The notes: a model not told the origin generated them from the letters alone. A stretch of 64,000 nucleotides of DNA from Pseudomonadota bacterium (GCA_039814715.1 JBCCAR010000004.1:32985-96984), one strand, 5' to 3'; counted from the first letter of the stretch, positions 1-64,000 are shown. Numbers and translations are program-made.

Positions 1-1
1 C

Positions 2-457
2 AACTTAGATGCTATGATTCCGATGGGGCAAGCGACCGACGTCATAGTAACAGGCCTCGGCGCCTCAGAACTAGAAGATGTTTTGGAAACCTATGCCGCC
101 AAAGACGGCTTAACGCTATCACCGGAAAGCGCGCCCGAAGCAGGACTGTTCTACCGTTCAGACCATATCTCCCTGTCGAAAGTCGGTGTCCCGATGCTGT
201 ACTTGGAAGTGGGAAATGACCTTGTAGATGGCGGCAAAGACGCAGGGACCGCCGCAGCGCTAGCCTATTATAACGGCCCCTACCACCAAGTCGGCGATGA
301 ATACTCCCCCGATTGGGACTTTGCTGGCATGGAGCAGGTCATCTCGCTTGGCTACAAAACAGGCAATGCACTAGCGCGCTCTGACACATGGCCGAATTGG
401 TATGAGGGCAATGAATTCAAAGAGCTGCGCGACGCCATGAGGGACGGCAAGAAATGA
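2..457 (+). CDS. M28 family metallopeptidase, C-terminal part (runs off left edge)
   Basis: Frame open from base 2 (NLDAMIP...); FYRSDH..F/L...GVP and YHQVGDEY..DWD motifs typical of M28 peptidases. Confidence 0.85.
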   Translation, partial: NLDAMIPMGQATDVIVTGLGASELEDVLETYAAKDGLTLSPESAPEAGLFYRSDHISLSKVGVPMLYLEVGNDLVDGGKDAGTAAALAYYNGPYHQVGDEYSPDWDFAGMEQVISLGYKTGNALARSDTWPNWYEGNEFKELRDAMRDGKK

Positions 458-972
458 GCGATGAAATGCTCAAAATCAGCGCCATGGTACGCAGCGCCTT
501 GATGGTGGAAGACCTGGCCCGCAGCACCGATTTTTATACCAAAGTGCTGGGCATCTCGCAGGTCTATTGGGAAGGCACATTGAAAGGCCAAAGCGTGGAA
601 CGCCTGCTAGGCGTGCCGGAAGGCAGTGTCTGTAAGGCTCGTATCTTAACGCCAACGCCTGAGAACATGGGCATGGTCGGTCTTTTCGAACTTTCCCAGC
701 CAAAGCCGCAGCGGGTTCAAAAGCGCGACGATACAAGTCAAATCGGCGAAGCGTTTCTGGTGTTTTATGCGAGCGATCTCGATGAAGTGATGCACCGCTT
801 AGATGCAGGCAATCACACGGTATTGTATCCGCCAATAGCGCTCGAGCATGAAGGCCAAGTCAAGCAGCGCGAAATGGGCTGCCTCGATCCAGATGGCTTT
901 AAGATCAACTTGATCGAATGGGACCCTGCTGCGGATAAGCGTCCGGAATTGACCCTGGATCAGTTAAGTTAA
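454..972 (+). CDS. VOC/glyoxalase family protein
   Basis: ALMVEDLARSTDFYTKVLG and DPDGFKINLIE motifs; ATGA overlap with upstream gene. Confidence 0.8.
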   Translation: MSDEMLKISAMVRSALMVEDLARSTDFYTKVLGISQVYWEGTLKGQSVERLLGVPEGSVCKARILTPTPENMGMVGLFELSQPKPQRVQKRDDTSQIGEAFLVFYASDLDEVMHRLDAGNHTVLYPPIALEHEGQVKQREMGCLDPDGFKINLIEWDPAADKRPELTLDQLS

Positions 973-980
973 ACAGTACA

Positions 981-1024
981 AAGAAAGCGGCCTACCCTCT
1001 TTGAGTAGGCCGCTATTACGTTTT
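981..1024. terminator. Probable bidirectional intrinsic terminator
   Basis: AGCGGCCTAC (986-995) / GTAGGCCGCT (1005-1014) stem between convergent genes, A-rich left flank and T-rich right flank. Confidence 0.7.
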
Positions 1025-1053
1025 GGTCAGGGATTGTCTAAGACGGCGAAAGC

Positions 1054-1671
1054 TTAGCGGCTCTCAGTCGCAGCAGCTGGCAGCAACACCGTGTCAATGA
1101 CGTGGATCACGCCGTTAGAGGCTGTAATGTCAGCGGAAATGACGGACGCATTGTTGATACTCACGCCATTGTCTCCAAGCACGACATCCAGGTTTTCACC
1201 CTGAACGCTTGCAACGGACATGTCGTTGGTGATGTCTGTCGACATAACGGCGCCGGGCAGCACATGGTAGGTCAGGATGGCCTGCAGCTTGGCTTTGTTT
1301 TCGGGCTTGAGAAGGTCTTCAAGCGTTCCTTCTGGCAGTGCAGCAAAGGCCTCGTCGGTAGGCGCGAACACGGTGAAAGGACCATCGCTTTTCAAAGTAT
1401 CGACCAGATCAGCGGCCTGCACAGCCGCAACCAATGTGTTAAATCCTTCAGCAGCGACAGCTGTGTCCACAATATCCGTTAGGATGACTTCTGGGGCTGC
1501 GACCACGTCGGTGGCAACCTCTTGTGCGGCGTCAGCGGCATCTTCTACTGCAGCGGTGGTTTTTTCCATCGCTTTTTCAGCCTCGGCAGATTTCCCAGCT
1601 TGGGCATAACCGGCAAACAACAAGGCGGCACTCGACACACTCGATAGAACTATTTTTTGGAAAACAGACAT
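1054..1671 (-). CDS. Fasciclin (FAS1) domain secreted protein
   Basis: Signal peptide; [18 protein letters not shown] and [15 protein letters not shown] motifs. Confidence 0.92.
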
Positions 1672-1734
1672 GATCGCTCCTCAGCTTTGTCATGGTGGGG
1701 TCGGTGCCCAGGGGCAGGCGCCGATCTACCCATC

Positions 1735-1761
1735 TACGCGCTGATGACTGCTTTGGTTTCC
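1735..1761 (-). promoter_or_regulatory. Candidate ECF sigma promoter of the fasciclin gene
   Basis: Minus strand GGAAAC-N17-CGTA, resembling alphaproteobacterial ECF promoters (e.g. EcfG GGAAC-N16/17-CGTT). Confidence 0.35.
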
Positions 1762-1908
1762 CTCAACAAGCAGGCTGTGGCTGTGGTCACAAAATAATCA
1801 CGCCTGCGCAACAAAGCTCTCCAAAATTGTCATAGCGTCGCTGACTAAGTCTCATGCTTATCGCCGCGCAGCCCGCGCTTATGGAAAGCGAGCGGCGACT
1901 CAAATCCA

Positions 1909-2196
1909 CTAGGCCCAGCTCTCCATTGCTGTGGCCATTTTGACATCAAGCGGCGATAGCCCGCCTGCATCATGGGTGGTGAGGACGACCTCCACCTTAT
2001 TGTACACGTTAAACCACTCAGGGTGATGATCCATCTGTTCCGCCAGCAAGGCGCAGCGAGACATAAACGCCCAAGCTGCTTTAAAATCATCGAACTTGAA
2101 TGTCTTAATGATGGCATCCCTGCCATCAACATTTTCCCAGCCGGGCAGAGAAGCCAGTGCGGTTTGCCGATCAGTGGGCGTCAATTTGTCTGCCAT
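1909..2196 (-). CDS. phhB: Pterin-4-alpha-carbinolamine dehydratase
   Basis: [13 protein letters not shown] and THDAGGLS motifs; start placed at MADKL behind a GGAG RBS. Confidence 0.92.
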
Positions 2197-2234
2197 CGTC
2201 TTATCTCCTGATGCTCTTTCAGCCAAACAGCCCG

Positions 2235-2789
2235 CTAGGCTGGCGTGTCATGCGTCAGCTTGGCTTTCTTTAAATCTTTAGGTTTGACGAAACGCTCAAG
2301 CGCCCCGCCAGCAGGCGCGACTTTGTTCCAATTGGCCGCAGTAAAATCAATCACTGTCAGGGCGGCGGTGGGATATTTGGATTCAATGCGCGCACGGTCT
2401 GTTTCCTTGCGCCCGCCGCGCGCAACGAGCGATAGCGCGAGGCCTTGAATGCCGGGGTTATGCGCGATCAACATCACTGTTTGCGCGATATCGTCGAGAT
2501 TACGCAGCACGGCCAAAAGCTGCGTCGCTGACGCCATGTAAAGCCGGTCATCATAGAGCGGCGCCAGCGTCTCCCCATAGCCGGCTTCTAAGCGCTCAAC
2601 GGTCTGGCGCGTCCGCTCTGCAGGCGACACCAACAGCACATCCCAGCTAAGCCCTTCTTTATGCAGATATGCGCCCATATGCTTGCCCGCTTTGTGGCCG
2701 CGCTTATTCAGCGGCCTATCAAAATCTCGGGCCACAGCGCTATCCCAACTCGATTTTGCATGACGCATCAAAAGTAAGCGGCGGGCCAT
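2235..2789 (-). CDS. sixA: SixA-like histidine phosphatase
   Basis: [36 protein letters not shown] motifs. Confidence 0.85.
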
Positions 2790-2917
2790 GGTCTCATCTC
2801 CAACACTGGGCGCTTGAAATAAATGCAACACCAAAGCCTTCATAGCAGTCTCGACAGGGCTTGCAATCACTCCAGCCCGCTGCAATGCTGAAAGCATAAC
2901 ATGGGTCAGGGGGCAGC

Positions 2918-4009
2918 TTGATGACAGACGGCGTAGCGCTGGAAAATGATGCAGACACTGAGGCGGCGCCAGCGCAGCTGTCAGAGTATCCGCTTGAATT
3001 TTCTGGAACCGGCGGTGAGTTCTTCCGCATCTGGATCGTCAATATCGCTTTGAGCGTCATTACACTCGGCATATATTCTGCTTGGGCAACCGTGCGCACG
3101 CGGCGGTATTTTTACGGCAAGACAACCCTTGATGGCACGCCGTTTCAGTTCACCGCGCGCGCTATTCCGATTTTGATCGGCCGGATCATCGCTTTTGCCA
3201 TCTTCGGGTTTTACTCCTACCTCAGCACGTTCAATCCAGGCTACGCCATTGGCTTTTTGATCTTTGTGATCCTGCCACTGACACCGTGGATGATCATGAA
3301 ATCGCAAAAGTTTCGCGCCCGCTATAGTTCTTGGCGCAACATTCCCTTCCGCTTCACTGGCACCTATGGAGACGCGCTTGTCACCTATGTGCTGATCCCC
3401 GTCGGCATGGTTTTCACGCTCTATATCATCCTGCCGCTGTTTTGGAAGGAATCGGCTAAATACCAATTCAACAATCTCTATTATGGCAAACAGCAATTTG
3501 CCTTCGATAAAGACAGGAAAGGCTTTTGGTCGACATTTTGGTATGCTGTGCTCATCTTTTTTGGCTTCGTGCTGCTCATTACGGGACTGACGGTTTTACT
3601 ATCCTCAGTTTTCAAAGGTACGCAGCTACCAGAAACGCTGGCAGGCCCAGGCGTCGTGATATTTGTCTTATTGATCTACCTTCCCTTTTTTCTCATCGCC
3701 TTCTTTGTGCAAAGCAGGCTGTTTAATGCCGTTCTGGGCGGTGTGTCCTTTGGGCCCGGGCAATTTGCTGCGAACATGCCAACCTGGGGCTGGATGTGGC
3801 TGCAAATCACCAACATCCTGATGCTCGTTTTCACCCTCGGCATTGCTTATCCGTGGGTGAAGGTCCGAACGCTGCGCTATAAAATTCGCCACCTTTCGGT
3901 TCTGGCAAATGCAGCATTGCTCTTTGAAGCCGCAGGCGATGAAGATGATGTGGGCGCTATGGGGGCGGAACTGGCCAGTGACTTCGATTTCGACATTTCC
4001 TTGTTTTAG
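2918..4009 (+). CDS. YjgN/DUF898 family inner-membrane protein
   Basis: FSGTGGEFFRIWIVNIALSVITLGIYSAWA.VR..RYFY and TLGIAYPW motifs. Confidence 0.88.
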   Translation: MMTDGVALENDADTEAAPAQLSEYPLEFSGTGGEFFRIWIVNIALSVITLGIYSAWATVRTRRYFYGKTTLDGTPFQFTARAIPILIGRIIAFAIFGFYSYLSTFNPGYAIGFLIFVILPLTPWMIMKSQKFRARYSSWRNIPFRFTGTYGDALVTYVLIPVGMVFTLYIILPLFWKESAKYQFNNLYYGKQQFAFDKDRKGFWSTFWYAVLIFFGFVLLITGLTVLLSSVFKGTQLPETLAGPGVVIFVLLIYLPFFLIAFFVQSRLFNAVLGGVSFGPGQFAANMPTWGWMWLQITNILMLVFTLGIAYPWVKVRTLRYKIRHLSVLANAALLFEAAGDEDDVGAMGAELASDFDFDISLF

Positions 4010-4015
4010 GCCGCC

Positions 4016-5035
4016 ATGGACTGGCTCAGCGCAACATATTATTCCGGCGGCAGCAGCGCCCCTGTCGCCGTTGGCATCCGCCCAGCTGGCGACCTCTTAG
4101 AGCTAAAAGGCCCAGACGGGGTAAAGCAGATTGCGCGTGATGATATCACCGTCGAGCCGCCGCTTGCAGGCATGCCGCAGCATTTGCGCTTGCCAGGGGG
4201 CGCCCAAATTGAGGTTGACGGCTCCGTTGATATCTCGCCTTGGTTTTCAACGCACAGCCGATTGGAGCGCTTTGTCAATTGGCTAGAGCGGCGCTGGCCG
4301 ATTGCCATAGCCTCCCTTGCGATCACGGTCGTCACCGTCTGGGCGCTCTATACATTTGCGCTGCCTGCCGCAGCAACGCTCGCGGCCGATGCGATGCCCA
4401 TGAGCTGGAAGCGCTCTGTTTCCGAACAATCGGTTAAAATGCTGCGGCAACTCGGTTTTTTCTCTAGCCGGATTGATGAAGCGCGCCAAGAGGCCATTCG
4501 CGAGCGCTTCGCACCGATGGTGGCGAAACTAGACAACCCAGAACAATATTCGTTGGAATTTCGCCGCGCGCCTGTGATTGGGCCCAACGCCTTTGCGCTG
4601 CCAGGCGGGCGCATGGTGGTGCTAGACGCCCTGGTTGAGTTAACGCAAGAAGACGATGAGATTGTTGCTATTCTCGCCCATGAGCTCGGCCACGCCTATC
4701 ACCAACACCCCATGCGCATGGCGCTGCAATCGAGCGCCTTGGGCATTATCACAACCGTTGCAGTTGGCGATGCCTCTGGCCTAGCCAGCGTTCCGCTCAT
4801 CGGGCTGCAAGCCAATTATAGCCGGGAGTTTGAGAGCGAAGCGGATGATTTTGCCATTGCAGCCTTGCGCGAGGCTGGCATCTCGCCCCAAGCGCTAGCC
4901 AATGCATTTACGAGGCTGCGCGATGAGCTCAACATCAAAGACGAAGAAACCAGCTTCTTATCCAGCCACCCAGCGCTGGAAGAGCGCATCTTAAAGGCAG
5001 CCAAAGCCGCTAAAGCGGGCGCTGCAGAAAAGTAA
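4016..5035 (+). CDS. M48 family metalloprotease (usual partner of DUF898)
   Basis: PNAFALPGG, HELGH, YSREFESEAD, LSSHP motifs; one TM segment. Confidence 0.9.
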   Translation: MDWLSATYYSGGSSAPVAVGIRPAGDLLELKGPDGVKQIARDDITVEPPLAGMPQHLRLPGGAQIEVDGSVDISPWFSTHSRLERFVNWLERRWPIAIASLAITVVTVWALYTFALPAAATLAADAMPMSWKRSVSEQSVKMLRQLGFFSSRIDEARQEAIRERFAPMVAKLDNPEQYSLEFRRAPVIGPNAFALPGGRMVVLDALVELTQEDDEIVAILAHELGHAYHQHPMRMALQSSALGIITTVAVGDASGLASVPLIGLQANYSREFESEADDFAIAALREAGISPQALANAFTRLRDELNIKDEETSFLSSHPALEERILKAAKAAKAGAAEK

Positions 5036-5504
5036 CGTCCAGCCACTGGCGAAATTTAAAGCCTGCTTTGTGCAACGTTCCAGCACGCTCAAAGCCCAGT
5101 TTATCATGGAATGCAAGGCTATAGGCTGTATCAGGCGTATCCGTGACCACGGCAATCATTTGGGCGAACCCGCGGGCTTGCGAGGCTGTTATAAGCGTGT
5201 CCATCAGCGCTACGCCACGTCCTTTGCGCTGCGCTTTAGGGTGAATATAGACAGAATTTTCGACGCTGTATCGATAGGCTGCACGAGAACGAAAAGGGCC
5301 GCTATACGCGTACCCTTGGACGATGCCGTCATCATCGTGTGCCACAAGAAAGTCATAGCCTGCATCAACCAACGCGTGCCAGCGCCGCGTCATTTCAGCA
5401 GCATCAGGCGGGTCAATCTCAAAGGTGATGACACTTGTCTCCACCAGCGGCGCATAGATATCGGTGATAGCAGGCATGTCCTCTGCCCGGGCGGGCCCGA
5501 TCAT
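5010..5504 (-). CDS. GNAT N-acetyltransferase (YncA/phosphinothricin acetyltransferase type)
   Basis: ITFEIDPPD, FRSRAAYRYSVENSVY, GFKFRQWLD motifs. Confidence 0.88.
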   Translation of the reverse strand: MIGPARAEDMPAITDIYAPLVETSVITFEIDPPDAAEMTRRWHALVDAGYDFLVAHDDDGIVQGYAYSGPFRSRAAYRYSVENSVYIHPKAQRKGRGVALMDTLITASQARGFAQMIAVVTDTPDTAYSLAFHDKLGFERAGTLHKAGFKFRQWLDVTFLQRPL

Positions 5505-5510
5505 GCGGCG

Positions 5511-5930
5511 TTAGTCCAGCGATCTGTGGCGGACCGCCGTTCCGCGCTCAATGGCGGCGGCAACCAAGCGCTCTATACCGAAGCGGTGGCGGATTATCTC
5601 CAGCATGCGCAGCTCTTCTTGCGTCAACTGCCCATCGGCCACAGCCATATCGCAGCATAGCGCGTAGGCCGTTTCTAAATTGGTGTGCGGCAGGGCGCCT
5701 TGGGCGAGCTCAAGAACTGTATCAAGACCGCCTTCTTCCTGCAGCAGAGCCGCGCACTCCTGAGCAGCGGCAGGCATGTGAGAGATGTTATAGCCATCAA
5801 ACACCGGCAAAAACTTGGCCATCATGCCCATGCGCTCAAGTTCGGTATCCGACAGATCACGGTCAACCGCCGCGATCACCACCAGCAGATAAACCAGCGC
5901 GCTATGAGGGGAAATGCTGCCGCTATTCAT
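5511..5930 (-). CDS. TerB-family protein
   Basis: AAVDRDLSDTE...ADGQLTQEELRML...RLVAAAIERG, alphaproteobacterial TerB-like pattern. Confidence 0.8.
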   Translation of the reverse strand: MNSGSISPHSALVYLLVVIAAVDRDLSDTELERMGMMAKFLPVFDGYNISHMPAAAQECAALLQEEGGLDTVLELAQGALPHTNLETAYALCCDMAVADGQLTQEELRMLEIIRHRFGIERLVAAAIERGTAVRHRSLD

Positions 5931-6008
5931 GACAAACGCCTCATTGAGAAAAACCTCAGCATAAAAACCCGGCCACCCAAAGGCAAGCGCACATAGCCCC
6001 GTCCGCGC

Positions 6009-6986
6009 CTATGCCATGGTGACGACGACTTTCCCTTTCGCTTTGCGCGCGGCCAAATGCGCGATGGCCTCAGGGGCTTTGTCTAAGGGGAAGTGTTCAG
6101 AAATGTGCGGCTTGATTTTGCCCTGGTCATAGAGCTCAAGGAGCTCAACTGTATTTTGCACATTCAGCTCTGGCTCTTTTTGCGTAAAGCCGCCCCAGAA
6201 TACACCAACCAGATCAGCGCCTTTTAACAGCGCTAAATTGGTTGGCAATTTGGGAATGCCGGCTACAAACCCGATGACGAGAAACCGCCCTTTCCATGCC
6301 ATCGCGCGGAACGCAGGCTCGCAATAATCGCCGCCAACGGGATCATATATCACATCAACGCCTTTGCCGCCGGTCGCTTCTTTCAGCGCTGTCTTCAGGT
6401 CTTCCTTTGCGTAGTTAATCACAAGGTCGGCGCCATAGTCTTTGGTCAGCGCTAGCTTTTCATCTGAGGAGGCACAGGCGATCACCTTTGCGCCCATGAG
6501 CTTGCCAAGCTCAACGGCCGTAATCCCCGTTCCGCCCGCTGCTCCGAGGACGCCCAGCGTCTCTCCAGGCTGCAGCTTTCCGCGCTGTTTGAGCGCGTGA
6601 TAGGTCGTCCCATAAGTCATCAAAAAGCCAGCAGCTTCATCAAAAGGCATCGTGTCAGGGATCGGCACCGCCATCGCTGCTGGCGTGACCGCTTGCTCGG
6701 CAAAGCCGCCATGGGCCATGAGCAGCGAGAGGACGCGGTCGCCCACTTTGACATTGGTCACGCCCTCACCCACCTCAGAGATAACGCCCGCCACCTCGCC
6801 GCCCGGCGTAAAGGGTGGGTCTGGCCGGAACTGATACTTGCCTTGGATGATCAGCGCATCGGGATAATTCACGCCCGCCGCCTTCACATCAATCTTGACC
6901 ATCCCCTTGCCAACCGGCGGGCTATCGATGTCTTTGACTTCCAGCATCTCCGGCCCACCATATTGGGTACAAACGACTGCTTTCAT
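6009..6986 (-). CDS. NADPH:quinone oxidoreductase (MDR family)
   Basis: GVNYPD, PPFTPGGEVAG, GAAGGTG, DPVGG motifs. Confidence 0.9.
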   Translation of the reverse strand: MKAVVCTQYGGPEMLEVKDIDSPPVGKGMVKIDVKAAGVNYPDALIIQGKYQFRPDPPFTPGGEVAGVISEVGEGVTNVKVGDRVLSLLMAHGGFAEQAVTPAAMAVPIPDTMPFDEAAGFLMTYGTTYHALKQRGKLQPGETLGVLGAAGGTGITAVELGKLMGAKVIACASSDEKLALTKDYGADLVINYAKEDLKTALKEATGGKGVDVIYDPVGGDYCEPAFRAMAWKGRFLVIGFVAGIPKLPTNLALLKGADLVGVFWGGFTQKEPELNVQNTVELLELYDQGKIKPHISEHFPLDKAPEAIAHLAARKAKGKVVVTMA

Positions 6987-7179
6987 TGGGCTTTGCCTTC
7001 TGTTTCTGTATATTTGGCAGCACCTTAGCCAGGCAACTGAAGTTTGTCACCATGGCGACGACCATAGCATCGATTGTCCGTCGCCATTGACCGCATTGCT
7101 TGGAGGACGCTGAATTGGCACTGTCGAAACAATGTCGTTTTGATGGAGTTTTGAGGCCTTAGGCGACACTCGGCACGTA

Positions 7180-7270
7180 CGTCATCGCACGACTTGATCG
7201 GGCGATCCATTTTGGATCATCAAGCACCCTACAGCGGACAAATGGGTCCCCGGTCACGCCGAAGGACGAC
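7180..7270. repeat. REP/RPE-like palindromic element, copy 1 (degenerate)
   Basis: CGTCATCGCACGACTTGATCGGGCGATCCAT ... ATGGGTCCCCGGTCACGCCGAAGGACGAC: GTCAT...GAC-bounded arm pair. Confidence 0.65.
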
Positions 7271-7318
7271 AGATGTTTTGGTCTGTTTGAGCCCTTTGCT
7301 GTCGTTCAAATCCTCTAT

Positions 7319-7406
7319 CGTCATTGGCCGACTTGATCGGGCAATCCATGGAAAACCCAAGCTGCATGCTTAGAAATAGATACCCCGATCAAGTCGGGGT
7401 ATGACG
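7319..7406. repeat. REP/RPE-like palindromic element, copy 2
   Basis: CGTCATTGGCCGACTTGATCGGGCAATCCAT ... ATAGATACCCCGATCAAGTCGGGGTATGACG; arms are near-inverted copies and match copy 1. Confidence 0.75.
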
Positions 7407-7469
7407 GGTCTAATTAAGTAGCAAAGGCAACAAAGTCCCAAAACCAGCCTGCACCTAAGCTTCAGCCAC

Positions 7470-8381
7470 TTAATCAGGCGCAAACCCCCGCAGCGCCTGC
7501 GCGAGCACCTTAAACTCTCCTTCACGCGGCGAGTCCTTGCGCCAGATGAGGCCGATTTTGCGGGCTGGGGCGTTGCCGGCCAGGGGTTTTGTTTGGATGT
7601 CTGTGCCTTCTAAAATGCCGCCATCGAGCGCTAAGCGCGGCAGGAGAGTGACGCCCAAATCATTGTCGACCATCTGCACAAGGGTATGCAGGCTGGTGCC
7701 GAGGATGGACTGATCCGGCTTGAGCGCCGCGGTTTGGCACGCTGCCAAAGCATGGTCTTTCAAGCAATGGCCCTCTTCAAGCAGCAGCAGCGTCTCGCGC
7801 TCCAGCGCCGCTGCTTCCACATCAACAGCTGGGAAATGGTCTGCCGCGCTTTGCGGAAAGGCCGCGTAAAACGGATCTTCAAAGAGCACGTCTTCATCGA
7901 CTTCGCCGCACTGAAACGGCAGCGCAAGCAGCACCACATCAAGCTCCCCGCGCGCAAGGCCAGCACAGACAACATTGCTTAAATCTTCGCGCAGATACAG
8001 CTTAAGCTGGGGGAACTGTTTGCGCAGCTGCGGCAGGGCTTGCGGCAAGAAAAACGGCGCGATAGTTGGGATGACGCCCATCCGCAGCGGGCCAGACAGC
8101 GGGCTGCCTGCCGACTGAACTATATCCACCAGCGTGTTGGCTTCGCGGATAATATCTTGCGCCTTGGATACCACGCGCTCGCCTAGCGGCGTAAAGCGCA
8201 CGGCGCGGCGCGTGCGCTCGACGAGCTGCGTGCCCAGCAGCGTTTCAAGTTCGCGAATACCGGCGGACAGTGTTGACTGTGTCACGTGGCAAATATCCGC
8301 CGCTTTCCCGAAATGGTTCGTCTCGTGCAGGGTTGCTAGATAGCGCAGCTGCTTGAGCGTTGGTGAAAATGCGTCTGACAT
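7470..8381 (-). CDS. oxyR: Hydrogen peroxide-sensing LysR regulator OxyR
   Basis: LysR HTH; GVIPTIAPF; LLLEEGHCLKDHALAAC carries both redox cysteines; TSLHTLVQMV. Confidence 0.9.
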   Translation of the reverse strand: MSDAFSPTLKQLRYLATLHETNHFGKAADICHVTQSTLSAGIRELETLLGTQLVERTRRAVRFTPLGERVVSKAQDIIREANTLVDIVQSAGSPLSGPLRMGVIPTIAPFFLPQALPQLRKQFPQLKLYLREDLSNVVCAGLARGELDVVLLALPFQCGEVDEDVLFEDPFYAAFPQSAADHFPAVDVEAAALERETLLLLEEGHCLKDHALAACQTAALKPDQSILGTSLHTLVQMVDNDLGVTLLPRLALDGGILEGTDIQTKPLAGNAPARKIGLIWRKDSPREGEFKVLAQALRGFAPD

Positions 8382-8392
8382 ACTCAAGCCTT

Positions 8393-8407
8393 ATCGAAAA
8401 ATCCGAT
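8393..8407. promoter_or_regulatory. LysR/OxyR autoregulatory box
   Basis: ATCG-N7-CGAT (T-N11-A) just upstream of the oxyR start, similar to OxyR ATAG-N7-CTAT. Confidence 0.6.
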
Positions 8408-8427
8408 CACGGCGGCACAATATTACC

Positions 8428-8455
8428 GCGGGAAGACGATGACAAGTCTTCCCGC
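8428..8455 (-). terminator. Hairpin at hslU 3' end
   Basis: Perfect 10-bp stem GCGGGAAGAC/GTCTTCCCGC; no clear U tract. Confidence 0.45.
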
Positions 8456-9759
8456 TAAAGAATATAACGACTCAAATCGCTATCCACAGCAAGATCGGAG
8501 ACCTTATCCTTCACATAGGTCTCCGTAATGGACACCTGCGCGCCGGCCATATCAGTCGCGTTAAAGCTGACATCATCAAGCAAGCGCTCCATGATGGTTT
8601 GCAGCCGCCGGGCGCCGATGTTCTCCACAGTGTCGTTCACGTGCGCGGAAATACGGGCGATTTCGGCGACACCATCCTCGGTAAAGTCGAGCGCGACCTC
8701 TTCGGTGTCCAATAGCGCTTTATATTGTTTCACCAGGGAGGCTTCTGGCTCTGTTAAAATGCGCTCAAAATCTTCCTGCGTAAGGCCGGCAAGCTCCACG
8801 CGGATGGGCAAACGGCCTTGGAGCTCGGGCAACAAATCAGACGGTTTTGCGACATGAAAAGCGCCGGAGGCCACAAACAAGATATGGTCGGTTTTGATAG
8901 TGCCATGCTTAGTCGCAACTGACGTGCCTTCAATCAGCGGCAGCAGGTCGCGCTGAACGCCTTCACGTGAGACCGATCCACCGCGCACATCTGAAACAGC
9001 TATCTTATCGATCTCATCGATGAAGACGATGCCGGATTGCTCAGTGCGCTCTGTTGCATCGCGAACGATGGTATCTTCATCCAGCAGCTTGTCAGATTCC
9101 TCTGCGATCAGCACCTCATAGGCATCGCCAACCTTCATTTTGCGCTTTTTGGTGCGGCCTGCCATGGCGCCGCCCATAATGTCGCTCAGGTTAATCATAC
9201 CCATTTGCGCGCCAGGCATCCCCGGGATTTCAAACTGCGGCATGCCGCTGGCGGTATCAGCAACGTCTATTTCCACATCGCGGTCATTGAGTTTGCCGCC
9301 GCGCAACTGGTCGCGGAATTTCTCGCGCGTTGAGCTAGAAGCGTCTTTGCCGACAATGGCATCCAGCATCCGATCTTCAGCAGCCATATGCGCTTCGGCT
9401 TTGACATGTTCGCGCTGCTCTTCGCGTACCATCGTGATGGCGACTTCGACCAGGTCGCGAATGATTTGCTCCACATCGCGGCCCACATAGCCCACTTCGG
9501 TGAACTTTGTTGCTTCGACCTTCAAGAACGGCGCTTCAGCAAGTTTGGCCAGGCGGCGCGAAATCTCGGTCTTACCGCAGCCTGTCGGCCCAATCATCAA
9601 GATGTTTTTAGGCTGCACTTCCTGGCGTAAATCAGATTCCAGCTGCTGCCGGCGCCAGCGATTGCGCAGAGCAATGGCAACAGCGCGCTTGGCATCGCCC
9701 TGGCCGACAATATAGCGGTCCAGTTCCGCGACAATCTCGCGGGGGGTAAAATTTTTCAT
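8455..9759 (-). CDS. hslU: ATP-dependent protease ATPase subunit HslU
   Basis: [42 protein letters not shown] motifs. Confidence 0.97.
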
Positions 9760-10302
9760 TTAGAGATCCAGCTTTTCAAGAATCACAGATTCATTTGTGT
9801 ATACGCAGATATCAGCGGCCACTTGCATCGCTTTACGCGCGATGGCTTCAGCGTCCATATCGGTATCCATGAGTGCCCGGGCGGCTGAAAGAGCATAGTT
9901 ACCGCCAGAGCCGATCCCAATGACGCCTCCAGGCGGCTCAAGAACGTCGCCATTGCCCGTCAAGACCAGAGACACATCCTTATCAACCACGGCCATCATG
10001 GCTTCTAGGCGTCGCAGATAGCGGTCCGTCCGCCAGTCTTTTGCCAATTCTACAGACGCCCGCATCAGCTGGCCAGGAAAGCGTTCGAGCTTATCTTCCA
10101 GCCGCTCAAGCAGCGTAAAGGCATCCGCCGTTGCGCCAGCAAACCCGGCGAGCACTTGGCCTTTGTGGATGGGCCGCACTTTGCGTGCATTGCCCTTTAT
10201 GACTGTTTGGCCAAGGCTCACTTGCCCGTCGCCCGCAATAACAACCTTATCGCCCTTGCGTACGGACAGGATGGTCGTGCCATGCCAGCTTTCCATCGTC
10301 AT
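9760..10302 (-). CDS. hslV: ATP-dependent protease peptidase subunit HslV
   Basis: HG|TTIL N-terminal Thr, [28 protein letters not shown]. Confidence 0.97.
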
Positions 10303-10338
10303 ATAGTGTGTCTTCCTAGAGTTTGGTCAGAAGGACCG

Positions 10339-10366
10339 ATATGGGCATGGTTTGAAGCGATGCAAG
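10339..10366 (-). promoter_or_regulatory. RpoH (sigma32) promoter of hslVU
   Basis: Minus strand CTTG-N17-CCCATAT, matching the alphaproteobacterial RpoH consensus, upstream of heat-shock genes. Confidence 0.75.
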
Positions 10367-10486
10367 CCAAAGTCCCTTGCGTTACTCATCAACGATCGCG
10401 GAAAGACCCAGCGCTATCATCAATATTTCTTTAGTTCGTTTAAGAGTATGAACTTGTCGGTGTCCACAGGAACAGGAACGCGCTTA

Positions 10487-11578
10487 ATGTCTACTGACAC
10501 CCCGCAACGCAAACGACGCGTCTTGTATCTGGTGCGTTCATTCCCGCAGATTTCACAGACGTACATAAAGACAGAGATCGAACACGTCGCTCGTGATAAT
10601 GAGGTCATGATTTTAAGCCGCAAAGCGGCCAATAAATCCCCCACAAAGTCTCACCCATTTACAATTATCGACACGTTGGAAGACGCGATTGGCCATGCCA
10701 AGGCCTTCAAGCCTGACGTTATTCACGCACACTACGTCAATCAGATGGATTTTGTGGACGCATTGTCAGAAGCAATTGGTGTCCCTTACACCGTTCGTGC
10801 TCATTCTTTCGACGCGATGGCAGCCCGCGCGCCTGGCTTGCAGCAAATCGTGAAGCAAAAATTGTTTCCCAACACACCAAAATTAGATCACGAGGCGACC
10901 GTTCGCAAAGGCATCAAGCTTGCGCGCAAGGACAATTGCTTGGGCGTGCTGACCTTTCCGTTCACGCGCGAGATCTTGTTAGGTGCAGGCGCACCCGGCA
11001 GCAAGTTGATTGATTGCTGGCCAGTCGTGAATATCGAGATTTTTGAAAACCGGGATCAGAACGGCGATGGCGTGATGAATACAGGTGCCGTCATTCCTAA
11101 GAAGAAGATGGAAGACTTTTTAAAGCTTGCCACGCTGATGGATCATAAAATCCCATTTAATCTATATGCCGTGAGCTACGACATTGAGAAACTCCGGGCG
11201 AAAAGCAAGGCGATGGGCGATAGAGTGTCCTTTCACCGACAGCTAGACCCGGAAGACATGCCTGCCGAGTATAAAAAGCACAGTTGGTTGGTTTACACTG
11301 GAGACATTGACAACCCAACGGTCGGTTGGCCCATGGCTGTAGCCGAAGCGCAGGCGGCTGGTGTAGGCGTCGCAATGCCCCGCCTGCGGCCGGATGTGGC
11401 TGAATTTGTAGGACACGGTGCAGGCGTTCTCTATGATGATGTGTCTGAGCTCCCCGACATTCTGGCTAAAGCGCCACCTGAAGACATGCGTGAACGCGGG
11501 TTTCAGCAAGCAAAGAAGTCAGACATTCGCGGCCATCTCCACCTGCTGACAGACCTGTGGCCAAAAATTGCAGCCTGA
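10487..11578 (+). CDS. Glycosyltransferase (GT4-like, GT-B fold)
   Basis: FPQISQTYIKTEI, IHAHY, GWPMAVAEAQAAGVGV motifs. Confidence 0.7.
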   Translation: MSTDTPQRKRRVLYLVRSFPQISQTYIKTEIEHVARDNEVMILSRKAANKSPTKSHPFTIIDTLEDAIGHAKAFKPDVIHAHYVNQMDFVDALSEAIGVPYTVRAHSFDAMAARAPGLQQIVKQKLFPNTPKLDHEATVRKGIKLARKDNCLGVLTFPFTREILLGAGAPGSKLIDCWPVVNIEIFENRDQNGDGVMNTGAVIPKKKMEDFLKLATLMDHKIPFNLYAVSYDIEKLRAKSKAMGDRVSFHRQLDPEDMPAEYKKHSWLVYTGDIDNPTVGWPMAVAEAQAAGVGVAMPRLRPDVAEFVGHGAGVLYDDVSELPDILAKAPPEDMRERGFQQAKKSDIRGHLHLLTDLWPKIAA

Positions 11579-11590
11579 CCATCAGCGCAT

Positions 11591-11630
11591 AAAAAAGCCG
11601 GACCTTCTTAAAGAACGCCCGGCTAATTTC
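11591..11630. terminator. Probable bidirectional terminator
   Basis: A6-GCCGG..TTCT-taa-AGAA..CCGGCT stem between convergent genes. Confidence 0.6.
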
Positions 11631-11645
11631 TGCTTTAAGGGAGCG

Positions 11646-12092
11646 CTAGACCTTCGCGCCGCCCCAAAGCACGGAATAGGCCTCGCAATGGACGAGGACG
11701 CTGCCAAAATCAGCAAGGTTGATGCCCGCGGGGATTTCATACTCCTGGCCACCCTTGGTGGTTTTTAGCTCCCCGAGCTTGATGGCGCCTTTCACAGCGT
11801 TACGGCCAGTGGCTTGCTTGACACTATGAGGGGATAGAAAGACCTTCAGGTCTGGCCCTGAGCGCGCCTTGAAGTTGTCTGAAAAGACAACGAACTGTTT
11901 GTCGCCGCGCTGCACGATGCTGACATCGCCGCGGATCGATTTGGATTTTTTCACAAATTTCGCTGGTGCTTGCACAGCCTCGGCGTGGGCCGCGCTATCG
12001 TGCATTTTTTCTGCTTGGGCCATGGGGACCATGAAGCAGGACAGGGCAACGGAGACGGCGGTGGACATTGCGATTTCGCGAATGAGAGACAT
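11646..12092 (-). CDS. DM13 domain secreted protein
   Basis: Signal peptide; GPDLKVFLS, LGELK..KGGQEYEIP, VLVHCEAYSVLWG motifs. Confidence 0.85.
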   Translation of the reverse strand: MSLIREIAMSTAVSVALSCFMVPMAQAEKMHDSAAHAEAVQAPAKFVKKSKSIRGDVSIVQRGDKQFVVFSDNFKARSGPDLKVFLSPHSVKQATGRNAVKGAIKLGELKTTKGGQEYEIPAGINLADFGSVLVHCEAYSVLWGGAKV

Positions 12093-12312
12093 ACATAAAT
12101 TCCTTTTGCTGTTTTTTGCGTTGTATTCGTCGATGAACACAGGATTAGCAGAACCCGCCGCCAAAACGCCAAACACGACTTATCACAGAGAAGTGCACGT
12201 CCGGTGACGCAGTGATCACATCCCTGTGAAGCAGGGGTGACAGGCGCTGGCAGTGCGGTCATGCTGCCACTTTGGAATGCTGTATATCACACGCCATCTA
12301 TTGAGAGGCCCC

Positions 12313-13752
12313 ATGTATCCGCCTGAGAAGAACCGCAAGCCTGCCCTCTCACCACAAGCCATTGAAACTTGGCCGGCCGCAAGCTTGCCGCCGCAAGGAG
12401 AAGACAAAAAGGCGCGGCTCGCTAATGCGCTAAAAGAGCATGGGTGGATGGTGCCGGGGCAAACAGCAGGCGTGCACTGGGCCATCGGCTGCGTCGCCCT
12501 TGAGATCACGCAGCGCTGCAACTTAGACTGCACGCTCTGCTACCTGTCCGACCTATCAGAAGCGGTGAAAGACCTGCCGCTAGAAGAGGTCTTCAGGCGT
12601 ATTGATTTGATCCACGCGCATTATGGCGACGGGACAAACGTACAAGTCACTGGCGGCGACCCGACCTTGCGTAATCCAAAAGAGCTTGAAGCAATCGTGG
12701 CGCGGATTGCAGCCAAGAACATGCGCCCTGCCCTCTTCACCAACGGTATTAAAGCCACCCGGTCACTGCTCATGCAGCTGCGTGGCGCAGGCCTAAAAGA
12801 TGTCGCCTTCCATATTGATATGACCCAGCAACGCAAAGGCTATGAAAGCGAAAGCGCACTCAACACTCTGCGCGAAGCCTATATCACCCGTGCAGACGGC
12901 CTTGGCCTTCACATCCTCTTCAATACGACTGTGTTTGACGGGAATGTTGAAGACGTGCCCATGCTGGCGCGCTTTTTTGCCCAGCGCGCGCATCAAGTGC
13001 ACTTGGCAAGTTTTCAAATGCAGGCTGACACGGGCCGCGGCGTCTTGCGCCAAAGGGGCAAGGCCATCACACAGGACCGCATCATTCAGGCTATTTCAGA
13101 CGGTGCAAACCATAACCTAAGCTTTGATAGCCCAGTCGTTGGCCATAGCGAGTGCAATCGCTACGCTGGCCTCATTGCCAGCGGCGGTCTCACCGCGCCT
13201 ATTTTTGATGATGATACCCTGTTCGCCGATCTTTTTGCAGCCGGAGCCAGTGTTCAATTTGATCGGTACAAACCACTCACCTCCATACTCGCCGGTACAA
13301 AACTCTTCGCTCAAAATATACCCCTGACCTGGCGCGCATTGCGCTATGCCATGCGTAAGGCTTGGGCTTTGAAACGTGGCCTTTTGCGCAGCGGCGGGCG
13401 GCTGCACAAGCTCACCTTTTATATCCACAATTTCATGGACGCGCAGCAGCTGGATAAAGAGCGCTGCGAGACTTGCATCTTCATGACGATGACCCGCGAT
13501 GGCCCTATCTCCATGTGCGTGCACAATGCCAAACGCGATAGCTTTTTGAGCCAGGAGATTAAGACCGCAGCTGGTCGTTGGAGCCCGCGAGAGGAAGCGC
13601 GCTCCGCCCAGCCGATCAAGAGGTTGAAGGGCCGACGCCGAGCGGCTTTTTTACAAGATCAAAGCGCGCTGCTTCCACGCCATGGCAAGGCCAGCCAGCA
13701 CCATGAAAGCTATGGTGATATAGCGAAAGCGCGTGTCCGACATTCCCGCTAA
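12313..13752 (+). CDS. Radical SAM protein, function unknown
   Basis: EITQRCNLDCTLCY (CxxxCxxC), TGGDPT, FTNG; extra C-terminal Cys (RCETC...SMC). Confidence 0.88.
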   Translation: MYPPEKNRKPALSPQAIETWPAASLPPQGEDKKARLANALKEHGWMVPGQTAGVHWAIGCVALEITQRCNLDCTLCYLSDLSEAVKDLPLEEVFRRIDLIHAHYGDGTNVQVTGGDPTLRNPKELEAIVARIAAKNMRPALFTNGIKATRSLLMQLRGAGLKDVAFHIDMTQQRKGYESESALNTLREAYITRADGLGLHILFNTTVFDGNVEDVPMLARFFAQRAHQVHLASFQMQADTGRGVLRQRGKAITQDRIIQAISDGANHNLSFDSPVVGHSECNRYAGLIASGGLTAPIFDDDTLFADLFAAGASVQFDRYKPLTSILAGTKLFAQNIPLTWRALRYAMRKAWALKRGLLRSGGRLHKLTFYIHNFMDAQQLDKERCETCIFMTMTRDGPISMCVHNAKRDSFLSQEIKTAAGRWSPREEARSAQPIKRLKGRRRAAFLQDQSALLPRHGKASQHHESYGDIAKARVRHSR

Positions 13753-14385
13753 AATCCGCCGTGACAGACCGTTTGATAGCGACGCGCCGATACCAACAAC
13801 CAGCCCGGCTATTGCATATTCTGGTGACAAGACGCCAAAGGCGAAATAGCTGATCAGCTTCGTCAATTGCATGGGCAGTGAAATCGCCGTCTTGGTGCCA
13901 ACCATGCGCTCTTTTAAAATGCCGGCATTCAAAAACAGGACGTTCATGACCGGGCCAATCGCGCCCATGACGGCGCTGAGACCAGCGACACAGAAGTAAA
14001 CCGGCGCAAAAAACCATGGCCTCACCTCCAACCGCGTATGTGACTGGCCGAAATACTCCTGTACCACGGTTGAAATCAAAAATAGGCCAAGAGCAAGCTG
14101 CAGCCAATCTACGGGCAGAACAGAGAAAAGAAAGCCGCCAAGTGCGGCGCCTGCGATAGCACCAGGCAGCGCCCAGCGTACGATGCGCCAATCAATATGC
14201 GCGCGGAATATAGCAAAGCGCCCCAGGCTGCCGACGACCATAGCAACTGTCACAACAGGCGCCACCGCCTGCGCGCCCATAACGAAAGAGATGACCGGCA
14301 CCAGCGTCATAGCTCCGCCGCCGCCAGACAAGGTGGAGATGGTCCAGGTCACAAACCCAGCGACAAACAGCGCGGCATAGAGCAT
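13651..14385 (-). CDS. TauE/SafE (TSUP) family membrane transporter
   Basis: SGGGGAMTLVP, repeated Gly-rich TM helices, GAIGP motif. Confidence 0.85.
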   Translation of the reverse strand: MLYAALFVAGFVTWTISTLSGGGGAMTLVPVISFVMGAQAVAPVVTVAMVVGSLGRFAIFRAHIDWRIVRWALPGAIAGAALGGFLFSVLPVDWLQLALGLFLISTVVQEYFGQSHTRLEVRPWFFAPVYFCVAGLSAVMGAIGPVMNVLFLNAGILKERMVGTKTAISLPMQLTKLISYFAFGVLSPEYAIAGLVVGIGASLSNGLSRRILAGMSDTRFRYITIAFMVLAGLAMAWKQRALIL

Positions 14386-14402
14386 CGCGCCGCTCTAGAG
14401 CC

Positions 14403-15713
14403 TTAGAAGGCCCGGGTAAAGCCCAACTCGCCGCGGTGGCGGCTGTAGCGGTAGAGCTCAATGGAGGAGATATTGCGAGCGTAGATATAGCGGAAAACCG
14501 GCGCAAAGCCGAAAAGGGCCCAATCGCGCTTGGTCAACGCAAAAGCTGCGCGCGTAAACAGGTCCTTGCGGCGGCGGCCAAAAATACTGGGCACATCCCG
14601 GTAAAGAGCGGGGCGAATATCGGCTTGCAGCGAGAACGTGACACCCTTGGAAAATTCCCGGCCAATGCCGCCACGAAAGCCCAATGCTTGATATTCAAAG
14701 AATGTGTCGCGCGCGGTATTGAACGTGTAGGTGAGGCCAGCGTTTGCGAATACCGCGCTAGATAACGCGCGCGTCAAACGGGCGCCCAGCTGATAAGACT
14801 GACCATCTAACGCGTTAAACCGGTAGTCCGCATGGCGCACGCTAGCGAAATAAAGACCGGTCATCTTAGCGCTTAGGCGCTGGCGCAAACTCAGGCGTAA
14901 ACCCCCGCCAGCATTAAAGCGTTGCTGGCCGAACCAGCGCGAGAAAACGCTTGGTTCTATGCGAATAACGCCAAAGGAGCGCAGTAGGTCCACGGATGGC
15001 GCGAATTCAATGCTGGCGTCATCAAAGGCCGAGCGGCGGTAGGCCACATAATTGCCCCTTACCAACGCATTGAGCTGGGTTTTATCGCGGAGCCTATGCG
15101 CAAAGCCAAGACTTCCGCCAAGCGCCAGGCCAAATTGCGATTGCGCGCGCGCTTCATCCGAGAGTTCAAAAGGCAGGCCAAAGAGCTCGACCGTGTCAGA
15201 TGCAGGCGCTGCATTTGCATTGCTATCAGGCACAATGCTGACATTTAGAGACGCGCTCCACCCGCGGCGGGTTTGTATTTCGCGCAGAAAGGCTCTCACG
15301 TTATCGCTCACTGGGCCGGGCGGTGCCTGCGACAAGGCCAAGTCAAAATGATACCGCGCAGCGGTAAACTGCTGCGTTTCAAACAACAACCGACCAAGCT
15401 CAAGCCGAACGCGGGTCAAATCCGGGTAGTCGACCAGAATACCGCGCAGCAGAGCAATTGCCTCCTTAGGCAAAAACAGCTTTTCAGCAGCAAGTGCTAA
15501 TAAAAATTGGCGTTCAATCGCATTGGCACCAGCTGGTTGAAGCTGCGAAAGGATGGACTGAGCTGCGCGCGGCTGGCCGCTATCGATGAGGGTTTTAGCC
15601 AAGGCGAGCAACTGCTGCGTCGACACATCTTGCGCTAAGACGGTGCCATCTTGCGCAGCTGAGCTACCGGCATTGCTAACAGATAACAGCAAAGCGGCAA
15701 ACAGAGAGCGCAA
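14403..15713 (-). CDS. Slam/DUF560 surface-lipoprotein assembly modifier (T11SS outer-membrane translocon)
   Basis: Signal peptide, TPR region (RVRLELGRLLF), DSNANAAP barrel start, C-terminal ..GFTRAF; adjacent to a TbpB-like lipoprotein. Confidence 0.8.
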   Translation of the reverse strand: MRSLFAALLLSVSNAGSSAAQDGTVLAQDVSTQQLLALAKTLIDSGQPRAAQSILSQLQPAGANAIERQFLLALAAEKLFLPKEAIALLRGILVDYPDLTRVRLELGRLLFETQQFTAARYHFDLALSQAPPGPVSDNVRAFLREIQTRRGWSASLNVSIVPDSNANAAPASDTVELFGLPFELSDEARAQSQFGLALGGSLGFAHRLRDKTQLNALVRGNYVAYRRSAFDDASIEFAPSVDLLRSFGVIRIEPSVFSRWFGQQRFNAGGGLRLSLRQRLSAKMTGLYFASVRHADYRFNALDGQSYQLGARLTRALSSAVFANAGLTYTFNTARDTFFEYQALGFRGGIGREFSKGVTFSLQADIRPALYRDVPSIFGRRRKDLFTRAAFALTKRDWALFGFAPVFRYIYARNISSIELYRYSRHRGELGFTRAF

Positions 15714-15718
15714 ACACC

Positions 15719-16630
15719 TCAGTTGCTGCTACCCACAAACACACCGACCGCTTGGCCAAACCCGGTCAAGCGAAATGTGCCGCCGATCTCGACCGCGTCC
15801 GGCCCGAAAAACGCGCCATCGAAAAAGCCGGTATTGGTCGCCGACACACGGTTTTGAAGCGTGCCTGAAAACTCATTTTGGCCGCTAGAGATGGTTCCAA
15901 CTGCGTCGAAAATACCAAAGGGTCGGATATTCGTCGATGTGATGGACTCGCCAACCATGTCGAACGTTCCGTTAATACGGTCGTTGGGGAAATCGGCGGT
16001 AAAACTGACGGTGCCCCCCAACACACGCAGGCCGTCTCCAGGGTTCCAAAAGCCATCAACAATGCCGTTGTAGGTAATCGGGCCAGTGACTGGAATGTCG
16101 TTCGCGGCCGTGCGAATCCCATATGTGAAGAAGGCCGTTTCAAACCGGACGGATGAGCCCTGATCGCGAACATCTTGCCAAGCGCCATAGCCAACAAAGC
16201 TAAGCGGCGTTATGGGGTTATTGGGCGTTAAAAGGCCAAGCAACTGGTCGCCGCGCGCATATGCCGTAAACGTTTGATCCGACAATGCAGCATCAATATC
16301 GGATGGACGAAATGTCTCTGTCCGGGACAGCCCCCCTTGGTTAATGCGCACCGTGTAGCTATCGTTTGAGGCATTGTATTGCAGCTCAACTTGAGACCCG
16401 AAACCCGACTGGGCTGTGTTGAAACTCAGCGGTGCGCCTGTTCCAACCGCCAAATCACCAACGATTGTGCCAGAGGTCGTCTGAAACGTCTGGGAGACGG
16501 CCAGGTTATCGAGCGATTGATTCTGAGTAGGTTGACCAGGCAGTGGATTGCCGCCGAAGGAATTATCGCCAGAGCCACCGCAGCCCGCCAGCAGGACACA
16601 GGCCGCAGCCATTCCAGCAACAGGCTTCAT
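15719..16630 (-). CDS. Transferrin-binding-protein-like (TbpB barrel) surface lipoprotein, Slam cargo
   Basis: Lipobox LAGC-GGSG, low-complexity linker, C-terminal GAFFGPDAVEIGGTF...VGVFVG signature. Confidence 0.85.
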   Translation of the reverse strand: MKPVAGMAAACVLLAGCGGSGDNSFGGNPLPGQPTQNQSLDNLAVSQTFQTTSGTIVGDLAVGTGAPLSFNTAQSGFGSQVELQYNASNDSYTVRINQGGLSRTETFRPSDIDAALSDQTFTAYARGDQLLGLLTPNNPITPLSFVGYGAWQDVRDQGSSVRFETAFFTYGIRTAANDIPVTGPITYNGIVDGFWNPGDGLRVLGGTVSFTADFPNDRINGTFDMVGESITSTNIRPFGIFDAVGTISSGQNEFSGTLQNRVSATNTGFFDGAFFGPDAVEIGGTFRLTGFGQAVGVFVGSSN

Positions 16631-16760
16631 TTTTAAACACACAGTCATAAAACAGTCTCACCAAACCGCCGCAGCGCTTTATTTAAACATGGAATTTAAA
16701 CATAAAAACAAGGCTAATGTTGATAGAATAAATAGCATAAATGTGCCTGGGCGCGGCCCA

Positions 16761-17714
16761 CTAAGCGTGTTTTTGATGGCCACGCACCCGGCCTACAACG
16801 CTCAAGATACCAACCAAAACCAAGCCTACGGCCAGCCCCACAACGGCATCTAAGAACGCAACCACAACCCAATTTAAGACGCCAGTAGCGACACCGACCG
16901 TATCAGCAGCGCCCTTCGCGGCGCCCTTGATCGCTTCTTCAGGCATGTGCCAACCAAGCTCGTGCACGCCATGGACTAAAATATTGCCGCCAACCCAAAG
17001 CATTGCAGCTGTGCCGATGATTGTGAGCCAATACAGTACATACGGCACCACATGAACCATGCCGCGGCCAAAGGCTCTGGTAGCTGCAAGGCGGCCTTTT
17101 TGGCTCATCAGCAGGCCCCAATCATCCGCCTTCACAATGACCGCAACAGCCCCGTACACCCCAATCGTGATGAGAATGCCAACCGCAGCTAAGATAAGCG
17201 CCTCTTCCCACCACACATTGGTTTCAATAGCTGCTAACGAGATCGCCATGATTTCAGCAGACAAAATGAAATCGGTCTTGATGGCGCCCTTTACCTTTTC
17301 TTTCTCCAGGTGAGCAGCGTCCACAATCTTCGCCGGCGTATCCTGCTCTTCTTCATCGCGGGAAGATAGCGCATGGACAATCTTTTCCGCTCCCTCAAAA
17401 CACAGATAGCACCCGCCCATCATCAGCAGCGGCGTGAGCAGCCACGGCGCGAAGGCATTGAGCAGCAAACAAACTGGCAGCAAAATGACCAACTTATTGA
17501 CCATCGAGCCCTTGCCGATGGAATAGACAATGGGGAGTTCACGCGCCGCTGGCAGGCCGACCACATATTTCGGCGTGACCGCAGCATCATCGATCACCAC
17601 ACCTGCGGCTTTTGAGCCAGCTTTCGCCGCCTGCGCGCCAATATCATCCAGTTGCGCAGCTGCTAGTTTGGCAATAGCCGCCACGTCATCCAGCAGCGCT
17701 AACAATCCACTCAC
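16761..17714 (-). CDS. DUF808/YedI family inner-membrane protein
   Basis: [36 protein letters not shown] motifs; GTG start inferred. Confidence 0.9.
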
Positions 17715-17808
17715 AAGCGTCCTCGGTTTTGTCCTATGGCTTTCATGTGCTTGCTTTGATATAGCGCCCGCAGCAAGGTTGCTAGGCTTTAGCGAAGAAA
17801 GATATCCC

Positions 17809-18405
17809 ATGCGCACAGCCAGCGTTGAGCGACGCACGAAAGAAACGCAAATCTCCGCCACCGTCAATGTTGATGGAACGGGTGAGTATGAGATTGAGAC
17901 CGGCATCGTCTTTTTCGATCACATGCTGGAACAGCTTTCACGGCACGGCCTCATGGACATTGCGCTCAAAGCAGAAGGCGACTTGCATATTGATTTTCAC
18001 CACACTGTGGAAGACACGGGCTATGTGGTTGGCGAAGCCATTGCCAAAGCGCTTGGCGACCGGCGCGGCATCACACGCTATGGACACGCCTACATCCCCA
18101 TGGATGAAACACTGAGCCGCGTCAGCCTGGATATCTCCGGGCGCCCCTATCTGGTGTGGAATGTGGACTTCACCACAGACAAGCTCGGCGATTTTGATAC
18201 CGAGCTTTTCAAAGAGTTCTTCCAAGCCTTCGCGCAAGCGGCAGGCATCACACTGCATGTGGAAACGCTTTATTGCACCAACAATCACCACCGAATTGAG
18301 AGCTGCTTTAAGGGCCTGGCCCGCGCACTAAAAGCCGCTATGGCGATTGATCCGCGCGCGAGCGGCGACGTGCCCTCAACCAAAGGGTCACTTGGCGGTC
18401 AATAG
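17809..18405 (+). CDS. hisB: Imidazoleglycerol-phosphate dehydratase
   Basis: [33 protein letters not shown] motifs. Confidence 0.96.
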
Positions 18406-18409
18406 GGAC

Positions 18410-19051
18410 ATGAACACCGTCGCCTTAATTGACTATGGGTCAGGCAACTTACATTCAGCGGCCAAATCCATTGAGCGCGCGGCGCGTGAGCGCGGCGTCG
18501 CGATCAAACTTCAGGTTACGCGTGATCCAGCCGTTGTAAAGCGCGCAGACCGGATTGTACTGCCCGGCGTTGGCGCGTTTGGCGATTGCATGGCGGGCCT
18601 GAATGCGGTTGAGGGGATGGTGGAGGCCATCACCCAGCGTGCGCGCCGCGATGCGGTCCCCTTTCTCGGCATTTGTGTGGGCATGCAGCTCATGGCAAAG
18701 ACGGGTGAGGAGCACGGCACGCACGCTGGCCTCGGCTGGATTGACGGCAGCGTAAAGGCCCTCACGCCAAGCGATCCGGGCCTTAAGATCCCGCACATGG
18801 GATGGAACGCACTGAGTCACATTGCGCCGCACCCGGTGCTGTCAGACATCACCGTCGGCGACCATCTTTATTTTGTCCACAGCTTTCACATGGTCTGCCC
18901 CGGCGATAGGATTTGTGCGGAAGTGGACTACGGAGGGCCTGTAACTGCTTGTATTCAAACGCAATCCTGTTTTGGCACACAGTTCCATCCCGAAAAGTCT
19001 CAAAAAGTAGGGTTGCGGCTTCTTGGAAACTTTCTTATTTGGACCGCATGA
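18410..19051 (+). CDS. hisH: Imidazole glycerol phosphate synthase, glutaminase subunit
   Basis: IDYGSGNL, PGVGAF, GICVGMQ, PHMGWN, QFHPEKS. Confidence 0.96.
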   Translation: MNTVALIDYGSGNLHSAAKSIERAARERGVAIKLQVTRDPAVVKRADRIVLPGVGAFGDCMAGLNAVEGMVEAITQRARRDAVPFLGICVGMQLMAKTGEEHGTHAGLGWIDGSVKALTPSDPGLKIPHMGWNALSHIAPHPVLSDITVGDHLYFVHSFHMVCPGDRICAEVDYGGPVTACIQTQSCFGTQFHPEKSQKVGLRLLGNFLIWTA

Positions 19052-19632
19052 GTCAACACCCCCCAACAAAATTACGATCAGACTTGTCGGTCGACCATGT
19101 CACGCGCCTTGAAGAAATTGACTTGGACGCGCTCGTGGCCGCAACGCTCGAAACCATTGAAGAAGGCAGCCAATCAAGCTGGCGCGGCAAACCAAACCAG
19201 GAGCGCTTGCGGGCGTTTTGGACGGGTGTCGCCTTGTCGCCCACGCGCCGCCTCGTTCTGGCAAGGCTCGGCGGCAAACCCGTTGGCGCTGTCCAAATTG
19301 TGCAAGCGGGCCTCTTGTCTGAAATTGGACCAGAGATTGCAACGCTTGATAACTTCTTTTTGATGCCCTCCGCCCGCGGCCATGGACTGGCCCGGCGCTT
19401 AATCCGCTACGCTGAAGACGTGGCCCACTCGTTTGGTATCATAAGCCTAGACTTAGTGATCCGCGAAGACCGCACCGACGCAGCAAAGATGCTCAGCGAT
19501 ATGGGCTACACGCAGTGGGCGCGCAAACAGACCTTTCGCCATGTTGAAGATGGCTTTCAGGCAGGGCTCTATTTTACAAAGCTCATTGATGAAACAGCCG
19601 CAGGTAGTTTGGAGCGCCAAGACGTCGCGTGA
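19048..19632 (+). CDS. GNAT acetyltransferase within his operon
   Basis: PSARGHGLARRLI acetyl-CoA motif; 4-nt overlaps with hisH and hisA. Confidence 0.75.
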   Translation: MSQHPPTKLRSDLSVDHVTRLEEIDLDALVAATLETIEEGSQSSWRGKPNQERLRAFWTGVALSPTRRLVLARLGGKPVGAVQIVQAGLLSEIGPEIATLDNFFLMPSARGHGLARRLIRYAEDVAHSFGIISLDLVIREDRTDAAKMLSDMGYTQWARKQTFRHVEDGFQAGLYFTKLIDETAAGSLERQDVA

Positions 19633-20357
19633 TCATCTTCCCTGCGATTGACTTAAAAGATGGCCAATGCGTTCGCCTTTTCAAAGGTGAAATGGACCAA
19701 GCCACAATCTTTAATGATGATCCAGCCGACCAAGCATCACGCTTTGCAGCGGCTGGCGCGCAGTGGCTTCACATGGTTGACCTCAATGGCGCCTTTGAAG
19801 GCAAAGCGGTCAATGCGGAAGCAGTCTCGGCTGTGCTCAAAAGCACAACTTTGAAGGTTCAGCTGGGCGGCGGCATCCGCACCCGCGCGGACATTGACGG
19901 CTGGCTAGAAGCGGGCGTGAGCCGGGTTGTCATGGGGACAGCAGCTTTAAAGAACCCCGTGCTTGTCCAAACCGCTGCGAAAGCAAATCCAGGCACCATC
20001 GTTGTTGCCGTTGACGCACGCGGCGGCATGGTCTCTGTAGAAGGCTGGGCTGAAACCTCCGACATGCCCGTCGCTGAGCTGGCGCGGCGCTTTGAAGATG
20101 TGGGCGTGGCTTCCGTTTTGTTTACAGATGTTGACCGCGATGGCGCGCTAGAGGGCGTAAACGTGGCCGCGACTGCCAAGCTTGCGCGGTCTACATCCGT
20201 CCCCGTCATCGCCTCTGGCGGTGTCTCGGGCCTTGCAGACATAATGGCCTTAAAGGCGGCCGATACTGGCTGCGGCACCATCGAAGGCGTTATCTGTGGG
20301 CGCAGCCTTTATGATGGACGGCTTGATCTCAAGGAAGCGCTGGCGCTAGCGCGCTAG
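19629..20357 (+). CDS. hisA: ProFAR isomerase
   Basis: IFPAIDLKDGQCVRL, QLGGGIR, TDVDRDG, ASGGV. Confidence 0.96.
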   Translation: MIIFPAIDLKDGQCVRLFKGEMDQATIFNDDPADQASRFAAAGAQWLHMVDLNGAFEGKAVNAEAVSAVLKSTTLKVQLGGGIRTRADIDGWLEAGVSRVVMGTAALKNPVLVQTAAKANPGTIVVAVDARGGMVSVEGWAETSDMPVAELARRFEDVGVASVLFTDVDRDGALEGVNVAATAKLARSTSVPVIASGGVSGLADIMALKAADTGCGTIEGVICGRSLYDGRLDLKEALALAR

Positions 20358-20603
20358 GACAAACGTCGCAACTGCCTCCAGCCACGTTTCGGTCGCTTCA
20401 TCAACGATATCGACCCCGCCACCTTCTAGAGCATACGCAAAATCAGGCCTTAACTGCCGCTGCGACAGGAGAGCTTGGTGCAGCACTAGCAGTGGCACGC
20501 GTTCGCTTTCCGACCGGTAATGGATTTGGCCGAAGGGACCGTCAATGTAGGCACGCGCTATCGTCTCTCTCCTGGCCAAATACTTTGCGCTTTGCGCTGT
20601 CAC
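20346..20603 (-). pseudogene. Remnant of an alpha/beta hydrolase (N- and C-terminal pieces joined)
   Basis: [16 protein letters not shown]...PLLVLHQ followed directly by GG.VDIVDE..E.W...V..F, with the catalytic core absent. Confidence 0.55.
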
Positions 20604-20625
20604 ATCGCTAGGCTATAGCGATGCC

Positions 20626-21384
20626 ATGCTGACCACGCGGATCATCCCCTGTTTGGACGTGAAAGACGGCCGGGTCGTGAAAGGCGTGAATTTCGTTGAT
20701 TTAGTGGACGCTGGCGATCCTGTCGAGCAAGCCAAGGTCTATGATGCAGCTGGCGCAGACGAGCTTTGCTTTCTCGATATCACAGCAAGCCATGAAATGC
20801 GTGATACCCTATTAGACGTTGTCACGCGCACAGCGGAAGCCTGCTTCATGCCGCTCACCGTCGGCGGGGGCGTGCGCACGCAGGAGGATGTCCGCAAATT
20901 GCTGCACGCCGGGGCCGATAAAGCAAGTGTGATGACAGCGGCGGTTAAACGCCCAGAGCTTATCAGCGAGCTTGCAAACAAATTCGGAAGCCAGTGCATT
21001 GTCATCGCCGTTGACGCAAAGGCAGTCGCGCCAGGCCGGTGGGAAATTTTCACACATGGCGGGCGCGAGGCGACGGGCATTGACGCCGTTGATTATGCCA
21101 AGCAAGCCGCCAGCATAGGCGCTGGAGAAATCCTGCTCACCTCCATGGATAGAGACGGCACAAAAGTCGGCTTTGATTGCGATTTGACGCGCGCCATTTC
21201 TCAAGCGGTTCCAATCCCAGTGATCGCCTCAGGCGGTGTTGGCACGCTCGATCATATGGTTGAAGGGGTAACGCTGGGCAAGGCGGATGCTGTCCTCGCG
21301 GCCTCAATTTTTCACTTTGGCACCTATACCATCGCGCAAACAAAAGAATACATGCGCGGTGCTGGTTTGACGGTAAGGCTTTAA
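20626..21384 (+). CDS. hisF: Imidazole glycerol phosphate synthase, cyclase subunit
   Basis: [34 protein letters not shown]. Confidence 0.97.
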
Positions 21385-21385
21385 C

Positions 21386-21715
21386 ATGGCGGACTTAGGC
21401 GCGGCCCTTCAGCAGCTGGAAGCGATCATCGAGGAGCGCGCGCGCGCAGGCGATCCAAGCACGTCTTATGTGGCGAAAATGCTGCATAAAGGGACGCTCA
21501 AAATCGCGCAAAAAGTGGGGGAAGAGGCGGTCGAGACAGCGCTGGCGGCGGCTGCGCAGCCGCGCGATCAGGTGGCAGAGGAAGCGGCTGACCTGCTGTT
21601 TCATCTCCTCGTTTTACTCAAATCGCTCGACATGTCCGCCAGCGATGTAGCCGCGGTGCTGAATGCGCGCCACGGTGTCGGCGGCCTTGAAGAAAAAGCC
21701 AGTCGAAAGGAGTAG
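21386..21715 (+). CDS. hisE: Phosphoribosyl-ATP pyrophosphatase
   Basis: SYVAKML, QKVGEEAVE, EAADLLFH. Confidence 0.94.
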   Translation: MADLGAALQQLEAIIEERARAGDPSTSYVAKMLHKGTLKIAQKVGEEAVETALAAAAQPRDQVAEEAADLLFHLLVLLKSLDMSASDVAAVLNARHGVGGLEEKASRKE

Positions 21716-21719
21716 CGCC

Positions 21720-22112
21720 ATGTCCGTTCCGGCCCGGTCTACCTATGATGACGACAATATTTTTGCCAAAATTCTGCGCGGCGAAATTCCGTCGAAGAAA
21801 GTCTATGACGACGACTATGCCTACGCCTTTCATGACATTAATGCCCAGGCCCCACTGCATGTTTTGGTGGTCCCCAAAGGCAAATACGTCTCTTTTGCCG
21901 ACTTCTCAGAGTATGCACCCGCCGAGCTCATCACCGGCTTTATTCGCGCCGTTGGAAAGGTCGCGAAGGACATGGGCGTGGAAGACAATGGCTATCGTTT
22001 GCTCGCCAACGCGGGCCATGACGCCCATCAGGAAGTACCGCATTTGCACGTGCATATTCTTGCTGGGCGCAGGCTCGGCCCCATGCTGGACCCACGCTTT
22101 TCTGGCAGCTAA
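21720..22112 (+). CDS. Histidine triad (HIT) nucleotide-binding protein
   Basis: NIFAKILRGEIP, QEVPHLHVH. Confidence 0.93.
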   Translation: MSVPARSTYDDDNIFAKILRGEIPSKKVYDDDYAYAFHDINAQAPLHVLVVPKGKYVSFADFSEYAPAELITGFIRAVGKVAKDMGVEDNGYRLLANAGHDAHQEVPHLHVHILAGRRLGPMLDPRFSGS

Positions 22113-22241
22113 AATCACTGAGTATCCATACCGCGCAGGCATCGGCCTTATGGCGAAAAATACCTTCGCGCGATCGGCGCTTGCTTCCTTGGTGATCCAG
22201 TGCATATCCTCTCTAGTGAAGTGGTTAAAAGGAGAGGCCGT

Positions 22242-22766
22242 GTGACGTCCAAATTTTTCATCATGCCCATCGCGTGTGCAGCAATGTTTGCGCTAGCAGC
22301 GTGCGGCGAAGAAGCTGCAGAGGCACCAAACAGCGTTGCATCTGAAAGCGCAGCGCCCGAGACTTTGGCCAACGGCATGACCGTGAAAGCGCAAATTGAA
22401 GCGCGCCAAGCTGGCTTTAAGGAGCTCGGCAAGGCCTTTAAAGCCATTAGCGACCAACTGCGCTCAGGCAATCCTGACATGAGCATCATTCAGCCAGCTG
22501 CTGCGAGCGTGCCAGAAATCACCCAAGACATGGGCAGCTGGTTTCCTGCTGGCACAGGCCCAGAATCTGGTGTTAAGACCGAGGCACTGTCCGCGATTTG
22601 GGAAAAGCCAGAAGATTTCGCCTTAAAAGTCGGAAACTTCCAAACGGCTGCAGCGGCCTTAGTTGTTGCGTCTAATACGGGCGATGCAGCCGCTGTTACG
22701 GCAGCCTTCCGCGCCACAGGCGGCACATGCGGTGCTTGCCATGATAACTTCCGCTTGGACGATTAA
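22242..22766 (+). CDS. Cytochrome c' / c556 (class II), probable lipoprotein
   Basis: Lipobox LAAC; C-terminal CGACH heme motif; AIWEKPEDF. Confidence 0.88.
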   Translation: MTSKFFIMPIACAAMFALAACGEEAAEAPNSVASESAAPETLANGMTVKAQIEARQAGFKELGKAFKAISDQLRSGNPDMSIIQPAAASVPEITQDMGSWFPAGTGPESGVKTEALSAIWEKPEDFALKVGNFQTAAAALVVASNTGDAAAVTAAFRATGGTCGACHDNFRLDD

Positions 22767-22775
22767 AACACGTCC

Positions 22776-23453
22776 ATGTCTGAAGAATACCAGACGCATC
22801 GCATCTGGGATTGGTCCTTAAGGCTGTTCCACTGGTCACTGGCAATCTTAATTGCCTTGATGTGGTGGACAGCTGACCAGGGCGATATGGAGCTGCACCG
22901 CAAGCTCGGCTTGGCGGTACTCGGCCTTATTGTTTACCGCATTTTCTGGGGTTTTTTTGGCCCCTCAACGGCGCGGTTTTCAAAGCTCCCGATTAAGCCG
23001 AAACAGATATTAGGGTATTTGCCCGAGCTGCGTGCTGAAACCTATTACCCACAAGGGGGCCATAACCCGCTTGCGTCCCTTGCGGTCATCGCCATGCTGG
23101 CAGCGGTCACCTTCCAAGTCTCTACCGGGCTTTTCGCCATCGATGTGGACGGGCTTGAGTCAGGCCCACTGGCTCGCTTTATTAGTTTTGATACCGGCCG
23201 AGACATTGCTGATCTTCATGAACTCAGTTTCAATGTGATTTTAGGGCTCATTATTCTGCACTTAACGGCGCTCGCCTATTATGCGCTCGCGCTGACGACA
23301 GACCTGGTGAGCGCCATGATCACAGGCAAGCGCGATGTCAAAACGGCCCATACTGGCCCCGACCCACAAGCTAAAGCCAACCCGCTCAAGGTCCTGGCCG
23401 GGCTCGCCGTTGCAGGCGGCGTCATCATTCTTATTCAAACCATCGGCATCTGA
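22776..23453 (+). CDS. Cytochrome b (HyaC/Ni-Fe hydrogenase b-type family)
   Basis: IWDWSLRLFHW, GHNPL, HE...LH heme ligands, AMITG. Confidence 0.88.
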   Translation: MSEEYQTHRIWDWSLRLFHWSLAILIALMWWTADQGDMELHRKLGLAVLGLIVYRIFWGFFGPSTARFSKLPIKPKQILGYLPELRAETYYPQGGHNPLASLAVIAMLAAVTFQVSTGLFAIDVDGLESGPLARFISFDTGRDIADLHELSFNVILGLIILHLTALAYYALALTTDLVSAMITGKRDVKTAHTGPDPQAKANPLKVLAGLAVAGGVIILIQTIGI

Positions 23454-23526
23454 TAGAAGGGCAAAACGCTCCTGACTTTCCTTTGCGCTGCTCTTCTTTT
23501 AGGGTTGGCATGGGAGGGGAGCTGCA

Positions 23527-24837
23527 ATGTTATCATCTGGCGACATTCGCGCGCTAATCGAACCAACACGGGTACATCGGCGCGTCTATACCGATCCGGA
23601 CGTGTTCGCGTTGGAACTGGAGCGTATTTGGGGCACGGCTTGGATATTTGTTGGCCATGACAGCATGGTCCCGAACCCTGGTGATTTCATAACCACAACG
23701 GTCGGCAAGCAGCCGGTCATCATGGTGCGCGACCGCGGCACCGGCGAAATCAATGTTCTGTTAAACCGCTGCGGTCACCGGGGCGTGAAGCTAGTACAGA
23801 AGGCCCATGGCAACGTGCGCGGCTTTCGCTGCCCTTACCATGGCTGGAGCTACCGCACCAATGGCGCCCTCGCTGGCGCGCCCCACCCCAAGGGCTATCA
23901 AGGCACATCAGCGCTGCAATCCAAACCCTGCCACCAGCTGCGTCTTATTCACCGCGTGAACGCGTATCGCGGTTTTTATTTCGCCAGCTTAAGCCCAGAC
24001 GGGCCCGATCTTGAAACCTTTCTGGGCGAGACCAAAGCCACGATTGATAACCTAACGGACCGCTCCCCAGAAGGCCGGATCGAAGTGGTGGGGAAAGTCA
24101 GCAACCGGTTTGTGCAGCCATCGAACTGGAAAAACTTCGTTGAAAACTTAGTGGATGCGATGCACCCCATGGTGGCGCACGCAGCAACGGGAGAAGCGGT
24201 ACAGGCCTATATGGATCGCCTAGGCGAGGACGCCCCTAGGCCGCCTGAGGCGGACGTCATCCACCCCTTTGGCGGCTCCTATGATTTTTTCGACACAATG
24301 GGTCAAAGCGCGCTTCCTCACGGCCACAACTATATGGGCGGCGAGAAAAGCATCTTCAGTCATTATAATCTGCCGCCAGCGTATATTGAGGCCATGACGC
24401 AGGCCTATGGCGAGGCGCGGATGAAAGACATCCTCTCCTTTAACCGGCACAACACCACCGTGTACCCCTCGCTTGCCGTACGCGACGGTGTCCAATCCAT
24501 CCGCGTTGTGCGGCCGGTGTCTGTGGATGAAACGATTATCGAAACCTGGGTGTTCCGGCTGGTTGGCGCGCCTAAAGAGCTGCTGGCACGGACGCTGCTT
24601 TATTCAAGGCTGATCAATGCGCCCGGGTCCATGGTCGGGCCAGATGACCTGGATTGCTATTTCCGTATGCAGCGCGGCCTTCAATCAGAGCTGAACGATT
24701 GGGTTGATTTCAGCCGCTTTGAAGATGATGACCAGGTACAAGTCCGCAAAACAGTCGGCGTGGGCACCAGTGATTTGGTGTTCCGCAACCAATATAAGGC
24801 CTGGCTGGATTACATGACAAAGGACGCTGAGGCATGA
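23527..24837 (+). CDS. Rieske aromatic ring-hydroxylating oxygenase, alpha subunit
   Basis: NRCGHRG...CPYHGW Rieske ligands; NWK..VEN..DAMH...AH iron site. Confidence 0.92.
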   Translation: MLSSGDIRALIEPTRVHRRVYTDPDVFALELERIWGTAWIFVGHDSMVPNPGDFITTTVGKQPVIMVRDRGTGEINVLLNRCGHRGVKLVQKAHGNVRGFRCPYHGWSYRTNGALAGAPHPKGYQGTSALQSKPCHQLRLIHRVNAYRGFYFASLSPDGPDLETFLGETKATIDNLTDRSPEGRIEVVGKVSNRFVQPSNWKNFVENLVDAMHPMVAHAATGEAVQAYMDRLGEDAPRPPEADVIHPFGGSYDFFDTMGQSALPHGHNYMGGEKSIFSHYNLPPAYIEAMTQAYGEARMKDILSFNRHNTTVYPSLAVRDGVQSIRVVRPVSVDETIIETWVFRLVGAPKELLARTLLYSRLINAPGSMVGPDDLDCYFRMQRGLQSELNDWVDFSRFEDDDQVQVRKTVGVGTSDLVFRNQYKAWLDYMTKDAEA

Positions 24838-25313
24838 CAGCGCAAGCCTTTGAAACAGACGCAGTCGAACGCTTTATCAAAGCAGAGCTGCGCCATCTCA
24901 ACGCGCATGATTTTGCGCCTTGGATCGATCTGTTCACCGATGACGGCGTATACTTCATGCCGCTGGATGAAGCGCAGTGCGACCCCAGCACCTATGACAT
25001 GATCATGTATGACACAAAGGCCCTCATGCGGATCAGGCTAGAGAACTTCGGCCACCCCAAATCCCCGTCCATGGAATACCCCATTCGCTCCATGCGGATG
25101 ATGTCCGATTGCCAAATCATTAGCCAAAACGGCGATACGTGCCGCACGCAAACGCCCTTCATGGCAAGCATCTTTTATCAAGAGATGAACTGGTATTGCG
25201 GCACCTATTACCACGACTTCGTGCGCGATGCGGGCGCGATGAAAATCAAGCGCAAGCAGGTTAATCTGCTGAACATGGGCGCGCCTATGGGCGCCATCAT
25301 GACCTATCTTTAA
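24834..25313 (+). CDS. Ring-hydroxylating oxygenase, beta subunit
   Basis: E.RHL...F..W.DLF..DGVY.MP, KIKRKQVNLLN; ATGA coupling to alpha subunit. Confidence 0.85.
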   Translation: MTAQAFETDAVERFIKAELRHLNAHDFAPWIDLFTDDGVYFMPLDEAQCDPSTYDMIMYDTKALMRIRLENFGHPKSPSMEYPIRSMRMMSDCQIISQNGDTCRTQTPFMASIFYQEMNWYCGTYYHDFVRDAGAMKIKRKQVNLLNMGAPMGAIMTYL

Positions 25314-25324
25314 GGCCGCATTCG

Positions 25325-26539
25325 ATCGCCCATCCACACCGAAGCCAGAGTGAACTTGCCCAGGGTTGGCCTGCTGCTCTGGGCGGCTTTGCCGGCACGT
25401 TTTTTAGCGTGGGAACCTTGGTCATCTATTCCTTCGGGCTGTTTGCGCCGCAATTTGCGCAGGACTTTGGCTGGAGCCGCGGGGAGCTGTCTCTAGCGCT
25501 CACTGTGTTTAACTACGCCATCATCGTCTCAGGGCTCATCTACGGTCTCTTAATTGACCGGATTGGCGCGCGGTTGATCATTCTCATATCGACAGCTTTG
25601 TTCGCTCTGGCCTATGGCAGCCTCGCTTTTGTGAGCGCCAGCAAGCTGCATTTTTATGCCATCTTTGCCCTCATGGCCTTTGCTGGCGGCGGCACATTGC
25701 CAGTCAGCTATAGCCGCATCATCGTCTCTTGGTTTGATCGCCAGCGCGGCCTTGCTCTCGGGCTGGCTCTAGTGGGAACGGGCGTCGGCGCCGCCATCCT
25801 ACCGCCCATAATCCAATGGCTTATATCGACTTATTCTTGGCAGAGCGCTATCTTGATTTTAGCCGGCAGCATCATGGGTATCTCGCTCCCGCTCTCCTTC
25901 TTGCTTCTAAAGCCCAAAGATCACGGGGCGCAGACGGGTAGCGCCAAACGAGCGACAAACCCAAAACTGCCTTTTGGCCGTGCATTCTGGGTGCTTGTGG
26001 CTTTCTCCGTCTTATCCGGAATGTTTTTAATTGGCGCAATTATTCACTTTGTCTCGATTTTGCAGGATCGCGGCGTGAGCCCGCAAACCGCCGCTGGCTT
26101 TGCTGCTGCAATCGGCGTTTCGGTGATCGTGGGGCGCATCGGCGTTGGCTTCCTGTTGGACAGGCTATTCGCTCCGCGGGTGGTGTTTTTCCTCTTTTTA
26201 GGGCCCATCATTGCCTTCTTGGTGCTCAGGCACGGCTCTGGAGAGGCGGCCTTTTTGTTCGCCGCCCTGGCCTTTGGCCTAGCCCAAGGCGCGGAGATTG
26301 ACATCATCGCCTATCTGGTGAGCCGATACTTCCCGCGCGAGGCCTTCGGTTTGACATACGGGGCCCTATTTTCAGCCTTTACAGTAGGCGCAGCAAACGG
26401 ACCATTGCTGCTGGGCGTGCTGTATGACCGCAATGGAGACTATAGCCAGGCCTTGCTTGTCCTCGCCATCATCGCCAGTTTTGCTGCAGCCTCTACATTT
26501 CTCATGCCGCGCTATGACAAAGACACGCCGCCAAGCTAA
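25325..26539 (+). CDS. MFS transporter (start uncertain; first canonical start at 25409 lies inside TM1)
   Basis: GLLIDRIGAR, WFDRQRGLALG, GFLLDRL motifs; frame open upstream as SELAQGWPAALGGFAG. Confidence 0.85.
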   Translation: MAHPHRSQSELAQGWPAALGGFAGTFFSVGTLVIYSFGLFAPQFAQDFGWSRGELSLALTVFNYAIIVSGLIYGLLIDRIGARLIILISTALFALAYGSLAFVSASKLHFYAIFALMAFAGGGTLPVSYSRIIVSWFDRQRGLALGLALVGTGVGAAILPPIIQWLISTYSWQSAILILAGSIMGISLPLSFLLLKPKDHGAQTGSAKRATNPKLPFGRAFWVLVAFSVLSGMFLIGAIIHFVSILQDRGVSPQTAAGFAAAIGVSVIVGRIGVGFLLDRLFAPRVVFFLFLGPIIAFLVLRHGSGEAAFLFAALAFGLAQGAEIDIIAYLVSRYFPREAFGLTYGALFSAFTVGAANGPLLLGVLYDRNGDYSQALLVLAIIASFAAASTFLMPRYDKDTPPS

Positions 26540-26571
26540 GCTGCGTTTATTGCTCGTTTCCCCTAAACCTT

Positions 26572-26590
26572 AGCGTTATAAGATAACGCT
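26572..26590. promoter_or_regulatory. Zur-like box upstream of ABC operon
   Basis: Palindrome AGCGTTAT-AAG-ATAACGCT matches GTTAT-N3-ATAAC. Confidence 0.75.
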
Positions 26591-26625
26591 CATTCACTCA
26601 TCAAGGATCAAAAGCGAGACTTGAG

Positions 26626-27276
26626 ATGGAAATACTGACACTTGATCACATCACTATATCGCGCGGCGGACGCAGTATCTTGAGTGATTTCAACATGCAG
26701 GTTGAACCGGGCGCCCATCATGCAGTGGTCGGGCCGTCAGGCGCGGGCAAGTACACATTGCTCGGCCTCATCTGCGGTATCCTAAGGCCAGAGCGAGGCC
26801 GCATTTCCTTTCTAGGAGAGGCACTCTCAAGCCTCTCGGCGGCTGGCCGTGACAAGCGCCGTGCAGACCAAATGGGCGTCGTATTCCAAAATCTTGGTCT
26901 GGCATCAGCCTTGACGGTTGGCGGCAATCTCGCTTTGGCGCTGCGCATGGCTGGCAAACAACAAGACATTGATTTTGCGCATGGGCTTTTAAATCGCTTG
27001 GGGTTAGCAAAATATCATAACGCGAAACCACGGCAGCTTAGCCGCGGTGAGGCCCAGCGCGCCGCCATTGCCCGCGCCCTTGTCGCCAGGCCAAAGCTGC
27101 TGATCGCGGATGAGCCAACAGCTTCCTTAGATACAGTGTGGCGCAATACAGTCATGGACATCTTGTTTGAGCAAGCTGACCAACAACAGCTCACCTTGGT
27201 TGTTTCAACGCATGATCCTGCAATCACTGACCGCTTTGCGCATAAGGTGGCGCTGCCGCAAGGACAATCACAATGA
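26626..27276 (+). CDS. ABC ATP-binding protein (LolD/ZrgB-like)
   Basis: Walker A GPSGAGKYT (atypical Y), LSRGEAQR, ADEPTASLD, STHD. Confidence 0.88.
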   Translation: MEILTLDHITISRGGRSILSDFNMQVEPGAHHAVVGPSGAGKYTLLGLICGILRPERGRISFLGEALSSLSAAGRDKRRADQMGVVFQNLGLASALTVGGNLALALRMAGKQQDIDFAHGLLNRLGLAKYHNAKPRQLSRGEAQRAAIARALVARPKLLIADEPTASLDTVWRNTVMDILFEQADQQQLTLVVSTHDPAITDRFAHKVALPQGQSQ

Positions 27277-28511
27277 TCCGCCTGGCGCTCGCCCATATGA
27301 TAGATCGCCCGATGCCAGTAACGCTCAACACATTGCTCATCGCCTTCACCGGCGCTCTCTTGTTAACCCTGGCGAGTTTATCAACCCATGTGCGAGAGCG
27401 TTTTGACCGCGATATGGCAGGCATTGATCTCGTGGTCAGCGCAAAAGGATCGCCGCTACAAGTGATCTTATCGTCCCTTTTTCATGTGGACGTACCAACT
27501 GGCAATATCCCGCTAGAGGCTGCCAGAAAGCTGGGCAAAGACCCGCTTGTGGCCGATGCAATCCCGATCGCGGTAGGCGACCGGTTCCGCGGGTTTCGCG
27601 TTGTGGGAACGCGTCTGGCCTATCTATCTCTGTACCAAGCAAAGGCATCTACCGGGTCGGTTAACATCGAAGAAGAGCATGCGGTTGTTGGCGCTGCGGC
27701 CGCCCGAACGCTGGGTATCAGCGTTGGTCAACACTTTGCCGTCACGCATGGTTTAGCGGGCGATGGCGCAGGTGCGCATGACGCGCATCCTCTCACGGTA
27801 AGCGCTATTTTACAGCCAACCGGCAGCGTCATAGACCGGCTCATCGTCACCTCGCTAGACGCTGTTTGGGACGCGCATGGTATTGAGGCAGAGGATCACC
27901 ACGACAACCATGAAGACCATGAAGACCATGAAGACCATGATGATGAAGATCATGCCTCAGAAGACAACCGGCCGCCGGAGGTGACCGCCTTGCTGATACG
28001 CTATGCGTCCCCCCTAGCGGCCGTGCAACTGCCCCAAAAGATCAACGCACAGACACAGCTCATGGCCGCCGTCCCCGCTTATGAAACAGCGCGTCTATTG
28101 AGCTTGTTTGGCGCCACCGGCGATGTGGCGCGCATCGTCACGACCGCGCTTGCGATGCTAGGGGGCTTTGCTATTTTTGCCTCACTGTGGTCAGCGCTAG
28201 AGGGCCGCGAAACGGATGTGGCATTGTACCGGCTGCTTGGGGCGCAGCCGCGGCACATTTTCTCTCTGCTTTTATTGGAGGGTGTTTTAACCGCCATCTT
28301 TGGCGCTTTGTGCGCTTGGCTCATCGCACGGCTATGTTTGTGGCGTCTCTGGTCTGGCATAACCTCTCTCGCCGATAGTGGTTTTTCACCTTTCGTGACA
28401 TCGCCCGGAGAAGCTATAGTTTTGATCGCGATCATTTGCATTGGCGCGTTGGCGGCGCTGCCGGCCGCGATAAAAGCCGCGCATACACCGCTAGAGCGTG
28501 CCCTTGCGTAG
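27273..28511 (+). CDS. MacB/FtsX-type ABC permease with His/Asp/Glu-rich insert (ZrgC-like)
   Basis: GIDLVVSAKGSPLQ.IL..LFH...PTGNI; HHDNHEDHEDHEDHDDEDH tract. Confidence 0.85.
   Translation: MIRLALAHMIDRPMPVTLNTLLIAFTGALLLTLASLSTHVRERFDRDMAGIDLVVSAKGSPLQVILSSLFHVDVPTGNIPLEAARKLGKDPLVADAIPIAVGDRFRGFRVVGTRLAYLSLYQAKASTGSVNIEEEHAVVGAAAARTLGISVGQHFAVTHGLAGDGAGAHDAHPLTVSAILQPTGSVIDRLIVTSLDAVWDAHGIEAEDHHDNHEDHEDHEDHDDEDHASEDNRPPEVTALLIRYASPLAAVQLPQKINAQTQLMAAVPAYETARLLSLFGATGDVARIVTTALAMLGGFAIFASLWSALEGRETDVALYRLLGAQPRHIFSLLLLEGVLTAIFGALCAWLIARLCLWRLWSGITSLADSGFSPFVTSPGEAIVLIAIICIGALAALPAAIKAAHTPLERALA
27910..27951 (+). repeat. In-frame tandem repeat (CATGAAGAC)x3 plus degenerate copies encoding His-Glu-Asp
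   Basis: catgaagac catgaagac catgaagac catgatgat gaagat. Confidence 0.85.
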
Positions 28512-28530
28512 AGAAAGACCGGAAGTCTCG

Positions 28531-29037
28531 ATGCTGAACCTCAACTTAGTCTTTGGCATGGCAATACTCTGCCTCAGCATAAGCGCGCCTGCACATGCCT
28601 TTGAGGAAACACCTGTTCCACCAAGCTTGGAACAGATTTGGCAACCGGCTGATACGCCGCTGGGCGGTGTGTCCTGGCAGACCCTTGAGACGACAGTGGA
28701 ACTTCAACGTACAGATGAAGAAGGCTACATTGTCTCAAAGCCTAAATTCAGCGATGAGGTTAAAGCAATCGAAGGCACAAACATCAAAGTGGCTGGCTGG
28801 ATGATGCCGCTGGAGAACGGCCAGGAACAGCGTCACTTTGTCTTGCTTGGCTATCCGCCAGGCTGCCCATTCCATCTGCATGCAGGGCCAAACCAGTTCA
28901 TTGAGGTGCGCACGACCATTCCGATCCAAACGCAGATCTGGGACCCAATCGTTATCGAAGGAACACTGACGCTCACCGGCCATGAAGAAACGGGCGTCTT
29001 TTACCAAATCGCCGACGGTCAGTTAAGGCTCAATTAA
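28531..29037 (+). CDS. DUF3299 family protein (ZrgD-like)
   Basis: Signal peptide; W..L, IKVAGWMMPLE, GCPFH...PNQFIEV, GVFYQI. Confidence 0.75.
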   Translation: MLNLNLVFGMAILCLSISAPAHAFEETPVPPSLEQIWQPADTPLGGVSWQTLETTVELQRTDEEGYIVSKPKFSDEVKAIEGTNIKVAGWMMPLENGQEQRHFVLLGYPPGCPFHLHAGPNQFIEVRTTIPIQTQIWDPIVIEGTLTLTGHEETGVFYQIADGQLRLN

Positions 29038-29417
29038 GCGCGCAGGTTTTGAATATGAGCGACAATTAAGAATGCGCTGCCAACCACGGTGACAAGTGTT
29101 TCGCCAAGGTGATCAGAAATTGTCATCGCGCCGAACAGGCATAAGAGCCCCATTATAGCGAAGACGCCAATGCTGACTTTTTGACGTTTCTTCAAAGCGG
29201 GCCATCGCGGAACGATGGCTGCGCAACAAGCAAAGGCGGCGAGCACCGCAGCAATCAGGTGCAGCTCTTCCGGCCAGTGACGGGCTATACTGAGGTTGGG
29301 CAAGGCCACGAGCATCAGCGGCAGAGCAAGGCAATGGATCAAGCATAGGCCCGAGAGGCCTATAGCCATACCATCAAAAAACCCGCGCTTTGGCGCAGCT
29401 GAAAAAGAAAGAGGCAT
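29034..29417 (-). CDS. MerC-domain membrane protein
   Basis: DGMAIGLSGLCLIHCLALP, H..., GS..LI.AHIQN; start at MPLSF behind GGAGG. Confidence 0.85.
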   Translation of the reverse strand: MPLSFSAAPKRGFFDGMAIGLSGLCLIHCLALPLMLVALPNLSIARHWPEELHLIAAVLAAFACCAAIVPRWPALKKRQKVSIGVFAIMGLLCLFGAMTISDHLGETLVTVVGSAFLIVAHIQNLRA

Positions 29418-29455
29418 AGCCCCTCCAAAAAAAAACGTGTGAGAGCGTGTCATAT

Positions 29456-29471
29456 CGTTATATTATAACAT
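29456..29471. promoter_or_regulatory. Zur-like box upstream of merC-like gene
   Basis: CGTTAT-ATT-ATAACAT matches GTTAT-N3-ATAAC. Confidence 0.75.
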
Positions 29472-29638
29472 GCACAAGCGTGGATAGCGCATTTTGGCTG
29501 TGTTTTGATGGTTCAGGCTTTGGCGGTTCTTATGCGCAGAAGCATCGACGCATACCAAAATTCAGCCGTGACCAGGTTAGAAGATCCCTTTAGGATAAAG
29601 TGCTTAGGCTACTCTCGACAGACCGCAAGGACACACAA

Positions 29639-31816
29639 ATGAAATCACTCATTAAAGCAACGACTGCGTTTTGTTTAAGCTTATCTTTGACCAACACAGC
29701 CGCCGCAAAAGAGGGCATGTGGACGCCCCAGCAACTGCCCGATATCGCCCGCGATCTGCGTAAAACAGGGCTGAAACTAAAACCGGCTGCGCTGACAGAC
29801 CTAACAGCTTTTCCTATGGGCGCGGTGATTTCACTGGGCGGCTGCAGCGCCTCCTTCGTGTCTGAAACGGGGCTGATTGTGACCAATCATCACTGCGCGC
29901 GCGGCTCGGTTCAATACAATTCGACGGCTGAGAACAACTATCTGGAAAATGGGTTTTTCGCCCAGACCTTACAAGATGAAGTCCCCGCGGCGCCTGGGTC
30001 TCGCGTCTATGTCACAACACAGTTCTCGGATGTCTCAGACCAAATTCTCACGCCTGAAGTCTCCAGCTTGAATGGCTTAGAACGTTATGAAGCCATTGAA
30101 ACTGCGAAAAAATCAATCATCAAAGACTGCGAAAGCGATCCAGGCCATCGATGCCAAGTCAGCGCGTTCTACGGCGGCTCTTCCTACAAGCTGATCAAGC
30201 GTCTTGAAATTCAAGATGTCCGCCTGGTCTATGCGCCAGCTGATGCGATCGGCAAGTACGGCGGCGACATTGATAACTGGCAATGGCCGCGCCATACGGG
30301 CGATTTTGCCTTCTACCGCGCCTATGTGGCCCCAGGGGGAGCGCCAGCGCTGTTCGATACAGCAAATGTTCCCTTCAAGCCGAAGCATGTTCTAAAGGTG
30401 TCCGCCGGCGGGCTGGATGATGGCGATTTCGTGATGGCAGCTGGCTATCCTGGCCGAACCCAGCGGTATCGCCGCCTTGCCGAAATCAAACATGTCTTCA
30501 GCTGGTCCTACCCCACATGGATTGACTTGGCTGATCTTCGCATTGCCACAATTGAAAGCGCAGCTCCTGAGGGAAGTGACGCCCATGTCAAATATGCAAG
30601 CTTGCTCGCTGGGTTGAACAATTATTCCAAGAACCGCAAGGGCCAGATTGAAGGGGCTCGCCGCACCCGCTTAGCTGAAAGGCGTGCGGATCAAGAAGCA
30701 GCGTTTGACGCTTGGGCGAAGGCAGAAACTGCAAGAGCGCCATACCTTGAAGCGGTCAAACAGCTCGACACCTTGATCGACATGGACGTGGCTGCTGATA
30801 AGCAAGCCTTCTGGGATGGCTATGCGCAAAGTGGCCGGCTCCTCAGCGCGGCCAAGACGCTGTATCGGCTTGCAAAAGAACGCGGGAAACCGGACGGCGA
30901 ACGCGAGGCTGGCTTTCAAGAGCGTGACCTGGCCTTCATTAAACAGGGCCTTGAAGCCATAGAGCGCCGCTATGAAAACAGCGTCGACAAGGCTTTGTGG
31001 GCGGCGCTTTTGGAGCGCTATCTTGCACAGCCCGCCACCATCAGAAACGCGGCTTTTGATACCGCACTTGGCCTGACGCCCGGCGCCAACAAGGATGAGA
31101 TCGCGGCACTTTTAAGCCCGCTCTATGAAGATACCCAGCTCAATCAGCTTGACACTCGTCTTGGCTGGATGGAAGCCGATGCCTCCCAATTTGAAACCAG
31201 TGAGGATCCCTTTATCAAACTGGCTGTGGCGCTCTACCCTTCAAACATGGCAAAGGAACGCGCGAAAAAAGACCGCGCCGGGGCCTTGCAGCGAGAGCGC
31301 GCGCAATACATGGAAGCGTTAATTGCCTGGAAAAATGAAAGCGGAGAGGCTGTCTACCCAGACGCAAACTCGACCCTCAGAGTGACCTATGGAACCGTGC
31401 TCGGCGGCTCGCCGAAAGATGGCTTGATTTACGAGCCCTTTACCCGGCTCGAAGGGATACTAGCCAAAGATAGCGGCGCAGCGCCCTTTAACGCTCCGAA
31501 AAAGCAATTAGACCTCATCAGCGAGGCAGATTACGGGCCCTATGCGTTAAAGTCGATTGGGTCCGTGCCCGTGAATTTCCTCACGGACCTGGACTCCACT
31601 GGCGGCAACTCGGGCTCAGCAACCTTCAACCGTCATGGCCATTTGGTGGGACTGCTCTTTGATGGCACAATTGAAAGCGTGAACTCCGATTGGGATTTTG
31701 ACGCCCGCACAACACGCACCATCCATGTAGATACGCGCTATATGCTGTGGGTGATGGAGAAGGTGGATAAAGCAGAACGCCTGCTCAATGAGATGACCAT
31801 CGTGCGCAAACGCTGA
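29639..31816 (+). CDS. S46 family dipeptidyl peptidase (DPP7/DAP BII type)
   Basis: Signal peptide; EGMWTP, TNHHC, DNWQWPRHTGDF, PDANSTLR, TGGNSGS, FDG. Confidence 0.93.
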   Translation: MKSLIKATTAFCLSLSLTNTAAAKEGMWTPQQLPDIARDLRKTGLKLKPAALTDLTAFPMGAVISLGGCSASFVSETGLIVTNHHCARGSVQYNSTAENNYLENGFFAQTLQDEVPAAPGSRVYVTTQFSDVSDQILTPEVSSLNGLERYEAIETAKKSIIKDCESDPGHRCQVSAFYGGSSYKLIKRLEIQDVRLVYAPADAIGKYGGDIDNWQWPRHTGDFAFYRAYVAPGGAPALFDTANVPFKPKHVLKVSAGGLDDGDFVMAAGYPGRTQRYRRLAEIKHVFSWSYPTWIDLADLRIATIESAAPEGSDAHVKYASLLAGLNNYSKNRKGQIEGARRTRLAERRADQEAAFDAWAKAETARAPYLEAVKQLDTLIDMDVAADKQAFWDGYAQSGRLLSAAKTLYRLAKERGKPDGEREAGFQERDLAFIKQGLEAIERRYENSVDKALWAALLERYLAQPATIRNAAFDTALGLTPGANKDEIAALLSPLYEDTQLNQLDTRLGWMEADASQFETSEDPFIKLAVALYPSNMAKERAKKDRAGALQRERAQYMEALIAWKNESGEAVYPDANSTLRVTYGTVLGGSPKDGLIYEPFTRLEGILAKDSGAAPFNAPKKQLDLISEADYGPYALKSIGSVPVNFLTDLDSTGGNSGSATFNRHGHLVGLLFDGTIESVNSDWDFDARTTRTIHVDTRYMLWVMEKVDKAERLLNEMTIVRKR

Positions 31817-31874
31817 TCCAGCCTCAGCAAAAAGGCAGCTCTATCTTGACTCTTTTTTTATCTTCGCCACTATA

Positions 31875-31889
31875 GAACAAAATAAGAAC
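31875..31889 (+). promoter_or_regulatory. LexA (SOS) box, alphaproteobacterial type
   Basis: GAAC-AAAATAA-GAAC direct repeat downstream of a TTGACT -35 (31846-31851), ahead of imuA. Confidence 0.9.
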
Positions 31890-31933
31890 ATGTGAGTCGC
31901 TGAGCGAAGACCTTGGCGCATGGATGGTGGTTC

Positions 31934-32656
31934 ATGCAGCTTAAGCTGGTGGAAAATGGTGAGGATGCGCTTGCTTTGGTGCGCGCGCAGACCCTAGCGC
32001 ATAAAGCCGGGCACACGGCAGCTTTGCCTAAACTTAAAGCACCTCATGCCTTGAGCGAATGCCTGATCCATCAAGCCCGCGATGGCGCAGGCAGTAGCTT
32101 TGCCTGGGCCTCTACGCGCTGCAATGGACAAGAACGCCCGCTTATGCTCTGGGTGCAAGACGCGGTAACGGCTCTGGAAGCCGGGCGCCCCTATCTGCCG
32201 GGCCTTCAGCAGGAGCCAGACCTAGCAGCGCGCTTTGTTTTAATTCAGGCCAAAACGGCGGTAGATATGCTGTGGGCGATGGAGGAAGCGCTGTTATCTG
32301 GCGCGGTCTCGGCGGTAATTGGCGAGATTTGGGGGATACCCAAAGCGCTGAATTTCACCGCCACCAAGCGCCTGCAGCGGGCAGCGCAAATCGGCAAAAC
32401 ACCGTGTTTTTTGCTGCGCTATGGCCAGGAGCGCGCGGCCTCAGGCGCGCATGAACGCTGGCAGGTGCAAAGCGCGCCCAGCAAACCCCATGATGATGAC
32501 CCGGGCGCGCCAGGCGCGCCGACTTGGCGGCTTGATTTGTTTAAAGCGCGCACCCGTCAACCTTCGATCTGGACTGTGAATTATGAGCGAGAGGCACATC
32601 ATCTCCATTTGGCTGCCCCACTGGCCGATGGATCGGTTCTTAAAAACGCAGGATGA
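31934..32656 (+). CDS. imuA: ImuA/RecA-like mutagenesis protein
   Basis: LWAMEEAL.SGAV.AVIGE, TATKRL, P.W.L.LFKAR; position before imuB. Confidence 0.85.
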   Translation: MQLKLVENGEDALALVRAQTLAHKAGHTAALPKLKAPHALSECLIHQARDGAGSSFAWASTRCNGQERPLMLWVQDAVTALEAGRPYLPGLQQEPDLAARFVLIQAKTAVDMLWAMEEALLSGAVSAVIGEIWGIPKALNFTATKRLQRAAQIGKTPCFLLRYGQERAASGAHERWQVQSAPSKPHDDDPGAPGAPTWRLDLFKARTRQPSIWTVNYEREAHHLHLAAPLADGSVLKNAG

Positions 32657-34139
32657 CAACATAGATACGCCGGCAGCCTTAACTTTGGAGGGCCAACATG
32701 GCCCAGTGATTTATGATTTAACGCCTGCTGCTTTGGCGGAAGGCCTGCGCCGCAATCAGCGTGTGGTGGACGCAAAAACGCTGGTACCGCAGCTGCTGAC
32801 CTATAACGCTGACCCGGGCGGCGATAGCGTAGCCTTACGGCGTCTGGCTGCCTGGTGCCGACGCTGGTCGCCTTGGGTGAGCGTGGATGGCGCGGACGGT
32901 TTGCTGATCGATGCAAGCGGCTGCGCACATTTGTTCGGCGGAGAAGCGGCCATGCTCGGGCAGATTGAAGCGCGCCTTAAACGCCTAAAGCTCAAAGTAC
33001 GCACGTCGCTGGCACCAACACGCGGCGCAGCCTGGGCGCTGGCGCGCTATGGGCCTGCACGGTCAATCGTCTCTAATGAAGAGTTGGCCCCTGCCCTCTC
33101 TGTGCTGCCTGTCGCAGCGCTGCGCATCACGCCCGCAGCAGAACTTGTGCTGCGCCGGGTAGGCTTAAAGACCGTTGGTCAATTGATGGATGTACCGCGC
33201 GCAGCGCTCACCAAACGCTTTGGCAAAGGCAATTTAAAAACGATGTCCAAAAGCGAAGGCGTGCATCCCCTGCTGCGCTTGGACCAGGCTCTAGGGGTGC
33301 GCGAGGACCCTCTATCGCCTGCGCCGCATCGCCCGCGTTTGCGCGTGGTCCAGCCCTTGCTAGAGCCCATCGCCCATGTGGAAGCAGTGGAAATGGTCTT
33401 GGAGGGGCTTTGCGCCCGGCTGTGCCGATTATTGGAAGAGGCAGGACAAGGCACCCGCGCGGTCAAGCTGGAAGGCTACCGCGTGGATGGTGGCCGCGCG
33501 GCGCTGCATGTGGCTGTCTCAAGGGCCACACGAACAGCCTTTCACATCCGCCGCTTATTTAAAGACAAACTAGAAACGCTGGATGCAGGCTTTGGCTTTG
33601 ATACCATTGCCTTAGAGGCCGTGCGCACGCAGCCGCTGTATGCTGTGGCGTCCGATTTATCAGGCGTAGCAGCGCTGGATGGAGATGGCGCACAATTGCT
33701 GGACCGGTTGTCCGCACGGCTTGGCGCAGCCAGCGTGCTGCGCCCTATCCTGCGTGAAAGTCATATACCAGAACGCGCTGTCAGCTGGGTCCGCGCGCTT
33801 GATTATCAACCCCCGCGCCGCATGCCTGCCCCCAAGCGCGCCCTGCGCCCGCACCGTCTGTTTGATCCGCCAGAGGAAATTCAAGTCACCTATGGTGTGC
33901 CAGAAGACCCACCAAAGGCCTTTGTCTGGCGCCGCCGCCCGCACCGGGTTGCGAAAGTGGAAGGGCCAGAACGCTTAGCGCCGGAATGGTGGCGCGCTGG
34001 CAGAGCCTCTCGCCTGCGCGATTATTACCGCATCGAAGATGACACCGGCCGCCGCTACTGGCTCTTCCGCTACGGCGTATATGGCGATGGCCGCAGTGAA
34101 GAGGCGCCGCGCTGGTACATGCATGGGATGTTTGGGTGA
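32583..34139 (+). CDS. imuB: Inactive Y-family polymerase ImuB
   Basis: RWSPWVSVDG.DGL.ID.SGCAHLFGGE, HIPERA, GPERLAPEWW, RDYYRIED. Confidence 0.93.
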   Translation: MSERHIISIWLPHWPMDRFLKTQDDNIDTPAALTLEGQHGPVIYDLTPAALAEGLRRNQRVVDAKTLVPQLLTYNADPGGDSVALRRLAAWCRRWSPWVSVDGADGLLIDASGCAHLFGGEAAMLGQIEARLKRLKLKVRTSLAPTRGAAWALARYGPARSIVSNEELAPALSVLPVAALRITPAAELVLRRVGLKTVGQLMDVPRAALTKRFGKGNLKTMSKSEGVHPLLRLDQALGVREDPLSPAPHRPRLRVVQPLLEPIAHVEAVEMVLEGLCARLCRLLEEAGQGTRAVKLEGYRVDGGRAALHVAVSRATRTAFHIRRLFKDKLETLDAGFGFDTIALEAVRTQPLYAVASDLSGVAALDGDGAQLLDRLSARLGAASVLRPILRESHIPERAVSWVRALDYQPPRRMPAPKRALRPHRLFDPPEEIQVTYGVPEDPPKAFVWRRRPHRVAKVEGPERLAPEWWRAGRASRLRDYYRIEDDTGRRYWLFRYGVYGDGRSEEAPRWYMHGMFG

Positions 34140-37100
34140 CGGGCTTCATCGAACTTGGCATCACCAGTTGTTTCTCTTTCCTGCGCGGCGCCTCCCATGG
34201 ACAAGAGCTGGTGCGCAAAGCTAAAGCGCTTGGCTATGACGCGCTGGGCATTGCAGACCATAACACCCTTTCTGGCGTGGTGCGCGTGCATGGACCAGCA
34301 AAGAAAAACGAGATGCGCCCTATTATCGGCTGCCGTCTCAACCTAATAGACGCACCCTCTTTGCTCGCCTATCCAATGGACCGCGCTGGCTATGGGCGGC
34401 TGTGCGAGCTGCTCTCTCTTGGCAAGATGCGCGCTGAAAAAGGGCAATGTGAGATCGCCCTGGCCGATGTGGCAGACCATCAAGACGGACTGATCCTCAT
34501 CGCCTTACCGAATGCAGATATAGAAAAACATTTGCCGCGCATGACAGCCGCCCTGCCTGGCTTGACCCACCTTGCCGCCAGTTATCTGTACCGCGGAGAT
34601 GATACAGCGCGCATCCACCGGCTAGACCGTTTGGCACAGGCACATGGGCTGACCCTGCTGGCGACCAATGATGTGCTCTACCACACTCCATCCAGGCGCC
34701 CTCTGCAAGATGTCATGACCTGCATCCGCGAGAAGACAAGCTTGACCAAGGCGGGGTATCTCCTGGAAGCCAATGGCGAGCGGCACTTGAAATCTCCCGC
34801 TGAGATGGCGCGTTTGTTTAGGCTATGGCCGCATGCTCTGCACGCCAGTGTGGAGATTGCAAAGGCGTGCCGTTTTTCACTCGATGAGCTGCGCTATGAA
34901 TATCCTGAGGAGGTCGTACCAGAGGGCCAAACGCCCATAGACTATCTGCGCGCGCTCACCTTTGAAGGCGCTCAGAGCCGCTATCCAGGAGGCATCCCCG
35001 ACAAAGTGATGACAGCGCTTGAAAAAGAACTGGGCATTATCGAGCGGCTTAAAATCCCCCAATACTTTCTCACCGTTCATGACATTGTGAAATATGCGCG
35101 CGATTTACCACAACCAATCTTATGCCAAGGGCGCGGCTCGGCAGCCAATTCTGCGGTCTGCTTTTGCTTAGGCATCACTGCTGTTGATCCAGCAAACAGC
35201 TCGCTGCTATTTGAACGCTTTATCTCTGAAAGCCGCAAAGAGCCGCCGGATATCGATGTGGATTTTGAGCATGAGCGGCGCGAGGAGGTTATCCAGCATA
35301 TTTATGACCGCTATGGCCGCGCCCGCGCCGGGCTCGCGGCCACAGTCATCCATTACCGCCCGCGCATGGCCATTCGTGAGGTGGGCAAGGTCATGGGTCT
35401 ATCGGAAGATGTAACCGCAGAACTGGCAAAGACCAACTGGGGCAGCTGGGGCAGCAGCCTGCATTTAGAGCAAGCCAAAGACGCAGGCCTGGATGTGAAC
35501 GACCCGCATTTGCGCCGCGCTATGCGCCTTGCCGATGAGCTCATCGGGATGCCACGCCATCTTGGCCAACATGTGGGCGGCTTTGTCCTGACCCAAGACC
35601 GGCTCACCTCCACCGTCCCCATTGGTAACGCCGCCATGGAAGACCGGACCTTCATTGAATGGGATAAGGACGACATCGACACGCTTGGCATTTTAAAGGT
35701 CGATGTGCTGGCCCTGGGCATGCTCACGTGCATCGCCAAAGCCTTTGGCATTCTCAAAAATATCTATGGGGTCGATCATGATCTAGCGACCCTGCCAAAA
35801 GAAGACCCAGCCACCTATGACATGCTGTGCAAAGCCGATAGCCTAGGCGTTTTCCAAGTGGAAAGCCGGGCGCAAATGAGCATGCTGCCGCGCCTTAAAC
35901 CGCGGTGTTTTTATGACTTAGTCATCCAAGTGGCCATCGTTCGCCCTGGGCCAATTCAAGGCGATATGGTCCATCCCTATTTACGCCGACGCGATGGCAT
36001 TGAAGAGGTCAGCTATCCTAGGCCTAAAACAGGCAAACCAAATGAGTTGGAAGTTATTTTAGGCCGCACCCTAGGGGTTCCCATCTTCCAAGAACAAGCC
36101 ATGCAAATCGCCATTGATGCAGCAAAGTTTACAGGCGATGAAGCCAATCAATTGCGCAAAGCCATGGCCACATTCCGCGCGCCGGGCACCATTCATACCC
36201 TGGAAGACAAAATGGTCAGCCGAATGATCGCCCGCGGCTATGACGCAGATTTTGCTCAGCGCTGTTTTGACCAGATCAAAGGCTTTGGCGAATATGGGTT
36301 TCCAGAAAGCCATGCCGCTAGCTTCGCCCATCTGGTCTATGTCTCCTCTTGGATTAAGTGCCACTATCCCGATGTCTTCGCCGCCGCGCTTTTAAATTCA
36401 CAGCCAATGGGCTTCTACGCCCCAGCCCAAATCGTCCGCGATGCGCGCGAGCATGGCGTGGAGGTGCGCGAGGTGGATGTAAACATCTCCGATTGGGACA
36501 ATTTCTTAGAGCCAAGCGGCACTCAAAACCAGCATGCTCTGCGCCTCGGCCTGCGCCAAATCGATGGCATCTCTGAAGACAGCGCGCAGGCCATTTTAGG
36601 CGCGCGCGATATGCCGTTTGAAGACATGCTGAGCTTTCAAGAGCGCACAAGGCTTGGCACGCACATCATTGAAAAGCTTGCCGCAGCCGATGCCTTCCGC
36701 TCTATGGGGATCGACCGCCGCAAAGCGCTTTGGCAAGTGCGCGCGCTTAAAGACGCGCCAGAATTGCCGCTTTTCATCTTCGCGCAGGAGCGACCGGAAG
36801 GCGAAGATGTAGAAACGCAGCTGCCGGATATGCCATTGTCAGAGCATGTGGTGGCTGATTATCAAACGCTGCGGCTATCGCTGAAAGCCCATCCTGTCTC
36901 CTTCTTGCGCTCCACTTACGCGCAGGACGGCGTGCGGTCCGCCAAGGAGATTTTAGCGATGCCTAATAACAGCCGTACTGCGATGGCCGGTGTCGTTCTA
37001 GTGCGCCAGCGCCCGGGCACGGCGAAAGGCGTGATGTTCATCACAGCAGAAGATGAAACCGGCGTCACCAACATCATCGTGTGGCCAAAAATGCTGGAGA

Positions 37101-37372
37101 AATACCGAAAGGTCGTGATGACAGCACGCTTGTTAATGGTGCGCGGGCAAGTGCAAACTTCTAGCGGTGTCACTCATTTGATCGCCCATAAGTTAATAGA
37201 CTGCAGCACTGATTTAGAGCGGTTGGCTGACAGTGAGCTTGCCCTGCAGCCACTGCGACCTGACGAAGTCATAAGACCGACCCCCGATCGTTTCAAATCA
37301 AGCGCAGCCTCATCTGGCCGCACGCACCCACGCAATATCCGGGTGATCCCAAAAAGCAGAGATTTTCATTGA
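34136..37372 (+). CDS. dnaE2: Error-prone DNA polymerase DnaE2 (ImuC)
   Basis: SFLRGASH PHP start, QGRGSAANS, PPDIDVDFEH, YGFPESHA, C-terminal SRDFH. Confidence 0.97.
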   Translation: MTGFIELGITSCFSFLRGASHGQELVRKAKALGYDALGIADHNTLSGVVRVHGPAKKNEMRPIIGCRLNLIDAPSLLAYPMDRAGYGRLCELLSLGKMRAEKGQCEIALADVADHQDGLILIALPNADIEKHLPRMTAALPGLTHLAASYLYRGDDTARIHRLDRLAQAHGLTLLATNDVLYHTPSRRPLQDVMTCIREKTSLTKAGYLLEANGERHLKSPAEMARLFRLWPHALHASVEIAKACRFSLDELRYEYPEEVVPEGQTPIDYLRALTFEGAQSRYPGGIPDKVMTALEKELGIIERLKIPQYFLTVHDIVKYARDLPQPILCQGRGSAANSAVCFCLGITAVDPANSSLLFERFISESRKEPPDIDVDFEHERREEVIQHIYDRYGRARAGLAATVIHYRPRMAIREVGKVMGLSEDVTAELAKTNWGSWGSSLHLEQAKDAGLDVNDPHLRRAMRLADELIGMPRHLGQHVGGFVLTQDRLTSTVPIGNAAMEDRTFIEWDKDDIDTLGILKVDVLALGMLTCIAKAFGILKNIYGVDHDLATLPKEDPATYDMLCKADSLGVFQVESRAQMSMLPRLKPRCFYDLVIQVAIVRPGPIQGDMVHPYLRRRDGIEEVSYPRPKTGKPNELEVILGRTLGVPIFQEQAMQIAIDAAKFTGDEANQLRKAMATFRAPGTIHTLEDKMVSRMIARGYDADFAQRCFDQIKGFGEYGFPESHAASFAHLVYVSSWIKCHYPDVFAAALLNSQPMGFYAPAQIVRDAREHGVEVREVDVNISDWDNFLEPSGTQNQHALRLGLRQIDGISEDSAQAILGARDMPFEDMLSFQERTRLGTHIIEKLAAADAFRSMGIDRRKALWQVRALKDAPELPLFIFAQERPEGEDVETQLPDMPLSEHVVADYQTLRLSLKAHPVSFLRSTYAQDGVRSAKEILAMPNNSRTAMAGVVLVRQRPGTAKGVMFITAEDETGVTNIIVWPKMLEKYRKVVMTARLLMVRGQVQTSSGVTHLIAHKLIDCSTDLERLADSELALQPLRPDEVIRPTPDRFKSSAASSGRTHPRNIRVIPKSRDFH

Positions 37373-37450
37373 AGACATGTACATGCCATGCGGTACAACA
37401 CCATTCATAAGTATACGGCATAGTTTTCCCATGGTCTTAAAAGACCAAGA

Positions 37451-38092
37451 ATGTCGAAAAGGATCGCAATGCAAGAGATCGAGAACATTATGCGCTCCGC
37501 GCCCGTCATCCCCGTTTTGGTGGTGGGCGACGTAAAATCGGCGCAGCCGATCGCCGAGGCCCTCGTCAAAGGGGGCCTTTGCAATCTCGAGGTTACCTTA
37601 CGAACACCATGCGCGCTTGAAGTGATTGAGGAGATGTCGCGCGTTGAAGGCGCTGTTGTGGGTGCAGGCACAGTGACCAATGCGCAGCAATTGGAGGCCG
37701 CCGCAAACGCTGGCGCGGAATTTATTGTTGCGCCCGGACTAACAGAGCCCTTAGCGGCGGCGGCGCAATCCATGAAGATACCGTTCCTGCCTGGTGTATC
37801 GAGCGCGGGAGATATCATGCGCGGGATGGACCTAGGGCTGAAGCACTTTAAATTTTTCCCTGCCGCGGCCTCTGGCGGTTTGCCAGCCTTGAAAGCCCTT
37901 AGCGGCCCATTCTTTGATTGCCTATTCTGCCCGACAGGCGGCATCAGGTTGGACACAGCGCCAGACTGGCTCGCAGAGCCAGCAGTGCTGTGTGTCGGTG
38001 GAAGCTGGATCGTGCCAAAAGGGCCACTCCAGACGGAAAAAATCTATCAAAACGCACACGCTGCTGCGGCTTTGAGTTCATCTTCATTTTAA
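37451..38092 (+). CDS. eda: KDPG/KHG aldolase
   Basis: LEVTLRT, VGAGTV, KFFPA, FCPTGGI, VGGSW. Confidence 0.95.
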   Translation: MSKRIAMQEIENIMRSAPVIPVLVVGDVKSAQPIAEALVKGGLCNLEVTLRTPCALEVIEEMSRVEGAVVGAGTVTNAQQLEAAANAGAEFIVAPGLTEPLAAAAQSMKIPFLPGVSSAGDIMRGMDLGLKHFKFFPAAASGGLPALKALSGPFFDCLFCPTGGIRLDTAPDWLAEPAVLCVGGSWIVPKGPLQTEKIYQNAHAAAALSSSSF

Positions 38093-38143
38093 CTGCTTTT
38101 GCTGGTCGCTATAATGAAACGATAAAGAGCCAAAAGGGTGGCT

Positions 38144-39655
38144 ATGGACGCACCGCATATCTCATCGCTGGAAGACAGTACGAAAGCGCAGCTGCTTCCG
38201 GTTGGGTCTTTTGATTTGGTTGTGTTTGGCGCGGCTGGTGATTTGGCGCAGCGCAAGCTCATTCCATCATTGTTTCACCGTTGGCGTGACGGTCAAATCC
38301 CTGAAGCATCACAGATTATTGGCGTATCGCGAACGGCGATGGACGATGATGGCTTTCGCGCGCAGTGCTATGAGAGCTTTTGCACTTTCTATCCCGGTGA
38401 TTGCGTATCGCAGGAAGAATGGTCTCGTTTTGCCGTCCATGTTAGCTATGCCGCCATTGATGCCGCTAGCGATGGGGCCAATTGGTCTGGTCTCACAGCC
38501 AAACTCGCTGAGCGTGATGATGTCCAGCGTATTTTTTACCTTGCCCTGCCGCCGTCAATTTATGGGGCCGTATCTGAGAACATTGCAGATGCTGGGCTGA
38601 AGAGCGATGGCGCCCGGATTGTGCTGGAAAAACCGATTGGCAAGGATTTAAAGAGCGCAAAAGCCATCAATGATGCGGTAGGCGCTGTTTTTGAAGAAGA
38701 GACAATCTTTCGGATTGATCACTATCTGGGCAAAGAAACTGTCCAAAACCTGATCGTATTGCGCTTTATGAACTCGCTATTCGAACCAGTTTGGAATGCC
38801 AATGCCATCGACCATGTGCAAATCACCGTGGCTGAGGCCATCGGCGCGGGCGGGCGCGCAGCTTATTATGACACTGCTGGCGCATTGCGCGATATGGTCC
38901 AAAACCATTTGCTGCAGCTTTTATGCCTGGTTGCGATGGAGCCGCCCCTCGATCTGGAAGCAGATACGGTCCGTGACGAGAAAATTAAAGTTCTCAAAGC
39001 GCTGCGCCCCCTAACCACGCAGACAATTCGCGCAGCAAGTGTGCGCGGGCGATATACCAAAGGCGCAATCGACGGAGACGCTGTGCCTGGCTATGCAGAA
39101 GAACTCGGGCACGAAAGCCACATTGAAACCTTCGTTTCCTTAAAAGCCACCCTTGATAACTGGCGCTGGCGCGGCACTCCTTTTTACCTGCGCACTGGAA
39201 AGCGTATGGAAGCGCGGCGTTCAGAAATTGTTATCCAGTTTAAAGATATCGCTCACAATGTGGCGAGCCTGCCTGCTTCTGGTTTAGAGCCCACACGGCT
39301 GGTCATACGCTTGCAGCCGGATGAAGGCATGCGGCTAATCCTGGTCACGAAAGACCCTGGACCTGGTGGATTGCGATTGCGTTATTTACCGCTGAACCTC
39401 AGTTATGCAGATGCCTTTGAAGCGCGTTACCCCGACGCATATGAGCGTCTATTGATGGCCATTATACGCGGCGACCTTGGCCTCTTCATGCGCCGCGACG
39501 AAGTTGAAGAAGCTTGGCGCTGGGTGGATGGTATATTAGCCGCCTGGAAGAGCGACGAAACCCCGGTTCATAAATACCCAGCTGGTACAGATGGCCCCGC
39601 ACAATCAGCCGTCCTGCTGGACCGCGATGGGAAGGCGTGGTTCGATGGCGCCTGA
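38144..39655 (+). CDS. zwf: Glucose-6-phosphate dehydrogenase
   Basis: GAAGDLA.RKL, RIDHYLGKETVQN, RDMVQNHLLQ, YLRTGK. Confidence 0.97.
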   Translation: MDAPHISSLEDSTKAQLLPVGSFDLVVFGAAGDLAQRKLIPSLFHRWRDGQIPEASQIIGVSRTAMDDDGFRAQCYESFCTFYPGDCVSQEEWSRFAVHVSYAAIDAASDGANWSGLTAKLAERDDVQRIFYLALPPSIYGAVSENIADAGLKSDGARIVLEKPIGKDLKSAKAINDAVGAVFEEETIFRIDHYLGKETVQNLIVLRFMNSLFEPVWNANAIDHVQITVAEAIGAGGRAAYYDTAGALRDMVQNHLLQLLCLVAMEPPLDLEADTVRDEKIKVLKALRPLTTQTIRAASVRGRYTKGAIDGDAVPGYAEELGHESHIETFVSLKATLDNWRWRGTPFYLRTGKRMEARRSEIVIQFKDIAHNVASLPASGLEPTRLVIRLQPDEGMRLILVTKDPGPGGLRLRYLPLNLSYADAFEARYPDAYERLLMAIIRGDLGLFMRRDEVEEAWRWVDGILAAWKSDETPVHKYPAGTDGPAQSAVLLDRDGKAWFDGA

Positions 39656-40349
39656 CCTGATCACCTTTGCATCACAAGCGCAAATGGCTGTGAAAGTTGC
39701 CGACCTCATCGAAGCGCAGCTGCGCGCAGTGCTGCTGGAGAAGGGAAAGGCCGTGTTTGCCGTATCTGGTGGGTCGACGCCGCGGGCGCTGCATGGCGCT
39801 CTGGCGCAGCGCGATTTACGCTGGCAGGATGTAACCACCGTTTTGGTAGACGAACGCTGGGTCCCCGCTGATCAACCTGGCTCTAATGAAGCCTTTGTGC
39901 TGGAGACGCTGCGCCGAGATAAGGCTGCTCATGTGCCGGTGGTTGGTCTGTACAAACCGGCGCCGGCGCCCCAGGCGGCGGTAGAAGCAGTCGCGGCCGA
40001 TGTTGCTAAAGCCGCTGCAAGCATTGATATACTACACCTCGGCATGGGGCCAGACGGGCATACAGCCAGCTGGTTTCCTGGCGCGGATGGATTGCAAGAA
40101 GCCCTCACCACAGCAGATCAGGTGGCGGCAATCGCTGCCAAAAAAAGCGCCGTCACCGGCGCTTTAACCGAGCGTATGACGCTCACCCTGGCAGCTGTTA
40201 AAGCAGCGAGACACATTGTTCTGATGCTCACAGGCTTGGAAAAGCGACGCGTGCTGGAAACAGCCTTGGAGAATGGCCCCATTGACGCCCTACCCGTACG
40301 CGCAATCTTGCGCGCGCGGCCTGACATGTGGGTCTGCTGGGCCCCATAA
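39645..40349 (+). CDS. pgl: 6-phosphogluconolactonase
   Basis: VSGGSTP, DERWV, LGMGPDGHTAS, RMTLT. Confidence 0.95.
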   Translation: MAPDLITFASQAQMAVKVADLIEAQLRAVLLEKGKAVFAVSGGSTPRALHGALAQRDLRWQDVTTVLVDERWVPADQPGSNEAFVLETLRRDKAAHVPVVGLYKPAPAPQAAVEAVAADVAKAAASIDILHLGMGPDGHTASWFPGADGLQEALTTADQVAAIAAKKSAVTGALTERMTLTLAAVKAARHIVLMLTGLEKRRVLETALENGPIDALPVRAILRARPDMWVCWAP

Positions 40350-40367
40350 ATGGAGATTTGATATCCC

Positions 40368-42233
40368 ATGACACAGCTCAATGATGTTGTGACGCGCGTC
40401 ACCAACAAGATCAATGAACGCTCTCATCATGACCGCGCGGCCTATGAACGCCAAATGGCCGCTGCTGCGCAGGCAGGGCCGTTCCGCTCATCCGTCTCCT
40501 GCGGGAATTTAGCGCATGCAGCTGCCGCCTGCCCCGCGGGAGATAAGGCGGAGCTGAATGAAGGAACAGCGCCCAACATTGGCATCGTAACGGCCTATAA
40601 CGACATGCTGTCAGCACACCAACCGCTGGGCGCTTATCCAGACAAAATCAAAGCCGCTGCGCGTGAGATCGGAGCGACAGCACAGATTGCCGGCGGCGTT
40701 CCAGCGATGTGTGATGGTGTGACCCAGGGTCAGCCCGGTATGGACCTCTCGCTTTTCAGCCGGGACGTGATTGCCATGGCGACGGCTGTGTCCCTATCCC
40801 ACAATGTCTTTGATGGCGCTTTGATGCTGGGTGTCTGCGATAAAATCGTACCGGGCTTATTCATGGGGGCAGCGCGCTTTGGCCATCTGCCCATTGCGTT
40901 CTTGCCGGGTGGGCCAATGCCTTCTGGTCTGCCCAATGATGAAAAAGCACGCGTACGCCAACTATATGCGGAAGGCAAAGTAAGCCGCAAAGAGCTGCTT
41001 GCGGCGGAAAACGCGAGCTATCACAGCCCCGGCACCTGCACCTTCTATGGTACTGCGAATTCCAACCAGATGATGATGGAAGTGATGGGTCTACACCTCC
41101 CCGGCAGCGCCTTCGTGAACCCCGGCACGCCGCTGCGCGACGCTTTCGTTGCTGAAACAGCCAAACAAGTGGCCAAGACGACGGCGCTGGGAGATGACTA
41201 TCTGCCATTCTATAAAGCGGTTGATGCACGCACCATCGTGAACGCCATCGTCGGCCTGCATGCCACAGGCGGCTCTACAAACCACACCATCCATGTGATT
41301 GCCATGGCGCAGTGTGTTGGCCTGACCGTAGACTGGGATGACTTTGCTGATTTAAGCGCTGTCGTCCCACTGCTAGCGCGTATTTATCCCAATGGCCTAG
41401 CAGATGTGAACCACTTCCATGCTGCGGGCGGGATGGGTTTTGTCATTCGCGAATTGATTGATGCTGGGCTTCTGCATGGAGATATCCCTACAGTCACGGG
41501 CAAAACGCTTGAGGCCTATGGCGCTGACCCGGTCCTGGCCGATGGCCAGCTGCGCTGGCAGCCCTCCGCCAAAGAGAGCGCGGACCCAGACGTCCTGCGG
41601 CCTGTCAAAGATCCGGTGCAGGCGACCGGCGGCTTGGTGACTTTGGATGGGCCTATTGGACGCAGCGTCATCAAAGTATCAGCTGTAAAAGAACCCCACC
41701 GCTCAATAAGCGCCCCAGCCATTGTCTTCACCTCCCAAGCCGACATCATGGCCCGCTTTCAGGCCGGTGAGCTAGACCGCGACTTTGTTGCGGTCGTGCC
41801 GTTCCAAGGGCCAAAGGCCAACGGGATGCCAGAACTGCATAAACTCACCCCGCCCTTAAGCGTTCTGCAGGACCGCGGCTATAAAGTTGCCCTCGTGACC
41901 GATGGACGAATGTCTGGCGCGTCAGGCAAAGTGCCGGCCGCCATACACATGACGCCTGAAGCCCTGGATGGCGGCGTAATCGGCCACATACGTGATGATG
42001 ATATGATCACGTTTGATGTAGCAGCAGGCACCTTGAGCATAGACGTTCCAGAAGACGATTTGCGCGCGCGCGAGCCGCTGCAAAGCCATGTAGAAGACGA
42101 GCGCTGGGGGACTGGCAGAGAGCTATTTGCCGGGATGCGCCAACTGGTCACAAGCGCTGAACAAGGCGCCATCTCAATGATGCTGACGGAGCAGCACCAT
42201 ACCCCGAGCTCAGCGGACGCATCGTTGGCATGA
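40368..42233 (+). CDS. edd: Phosphogluconate dehydratase
   Basis: [38 protein letters not shown]. Confidence 0.97.
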
Positions 42234-43183
42234 TATTGGTTGCTGACATCGGCGGTACAAATGCTCGCTTTGCAATAGCTGAGTGTGGTCCAAACAGCAT
42301 ATCCCTGCACGATCCACAAAGCTTCCGTGCGGAAGACTTTGAAACGGTACGAGATGCGGCAGACGCGTATCTGGAATCTGTATCAGCCAAGCCCAATCAA
42401 GCCTGTTTTGCTGTTGCAGCCCCAATAGAAAGCGATGACATCGCCTTTACCAACAGCCCTTGGAGCTTTAATCGCAAATCCATTCAGACAGACTTAGCCT
42501 TCGAACAATTTTCCGTCGTCAACGACTTTGCTGCTTTAGCGGCAGGCATCGCCGCAATCCCAGAGGACTTTGTTGAACCTGTAAGAGGTGGGACAGCGCA
42601 GAAAAACGCACCAAAGCTGGTCATCGGTCCAGGAACGGGGCTTGGCCAAGCGCTGCTCGTTCCTTGCGGGCGAGAAGACCGCGTGATCTCCACGCAAGGC
42701 GGGCACGTCTCTTTCGCGCCGCGCTCTGACCTTGAAATTCAGGTTATGCAATTCATTGCCCGCGAGCATCCGCGTGTCTCGGTCGAGCGGCTCTTATGCG
42801 GGCGCGGTCTCATTAATATTCACCGCGCACTGTGCCATATCGCCGATACGCCCCGCACCTCTTTGCAAGCCAATGAAATAACCCAGGCCGCACGTACGCG
42901 AGAGCATCCCATTGCCGCCCAAGCTGTGAGTTTTTTCTGTAACCTCTTGGGCGCAGTCGTCGGCGATGCAGCCCTCTCCAGCGGCGCACGCGGCGGGATA
43001 TACCTGGCCGGCGGCATTCTGCCCAAAATCAAAGACATTTTTCACAAAAGCGATTTCGAGGCGCACTTTCTGAGCAAAGGACGGATGCAATCCTACCTCG
43101 AACCAATCCCCATAACACTCATTACAAAAGAGGGCACAGCGCTCTACGGCGCAGCGAAATCACTCAAAGAACCTACCGCCTAA
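42230..43183 (+). CDS. glk: Glucokinase
   Basis: [28 protein letters not shown]. Confidence 0.95.
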
Positions 43184-43189
43184 CAACGT

Positions 43190-43453
43190 TTGGCTGTGCG
43201 GCGATCCTTTAAATTACGAGCAGCACGGCTAATCCTGCCACCCATCCTCCATAAACTCCTTCGACCAAGTGTAGTAAAGCGATTGGGCGATGCCTTCCTT
43301 GCGGCACAGTTCAGCGATGCTGTCATCCCCGCGAAGGCCTTCCAATACAATGCGGATTTTGTCCTCGGCAGAATAGTGCCTGCGTGTGGCACGCCGGATA
43401 TCCTTGACCACCTTATCAGCGGGCTTCTTACAGCTGGAGTGTTTTGCTCTCAT
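43190..43453 (-). mobile_element. IS3-family OrfA remnant (truncated, degenerate)
   Basis: VVKDIRRATRRHYSAEDKIRIVLEGLRGDDSIAELCRKEGIAQSLYYTWSKEF; no OrfB. Confidence 0.85.
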
Positions 43454-43472
43454 CTTATGGAGGCGCTGACGG

Positions 43473-43645
43473 GGAACAGTTACTGTGAACGGCGCAGATA
43501 TCGAAGCCTATGGGATTGAGATAGACGGCTTTCTCGCCGTTACGGACGAATTTAGCTTGAATGCAGCCTTTAGCTGGAACGAGTCTGAGCTGCAGGGTAC
43601 GGATGCAAACATAAGCCGCTTCTTTTTAGATACCGATGCATCTGC
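43473..43645 (+). pseudogene. TonB-dependent receptor internal fragment
   Basis: TVNGADIEAYGIEIDGFLAVTDEFSLNAAFSWNESE resembles C-terminal barrel strands. Confidence 0.6.
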
Positions 43646-44204
43646 CGCGCGGCTGCCGCCCTTGCCTCCTTCCCAATGGCAGGGGCGGCAAGCGCTGCGA
43701 GCAAACCTCCTACCCCCGCCGATCTTTCTGGCCCCCACCTGGACCTAAGCGCACAGGAGGGAAATGTGGAGGCCTACGCCCGCATTGCTGGGAATATAGA
43801 CCCCGAGGCAACCAGCTATAGTTGGTATAGCGGCAGGCTTATCGGCGTTCGCCCTGGCGGGGCTGGCAGAAACCTGATGGGCATCATCGGAATGGGCTCT
43901 GTTCGTATTCTGCCGCTTGCAGATCAACCCGGGTATCAGATGCTCCGCAAAGAACTGGGGTTCTTCACGGACCTCAGCACTGGAGCAGTCCTGGATGCTG
44001 ATGGGACAAGCGCCGGGCGGCATTCAATATGTCTGTTTCACTGGTTCCGCAAAATCACTGGACACCATGCCTCAACAAATAGTGGCGTTGGCGCGCGAGC
44101 GCTTTCCAGATTTTCTGATCGCCCCCACGCAAGTCTCGCCGCCGGAATCCTCCCTCGCGCGTTACATGCGCACACGAACACCAGCACCGGTGAGCGCGCA
44201 ATGA
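43646..44204 (+). pseudogene. DUF1838-like protein, internally deleted and frameshifted
   Basis: N-part ...WYSG...ELGFFTDLSTGAVLD joins at about 43993 to a C-part in another frame WMLMGQAPG...RFPDFLIAP... Confidence 0.6.
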
Positions 44205-44841
44205 CCCCGTCCCCCAACCGCCGCCGGTTTTTGCAGTCTGGCGTTTGCGCTACCCTGGCAATACCGCTGACGATGGGGATGAGTAGTGCGCAAATTGCAG
44301 GCTTCGCGCCAGTGTCATCGCTAGACGCGTTAACCCCGCTCGAGTGTTTTACGCGGCTACGCTGCAGCCAGCCCGGCGATACGACCACATGGTGGTATAG
44401 CGGGCATATGCTTGGCAAAGTGGACTGCGACGCAGCCGTTCCCATACTCTCTTTAATCGGCGCCAGCCAAAGTAAAATCGAATATCTAAAAGACGATACA
44501 GTCCGCTATAGCCTGATTGAAGCGGGCTACTACGGCGATCCAGATACCGGCGAAATTGCAGACGGTCCAATCATCAATCGCATTACAAGTGCGCCGATGA
44601 CACCCAAACACTACCTCTCCCCGCAAAGCCTTGATTTTTTTTCAGACCGAACCATCCGGCCAGCTGAGCAAGCATTGCCCGCCAATACTGATTTCAGCGG
44701 CCGTATGGTGGGCCCTGATGTTAAAGCTGGCCGGGTATGGATGGCGGAGGAATTGTTCGTCAAAGTGCCCGCAACGGCCAATCGCGGAGAGCGTGTATTG
44801 ACGTCATTGGCCAATTTTCAAGGCCTCGCCACCGCTATCTG
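44201..44841 (+). pseudogene. Second DUF1838-like protein with Tat signal, 3'-truncated by IS5
   Basis: MTPSPNRRRFL Tat motif; WWYSG, EAGYYGDPDTGE..D...N motif; frame runs into the IS end. Confidence 0.6.
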
Positions 44842-44897
44842 GTCGCCCGTGATTTTCGGTGATTTGATCTGACTGAAGCGAGCGGCTGGTGGATTTT

Positions 44898-46263
44898 TCA
44901 GCTCGCTGGCGCTCTTCTAGCAGCATTGAATAGAGCCCAGGCGAGCAATCGAGACAAAAACTCTGTCAGCCACCGGGCCAACAGGCGTAGATTGTGTCCG
45001 GCGGCGCAGAGGATGGCGTTGATGGCGTCTGCGTCAGTGCCTGCGAGGTGGTTTCGTTCGAGATGACCATCGTCCTTGAGGTGGCCGATGACTGGCTCTA
45101 TTGCATTGCGTCGTCGCATTTCGCGCCGGATGGTGGGCGATGCCACCCCTCGGGTGTGGCTGAGCGTGATGTCGAGCCCATCGCGCTCGATCGCGTGGCC
45201 GCTGTAGCCCCTATCGACATAGGCCCGCCTGACGGTAACTCCGGTCAGCTTGGCGGCCTGCTCAATCTGGCCATTCAGTGTGTGTCCGTCCCCCGGGTCA
45301 AGCCCGAGGGCAGGCTCCAGGATTGCCAGGCAGCGCCATGGCACCGAGCACGAACTGTCCCCCTTTGCATCGCTCGTTGGTGGTGGCGATTGAGGTCTTC
45401 ACACCAAACTCGTATCGGGTGCGCGCTTTGCCCTTGCCGATACAGTCGACCTCCGGCGCGTGGAGCGCATAGAGCTTGTCTTTGTCGCCGGGCTGTTGAG
45501 TATGGATTTTCTCGGCACGTTCGAGGGCGATTTCAAACGCTATCTCCAGGTCTGCGTTCCCTGCGATCTTTCGCTTGATGTCGCGGATTAGGCGGCCGAG
45601 CCATGTCCGCATCTTGCGCACCCAGCGCTGCCCCTGTTTGTGGCCGCGCGTGTGCATCAGGCGGGATGCCTCGCGCCGCGCCCGGGTGGCCAGGCGGATG
45701 AAGGACTGGCGCAGCTTGACACCATGGCGCTTGGCTGCCCGGTTCAGCCATTCGATCGCCCGCAGCAGCAAGTGACTGTCCGCCCTCTGCGCCACCGCCT
45801 TGGTCTGCACCGTGGTGTCAACGGTGATCCGTTCCAACTGGCGCCGGCTGACGGCCTTGGTCTTCACTGCAACGCGAATAGTCTCGGCCAGCAAGACCTC
45901 CAGATCGCGTGGCCCGATACGCCCACGCCAACGGGTCATAGAGGACCGATCAAAGGGCAAGCGATGCTGGAAATGCGTCTCGCCGCAGAACGCTTGAAAA
46001 TACGGATTTTCCAGCCAAGTCGTGCAGGTCTCCTCGTCGCTGAGACCTTTCATGTGCTTGAGCAGATGCAGCCCGGCCATCAGCCGGGTCGCCAGCCCCC
46101 GCCGACCTTTGCCTGGATGATAGAGCGGCCCGAAGGCATCGTCGAAGCGGTCCCAGTCGATCAATGCGGCCAGCCGGAGCAGGTCGTGTTGCGGATCCAG
46201 GATCGCTTCTAAAGAGCTGCGGAACAGGTCGCCGTTCGGCATGTCAGGTTTGGCAGGACGCAC
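44898..46263 (-). pseudogene. IS5 DDE transposase, frameshifted by a 28-nt hairpin insert
   Basis: DLFR..L, WLENPYFQAFCG, VDTTVQ, YEFGVK, then DGHTL, DRGY.GH, RRNAIEPVIGHLK in another frame. Confidence 0.9.
45291..45318. repeat. REP-like mini-hairpin inserted in IS5 transposase
   Basis: CCCCGGG-TCAAG-CCCGAGGG-CAGGCTCC separates PGNP from DGHTL. Confidence 0.7.
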
Positions 46264-46456
46264 GGCTCACCTCGTGCATCAATCTCGTCATCCAGATCGG
46301 ACCATAACAAAACCGAAAAGGGAATCCCCTACGTGCACGTACGTACAAAATCGCAAGGTTTTGACCCGATCCCAACACAAACCTTGCGATTTCGAATATT
46401 TCCTGCCGCCCAAAATTAATCCAAATTCAACACCTTAGGGGAAAATCACGGGTGAC

Positions 46457-46821
46457 GCGCTACAACTATCAGGCACGCGGCGTAGAACCGTCGGATTATC
46501 TCGGTGCGCTTCCCCCTTAGCTGGGCGCGATGATTGCGCGAATGGATAAGATAGCAGCGTTCTCGCCCCCCCGACCAAGCGATCATGAACGAATATACAC
46601 CGGGCCAAGGCATCGCACCGCATGTGGATTGTGTGCCTTGTTTTGGCCCCTTCGCCGCATCCCTGAGCCTCGGCAGCAGCTGCGAAATGCTGTTCCAACG
46701 TGTTGCAACAGCAGAGATCCAAAAGCTGCATTTGCCAAGGGGTCGGGTCAGGATAGTTTCGGCCCCTAGCCGCCATTCCCTTCCCTTAGTAATTGTTGCG
46801 GCGCACCACCTAAAAAGCTGA
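46457..46821 (+). pseudogene. AlkB-family 2OG-Fe(II) dioxygenase remnant
   Basis: RYNYQAR...YLGALP, then DQAIMNEYTPGQGIAPHVD...SLSLGS; 5' end lost at the IS, frameshifted, C-terminal motifs absent. Confidence 0.75.
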
Positions 46822-47033
46822 CATTCCAATCCAAAAAATCCGCCTAATTAAGCATACTCCGGTATGCTTGGTCGATCGTGGTGAATTAGTGCTTTAGTTT
46901 TTGCAGTAGAGTTGGAGAAAACTATTGCGTAGCTCCAATAACTAGCCAATGCTATTTCGATTAAGCGTACCTGGAGCCATGGCGTAGTCATACGATAGTT
47001 GGCTCAATGCCCTCGAGTTGTTTTTCGCAGATG

Positions 47034-48794
47034 TTAAACAGCCGCCTGTGCACCTGATAAAGACCGTGTCTCAGGGTCCAGTTTTATTTCCAGATCGTGG
47101 TGAGCGCGCAAGCTTTCCCTGTGCGCGATGGAAACGAGCGTTGTGTTGGGTAATTCCGATTTAAGGGCGTGATAAATAGCTGCTTCGGTGTCGGGGTCCA
47201 TGGAGGCCGTTGCTTCATCCAAAAAGAGCCACTCCGGCTTTGCCAAAAAGGCCCGTGCCATCGACACGCGCTGTTGTTCCCCGCCCGACAGCACGCGTGC
47301 CCAGTCGCGCGTCTGATCCAAGGATCCGATGAATTTTTCAAGCCGGCACAAGCGCATAACGTCTTCGATCCGCTCTGGTTCAATCGACGCTTGATTTTGG
47401 TTTGGATAGGTCAAAACCTCACGCAAGGGAGAAATGGGAAGATATGGCCTTTGGGGAAGGAACATCGTGCGCTCTGTAGGAAGAGTCAAACTGCCCTCGC
47501 CCCAAATCCACAAACCGGAAAATAAGCGGAATAGCGTGCTTTTCCCGCCACCGGACGGCCCGGAAATCAGAACATCCGTGCCTTTCTCCAGTTTGAAGCT
47601 GACGTTCTCAAGCAATGGGTCGCCAGTGGGGAGGTTCAAAGTGACCCCCTTGATTGAAACCAGTTCTTTATCGACAGAGTGTCTTAGAACACGGCTGGCT
47701 TTCTGTTCGGCGCGGGCAGCTTTAAACGCGTCGTCCAGCGTGAGGACACGATCTACGCTAGACTTCCAAACCGCAAGCTTCTCATAGGATTTGGCGAACC
47801 AGGATAGAGAAAGCTGAACCTGCATAAAGGCCTGGCTGAGCTGCATAAAGCCGCCAAGGGCGATTGTTCCGGCAACAAGAGCAGGCATTGCAGCAATAAA
47901 TGGCACTAGCGTTCCGCCTTGCGATAAGCCGAAATCAAAGGCCATGAGCCGGCGCTTATACTTTATGATCACCATCCAGTTATCCCAAATGGAGGCGAAC
48001 CTAGTGTTCAGGTCATCATACTCTTTCCCTTCGCCACCAAGGAGCGCAATGCTCTCCGCGTTTTCACGAAGGCGAACGAGGTGATATCGAAAATCTGCCT
48101 CGACGGCTTGCCTATCGAAGTTCAATCGCGACAGCGGATGAGCAAGGGTGTGGGCGAGCCATGTCCCCACGACAGAAAAGATAAGAGCGACCCAAAACAT
48201 ATATCCGGGGATCACGATGGCGACCCCAAAAACGCTGAATTCCATGGGTCCTGATACAGACCATAGGATGAAACTAAACACGGATAACTTCCCAAGAGCA
48301 CTGATGAATTGGAGACCTAATTCAAGCGTCTCCTGCGCGATGTTGAGCATATCCATGGAGATGCGTTGGTCAGGATTATCCATCTTGTAATCACCTAGTT
48401 CGAGCTGATTGTAGAGATGGTTGTCCAAGTACCCGCGCAGATATGTCTGCGTTAAAAAGCGCCGCCAGTGGATGATGAGCTTATTTTGGACATGGACTTG
48501 GAGCACGTACATAATGAGCATACCGCTCAAATATCCAAGCCATACCAGGATCGCATTCCAGATCACATCAAATGAACGCTGTTCTATGGCGTTAAACAAT
48601 CCCGCTGTGGCGAAACTCAATTTCGTTATCAAGTAAAGCAGCAGCCCTTCGACAGCGAGGACCGACAGCAGCAAAAACCATCCGGTGCGTCTGTCTTCTG
48701 AGACCCAATACGGTTTCACGAGATTGAACGTGCGACCGAGAAAAACTTGAAACTCTCTCAAACGAACGGCTTTGTTTTTCACGGTACGGTCCAA
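47034..48794 (-). CDS. Fused ABC transporter, ABCD-like (BclA/Rv1819c/YddA type)
   Basis: DNPDQRI, EADFRY.LVR.RENAESIAL, GPSGGGKST, LPQRPYLP, LSGGEQQR, LDEATA; TTG start. Confidence 0.9.
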   Translation of the reverse strand: MDRTVKNKAVRLREFQVFLGRTFNLVKPYWVSEDRRTGWFLLLSVLAVEGLLLYLITKLSFATAGLFNAIEQRSFDVIWNAILVWLGYLSGMLIMYVLQVHVQNKLIIHWRRFLTQTYLRGYLDNHLYNQLELGDYKMDNPDQRISMDMLNIAQETLELGLQFISALGKLSVFSFILWSVSGPMEFSVFGVAIVIPGYMFWVALIFSVVGTWLAHTLAHPLSRLNFDRQAVEADFRYHLVRLRENAESIALLGGEGKEYDDLNTRFASIWDNWMVIIKYKRRLMAFDFGLSQGGTLVPFIAAMPALVAGTIALGGFMQLSQAFMQVQLSLSWFAKSYEKLAVWKSSVDRVLTLDDAFKAARAEQKASRVLRHSVDKELVSIKGVTLNLPTGDPLLENVSFKLEKGTDVLISGPSGGGKSTLFRLFSGLWIWGEGSLTLPTERTMFLPQRPYLPISPLREVLTYPNQNQASIEPERIEDVMRLCRLEKFIGSLDQTRDWARVLSGGEQQRVSMARAFLAKPEWLFLDEATASMDPDTEAAIYHALKSELPNTTLVSIAHRESLRAHHDLEIKLDPETRSLSGAQAAV

Positions 48795-48831
48795 GCTTTA
48801 TGGTGGTTGCAAGTGATATGCTTGCTGCGCG

Positions 48832-50829
48832 CTACCAAATGCGCACGCGCTCTTCTGGCGGCAGATAAAGGGGTGCGTCTTTTGGGACATCAAAGGCGTC
48901 ATACCAGGCGTCGACATTCCTAAGGGCGCCGTTCACCCTGAATACGGGTGGCGAATGAACGCCGGATTTCAAGCTTGCCAGTTCCGCCTGCTCACGCATC
49001 TTCATGCGCCAAATTTGCCCATAGGACAAAAAGAAACGCTGATCGCCCGTCAGCCCGTCAATGATCGGCGGTTCCTCGCCGTTCAAGCTCAGCCTATAGG
49101 CATGATAGCCAAGGGTCAGTCCGCCTAGGTCAGCAGTGTTTTCTCCCAGGGTCAGTTCGCCATTCACGAAAGCACCAGGCCGCAATTCATAGGCGCTAAA
49201 CTGTTTGACGAGGACGTCTGTACGTTCCTTAAAGCGCGCGATGTCGTCTTCCGCCCACCAGTTTCTCAGGATGCCTTTTTCATCGTATTTCCGGCCTTGG
49301 TCATCAAAACCATGCCCCATTTCGTGGCCGATCACAGCACCGATGGCGCCGTAGTTCACAGCCGGATCAGCGGCTGGATCAAAAAATGGGGCCTGCAGGA
49401 TAGCAGCCGGGAAAACGATCTCGTTAAAGAGCGGGTGGTAGTACGCATTCACCGTTTGCGGCGTCATGAACCACTTCGTGCGGTCGGTTGGTTTGCCGAG
49501 CTGATCCAGTTTTTCATGATACGCAAAGCGGCTGGCACGGCGCGCGTTGCCATAAAAATCGTCTTCCTCGATGTCGACGCTGCTGTAATCCTTCCAGTGC
49601 TCGGGGTAGCCGATTTTGGGAAGGAATGTTGCGAGCTTCTTCCTAGCTATCGCGCGTGTCTCTTCGCCCATCCACGGCGCTGTTTCGATGCGCTCGGAGA
49701 ATGCAGCCATGACGTTCGATACCAATGCATCCATCTGGGTCTTGGCCTCTGGCGGGAAGTGGCGGTCAACATAAAGCTGGCCCACTGCGTCGCCGAGATG
49801 ATGGGAAACCAAACCAACCGCGCGTTTCCACCGTGGCAACCGCTTTTGTTGACCGCTCAGGGCGCGCCCATAGAAATCAAAGGATGCTTCTGCGATGTCA
49901 TCAGATAACAAAGCAGATTGGCTCACCAAGAGCTTGTAGGCCAAATAGGCGCGCCAAACCGCGGGCGGTGTTTCAAAGACAGCCTTTATAACCCCCTCAA
50001 CAGCGCTCGGCATGGTGACGTTAAGGCGGCTAACGTCCGGTACAAGCGCTTGCTGAAAGAATTCAGCCCAAGCCACATCCGGAAAAGCGTTGCACAGCTG
50101 CCGAAAGCTATAAATATTATACGTCTTGTCAGCGTCGCGCATGTCAGTGCGCCGCCAATGTGCCCGCGCCATCCGAGTTTCAAGTGCCAGAATCTGCTCA
50201 GCGCTCTCTCGTGACTGGTCTTCATCAAACCCAGCCAATGGCAAAAGGTCTTTAACGTTCTTAAGAAAGGCAGTGCGGACGCTTTTAAAGTGCTCCACGT
50301 CTTCTAAATAAAAATCGCGATCTGGTAGCGACAGGGCACCCACACCAATCATGAGAATTTGACTGTCAGGGTCTTTCACGTCGGGACCTGTATTCCAGGC
50401 GATCGGCGAATAGAAGCCATCAAGGCCCGCGCGGGCGAACAAAAGGAAAAGCGCATCAACCGACGCGATGGCGTCGATCTCGCCTAAAAGACTTTCGATC
50501 GGCTCTAACCCGCATGCATTGACGCGCGCCTCATCCATAAAGCTGGCGTAAAAATCCCGAACCTTTTGCTGAGGTGAACCGAGCGCAACCTCACCTTCAA
50601 TGAGGTCTTCGATAAGCGCATGAACCTTCTAGTCTGCTTCATCAGATAGCGCATGGAAGGCTCCGAACGCCGCCTTATCCGCAGGCAATTCGTACTCGTC
50701 CATCCACGTGCCATTAACGTAGCGGAAGAAGTCTTCACCTGGCGCAACACTGGGATCACCCAGGCTCAGATCAACGCCCCAAGTGCCGAATGTGGGCCGC
50801 TTTTCTTTGTCAGCTTCAGAAGTACGCAT
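48832..50829 (-). pseudogene. M13 (neprilysin/PepO-like) zinc endopeptidase with one in-frame TAG at 50629-50631; no signal peptide
   Basis: DFFRYVNGTW...SDEAD*KVHALIE...DFYASFMDE in one frame; VNAYY, HEMGH, GENTAD, HSP motifs intact. Confidence 0.9.
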
Positions 50830-50853
50830 AGCTGTCCTCAACACTCATTTCCA

Positions 50854-51945
50854 CTAAGTCAGCAGGGGCTTTAAGGCTTCAAGCTGCTCTAACCTCTGCT
50901 GAGCCATCTCGATTTTCGGGGGAAGCGTCTCTTCAGCCAGGGCTTTGGTTATCGCCCGGAGGTTCGCTTCGTAGGGCGTTTCGTCATCATCGTTGGTCGC
51001 TAGCGGGTCAAGGCCGCGCTTTATGAGAAGTTCCACGACGTCTTTATCAGACACCAAAGCTGCAAGATGCAGCAAGGTCCCACCATCTCTGCGGCTTTTA
51101 CGCTTTAGATCAGCGCCCAAATCGAGCAGCCGCTCCACAAGCGTCGCATTCCTATGAAAAACGGCCATTTCAATTGGCGAGATGTTTTCAACATCCCGCC
51201 CAGCCCAATTGGGATCCGCGCCCGCGCTGAGGAGCAAATCAATCCCTTCGGATTGACCGTTGAGCATCGCGACCATCAGGGGTGCTAGGTCATCGGCCGC
51301 GGGCTGATGAACAAGCTCTGGATTAGCGTCAAGCGCTGCGCGTGCATCTTCCATACGGCCGAGCCCGATAAGCTCATCAAAGCTCAGGGGCGAAATATAG
51401 GATGCGAACAGCTCTTTGATCTCAGGCAACAAACTGTTGCGCAAGGCGATCCCAAGCGGCGTCAATCCGTTCTTTATCTGAGTGGTGGCCAGATCTGGAT
51501 GGCGCTGGAGCGCGCGGCGAAGGTCGTCAAGGCTGGCAGACAAAAGAAAGCTCAACCTCTCCTCAGGATTCTCAATACGTGCGTCCACCAACGCATCGCT
51601 GTCTGCACCAGCGAGGATTCCATCTAGGAGATTTTTATAAGCGGCATGGGTTTGTGCGCCAACGACACTGGTCACGGGCTCACCGCCGTTAAAAATGATC
51701 ACATTGGGTACGCCGCGCACGCCGTATTGCTCGGCAAGTTGTGGCGCTTGATCGATGTCGAGCTTGGTAATTTTAACTTTGCCTGCAAACTCACTGGCGA
51801 GGCGACCAAGGGTTGGCGCCAACGCAAGACAAGGGCCGCACCACGTCGCCCAAAAGTCAACCAGAACCGGTTGCGCGGCGCCTAAGACTTCACGGGCAAA
51901 GGTCTCCTGATCTAGGGCGATAACATCATCATCGGCTTTCGCCAT
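50854..51945 (-). CDS. Thioredoxin-ankyrin repeat fusion protein
   Basis: VDFWATWCGPC and YGVRGVP Trx domain; repeats PLMVAMLNG...LLLSAGADPN, PIEMAV...LLDLGAD, TLLHLAA...LLIKRG. Confidence 0.88.
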   Translation of the reverse strand: MAKADDDVIALDQETFAREVLGAAQPVLVDFWATWCGPCLALAPTLGRLASEFAGKVKITKLDIDQAPQLAEQYGVRGVPNVIIFNGGEPVTSVVGAQTHAAYKNLLDGILAGADSDALVDARIENPEERLSFLLSASLDDLRRALQRHPDLATTQIKNGLTPLGIALRNSLLPEIKELFASYISPLSFDELIGLGRMEDARAALDANPELVHQPAADDLAPLMVAMLNGQSEGIDLLLSAGADPNWAGRDVENISPIEMAVFHRNATLVERLLDLGADLKRKSRRDGGTLLHLAALVSDKDVVELLIKRGLDPLATNDDDETPYEANLRAITKALAEETLPPKIEMAQQRLEQLEALKPLLT

Positions 51946-52076
51946 TCGGTTCGGTCCTTTTTAAAGAAAACGGGTGTGTTAGCATGGAGGTGTAGGGCGT
52001 GAGAAACACTGCTAAACCGAGCGCATAAGTCCCGTCGCAGCTGCCGTGCCCGAAAACCCGCTACGGTTTTGCCGCC

Positions 52077-54863
52077 CTACCACTTCTTTGTGATTTCAAA
52101 TGACATGAATCGCTGTGTCGGATTGGCGTTTGTAGGGTCAAATCCAAACCCGCCGCGTGCAACGTCATCAGGTGTTAGAGGGGGAGCCTGATTGAACAAA
52201 TTGATGATGGACAGCCGGAAAACCGTGTTTTTCAGCACACCGCTCGTGATTGTTTCGCTGGTATCATACGCGATGTTTAGGTCGAAGGTTGTCCAAGAAT
52301 CAATGTCGAACGCGTTTGTCGTGGTGTCCGTCTGGTAACTGTCCACGTAGTTCATAAAGAGATTGGCAGAAAGACCTTCGCGTGAATAACCTGCTTGCGC
52401 GCGTACATTCAGATCGACAGGATTGAAAAGCGTGTTCAAGGACTCAATCGCAGGGCTATTCACTGAAGCTTGCCGCACGAAATCAATCAAGTAGGTCCCA
52501 TTGATGCCAAAGGTCAAAACGCCTGGATCCAGATCGTAGTTATAGGTGGCGCTGAAATCCAACCCAGAGACGTCCGTTCGCACCAAGTTCGTCGTGACCA
52601 AAGCGCGACTAATAATTGAGGCGTCCTCTGGGTTGGTGCCAGGGAACGGCCCTAGGTTAACAAGTGAGTCTAATATGCTCGACACCTCCGCCTGCGAAGC
52701 GTTGAAGGTCACTGTGCCAGCAGGGAACGCGTCAGGATCAGAGAATGCAATAAACGGAGCTAACAAAGGACTCACGTTTCCAGGGATCGGGAGATTACCA
52801 AGCTGTCCCTCAAACTTGATGTCGAAGTAAGTCGCAGACAGCGAAATACTATGGTCGCCCCAACTTTGATCGAAGTCTGCACCCACGGTGAATGACGTTG
52901 ATGTCTCAGGGTCTAGGTCAGCATCTGTACCTGAAAGACTTAAGAGCACCTCATTCGCAATAGAAGGGTCTGGCGCGGGTGTCATAGTAAAGAGGCTCAC
53001 AATCGACGTAGGGATTGCTGCAGCTGACAAGTCATTGGCCCCAACTCGGCCCAAAGACGGTGGTTTGAACGAAGTATTATATGATCCCCTCAGCCGGAGT
53101 GGCTTAATAGGTGACCAGACCACACCAACTTTGGGGTCAAAAGTAGACCCAAAATCACTATAGTCTTCAAACCTGCCGGACACGTTGACTTCTAGTCGGT
53201 GTATGCCGGGTATATCTTGAGCGGGCCCAACAAGGGGAATGTTGGCTTCACCAAATAGCGCGTAGACTTCGCGGTCAGCCTCGCGGTCGATCCTGTCAAA
53301 TACGACATTAAAATTGCTGAAATCTTCCTTACGGAAATGAACACCGACAGCCACGCCGACGTCGCCCGCAGGTAGCTCAAAAACAGACCCCGACGCGATG
53401 AGATCTGCGGCCAACACATCAGAATTAAGTTCTACTGATACGAGATTACCAATGTCTACTGGCGTGCTCTCAGTGCTACTTGAAACCGTGCTGAAGCCAC
53501 CTGAGAACATCAAGTGCCAATTGTCAGTTATGTCCCAATCCAACCCTAGGCCCAGGTTGAAGTTATCGACATTCGCTTCTGAATCGGCCCCCTGGATCGG
53601 CGTCCGGACAGATTGCAGGGTTGTCCGCGTCGAAAATGAAGCATCGGCAGACACTTCCAGCGTTGGCGTAAATTCATGCTTTACGGAGGCTAGCAGACTG
53701 TGTCGCTTCTGGGTTGGTGTGAGATCGCTCAGCAATATCTCGTCGTCTGTGAAAGACTGCATGAGTTCGTCTGGCAAAGACTGAACCACGTCGACGGCGA
53801 ACGAACGATCAGCTGCACGTAGGCGGTCCCGATCGAAAAACTCATAAACAAAAATTCCGTTGCCTTTGCCCCAGTTTTTCCCAAGCGTGATATTCGTCCG
53901 AAATTCGTCCAAATTCCCATTGGTAACGGTGCCATATCGTCCGGTGGTTTCTATGCCGTCGAAATCATCGCGCAGGATAAAGTTGATGACACCAGCGACT
54001 GCATCGCCGCCGTAAATGGAGGACGCTCCATCTGTCAGCACCTCAACCCTTTCGATGGCAGAGGCAGGTATCAACGAAACATCAACAAAATCGCCAATGG
54101 CTGACGATGGTGCAATACGCCGTCCATTAAGCAGAACCAACGTGCTACCGGATCCAAGCCCCCGCAAGTTAACACCTGTTCCGATTGAACCGCCGTTGAA
54201 CTGGCTATTAAATGCAGCGTTGATATCATCACCAACAAAGAACGACGTGTTGGCAATCGAGCCGCCGCCAAAGTTCTGCGTTAGCGTTTGAATGAACTCA
54301 ACCGCAGTGGACGCACCGGAATTTAAAATGTCTGCTCGGTCAAAACTCAGAACAGGAGAGCTCTCCGGCGCAATGCCTCGGATATTGGTACCTGTGACAA
54401 CAATGACTTCTTCTTTCTCTTCTTCATCGTTGTCAACACGGGGTTGTGGGACACTCACACTGCCTGTTTGATCTAGCTGAGCCACCTGAAAGGGCCTGAG
54501 CTCCGCCTGGCTGCTTAACCGAGACTGCCGGACGAAGTCGTTTCCAACGAGAAGCGTTCCATTGTCGTCGACGCGGTACTTAACGCCCGTGCCTTCTAGA
54601 AGCAGCCTTAAGGCTTCTTCAGGCGTGTATGTGCCATCAAGTTCTTTAGCCGTTTTGCCACGAACGTCTGCATCCTTAAAGAGCACCTGCTGCCCAGCGG
54701 CGATGCCGTACTCAGTGAGTGCCTCACCCAGCTCCTTGCTTTTAATATCAAATTCATACGTTTCACGTGCTTGCGCCGCGACGGGCGAAGCCATCGCGAT
54801 AGCTGAGAGGGCGCATCCTGTCAGCACCGCGTTTTTAAAGATTTTCCCGCTGTAGAAAGTCAT
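52077..54863 (-). CDS. TonB-dependent transducer (STN signalling domain)
   Basis: Signal peptide, STN (FDIKSKELGEAL...LLEGTG), VVTGTNIRG, NLRGLG...TLVLLNGRR, GASSIYGGDAVAGVINFI, terminal W. Confidence 0.93.
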   Translation of the reverse strand: MTFYSGKIFKNAVLTGCALSAIAMASPVAAQARETYEFDIKSKELGEALTEYGIAAGQQVLFKDADVRGKTAKELDGTYTPEEALRLLLEGTGVKYRVDDNGTLLVGNDFVRQSRLSSQAELRPFQVAQLDQTGSVSVPQPRVDNDEEEKEEVIVVTGTNIRGIAPESSPVLSFDRADILNSGASTAVEFIQTLTQNFGGGSIANTSFFVGDDINAAFNSQFNGGSIGTGVNLRGLGSGSTLVLLNGRRIAPSSAIGDFVDVSLIPASAIERVEVLTDGASSIYGGDAVAGVINFILRDDFDGIETTGRYGTVTNGNLDEFRTNITLGKNWGKGNGIFVYEFFDRDRLRAADRSFAVDVVQSLPDELMQSFTDDEILLSDLTPTQKRHSLLASVKHEFTPTLEVSADASFSTRTTLQSVRTPIQGADSEANVDNFNLGLGLDWDITDNWHLMFSGGFSTVSSSTESTPVDIGNLVSVELNSDVLAADLIASGSVFELPAGDVGVAVGVHFRKEDFSNFNVVFDRIDREADREVYALFGEANIPLVGPAQDIPGIHRLEVNVSGRFEDYSDFGSTFDPKVGVVWSPIKPLRLRGSYNTSFKPPSLGRVGANDLSAAAIPTSIVSLFTMTPAPDPSIANEVLLSLSGTDADLDPETSTSFTVGADFDQSWGDHSISLSATYFDIKFEGQLGNLPIPGNVSPLLAPFIAFSDPDAFPAGTVTFNASQAEVSSILDSLVNLGPFPGTNPEDASIISRALVTTNLVRTDVSGLDFSATYNYDLDPGVLTFGINGTYLIDFVRQASVNSPAIESLNTLFNPVDLNVRAQAGYSREGLSANLFMNYVDSYQTDTTTNAFDIDSWTTFDLNIAYDTSETITSGVLKNTVFRLSIINLFNQAPPLTPDDVARGGFGFDPTNANPTQRFMSFEITKKW

Positions 54864-54943
54864 GAGCCCCCCTGGCTTCCCGATTAGTTGGTTTGGTATA
54901 TTTTTGTTGCTAGGGCGGCTATGAACGCGCCCTTCATGACTAC

Positions 54944-54969
54944 AGACGCGGAAGCTAAGAAATGCTTCA
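54944..54969 (-). promoter_or_regulatory. Candidate ECF promoter of the TonB transducer
   Basis: Minus strand TGAAGC-N15-CGTCT; near-copy upstream of the sigma gene. Confidence 0.55.
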
Positions 54970-55008
54970 TCAAAAATTTACGAAATCGCTGCGGAGGATG
55001 CGCCTGCG

Positions 55009-56091
55009 TTATTCGCGCCAGACAAGCAGGAGCTCATTGCGGCCAGACCGTCGTGCTTCCAGCTGATGCATCGCCTCTAGAGCATCGACAAATGCTGACG
55101 GGGGGCCGCCGTTGTTGAACACGCCGCTGACTTTCAGAGACAGCACGCGCTCATCCATGTCCAAAACGAGTTGCTGCGTACTATAGCGGTTCAATTCAGC
55201 AACAACGTCTGACAAAGCACGCCGGCGGAAGACAAGCTGGCCGCGGCGCCAACTGGTTTCTTCCAAACCGTCTGTTTCGATGATCTCAGGTGCCGCGTTG
55301 GTCCGCGCGATCAAACGCTCTCCAGGATTGAGCTCAATAACGGAACTAACAACAGCTGGCGCTTGGACAACGCCGGCTCGGCTACCGCGCTCGGTTTCGC
55401 TGTGTGTGGCACCAGCGTCGTCAACTTGAACTTTGCCTTCTACGAGCGTGACCTGGACTTCATTTTGGTCGTCAAACCGGACATCAAAGACTGTCCCGAG
55501 CGCGAGCACCCGAGTTTCTCCAGCCACCACAACAAAGGGCCTGTTTATATCCTTCGCAACGTCGAAATAGCCCTGACCACGGGCCAACGTTATCTCGCGT
55601 TGATTGTCCGTGTAACTGACTTCGATCCTGGAGTTCGTGTTGATCGTGACAACGCTGCCATCGGACAGGGTGACGGTGGATCGCTCACCGATCTGTGTTT
55701 CGTAAGACTCAATAGCGCGCGCAACAATGATTGATGGGTCGTCCGTCTGTGAACGCGGCATCACGGTTACGCTGGCCGCGAGAATTGCGATACACGCAGC
55801 CGCCGCGCTCGCCCAGCGTAGGGTATTGCTCTTCCAAAACGGTGGTTTGGTCCGTCTGCGTGCGAGTTCTATGCGCTCCTGAAATTCAGGCGCTTCCATG
55901 AAGCGATCAAGATAGTCGTTGCCGCGCTTTATTTTCTGATAGGCAGCTTCGTGCGCTGGATCTTCGCGGTACCAGATGTCGAAAGCATAGCGGTCTTCAG
56001 GGGAGCAATCCTCAGCGCCCAAACGCACAACCCAATAGGATGCGATGGCCTCCAAGTCCCCTTCAAAGACGTTTAAATCCCGCGGGCTCAT
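55009..56091 (-). CDS. FecR-family anti-sigma/signal transducer
   Basis: A..W.VRL...F..W...DPAH..AY, one TM, T.IGER..VTLSDGS, G+AYFDVAKD..RPFVV, LGTVFDV, WRRGQLVF. Confidence 0.93.
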   Translation of the reverse strand: MSPRDLNVFEGDLEAIASYWVVRLGAEDCSPEDRYAFDIWYREDPAHEAAYQKIKRGNDYLDRFMEAPEFQERIELARRRTKPPFWKSNTLRWASAAAACIAILAASVTVMPRSQTDDPSIIVARAIESYETQIGERSTVTLSDGSVVTINTNSRIEVSYTDNQREITLARGQGYFDVAKDINRPFVVVAGETRVLALGTVFDVRFDDQNEVQVTLVEGKVQVDDAGATHSETERGSRAGVVQAPAVVSSVIELNPGERLIARTNAAPEIIETDGLEETSWRRGQLVFRRRALSDVVAELNRYSTQQLVLDMDERVLSLKVSGVFNNGGPPSAFVDALEAMHQLEARRSGRNELLLVWRE

Positions 56092-56636
56092 GTCAATTCA
56101 CCAAAGACCTGGCCGACACGCTTGGTCGCCGTCATCAAGTGCTTATCTACAGCGCTCACTGATATCCCCAAGCGTTTGGCCACTTCATGGCGCTTATACC
56201 CGTCAAAACGGCACAGGATGTAGATGTCCTGTGTGCGTTCCGGCAGACGAGAGAGCGCGTCAAAAATTCGGTTTATCGCCTCTCTGCCCTCATAGACGCG
56301 CTCGGGCGAAAAGCCTTCAGGTGAATGATCTCCATCGCCGTATTCCTCGTGCTGCGCTGCATGCCGAACCTGCCCAGCGCGCAGGTGATCATTCCAAACG
56401 CTTGATGCCGTTTGCATCACATAAGCTGCTGGATGATCAATCTCGCCGGCTTGTTTGCGCCTTAAGAGACGCAAAAAAACATCCTGGACCAAATCGTTGC
56501 TGAGATCGGGGCACGCGCAGCGGCGCATGAAAAAGGCAGTCAGCGCTGGCTGGAACTCCTGCGCATAGGCATCGATTTGCGCGCGATCAATTGACCGCAG
56601 ATCCGCCCTTGCCTCCGTCTTGCTAGGAATTCCCAT
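56088..56636 (-). CDS. FecI-like ECF sigma factor
   Basis: DLVQDVFLRL, LPERTQDIYILCRFDG....EVAKRLGISVSAVDKH; 4-nt overlap with fecR; start uncertain. Confidence 0.9.
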   Translation of the reverse strand: MGIPSKTEARADLRSIDRAQIDAYAQEFQPALTAFFMRRCACPDLSNDLVQDVFLRLLRRKQAGEIDHPAAYVMQTASSVWNDHLRAGQVRHAAQHEEYGDGDHSPEGFSPERVYEGREAINRIFDALSRLPERTQDIYILCRFDGYKRHEVAKRLGISVSAVDKHLMTATKRVGQVFGELT

Positions 56637-56774
56637 TCGATCTCGCGTTTCGCCTTCCCTTTTGTCAAACCGCCAGTGCCTTATATCTGCCACAGGAGCG
56701 CTTCTGAAAATTGACCTTTGCGCAAGGCTTGAAGGTCTACCCAATCCTGGTAAATAATCATCCTACTAGCATAT

Positions 56775-56801
56775 AGACGCGCGGAACCCTCAAACGCTTC
56801 A
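56775..56801 (-). promoter_or_regulatory. Candidate ECF promoter of the sigma/fecR operon
   Basis: Minus strand TGAAGC-N16-CGTCT, similar to 54944-54969. Confidence 0.55.
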
Positions 56802-57164
56802 ATTATTTGTAGACCCATCGTCCCGGTTGTCCGGTCCTCCTTTAGTCGTGGTGTCATTCGAGGGCGAACAACAGCTGGTATTCTGGCCGGCGAACAAGCT
56901 TCATCATGCTGGTGAATATGTCATTCAGCGAGTTTGGCCGATTAATGGCAGGTCTTCGACGGCCTGTGTTTAGATGCTGTGGCGAAACACACCGTCTGTA
57001 TCGTTGATCTCATAATGCGCACAGCGGCGCGAGGACGAAGCCGCTCGCGCGGCAATGGAGTTTGTGGCTGATGTCCGGGTCAATCTCATAAGCCGGGATA
57101 TTTTGCGATTTTGCCAACCTGTCTGACGATTGGGGTCTTCTCAATCAACAGACAGGAGGTTTCC

Positions 57165-57983
57165 ATGACCGAGGAGAGAACGAGCCCGCTGCGTAAACGG
57201 ATGATCGAAGACATGCGTCTTCGCGGGATGGGCGAGAAAGCCCAGAAGGCGCACATTCGGGCCATCAAGGACTTTGCTGCCTTTTTGAGGCGATCACCGG
57301 ACACGGCCACCCCGGAGGATCTGCGCGCCTACCAGCTCCATATGACGGACACTGGGGTCACGCCACCAACCTTCAATTCCCGCATTGTGGCGCTGCGCTT
57401 CTTTTTCGGCATGACCTGTGGACGCGAGGACATCAAAAAGTTCATGCAGTTTCGCACACAGCCGCGCAAGCTGCCGGTGGTGTTCAGCGTTGAAGAAGTC
57501 TCCGATATCCTGATGGCAGCGCCAGGACCGGGCCTGAAGTATCGCGCTGCGCTGAGCATTTCCTATGGCGCGGGTTTGCGGGCCGCCGAGGTCTGCATGC
57601 TCAAGATCGGCGATATCGACAGTGACCGCATGCTGATCCATGTCGAACAGGGCAAAGGCCGCAAGGACCGCAAGGTGATGCTGTCACCAGGCCTCTTGGA
57701 GCTGTTGCGCGATTATTGGCGTGAAGCCCGGCCACAGGGATGGCTGTTCCCCGGCAAGCCGAAGGTCAACTCGCTCTCGCCGCGGCAGCTCAACCGGGCT
57801 TTTACATCGGCAAAGGCGATGGCGGGCGTGACGAAGGTGGCGACGCTGCATACCTTGCGGCACAGTTTTGCCACGCATCTGCTGGAAGCCAACACGGATG
57901 TGCGGGTCATCCAGGTACTTCTCGGGCACGCCAAACTGACCACGACGGCGCAATATACCCACGTTGCCACCAAGACCATCCGC
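57165..57983 (+). pseudogene. Tyrosine recombinase (XerD-like), C-terminal tail deleted
   Basis: YGAGLRAAE, QGKGRKDR, HTLRHSFATHLLE, LLGH, YTHVA all present; GGAGG RBS. Confidence 0.88.
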
Positions 57984-58836
57984 CGAGACGGTCAGGACCC
58001 TTGCCGCCGATCCTAAGCGCATACCTGGATCAAAAACCGGCGCGCGAGTGGGCATCACCAGTGTCCTCCACACTTGGGGATCGGCGCTCACACACCATCC
58101 CCACATTCACATGATCGTTCCGGGGGGCGGCCTGTCTCCAGACGGCACCAAGTGGGTGGCCTGCAAACCTGGCTTCTTCATTCATGTGCGTGTTCTCTCC
58201 CGGCTGTTCCGGCGCCTGTTTCTTGAAGGACTGGCGGCCTTGTACCGCGATGGACAGCTCACCTTCTTCGGCGACCTAGGCCATCTGTCCGATCAGCGCG
58301 CATTCACAGCCTGGTTGACACCCTTGCGCAGATGCGACTGAGTGGTCTACGCCAAGCCCCCGGTTGGCGGCCCCGAGGCCGTCCTTGCCTATCTCAGCCG
58401 CTATACCCACAGGGTGGCGATCTCAAACACCCGTCCGGTCAGCGCCGATGCTCGGACGGTGAGCTTCCGCTGGAAAGACTACCGCATCAAATCGGGCAAT
58501 CGCCAGAAGATCATGCGTCTCGACACTGCTGAGTTCATCCGTCGCTTTCTGATGCATGTTTTACCAACAGGCTTTCACCGCATCCGACATTATGGGGTCT
58601 TGGCCAGTGCTACCCGCAAAGCCAACATCGCTAAAATCCGCACCCTGCTTGCAGTGCCGCCTCAAGACCAATCAGCAGAAACAGTGCTTGAGGCAGAGGA
58701 AGGGTCGGCTACGCCCACCTTGCGTGCACCCTGCCCCTGCTGCGGGGGAGTGATGCGTATCATCGACGTCTTCCAGCGCGGCCAAACACCTAAACAACCA
58801 AAGTCGCGGGCACCGCCATGGGACCAGGCGGCATGA
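57979..58836 (+). pseudogene. IS91-family transposase, N-terminal Zn domain deleted, TGA at a conserved Trp (58339-58341)
   Basis: VLHTWGSAL.HHPHIHMIVPGGG, D*VVYAKPP, YLSRYTHRVAISN, EFIRRFLMHVLP.GFHRIRHYG, CPCCGG. Confidence 0.9.
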
Positions 58837-59471
58837 TACCAGCCCTGATCATCCCAAACCAAAAACACCGGCTGCCAAAGCAGGACCGGGCAAGACCCTT
58901 CGTGCCGCACGTCTCAGATGGCAACCGGAAAGGCGCGAAGTATCCTCAAACGCCGTTAAAGTGGAGAAGACTGTGCAGACCGGCACCCGGAAATAACCAC
59001 GAAAAAAAGCTCCAGCACCGCGATCGCGGCACCCTCAGCACCAACCGCCGGTACACTTTCCCCATAGCCCCTGCCACCCTCCCGCGGCTTCCTCCTTGGG
59101 AGGTTTCCCAACGTGGGCCGATCAAGCTCAAACCCAACACACGCGCAACGGCCCACATCGAAAAACCTTCACCAGAGCGGACATTGAGTGCAGTATCTTT
59201 ATGCTGCAGAGCAATATCTTTGAAGCAGACATCTATTCACTGGCAACTCTCATAATATCGGGCTCCTAGATGATCCACGTCACGTCCTCCAACCGCTCGG
59301 AGTTGGACGGCGATAGCTTGAACTGGGCGCGGTTGCGCGGCAGCGCCTAACGCTTTGTAAACTATTCCGGAGCCAGGGCAGCCGATGTCCTTGTCGGCTT
59401 CAGAAAAACTAAGGCGGATCATCGTCCTCGCTTAAGTGAGCAAGGCGGTGAAAATCAGAAACGCAATAGCT

Positions 59472-60251
59472 CTAAAAGGCGTAATGCTCCGGAGATTGGG
59501 CCGTCAAACCGCCATCCACAACGAGTAGATGTCCAGTCACATGCTTGGCGTCGCTCCCCGCTAGAAACGCCACGGGGCCGGCGACGTCATCAGGGTCTGC
59601 CCACCGTTTCAGGGGGGACATCTCACTAAGCTTTTGTCTCATGCCAACATCATCGCCGATCGAAGCTTGAATGATTGCCGTTTCGACCGGACCGGGCAGA
59701 ACGGCATTGACGCGCACACCATGCTGGCCCCATTCGCAGGCCAAGGATTTTGTGATGCTGTTGAGCGCTGCCTTTGATGCTGCATAGGGCGCGCCGACAG
59801 GGACCCCGTTGAGGCCTCGGATACTGGAGACAAATATAACCGCGGCTTCAGGCGCTGCGAACAACGCTGACGCCAAATTTTGCAGCAGAATGAGCGGTGC
59901 CTCGAGGTTGATCGTTTGAACCTGCCTCCACCCTTCAAACGAGTGCTTTTCTAAAGGATCAAACGGCCCGGATATCCCAGCATTGCTGACGACAATATCG
60001 ACACCGCCATAGAGCGTGCAGATGTCCGCGGCAAACCCGGGAATTGCCTGGATATCCGCCAAGTCGGCGACGACCGCTGCGGCCTTCACGCCGTGGCCTA
60101 TAGCACGCGCAACTGTTTCGCTGAGTTTGTCAGCATCACGGTCAATGAGAATGAGGTTGGCGCCCTCTCTCGCAAATCGACTTGCGATTGCTTCCCCAAT
60201 ACCGCGCGCCGCGCCGGTGATGACTGCTGTTTTACCTGCAAGACTACCCAC
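59472..60251 (-). CDS. Short-chain dehydrogenase/reductase (classical SDR)
   Basis: TGAARGIG, NAG, YAASK, VNAVLPG, VDGG. Confidence 0.93.
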   Translation of the reverse strand: MGSLAGKTAVITGAARGIGEAIASRFAREGANLILIDRDADKLSETVARAIGHGVKAAAVVADLADIQAIPGFAADICTLYGGVDIVVSNAGISGPFDPLEKHSFEGWRQVQTINLEAPLILLQNLASALFAAPEAAVIFVSSIRGLNGVPVGAPYAASKAALNSITKSLACEWGQHGVRVNAVLPGPVETAIIQASIGDDVGMRQKLSEMSPLKRWADPDDVAGPVAFLAGSDAKHVTGHLLVVDGGLTAQSPEHYAF

Positions 60252-60378
60252 CGTGATGATTCCTCTGTTTCGAAAACAATTTCATGTGTTGCGTGAGATA
60301 CCGGCCCGAGGCGGTCCGCGCACCGAGAGTGTGTGCGCTAAGGTTTGAAAAAGTCAGCAGCCTTGCGCCGCTATAAAC

Positions 60379-62685
60379 CTAGTTCAATCCCCATTCCAAA
60401 CGCAGGCCGTACATACGCGGAGGCGCATCATAGACCCCAATGGCGACGGGGAAAAAGTTTGTGCCTAAGCTATAGTTTTCGTTCGTAATGTTGGTCGCGA
60501 AGATGGATGCTTTCACCTTTCCGCCAGGCAAAGTGTACCCAATGTTTCCGTTGAGAACGACATAGGCGTTTTCTTGGAGTACATTCGTCGGCTCCCACAA
60601 GAAGCCAGAATTATAAAGCACTGCGCTATCGAAATGTATGGCACTCCCATCGGAAAAGTCGTGCGAATAGTTGAGTTGTGCGGACGCCACCCACGTGGGA
60701 GAACGCGGCGTGTCGTTCCCGGACGCATCAACAGTCACATTTGCGTTGCCCATTGGCGACAAAACAAACCCACTCGCATTCTCAAATTCCGTGTACTCTG
60801 AGTTCTGCCAGGCTGCACTGGTCTGGAACCTAAGATCGTCCGTCAGAGCCACTGCCAGCGAACCTTGCACGCCAGTGGCCGTGGCAGAGCCCGCATTTTC
60901 AAGTGTCGTCACCCCGAGGCTCCCACCAGCGACAACGGATGTCTGAATCTCAGAGCGACGATAGTGATAGATCGCCATATTCAGCCGCACACGGCGATCG
61001 AAAAACTCCCCTTTGAAGCCGCCTTCGAAGTCGTCCAACTGCTCAGGCTCCAGGGCCGGCGGCAAGGGAATGGATGGCGACGTCATATTAAAGGCGCCCG
61101 CTTTATAGCCGCGCGCAAAGGTTGCATAAAACATGAGGTCGTCGTTGGGCCGATACTCGAGTGACACCTTGGGTGAGAAGTTGCTCCAAGATTCTCGGTC
61201 GTCAGGATAGATGATCGACGTCCCGGGGATCGGCGTTCCTTCGCCAGGGCCAGTCGTGAATTCCCCAGATGATGACCACGACTTCACATCGTGGGTGAAG
61301 CGTCCACCCAACGTCAAACTCAAACTAGGATTTAAGAAGTCTAGAGGAAACGTCGCCTGGGCAAACAGTGCATAAGAATTCAGTGTTACCGTACTGAGTG
61401 TTAGAGCGCCAGTTACGGGTTCGGGAAATATGAACTGAGACGTGATCTGCTGGGGATCCTGTTTCACAACCTCATGGAGATAAAAGCCGCCCACAATCCA
61501 CTGAATGGAGGACTGGTCTGGAGAGAGGAGCTGAAGCTCTTGCGAAAACTGCTCATTGCGGCCCAAAGCATAGGCATGCAAGATCGGCAATGGCGATCCA
61601 TCAAGCTCGACGCCCTGCTCAGACCGGAAATTACGATACCCCGTGATCCCCAGAAGATTGGCAAAGCCCAGGTCAATTTCTTGGCGCAGTGCAGCAGCGT
61701 AAGTGCGGTTTTCGGTGCCAACAAATCCGGACCGATTATCAGGGCCCGTATTGATGACAAGGGGCGGCTGCACTGCATCCGGCGCGCCTAAGGTGGCTGG
61801 AAGGTTGTTGGGTTGAATGTTGCGAGAGGCCCCAACTTCGGGATTGCTTTCATCGCTGACTTCAAAGGTCGCCGTTAGGGTGACCGCGCTGGATGGTGTC
61901 CAGACAGCCTTCACGCGGCCGGCAAGTCCGCGCGCGTGATCGGGCCTGGGCCCGTTGCCGATCTGCGTTAAATAGGAGTCTCGGCTATAATAGCCGCCAT
62001 AAAAACCAACTGCGAGATCTTCCGTGACGCCGCCGGAGACATTGCCGGTGACTTGACGCATGGAAAAATTACCGACCTGCGCTGACACATTGGCGTCAAG
62101 AGTATCTTCAGGTGTCAAAGTATAGATGTTTATCGCGCCCGCGGTTGCATTTCGCCCGTAGAGCGTGCCCTGCGGCCCTTCGAGCACTTCAACACGCTCT
62201 ACACCCAGAAGATTCTGAATAATTGCTGTGTTTGCTGAAACGACGACCCCATCGATATAGGTTGTGACGCTCGGATCGGCGTTTGGGATCGCGATCTCCG
62301 ACCCAACCCCCCTGAGATAGGGCTGCGCGTAAGCGCCTGTACTCGTATACACCAGGGACGGTGCTGCAAAGGAGAGGTTTACGGTTGTAAAAATACCTAC
62401 ATTCGTAAGCGTTTCACCATCGATTGAGGTAATCGATATAGGCACCTGCTGCACGTTTTCTGCCCGCTTCTGTGCGGTTACAACAATTTCTTCAAGAGAG
62501 GCTGTCCTCGCCTGAAAGGTTTGCGTGGGCTGCGCTTCAGCGCCGCTGGTCTGTGTCTGACTTGATTGCACGTTGTCAGATAAAGTGCCCACTTCCGCAA
62601 AGGCAGGAGCTGCAAACAAGGTTCCAACAATTGCACTTGAACAAAAAAGTGATTTCCGCATGAGATCTTTCCCCAAAAAGGCCAT
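60379..62685 (-). CDS. TonB-dependent receptor
   Basis: LEEIVVTAQKRAENVQQVPISIT, VEVLEGPQGTLYGRNATAGAIN, RGYKAGAFN, PPRMYG. Confidence 0.94.
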   Translation of the reverse strand: MAFLGKDLMRKSLFCSSAIVGTLFAAPAFAEVGTLSDNVQSSQTQTSGAEAQPTQTFQARTASLEEIVVTAQKRAENVQQVPISITSIDGETLTNVGIFTTVNLSFAAPSLVYTSTGAYAQPYLRGVGSEIAIPNADPSVTTYIDGVVVSANTAIIQNLLGVERVEVLEGPQGTLYGRNATAGAINIYTLTPEDTLDANVSAQVGNFSMRQVTGNVSGGVTEDLAVGFYGGYYSRDSYLTQIGNGPRPDHARGLAGRVKAVWTPSSAVTLTATFEVSDESNPEVGASRNIQPNNLPATLGAPDAVQPPLVINTGPDNRSGFVGTENRTYAAALRQEIDLGFANLLGITGYRNFRSEQGVELDGSPLPILHAYALGRNEQFSQELQLLSPDQSSIQWIVGGFYLHEVVKQDPQQITSQFIFPEPVTGALTLSTVTLNSYALFAQATFPLDFLNPSLSLTLGGRFTHDVKSWSSSGEFTTGPGEGTPIPGTSIIYPDDRESWSNFSPKVSLEYRPNDDLMFYATFARGYKAGAFNMTSPSIPLPPALEPEQLDDFEGGFKGEFFDRRVRLNMAIYHYRRSEIQTSVVAGGSLGVTTLENAGSATATGVQGSLAVALTDDLRFQTSAAWQNSEYTEFENASGFVLSPMGNANVTVDASGNDTPRSPTWVASAQLNYSHDFSDGSAIHFDSAVLYNSGFLWEPTNVLQENAYVVLNGNIGYTLPGGKVKASIFATNITNENYSLGTNFFPVAIGVYDAPPRMYGLRLEWGLN

Positions 62686-62734
62686 AGGCCCATTATTAAA
62701 TTCAAAGGATTTTGGTTTTTCGCTTTATTATTTT

Positions 62735-63970
62735 TTATTTATTCACGATTCTTGATTGAACATTTATTGGTGTTCGTGCCGTAAAATTCGTCATATAATC
62801 ATAGTTTTTATTGAGTATTTCTATGGACTTACTTCCTGATAGGAGAGTTTTATAGGCAACTTCGAGCTGCAAACGCGCGAGATAATGGCCAATGCACATG
62901 TGAAATCCGGGAGCAAAAGTCAGCGGCTGCGGCCCGCGTCGGGCAAAATTCAATGTATCTGGCTCATCAAAGGCCCGGTGGTCCCAATTGGCCGCGCCGA
63001 TCATCAAGAAGACGAGCTGCCCGGCTTTGATTTGCTGACCATGCAAAACAAAGTCCTCTTTCGCGATACGAAACATCGTTCCTAGCATCGCTGTGTATCG
63101 ATTGAGCTCGTCCACAACCTTCGGGAGCAACTGCGGATTGTCAGCTATAAACGCGCGCTCAGCTGGCTTATCTTGCAGCGCCGATATGGCCAGTACGAGG
63201 GTGTTGGCAGTTGTTTCAAACCCGCCAATCAACATCAACTGGAACAGCGAGACAATCTCCGCATCTGTCAGCTTCTTGCCGTCATCCGTTGAGTTGACCA
63301 GATCGGACAGAAGATCATCACCGGGGCTGCGCCGCCGATTAGCAATCTCTGCGGCGAGCAGGTCTGTCATCTCGGTCGTTGAACGTTCAGCCAGAGCGAG
63401 ATGATCCGGCTGAGCGGTGACAACAGCAGTAGCGAAGATATCGCCCCATTTAAGAACGCGGTCGACATCGAGTGCCGATTTTAGATCGAGAACATGAATG
63501 AGAACCGACGCCGTGTATTTCAGGGCAAAGTCCTTCTGAAGATCAAAGCTCTCAAGATCCGAGACCGTCGCAAGCAAATCATCGAAAATCGCCTGCACCT
63601 TGTCGCGATGCCGCTCGATAGACGCTTTTGAGAAGGGCTTAATGAGTAGCCGTCTGATCCGAGGGTGCTCTGGGGCGTCGATATTAAATAACCAACGCCC
63701 GATGTTCTCCATCAAGAGCGGATAACACTCATATGGCGACACGCCTAAAACGGCCTCAATATAGGGCTCAGTCCGCTTGTTTGATAAACGTTGGTCGCGC
63801 AGGCCGGCCTCAACATCGGCATAACGCGTCAAGACCCAACCCTTCTGGGCGTCACTCCAAAAAACAGGTGTCTCTTCTTGGATCTTGAGAAGGCGCGGAA
63901 TGAAGTCAGGGCCAACCGCATTTGGCGCCAGCCAGTTAAAGTCTAAATCGCTTAAATTACTTTGGTTCAT
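62735..63970 (-). CDS. Cytochrome P450
   Basis: DAPEHPRIRR, GGFETT I-helix, ELNR (ExxR), FAPGFHMCIG heme Cys. Confidence 0.95.
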   Translation of the reverse strand: MNQSNLSDLDFNWLAPNAVGPDFIPRLLKIQEETPVFWSDAQKGWVLTRYADVEAGLRDQRLSNKRTEPYIEAVLGVSPYECYPLLMENIGRWLFNIDAPEHPRIRRLLIKPFSKASIERHRDKVQAIFDDLLATVSDLESFDLQKDFALKYTASVLIHVLDLKSALDVDRVLKWGDIFATAVVTAQPDHLALAERSTTEMTDLLAAEIANRRRSPGDDLLSDLVNSTDDGKKLTDAEIVSLFQLMLIGGFETTANTLVLAISALQDKPAERAFIADNPQLLPKVVDELNRYTAMLGTMFRIAKEDFVLHGQQIKAGQLVFLMIGAANWDHRAFDEPDTLNFARRGPQPLTFAPGFHMCIGHYLARLQLEVAYKTLLSGSKSIEILNKNYDYMTNFTARTPINVQSRIVNK

Positions 63971-64000
63971 TGAACATATCCGGTCTAAAAGCTTGAGAAG

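Follow-up and report, generated by a model that had tools for sequence, protein, structure and literature searches.

The closest published analogues of the locus described here are the isopeptidase clusters of lasso peptides, the uptake route of the lasso peptide ubonodin, and the protease-associated import systems. In isopeptidase clusters (astexin/AtxE2 and sphingopyxin type) a sigma/anti-sigma pair and a TonB-dependent receptor adjoin the peptidase, as described in passages of PMC9266682. Ubonodin enters through PupB, which is encoded in a fecI-fecR-pupB operon, and the inner-membrane ABC transporter YddA (passages of 10.1101/2022.03.09.483586). We group microcin J25 (FhuA and SbmA) with the ubonodin route as an analogue of the two transporters of our locus. 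The Fus system of Pectobacterium and the YddA-YddB-PqqL system of E. coli each have a receptor, a protease and an inner-membrane transporter in one cluster. Stand-alone genes of the BclA/BacA/Rv1819c family encode importers of Cys-rich NCR peptides and cobalamin (according to parts of PMC8442886 and, for NCR peptides, also of PMC12912959 and PMC5567381).

We analysed a 64-kb window (the whole stretch of DNA under study) from a marine bacterium, in which six co-oriented ORFs lie on the minus strand at 47034-56636 (Table 1). ORF calls and domain searches bear out the six genes listed in an earlier, sequence-only reading of the window, and Pfam and NCBIfam searches agree with all six gene labels. 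The spacings given in that reading are also correct: the sigma and FecR genes overlap by 4 nt, and the gaps are 131 nt from receptor to thioredoxin-ankyrin (Trx-ANK) gene, 24 nt from Trx-ANK to M13, and 37 nt from M13 to ABC. The gap between the FecR and receptor genes is 145 nt, and the block is flanked by IS and integrase genes.

Table 1. Genes and predicted promoters of the six-gene block, in window coordinates.
Feature	Coordinates	Strand	Domains or basis
ECF sigma factor, 182 aa	56088..56636	-	PF04542, PF08281, TIGR02937 (70.3 bits; cut-off 42.9), regions 2 and 4
FecR-type anti-sigma factor, 360 aa	55009..56091	-	PF16220 (DUF4880), PF04773 (FecR domain)
TonB-dependent receptor with N-terminal STN signalling domain, 928 aa	52077..54863	-	PF07660, PF07715, PF00593
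Thioredoxin (WCGPC)-ankyrin fusion with C-terminal helical hairpin, no leader, 363 aa	50854..51945	-	TIGR01068 and Ank families
Leaderless M13 (neprilysin/PepO-type) zinc oligopeptidase, 665 codons, in-frame TAG	48832..50829	-	PF05649, PF01431
ABC half-transporter, SbmA/BacA-like membrane domain and nucleotide-binding domain, 586 aa	47034..48794	-	PF06472, PF05992, PF00005
Predicted ECF-type promoter TGAAGC-N16-CGTCT, upstream of sigma gene	56775..56801	-	strict pattern match
Predicted ECF-type promoter TGAAGC-N15-CGTCT, upstream of receptor	54944..54969	-	strict pattern match

The claim that no described system has this gene combination holds in part: we did not find the combination itself in the literature, but the analogues above come close. 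Like the isopeptidase clusters, the block has a sigma/anti-sigma pair and a homologous TonB receptor near a peptidase. Those clusters, however, have an S9 isopeptidase (periplasmic, with a leader) and lasso B and C genes, none of which is in the block, where we find instead the Trx-ANK fusion, a leaderless M13 and an inner-membrane ABC transporter. The ubonodin route resembles the block in combining a signalling-type TonB receptor with an SbmA-like ABC transporter that has an ATP-binding domain, both membranes being crossed, but there an antibiotic exploits two housekeeping transporters whose genes are unlinked, and the peptide is left undegraded, whereas a reductase and a peptidase are encoded along with them in the block. 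The FusA/YddB-type receptor and periplasmic M16 protease that define the Fus and YddB-PqqL systems are absent from the block. In 7 supplementary files of PMC6793856, which make up part of that source, there is no mention of thioredoxin, M13, TldD or ankyrin.

The order of the six genes is identical in three lineages verified at the DNA level–the window, the congener G003 and the metagenome contig L192–with protein identities to the window of 73-86% in G003 and 54-77% in L192 (51-78% at its widest). The flanks are unrelated among the three: ornithine cyclodeaminase, MFS transporter, beta-lactamase-fold and EamA genes in G003, and Trp dioxygenase, RsgA, LptCAB and RpoN genes in L192. Nucleotide synteny between the window and G003 covers 56657-47048 and ends at the block edges. 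All six genes evolve under purifying selection, with dN/dS ratios against G003 between 0.07 and 0.15 (0.07 for sigma, 0.11 for FecR, 0.08 for M13). In the four genomes of the genus (88-92% complete), Trx-ANK, M13, the ABC membrane domain and the receptor are all present in G000 and G003, and none of them was found in G001 or G002, so that the block is accessory (2/4 genomes). The form with Trx-ANK and M13 is DNA-verified in these three lineages only, two of which belong to one genus.

These data bear on the possibility that the receptor trio lies by chance beside three unrelated cytoplasmic and membrane genes. Trx-ANK, M13 and this ABC are absent from all 20 of the nearest receptor loci of the order, and 20 other M13 loci of the order likewise lack any such neighbours, as might be expected if the six genes had no common function. 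Nevertheless, we regard a chance assembly as very improbable: gene order and tight spacing are kept in three lineages although their flanks are unrelated and synteny stops at the block edges, presence in the genus is all-or-none, and the leaderless M13 and the Trx-ANK fusion were each seen only with the block. The whole block thus recurs with different flanks in three lineages, and the gene-neighbourhood search also found a related set, repeating the theme, in the distant complete genome G980 (see below).

The receptor has a signal-like N-terminus, visible in its translation, and its STN domain (PF07660, residues 59-107) scores 42.6 bits, above the cut-off of 28.4. We built the receptor phylogeny that the sequence-only reading had proposed comparing with lasso-cluster receptors, and the window receptor groups among them: its clade lies within a 22-row ingroup (support 95/94), beside a lasso-linked receptor (96/89), with 32-42% barrel identity to the receptors of lasso isopeptidase clusters. 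S9 isopeptidase-like and/or LasB/LasC-like genes are carried by 17 of the 20 nearest receptor loci of the order. The S9 proteins of the lasso-linked loci have leaders, so that peptides are processed in the periplasm there. This kinship strengthens the version of the earlier reading in which the ligand is a foreign RiPP. The same reading had noted no precursor or biosynthetic genes, and we likewise found no LasB, LasC or precursor genes in the window, the G003 locus or L192, no S9 peptidase match in the window, L091 or L192 at E 1e-8, and no PF13471 in any of the four genus genomes (0/4, at 88-92% completeness).

The proposed BclA-like identity of the ABC transporter is upheld by its best match among solved structures, 6tqe (E 1.1e-83, residues 25-572), which covers its full length and which we take to be the importer Rv1819c. 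Its membrane-domain and ATPase profiles score 145.2, 74.4 and 69.6 bits (PF06472, PF05992 and PF00005), the Walker A, signature and Walker B motifs are present in the translation, and a 40%-identical relative is labelled 'vitamin B12/bleomycin/antimicrobial peptide transport system' by a source. The transporter shares its membrane-domain families with the BclA/BacA/Rv1819c importers but differs from those stand-alone genes in sitting in a multigene block, and it falls in a separate clade of 25 rows. This clade groups as sister to the ABCs of the order that are linked to peptidases, but with weak support (90 SH-like, FastTree, long branches). A control search of E. coli with PF06472 found a match, presumably YddA, and on this family basis the transporter of the block may be of the YddA/FusD kind. 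Of 60 class-level loci of related ABCs, 59 have no receptor, peptidase or thioredoxin adjoining the ABC, and membership of the ABC family therefore does not in itself imply such a system.

Could the ABC transporter instead export, with the block maturing and secreting an endogenous product and the receptor trio serving for its re-uptake or for autoinduction? YddA of E. coli has been investigated as a possible efflux pump (PMC9728188), and ABC exporters do occur in lasso clusters. Those exporters, however, have PF00664 rather than PF06472, the best solved match of our transporter is presumably an importer, and the precursor, LasB, LasC and PF13471 searches just described were negative. The spacers contain no conserved small ORF, and the 131-nt spacer between receptor and Trx-ANK is only 27 nt long in G003 (66 nt in L192). 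We consider export highly improbable.

The Trx-ANK protein scores 99.9 bits against the TIGR01068 cut-off of 96.8, with WCGPC at residues 35-39. Its AF2 model (mean pLDDT 88.5) has a thioredoxin fold at residues 1-111 followed by helical repeats, and the CxxC is kept in every relative seen. A separate TrxA-like gene elsewhere in the genome supports the view that the thioredoxin of the block is a dedicated one. The M13 protein has both domains of its family (PF05649, 284.6 bits; PF01431, 227.6 bits), and HEMGH and GENTADLGG, which we take to be the M13 zinc-binding motifs, can be read in its translation. Neither protein appears to have a signal peptide, as the sequence-only reading had stated; this holds in all three lineages, with N-termini judged by eye rather than by a predictor. 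For M13, the ATG is closely preceded by a stop codon, and the N-termini in the window, G003 and L192 have no hydrophobic stretch. Of 19 other M13 proteins from the order, nearly all have a lipoprotein- or signal-like leader by the same visual criterion.

The M13 ORF of the window is broken by a single in-frame TAG at 50629-50631; the defect is not a frameshift. Aligned over 10.2 kb, Logan contigs from the only run that holds the block differ from the window at one position, C for A at 50631 (plus strand), which changes TAG to GAG (Glu). This run is possibly the window's own sample and so counts as a second assembly, not a second sample. The L192 orthologue also has Glu at this position, and the gene is uninterrupted in both G003 (670 aa) and L192 (664 aa). 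Because the independent assembly reads GAG, the window M13 is probably intact and in no need of repair. If the TAG is real in some cells, the pathway would be broken in those cells.

The sigma ORF is open back to a TTG at 56744, but we take the ATG at 56636 as its start because the orthologues are 182 aa long (549 nt in both G003 and L192). FecR has a hydrophobic stretch near residues 92-110, read off its translation, and the 4-nt overlap of its gene with sigma points to translational coupling. Together with the STN receptor, these genes make up a cell-surface signalling trio of the FecI/FecR/FecA type. A strict ECF-promoter pattern has two matches in the 64-kb window (chance mean 0.20; at least two matches in 2 of 100 shuffles). 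The match upstream of sigma falls in a stretch conserved with G003 and L192, and the one upstream of the receptor lies in the most conserved part of the FecR-receptor spacer in all three lineages. We infer that these TGAAGC-N15/16-CGTCT sites may act as promoters.

Trios of sigma factor, FecR and STN receptor are classic regulators of iron uptake. We considered whether the cargo of the receptor is a peptide or small protein that carries a metal, such as a siderophore-like lasso peptide, a Cys-rich metallopeptide or, as in Fus, a ferredoxin-like protein. The ABC transporter would bring in this cargo or its fragments, and thioredoxin and M13 would free the metal by both reducing and cutting Cys ligands. 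Clusters of M16, receptor and ABC genes occur in this order and in metagenomes, some of them with sigma/FecR genes, and the nearest receptor relative outside the window clade, L272 (42% identity), is followed by a PepSY_TM protein and no lasso gene, which hints at a siderophore-like cargo. Protease-associated import pairs a TonB receptor and a protease with the inner-membrane transporter FusD (part of PMC6793856), and a siderophore-like action has been hypothesised for isopeptidase-type lasso peptides (passages of PMC9266682). The block itself fits metal piracy poorly: its peptidase is a cytoplasmic M13 and not a periplasmic M16, it has no reductase, PepSY or other metal-handling gene, and the receptor matches other receptors in its plug and STN domains but neither FusA nor YddB at E 0.001 (a search of solved structures by sequence, not by fold). 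Upstream of sigma and the receptor in the three lineages, no Fur-box-like site rises above background (best 10-11/19, the highest 11/19, against a background mode of 10-11), which is weak evidence since the consensus is of the E. coli type. Overall, we think metal piracy unlikely.

The reading we prefer, held with about even confidence on the basis of sequence comparison, is signalling-controlled import of a foreign constrained peptide across both membranes followed by its destruction in the cytoplasm. The cargo is probably lasso-like, disulfide-bridged or both; the earlier suggestion of a defensin- or toxin-like ligand is conjecture. Binding of the peptide to the receptor would signal through FecR to free the sigma factor, which would drive its own promoter and that of a receptor-TrxANK-M13-ABC operon. 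TonB energy would carry the peptide into the periplasm, and the Rv1819c/BclA/YddA-type transporter would move it into the cytoplasm. There the dedicated thioredoxin would reduce its disulfide(s), with the ankyrin domain positioning the enzyme on the cargo or on a partner protein, and the M13 oligopeptidase would cleave the opened peptide. The direction of transport, the ligand, the role of the ankyrin domain, the order of reduction before cleavage and the purpose are all presumed in this scheme. We know of no M13 enzyme that opens isopeptide-threaded lassos, and therefore a lasso ligand would need another route of linearisation. The sense-import-reduce-degrade proposal thus gains from the recurrence of the block, the receptor kinship, the identity of the ABC transporter and the absence of biosynthetic genes at the three loci, while the repair of M13 is probably superfluous and the claim to have no known relatives holds only in part.

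Its purpose might be nutrition, quenching of a competitor's peptide, or detoxification. The same steps could also be protective rather than nutritional, an envelope-active antimicrobial Cys-rich or lasso peptide being pulled in and inactivated, in the way that BacA and BclA shield rhizobia against NCR peptides. The accessory status of the block (2/4 genus genomes) and the IS and integrase flanks in the window would suit a trait gained under local pressure, and BacA and BclA import NCR peptides (parts of PMC12912959 and PMC5567381). An inducible high-affinity TonB receptor that raises the entry of a toxin into the periplasm is, however, an odd defence, and the evidence here cannot separate purpose from mechanism. 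We rate self-defence as quite unlikely.

Elements of the proposed import-and-destroy pathway recur elsewhere. G980 has the gene order ABC-TldD-TldE-response regulator-histidine kinase-receptor, with a convergent Trx-ANK gene 346 bp away; its ABC is in the same clade as ours (47% identity), its receptor is of the TonB type, and TldD/TldE supply a cytoplasmic zinc peptidase. Two loci, L127 and L128, have the order receptor-ABC-TldE-TldD-Trx-unknown-M3, and L125 has M16-receptor-ABC-Trx-unknown-M3. These three modules resemble the block in having a TonB receptor, an SbmA-like ABC, a leaderless dedicated thioredoxin beside a partner protein, and cytoplasmic zinc peptidases. They differ in that the ABC is only about 30% identical to the window's, the receptors are siderophore-receptor-like, the thioredoxin is unfused with a neighbour lacking any ankyrin signal, and the peptidases are TldDE and M3, not M13.

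We tentatively suggest, with more doubt than confidence, that a modular family of TonB-dependent, thioredoxin-coupled import-and-destroy systems for constrained peptides has gone unrecognised, and that the block is its clearest example. In this lineage, a receptor module of lasso producers would have been rewired in a non-producer. Constant in such a family would be a receptor in the outer membrane, an ABC importer of the Rv1819c type and, in the cytoplasm, a dedicated thioredoxin and zinc peptidases. What would vary is the thioredoxin partner (ankyrin repeats fused to it, or an uncharacterised protein beside it), the peptidase (M13, TldD/E or M3) and the regulation (by an ECF/FecR pair, by a two-component system or by a regulator of the LysR type). 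Thioredoxin requires a cytoplasmic reductant, which gives a reason to shift peptide processing inward; processing would have moved from periplasm to cytoplasm because reduction needs cytoplasmic electrons. If this is true, a non-producer can sense, pirate and catabolise the disulfide-stapled or lasso RiPPs of its neighbours. More distant Trx-ANK fusions may also be tied to a window-clade ABC or a leaderless M13, to judge from contigs of the same size (37267, 7534 and 60464).

The six genes of the block (47034-56636) lie head to tail on the minus strand and were named by Pfam and NCBIfam matches in an assembly that is 92% complete in 71 contigs (Table). The sigma/fecR overlap and the three intergenic gaps that the sequence-only reading had described are correct against the ORF coordinates. 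The product of the fourth gene, Trx-ANK, is a fusion of thioredoxin and ankyrin repeats. Its AlphaFold2 model, built from 7 sequences with a mean pLDDT of 88.5, has a thioredoxin fold at residues 1-111, then roughly six helical repeat pairs and, at the C-terminus, a helical hairpin. Because the source genome (G000) also has a separate TrxA-like gene (45% identity in a 113-aa frame), the thioredoxin of the block is an extra, dedicated copy. The ABC half-transporter has its best match among solved structures, over its full length, to 6tqe (E = 1.1e-83), which we take to be Rv1819c.

Table. Genes of the block, neighboring features of the window, and related loci in other genomes and metagenomes
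Feature	Location	Strand	Description
ECF sigma	block	minus	regions 2 and 4
FecR anti-sigma	block	minus	DUF4880 and FecR
TonB-dependent receptor, 928 aa	block	minus	STN signalling domain, plug, barrel
Trx-ANK, 363 aa	block	minus	TIGR01068 at 99.9 bits (cut-off 96.8); WCGPC; ankyrin repeats
M13 peptidase	block	minus	both M13 domains; HEMGH and GENTADLGG
ABC half-transporter	block	minus	membrane domain matches ABC_membrane_2 and SbmA_BacA
In-frame TAG in M13	50629-50631	minus	single stop
Entner-Doudoroff row	38138-43183		beyond the IS5-like element
IS5-like element	44842-46456		16-nt inverted repeats at its ends, 94% complementary
IS5-like transposase ORFs	44898-45344; 45298-46263	minus	DDE_Tnp_1_6; DUF772; overlapping
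127-aa ORF	46446-46829	minus	between ABC and IS; no Pfam match; outside G003 synteny
Tyrosine recombinase, then Y2 transposase	57111-58836		Phage_integrase; directly upstream of block
Y2 transposase ORFs	57964-58341; 58342-58836		split gene
Genes further upstream	59472-63970	minus	short-chain dehydrogenase; second TonB-dependent receptor (768 aa, without STN); cytochrome P450
L272	9074-16635		locus of nearest receptor outside block clade
L125	4330-14601		M16-receptor-ABC and following genes
L127	2687-13209		STN-receptor-ABC module
L149	7232-9381		thioredoxin gene upstream of ABC
G980	L301 11426-19377; L293 7427-10830		complete genome, same class, other order
Trx-ANK P0366 and M13 P0244			equal contig size 37267
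Trx-ANK P0510 and ABC P0146			equal contig size 7534
Trx-ANK P0458 and ABC P0155			equal contig size 60464

The exact block was read as DNA in three lineages, two of them from one genus. In the congener G003 the gene order is kept across two overlapping contig ends, and nucleotide similarity to the window (75-77%) runs from window position 56657 to 47048, ending at the block edges. The third copy, on the 503-kb metagenome contig L192, has all six genes in the same order, with protein identities to the window of 77% (sigma), 75% (FecR), 63% (receptor), 54% (Trx-ANK), 70% (M13) and 68% (ABC); it was the one close relative among the 80 loci listed in a metagenome search with an alignment of the ABC membrane domain. 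The receptor/Trx-ANK spacer varies (131 nt in the window, 27 nt in G003, 66 nt in L192), and the Trx-ANK and M13 genes abut in G003. Between the window and G003 dN/dS is 0.07-0.15 across the six genes, values that are rough because dS > 1. Within the genus the four specific genes are all-or-none: Trx-ANK, M13, the ABC membrane domain and the receptor are all present in G000 and G003, and none of them was found in the congeners G001 (90% complete) or G002 (88%). A contig of only 2701 bases from another family of the order (C273 of genome G011, our locus L273) carries FecR and receptor sequence with 73% nucleotide identity to L192; no other part of the block turned up in the G011 assembly (90% complete, 330 contigs).

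In the window sequence the M13 reading frame contains a single in-frame TAG and no frameshift. Over 10.2 kb, Logan contigs from the sole public run with this stretch differ from the window at one place, position 50631, where the plus strand has C versus A in the window and the stop becomes GAG (glutamate); the M13 ortholog of L192 has glutamate at the aligned place. Since the run may be the window's own sample, the Logan reading is a second assembly rather than a second sample, and such contigs conceal minor variants at 50631. Intact genes encode 670 aa in G003 and 664 aa in L192, and M13 dN/dS between the window and G003 (0.08) is no higher than that of its neighbors. From the GAG codon, the intact genes and the low dN/dS, M13 is probably functional in the population.

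M13 peptidases are common in the order (359 of 401 sampled genomes), at no more than 54-55% identity to the block's copy, and in the 20 loci around the best matches we found no Trx-ANK, FecR or sigma gene (0/20), although two have a generic ATPase match about 4 kb off and one a receptor-like match about 6 kb off. Judged by eye from their N-termini, nearly all of 19 other M13 proteins of the order open with lipoprotein- or signal-like leaders, whereas those of the window, G003 and L192 begin directly at mature-domain sequence. In a collection of 5.8 billion proteins the leaderless form (664-665 aa) comprises four clusters with 63-100% identity to the L192 protein, beyond which identity drops to 54% or less and almost every match has 656-706 aa.

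The ABC membrane domain is rarer, occurring in 9 of 401 genomes of the order including G000 and G003, with the other seven at 30% identity or less. At class level a relative with 21-43% identity is present in 70/401 genomes (a tally that includes the unpublished genome G639, left out of all later steps), and metagenomes contain a graded series at 45-85% identity. In a FastTree phylogeny of 169 ABCs the window clade has 25 rows (support 100) and is sister to the order's peptidase-linked ABCs, with weak support (90) and long branches. Close relatives of Trx-ANK (at least 73% identity) form only 6 clusters. Searching 1.84 billion representatives with a profile retrieved more single-stretch, full-length fusions of 343-424 aa (P0366, P0411, P0431, P0449, P0452, P0458 and P0485), 30-46% identical to the window protein and all with the CxxC kept. 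The ankyrin part, used as a query in a protein atlas, matched generic ankyrin clusters only. With the whole protein as the query against genome contigs, all 80 listed loci matched only the thioredoxin end (query residues up to 174); that search is dominated by the thioredoxin word VDFWATWC and is uninformative on the fusion.

The receptor connects the block to lasso peptide clusters. Its barrel (629 aa) was matched at E = 1e-30 in 99 of the 401 genomes sampled from the order. Among the 20 best-scoring loci outside the genus, 17 contain an S9 isopeptidase-like gene and/or homologs of the lasso cyclase (Asn-synthase-like) and leader protease (transglutaminase-like), usually laid out as sigma-FecR-receptor-S9 beside a divergent B-C(-D) set; the exceptions are L272 (PepSY_TM downstream), the 2.7-kb contig L273, and L291. 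This layout matches the published architecture, in which a TonB-dependent transporter and a sigma/anti-sigma pair accompany "all the isopeptidase clusters" (PMC9266682). Trx-ANK, M13 and an SbmA-like ABC are missing from all 20 loci. We built a maximum-likelihood tree with an outgroup of six other receptors; in it the 22 ingroup rows group together (support 95/94), and the receptors of the window, G003 and L192 form a clade (100/100) that joins L272 (100/100) and then L287, which is lasso-linked and on a long branch (96/89); the lasso-linked receptors formed one group excluding the rest in 0 of 200 bootstrap trees. By sequence the block receptor belongs to the lasso-cluster receptor family. 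The L272 receptor, nearest outside the block clade at 42% identity, is preceded by sigma-FecR and followed by a 103-aa ORF, the PepSY_TM protein, a 190-aa ORF and, on the opposite strand, an S9 peptidase of ordinary prolyl-oligopeptidase type.

The S9 proteins beside lasso-type receptors carry leaders, which places processing there in the periplasm. S9, LasB and LasC have no match in the window, G003 or L192, and the LasB family (PF13471) was found in 0 of the four genomes of the genus. Lacking an isopeptidase and biosynthesis genes, the block lies outside the lasso isopeptidase clusters. Protease-associated import systems are defined by FusA-type receptors and M16 proteases (PMC6793856), neither of which was found in the block, and we dropped the reading of it as a plain system of this kind. 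It nevertheless shares parts and logic with both.

A published parallel is ubonodin, a lasso peptide reported to cross both membranes via PupB, which is encoded in a fecI-fecR-pupB operon, and YddA, an inner-membrane ABC described as an SbmA homolog with an ATP-binding domain (10.1101/2022.03.09.483586). The receptor and ABC of the block are the same pair of transporter types. Cys-rich NCR peptides and cobalamin are among the cargoes that BacA, BclA and Rv1819c bring in (PMC8442886). By analogy, the block would put a ubonodin-type inward route into one operon under the control of a ligand-sensing sigma system, and would add to it a cytoplasmic reductase (Trx-ANK) and a cytoplasmic oligopeptidase (M13). 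A foreign constrained peptide would induce its own import, then be reduced, then cleaved. The periplasmic isopeptidase of related receptor modules is absent, and M13, whose kin in the order are exported, is leaderless here. Thioredoxin receives its electrons from the cytoplasm, which would offer a simple reason for moving processing inward, namely that the cargo is reduced before it is cut. The reading that we favor, at roughly even odds, is ligand-induced import of a constrained peptide of foreign origin, which would then be reduced and cleaved, for the purpose of nutrition, quenching or defence.

The main rival is metal piracy, in the manner of the Fus systems (FusA-type receptor and M16 protease) or of siderophore-like lassos. 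We consider metal piracy unlikely.

Two candidate control sites were found for the block. In the three lineages, the best-conserved part of the spacer between FecR and receptor contains TGAAGC-N15-CGTCT, and a site of like form, TGAAGC-N16-CGTCT, precedes the start of sigma by 139 nt. Besides these two, the strict pattern has no match in the 64-kb window (mean expected by chance 0.20; at least 2 matches in 2 of 100 shuffles). A scan for Fur boxes with a consensus of E. coli type gave no site above background. We infer that the two sites may be ECF promoters, of an autoregulated sigma-fecR operon and a receptor-to-ABC operon. A loosened pattern did not discriminate genome-wide in G000 (41 sites versus 32 for the reversed control), and scans of the block for sigma-70 promoters (3 promoter-like sites versus a shuffle mean of 7.3) and terminators (13 versus 12.9) gave no signal above shuffles.

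A similar theme recurs with other parts. In the order, where our scope was the seven genomes with a distant (~30%) ABC relative, L125 and L126 have M16-receptor-ABC, followed in L125 by Trx (leaderless), an unknown protein and M3 oligopeptidase. The order in L127 and L128 is STN-receptor-ABC-TldE-TldD-Trx-unknown-M3, a module that ends in L127 with a PLP enzyme, and L129 starts in the same way until cut by the contig end. L130 has STN-receptor-M16-ABC-ExbB-ExbD with sigma-FecR 1 kb on, and in L131 the neighbors of the ABC are sigma, ExbBD, TonB and FecR. The L125 and L127 receptors are siderophore-receptor-like, not FusA/YddB-like. Between these two loci the unknown protein (264-296 aa, no Pfam match) is conserved at 33% identity (E = 8e-15); by BLASTP, the one following Trx in L127 has no similarity to the ankyrin part of Trx-ANK (E = 1.3). 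Metagenome loci L254, L257, L266 and L267 have a common FecR-M16-ABC core, to which tblastn adds sigma in all except L257 and a receptor in L266 and L267 (by Pfam, L266 reads FecR-STN receptor-M16-ABC), and L222 and L224 have ABC-M16, with a receptor-like ORF before the ABC in L222.

The top match to a profile of the window ABC clade (433 bits versus 353 for the next) was in G980, where one strand carries ABC (47% identical)-TldD-TldE-response regulator-histidine kinase-receptor (941 aa, no STN), and a 312-aa Trx-ankyrin gene is convergent with the receptor, 346 bp from its end; more TonB receptors lie on both sides. Proteins from contigs of equal size (Table) would place distant Trx-ANK fusions with a window-clade ABC or leaderless M13, at the level of the same contig only. 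At class level we covered 60 loci, of the 90 ABC matches outside G000, and in none of the 60 did a receptor or peptidase match stand beside the ABC (E = 1e-6); TldD was 6-7 kb off in two, a receptor 7 kb off in one, and in one, L149, the ABC is preceded by a same-strand thioredoxin gene some 170 nt away. These loci count against a general link of the ABC to receptor, peptidase and thioredoxin.

A full-text search of the published literature did not find the block's gene combination. The available supplementary files of PMC6793856 contain no thioredoxin, M13, TldD, ankyrin, neprilysin or oligopeptidase, and the main text of an SbmA/BacA distribution paper (PMC12003926) contains no peptidase, thioredoxin or neighborhood term, with TonB in the reference list only. 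The cargo and purpose of receptors in isopeptidase-type lasso clusters are still called enigmatic (PMC9266682). As a natural variant that keeps the lasso-cluster receptor and regulators, without biosynthesis genes, and adds a complete inward route with a reductase-peptidase pair, the block opens the question of lasso-receptor cargo to experiment. If our reading is true, it would mean that constrained peptides of other organisms are pirated by marine bacteria and eaten or disarmed, that importers of the BclA/Rv1819c type serve dedicated physiological cargoes brought by specific TonB receptors, and that a thioredoxin can be firmly coupled to a catabolic peptidase via an ankyrin adaptor; the related Trx + TldDE/M3 modules of other genomes would also become easier to approach.

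The flanks of the block differ in all three lineages. In G003 they contain ornithine cyclodeaminase, MFS, acyl-CoA ligase, beta-lactamase-fold and EamA genes, and in L192 tryptophan dioxygenase, RsgA, LptCAB and RpoN. Mobile-element genes are on both sides only in G000, with the IS5-like element on one side and the integrase and Y2 transposase on the other; no repeats flank the block except the IS's own 16-nt inverted repeat. The IS5-like transposase may be frameshifted, since it is split into overlapping ORFs. On the far side of this element the window has glucose-6-phosphate dehydrogenase, a 6-phosphogluconate dehydratase-type enzyme and glucokinase genes in a row.
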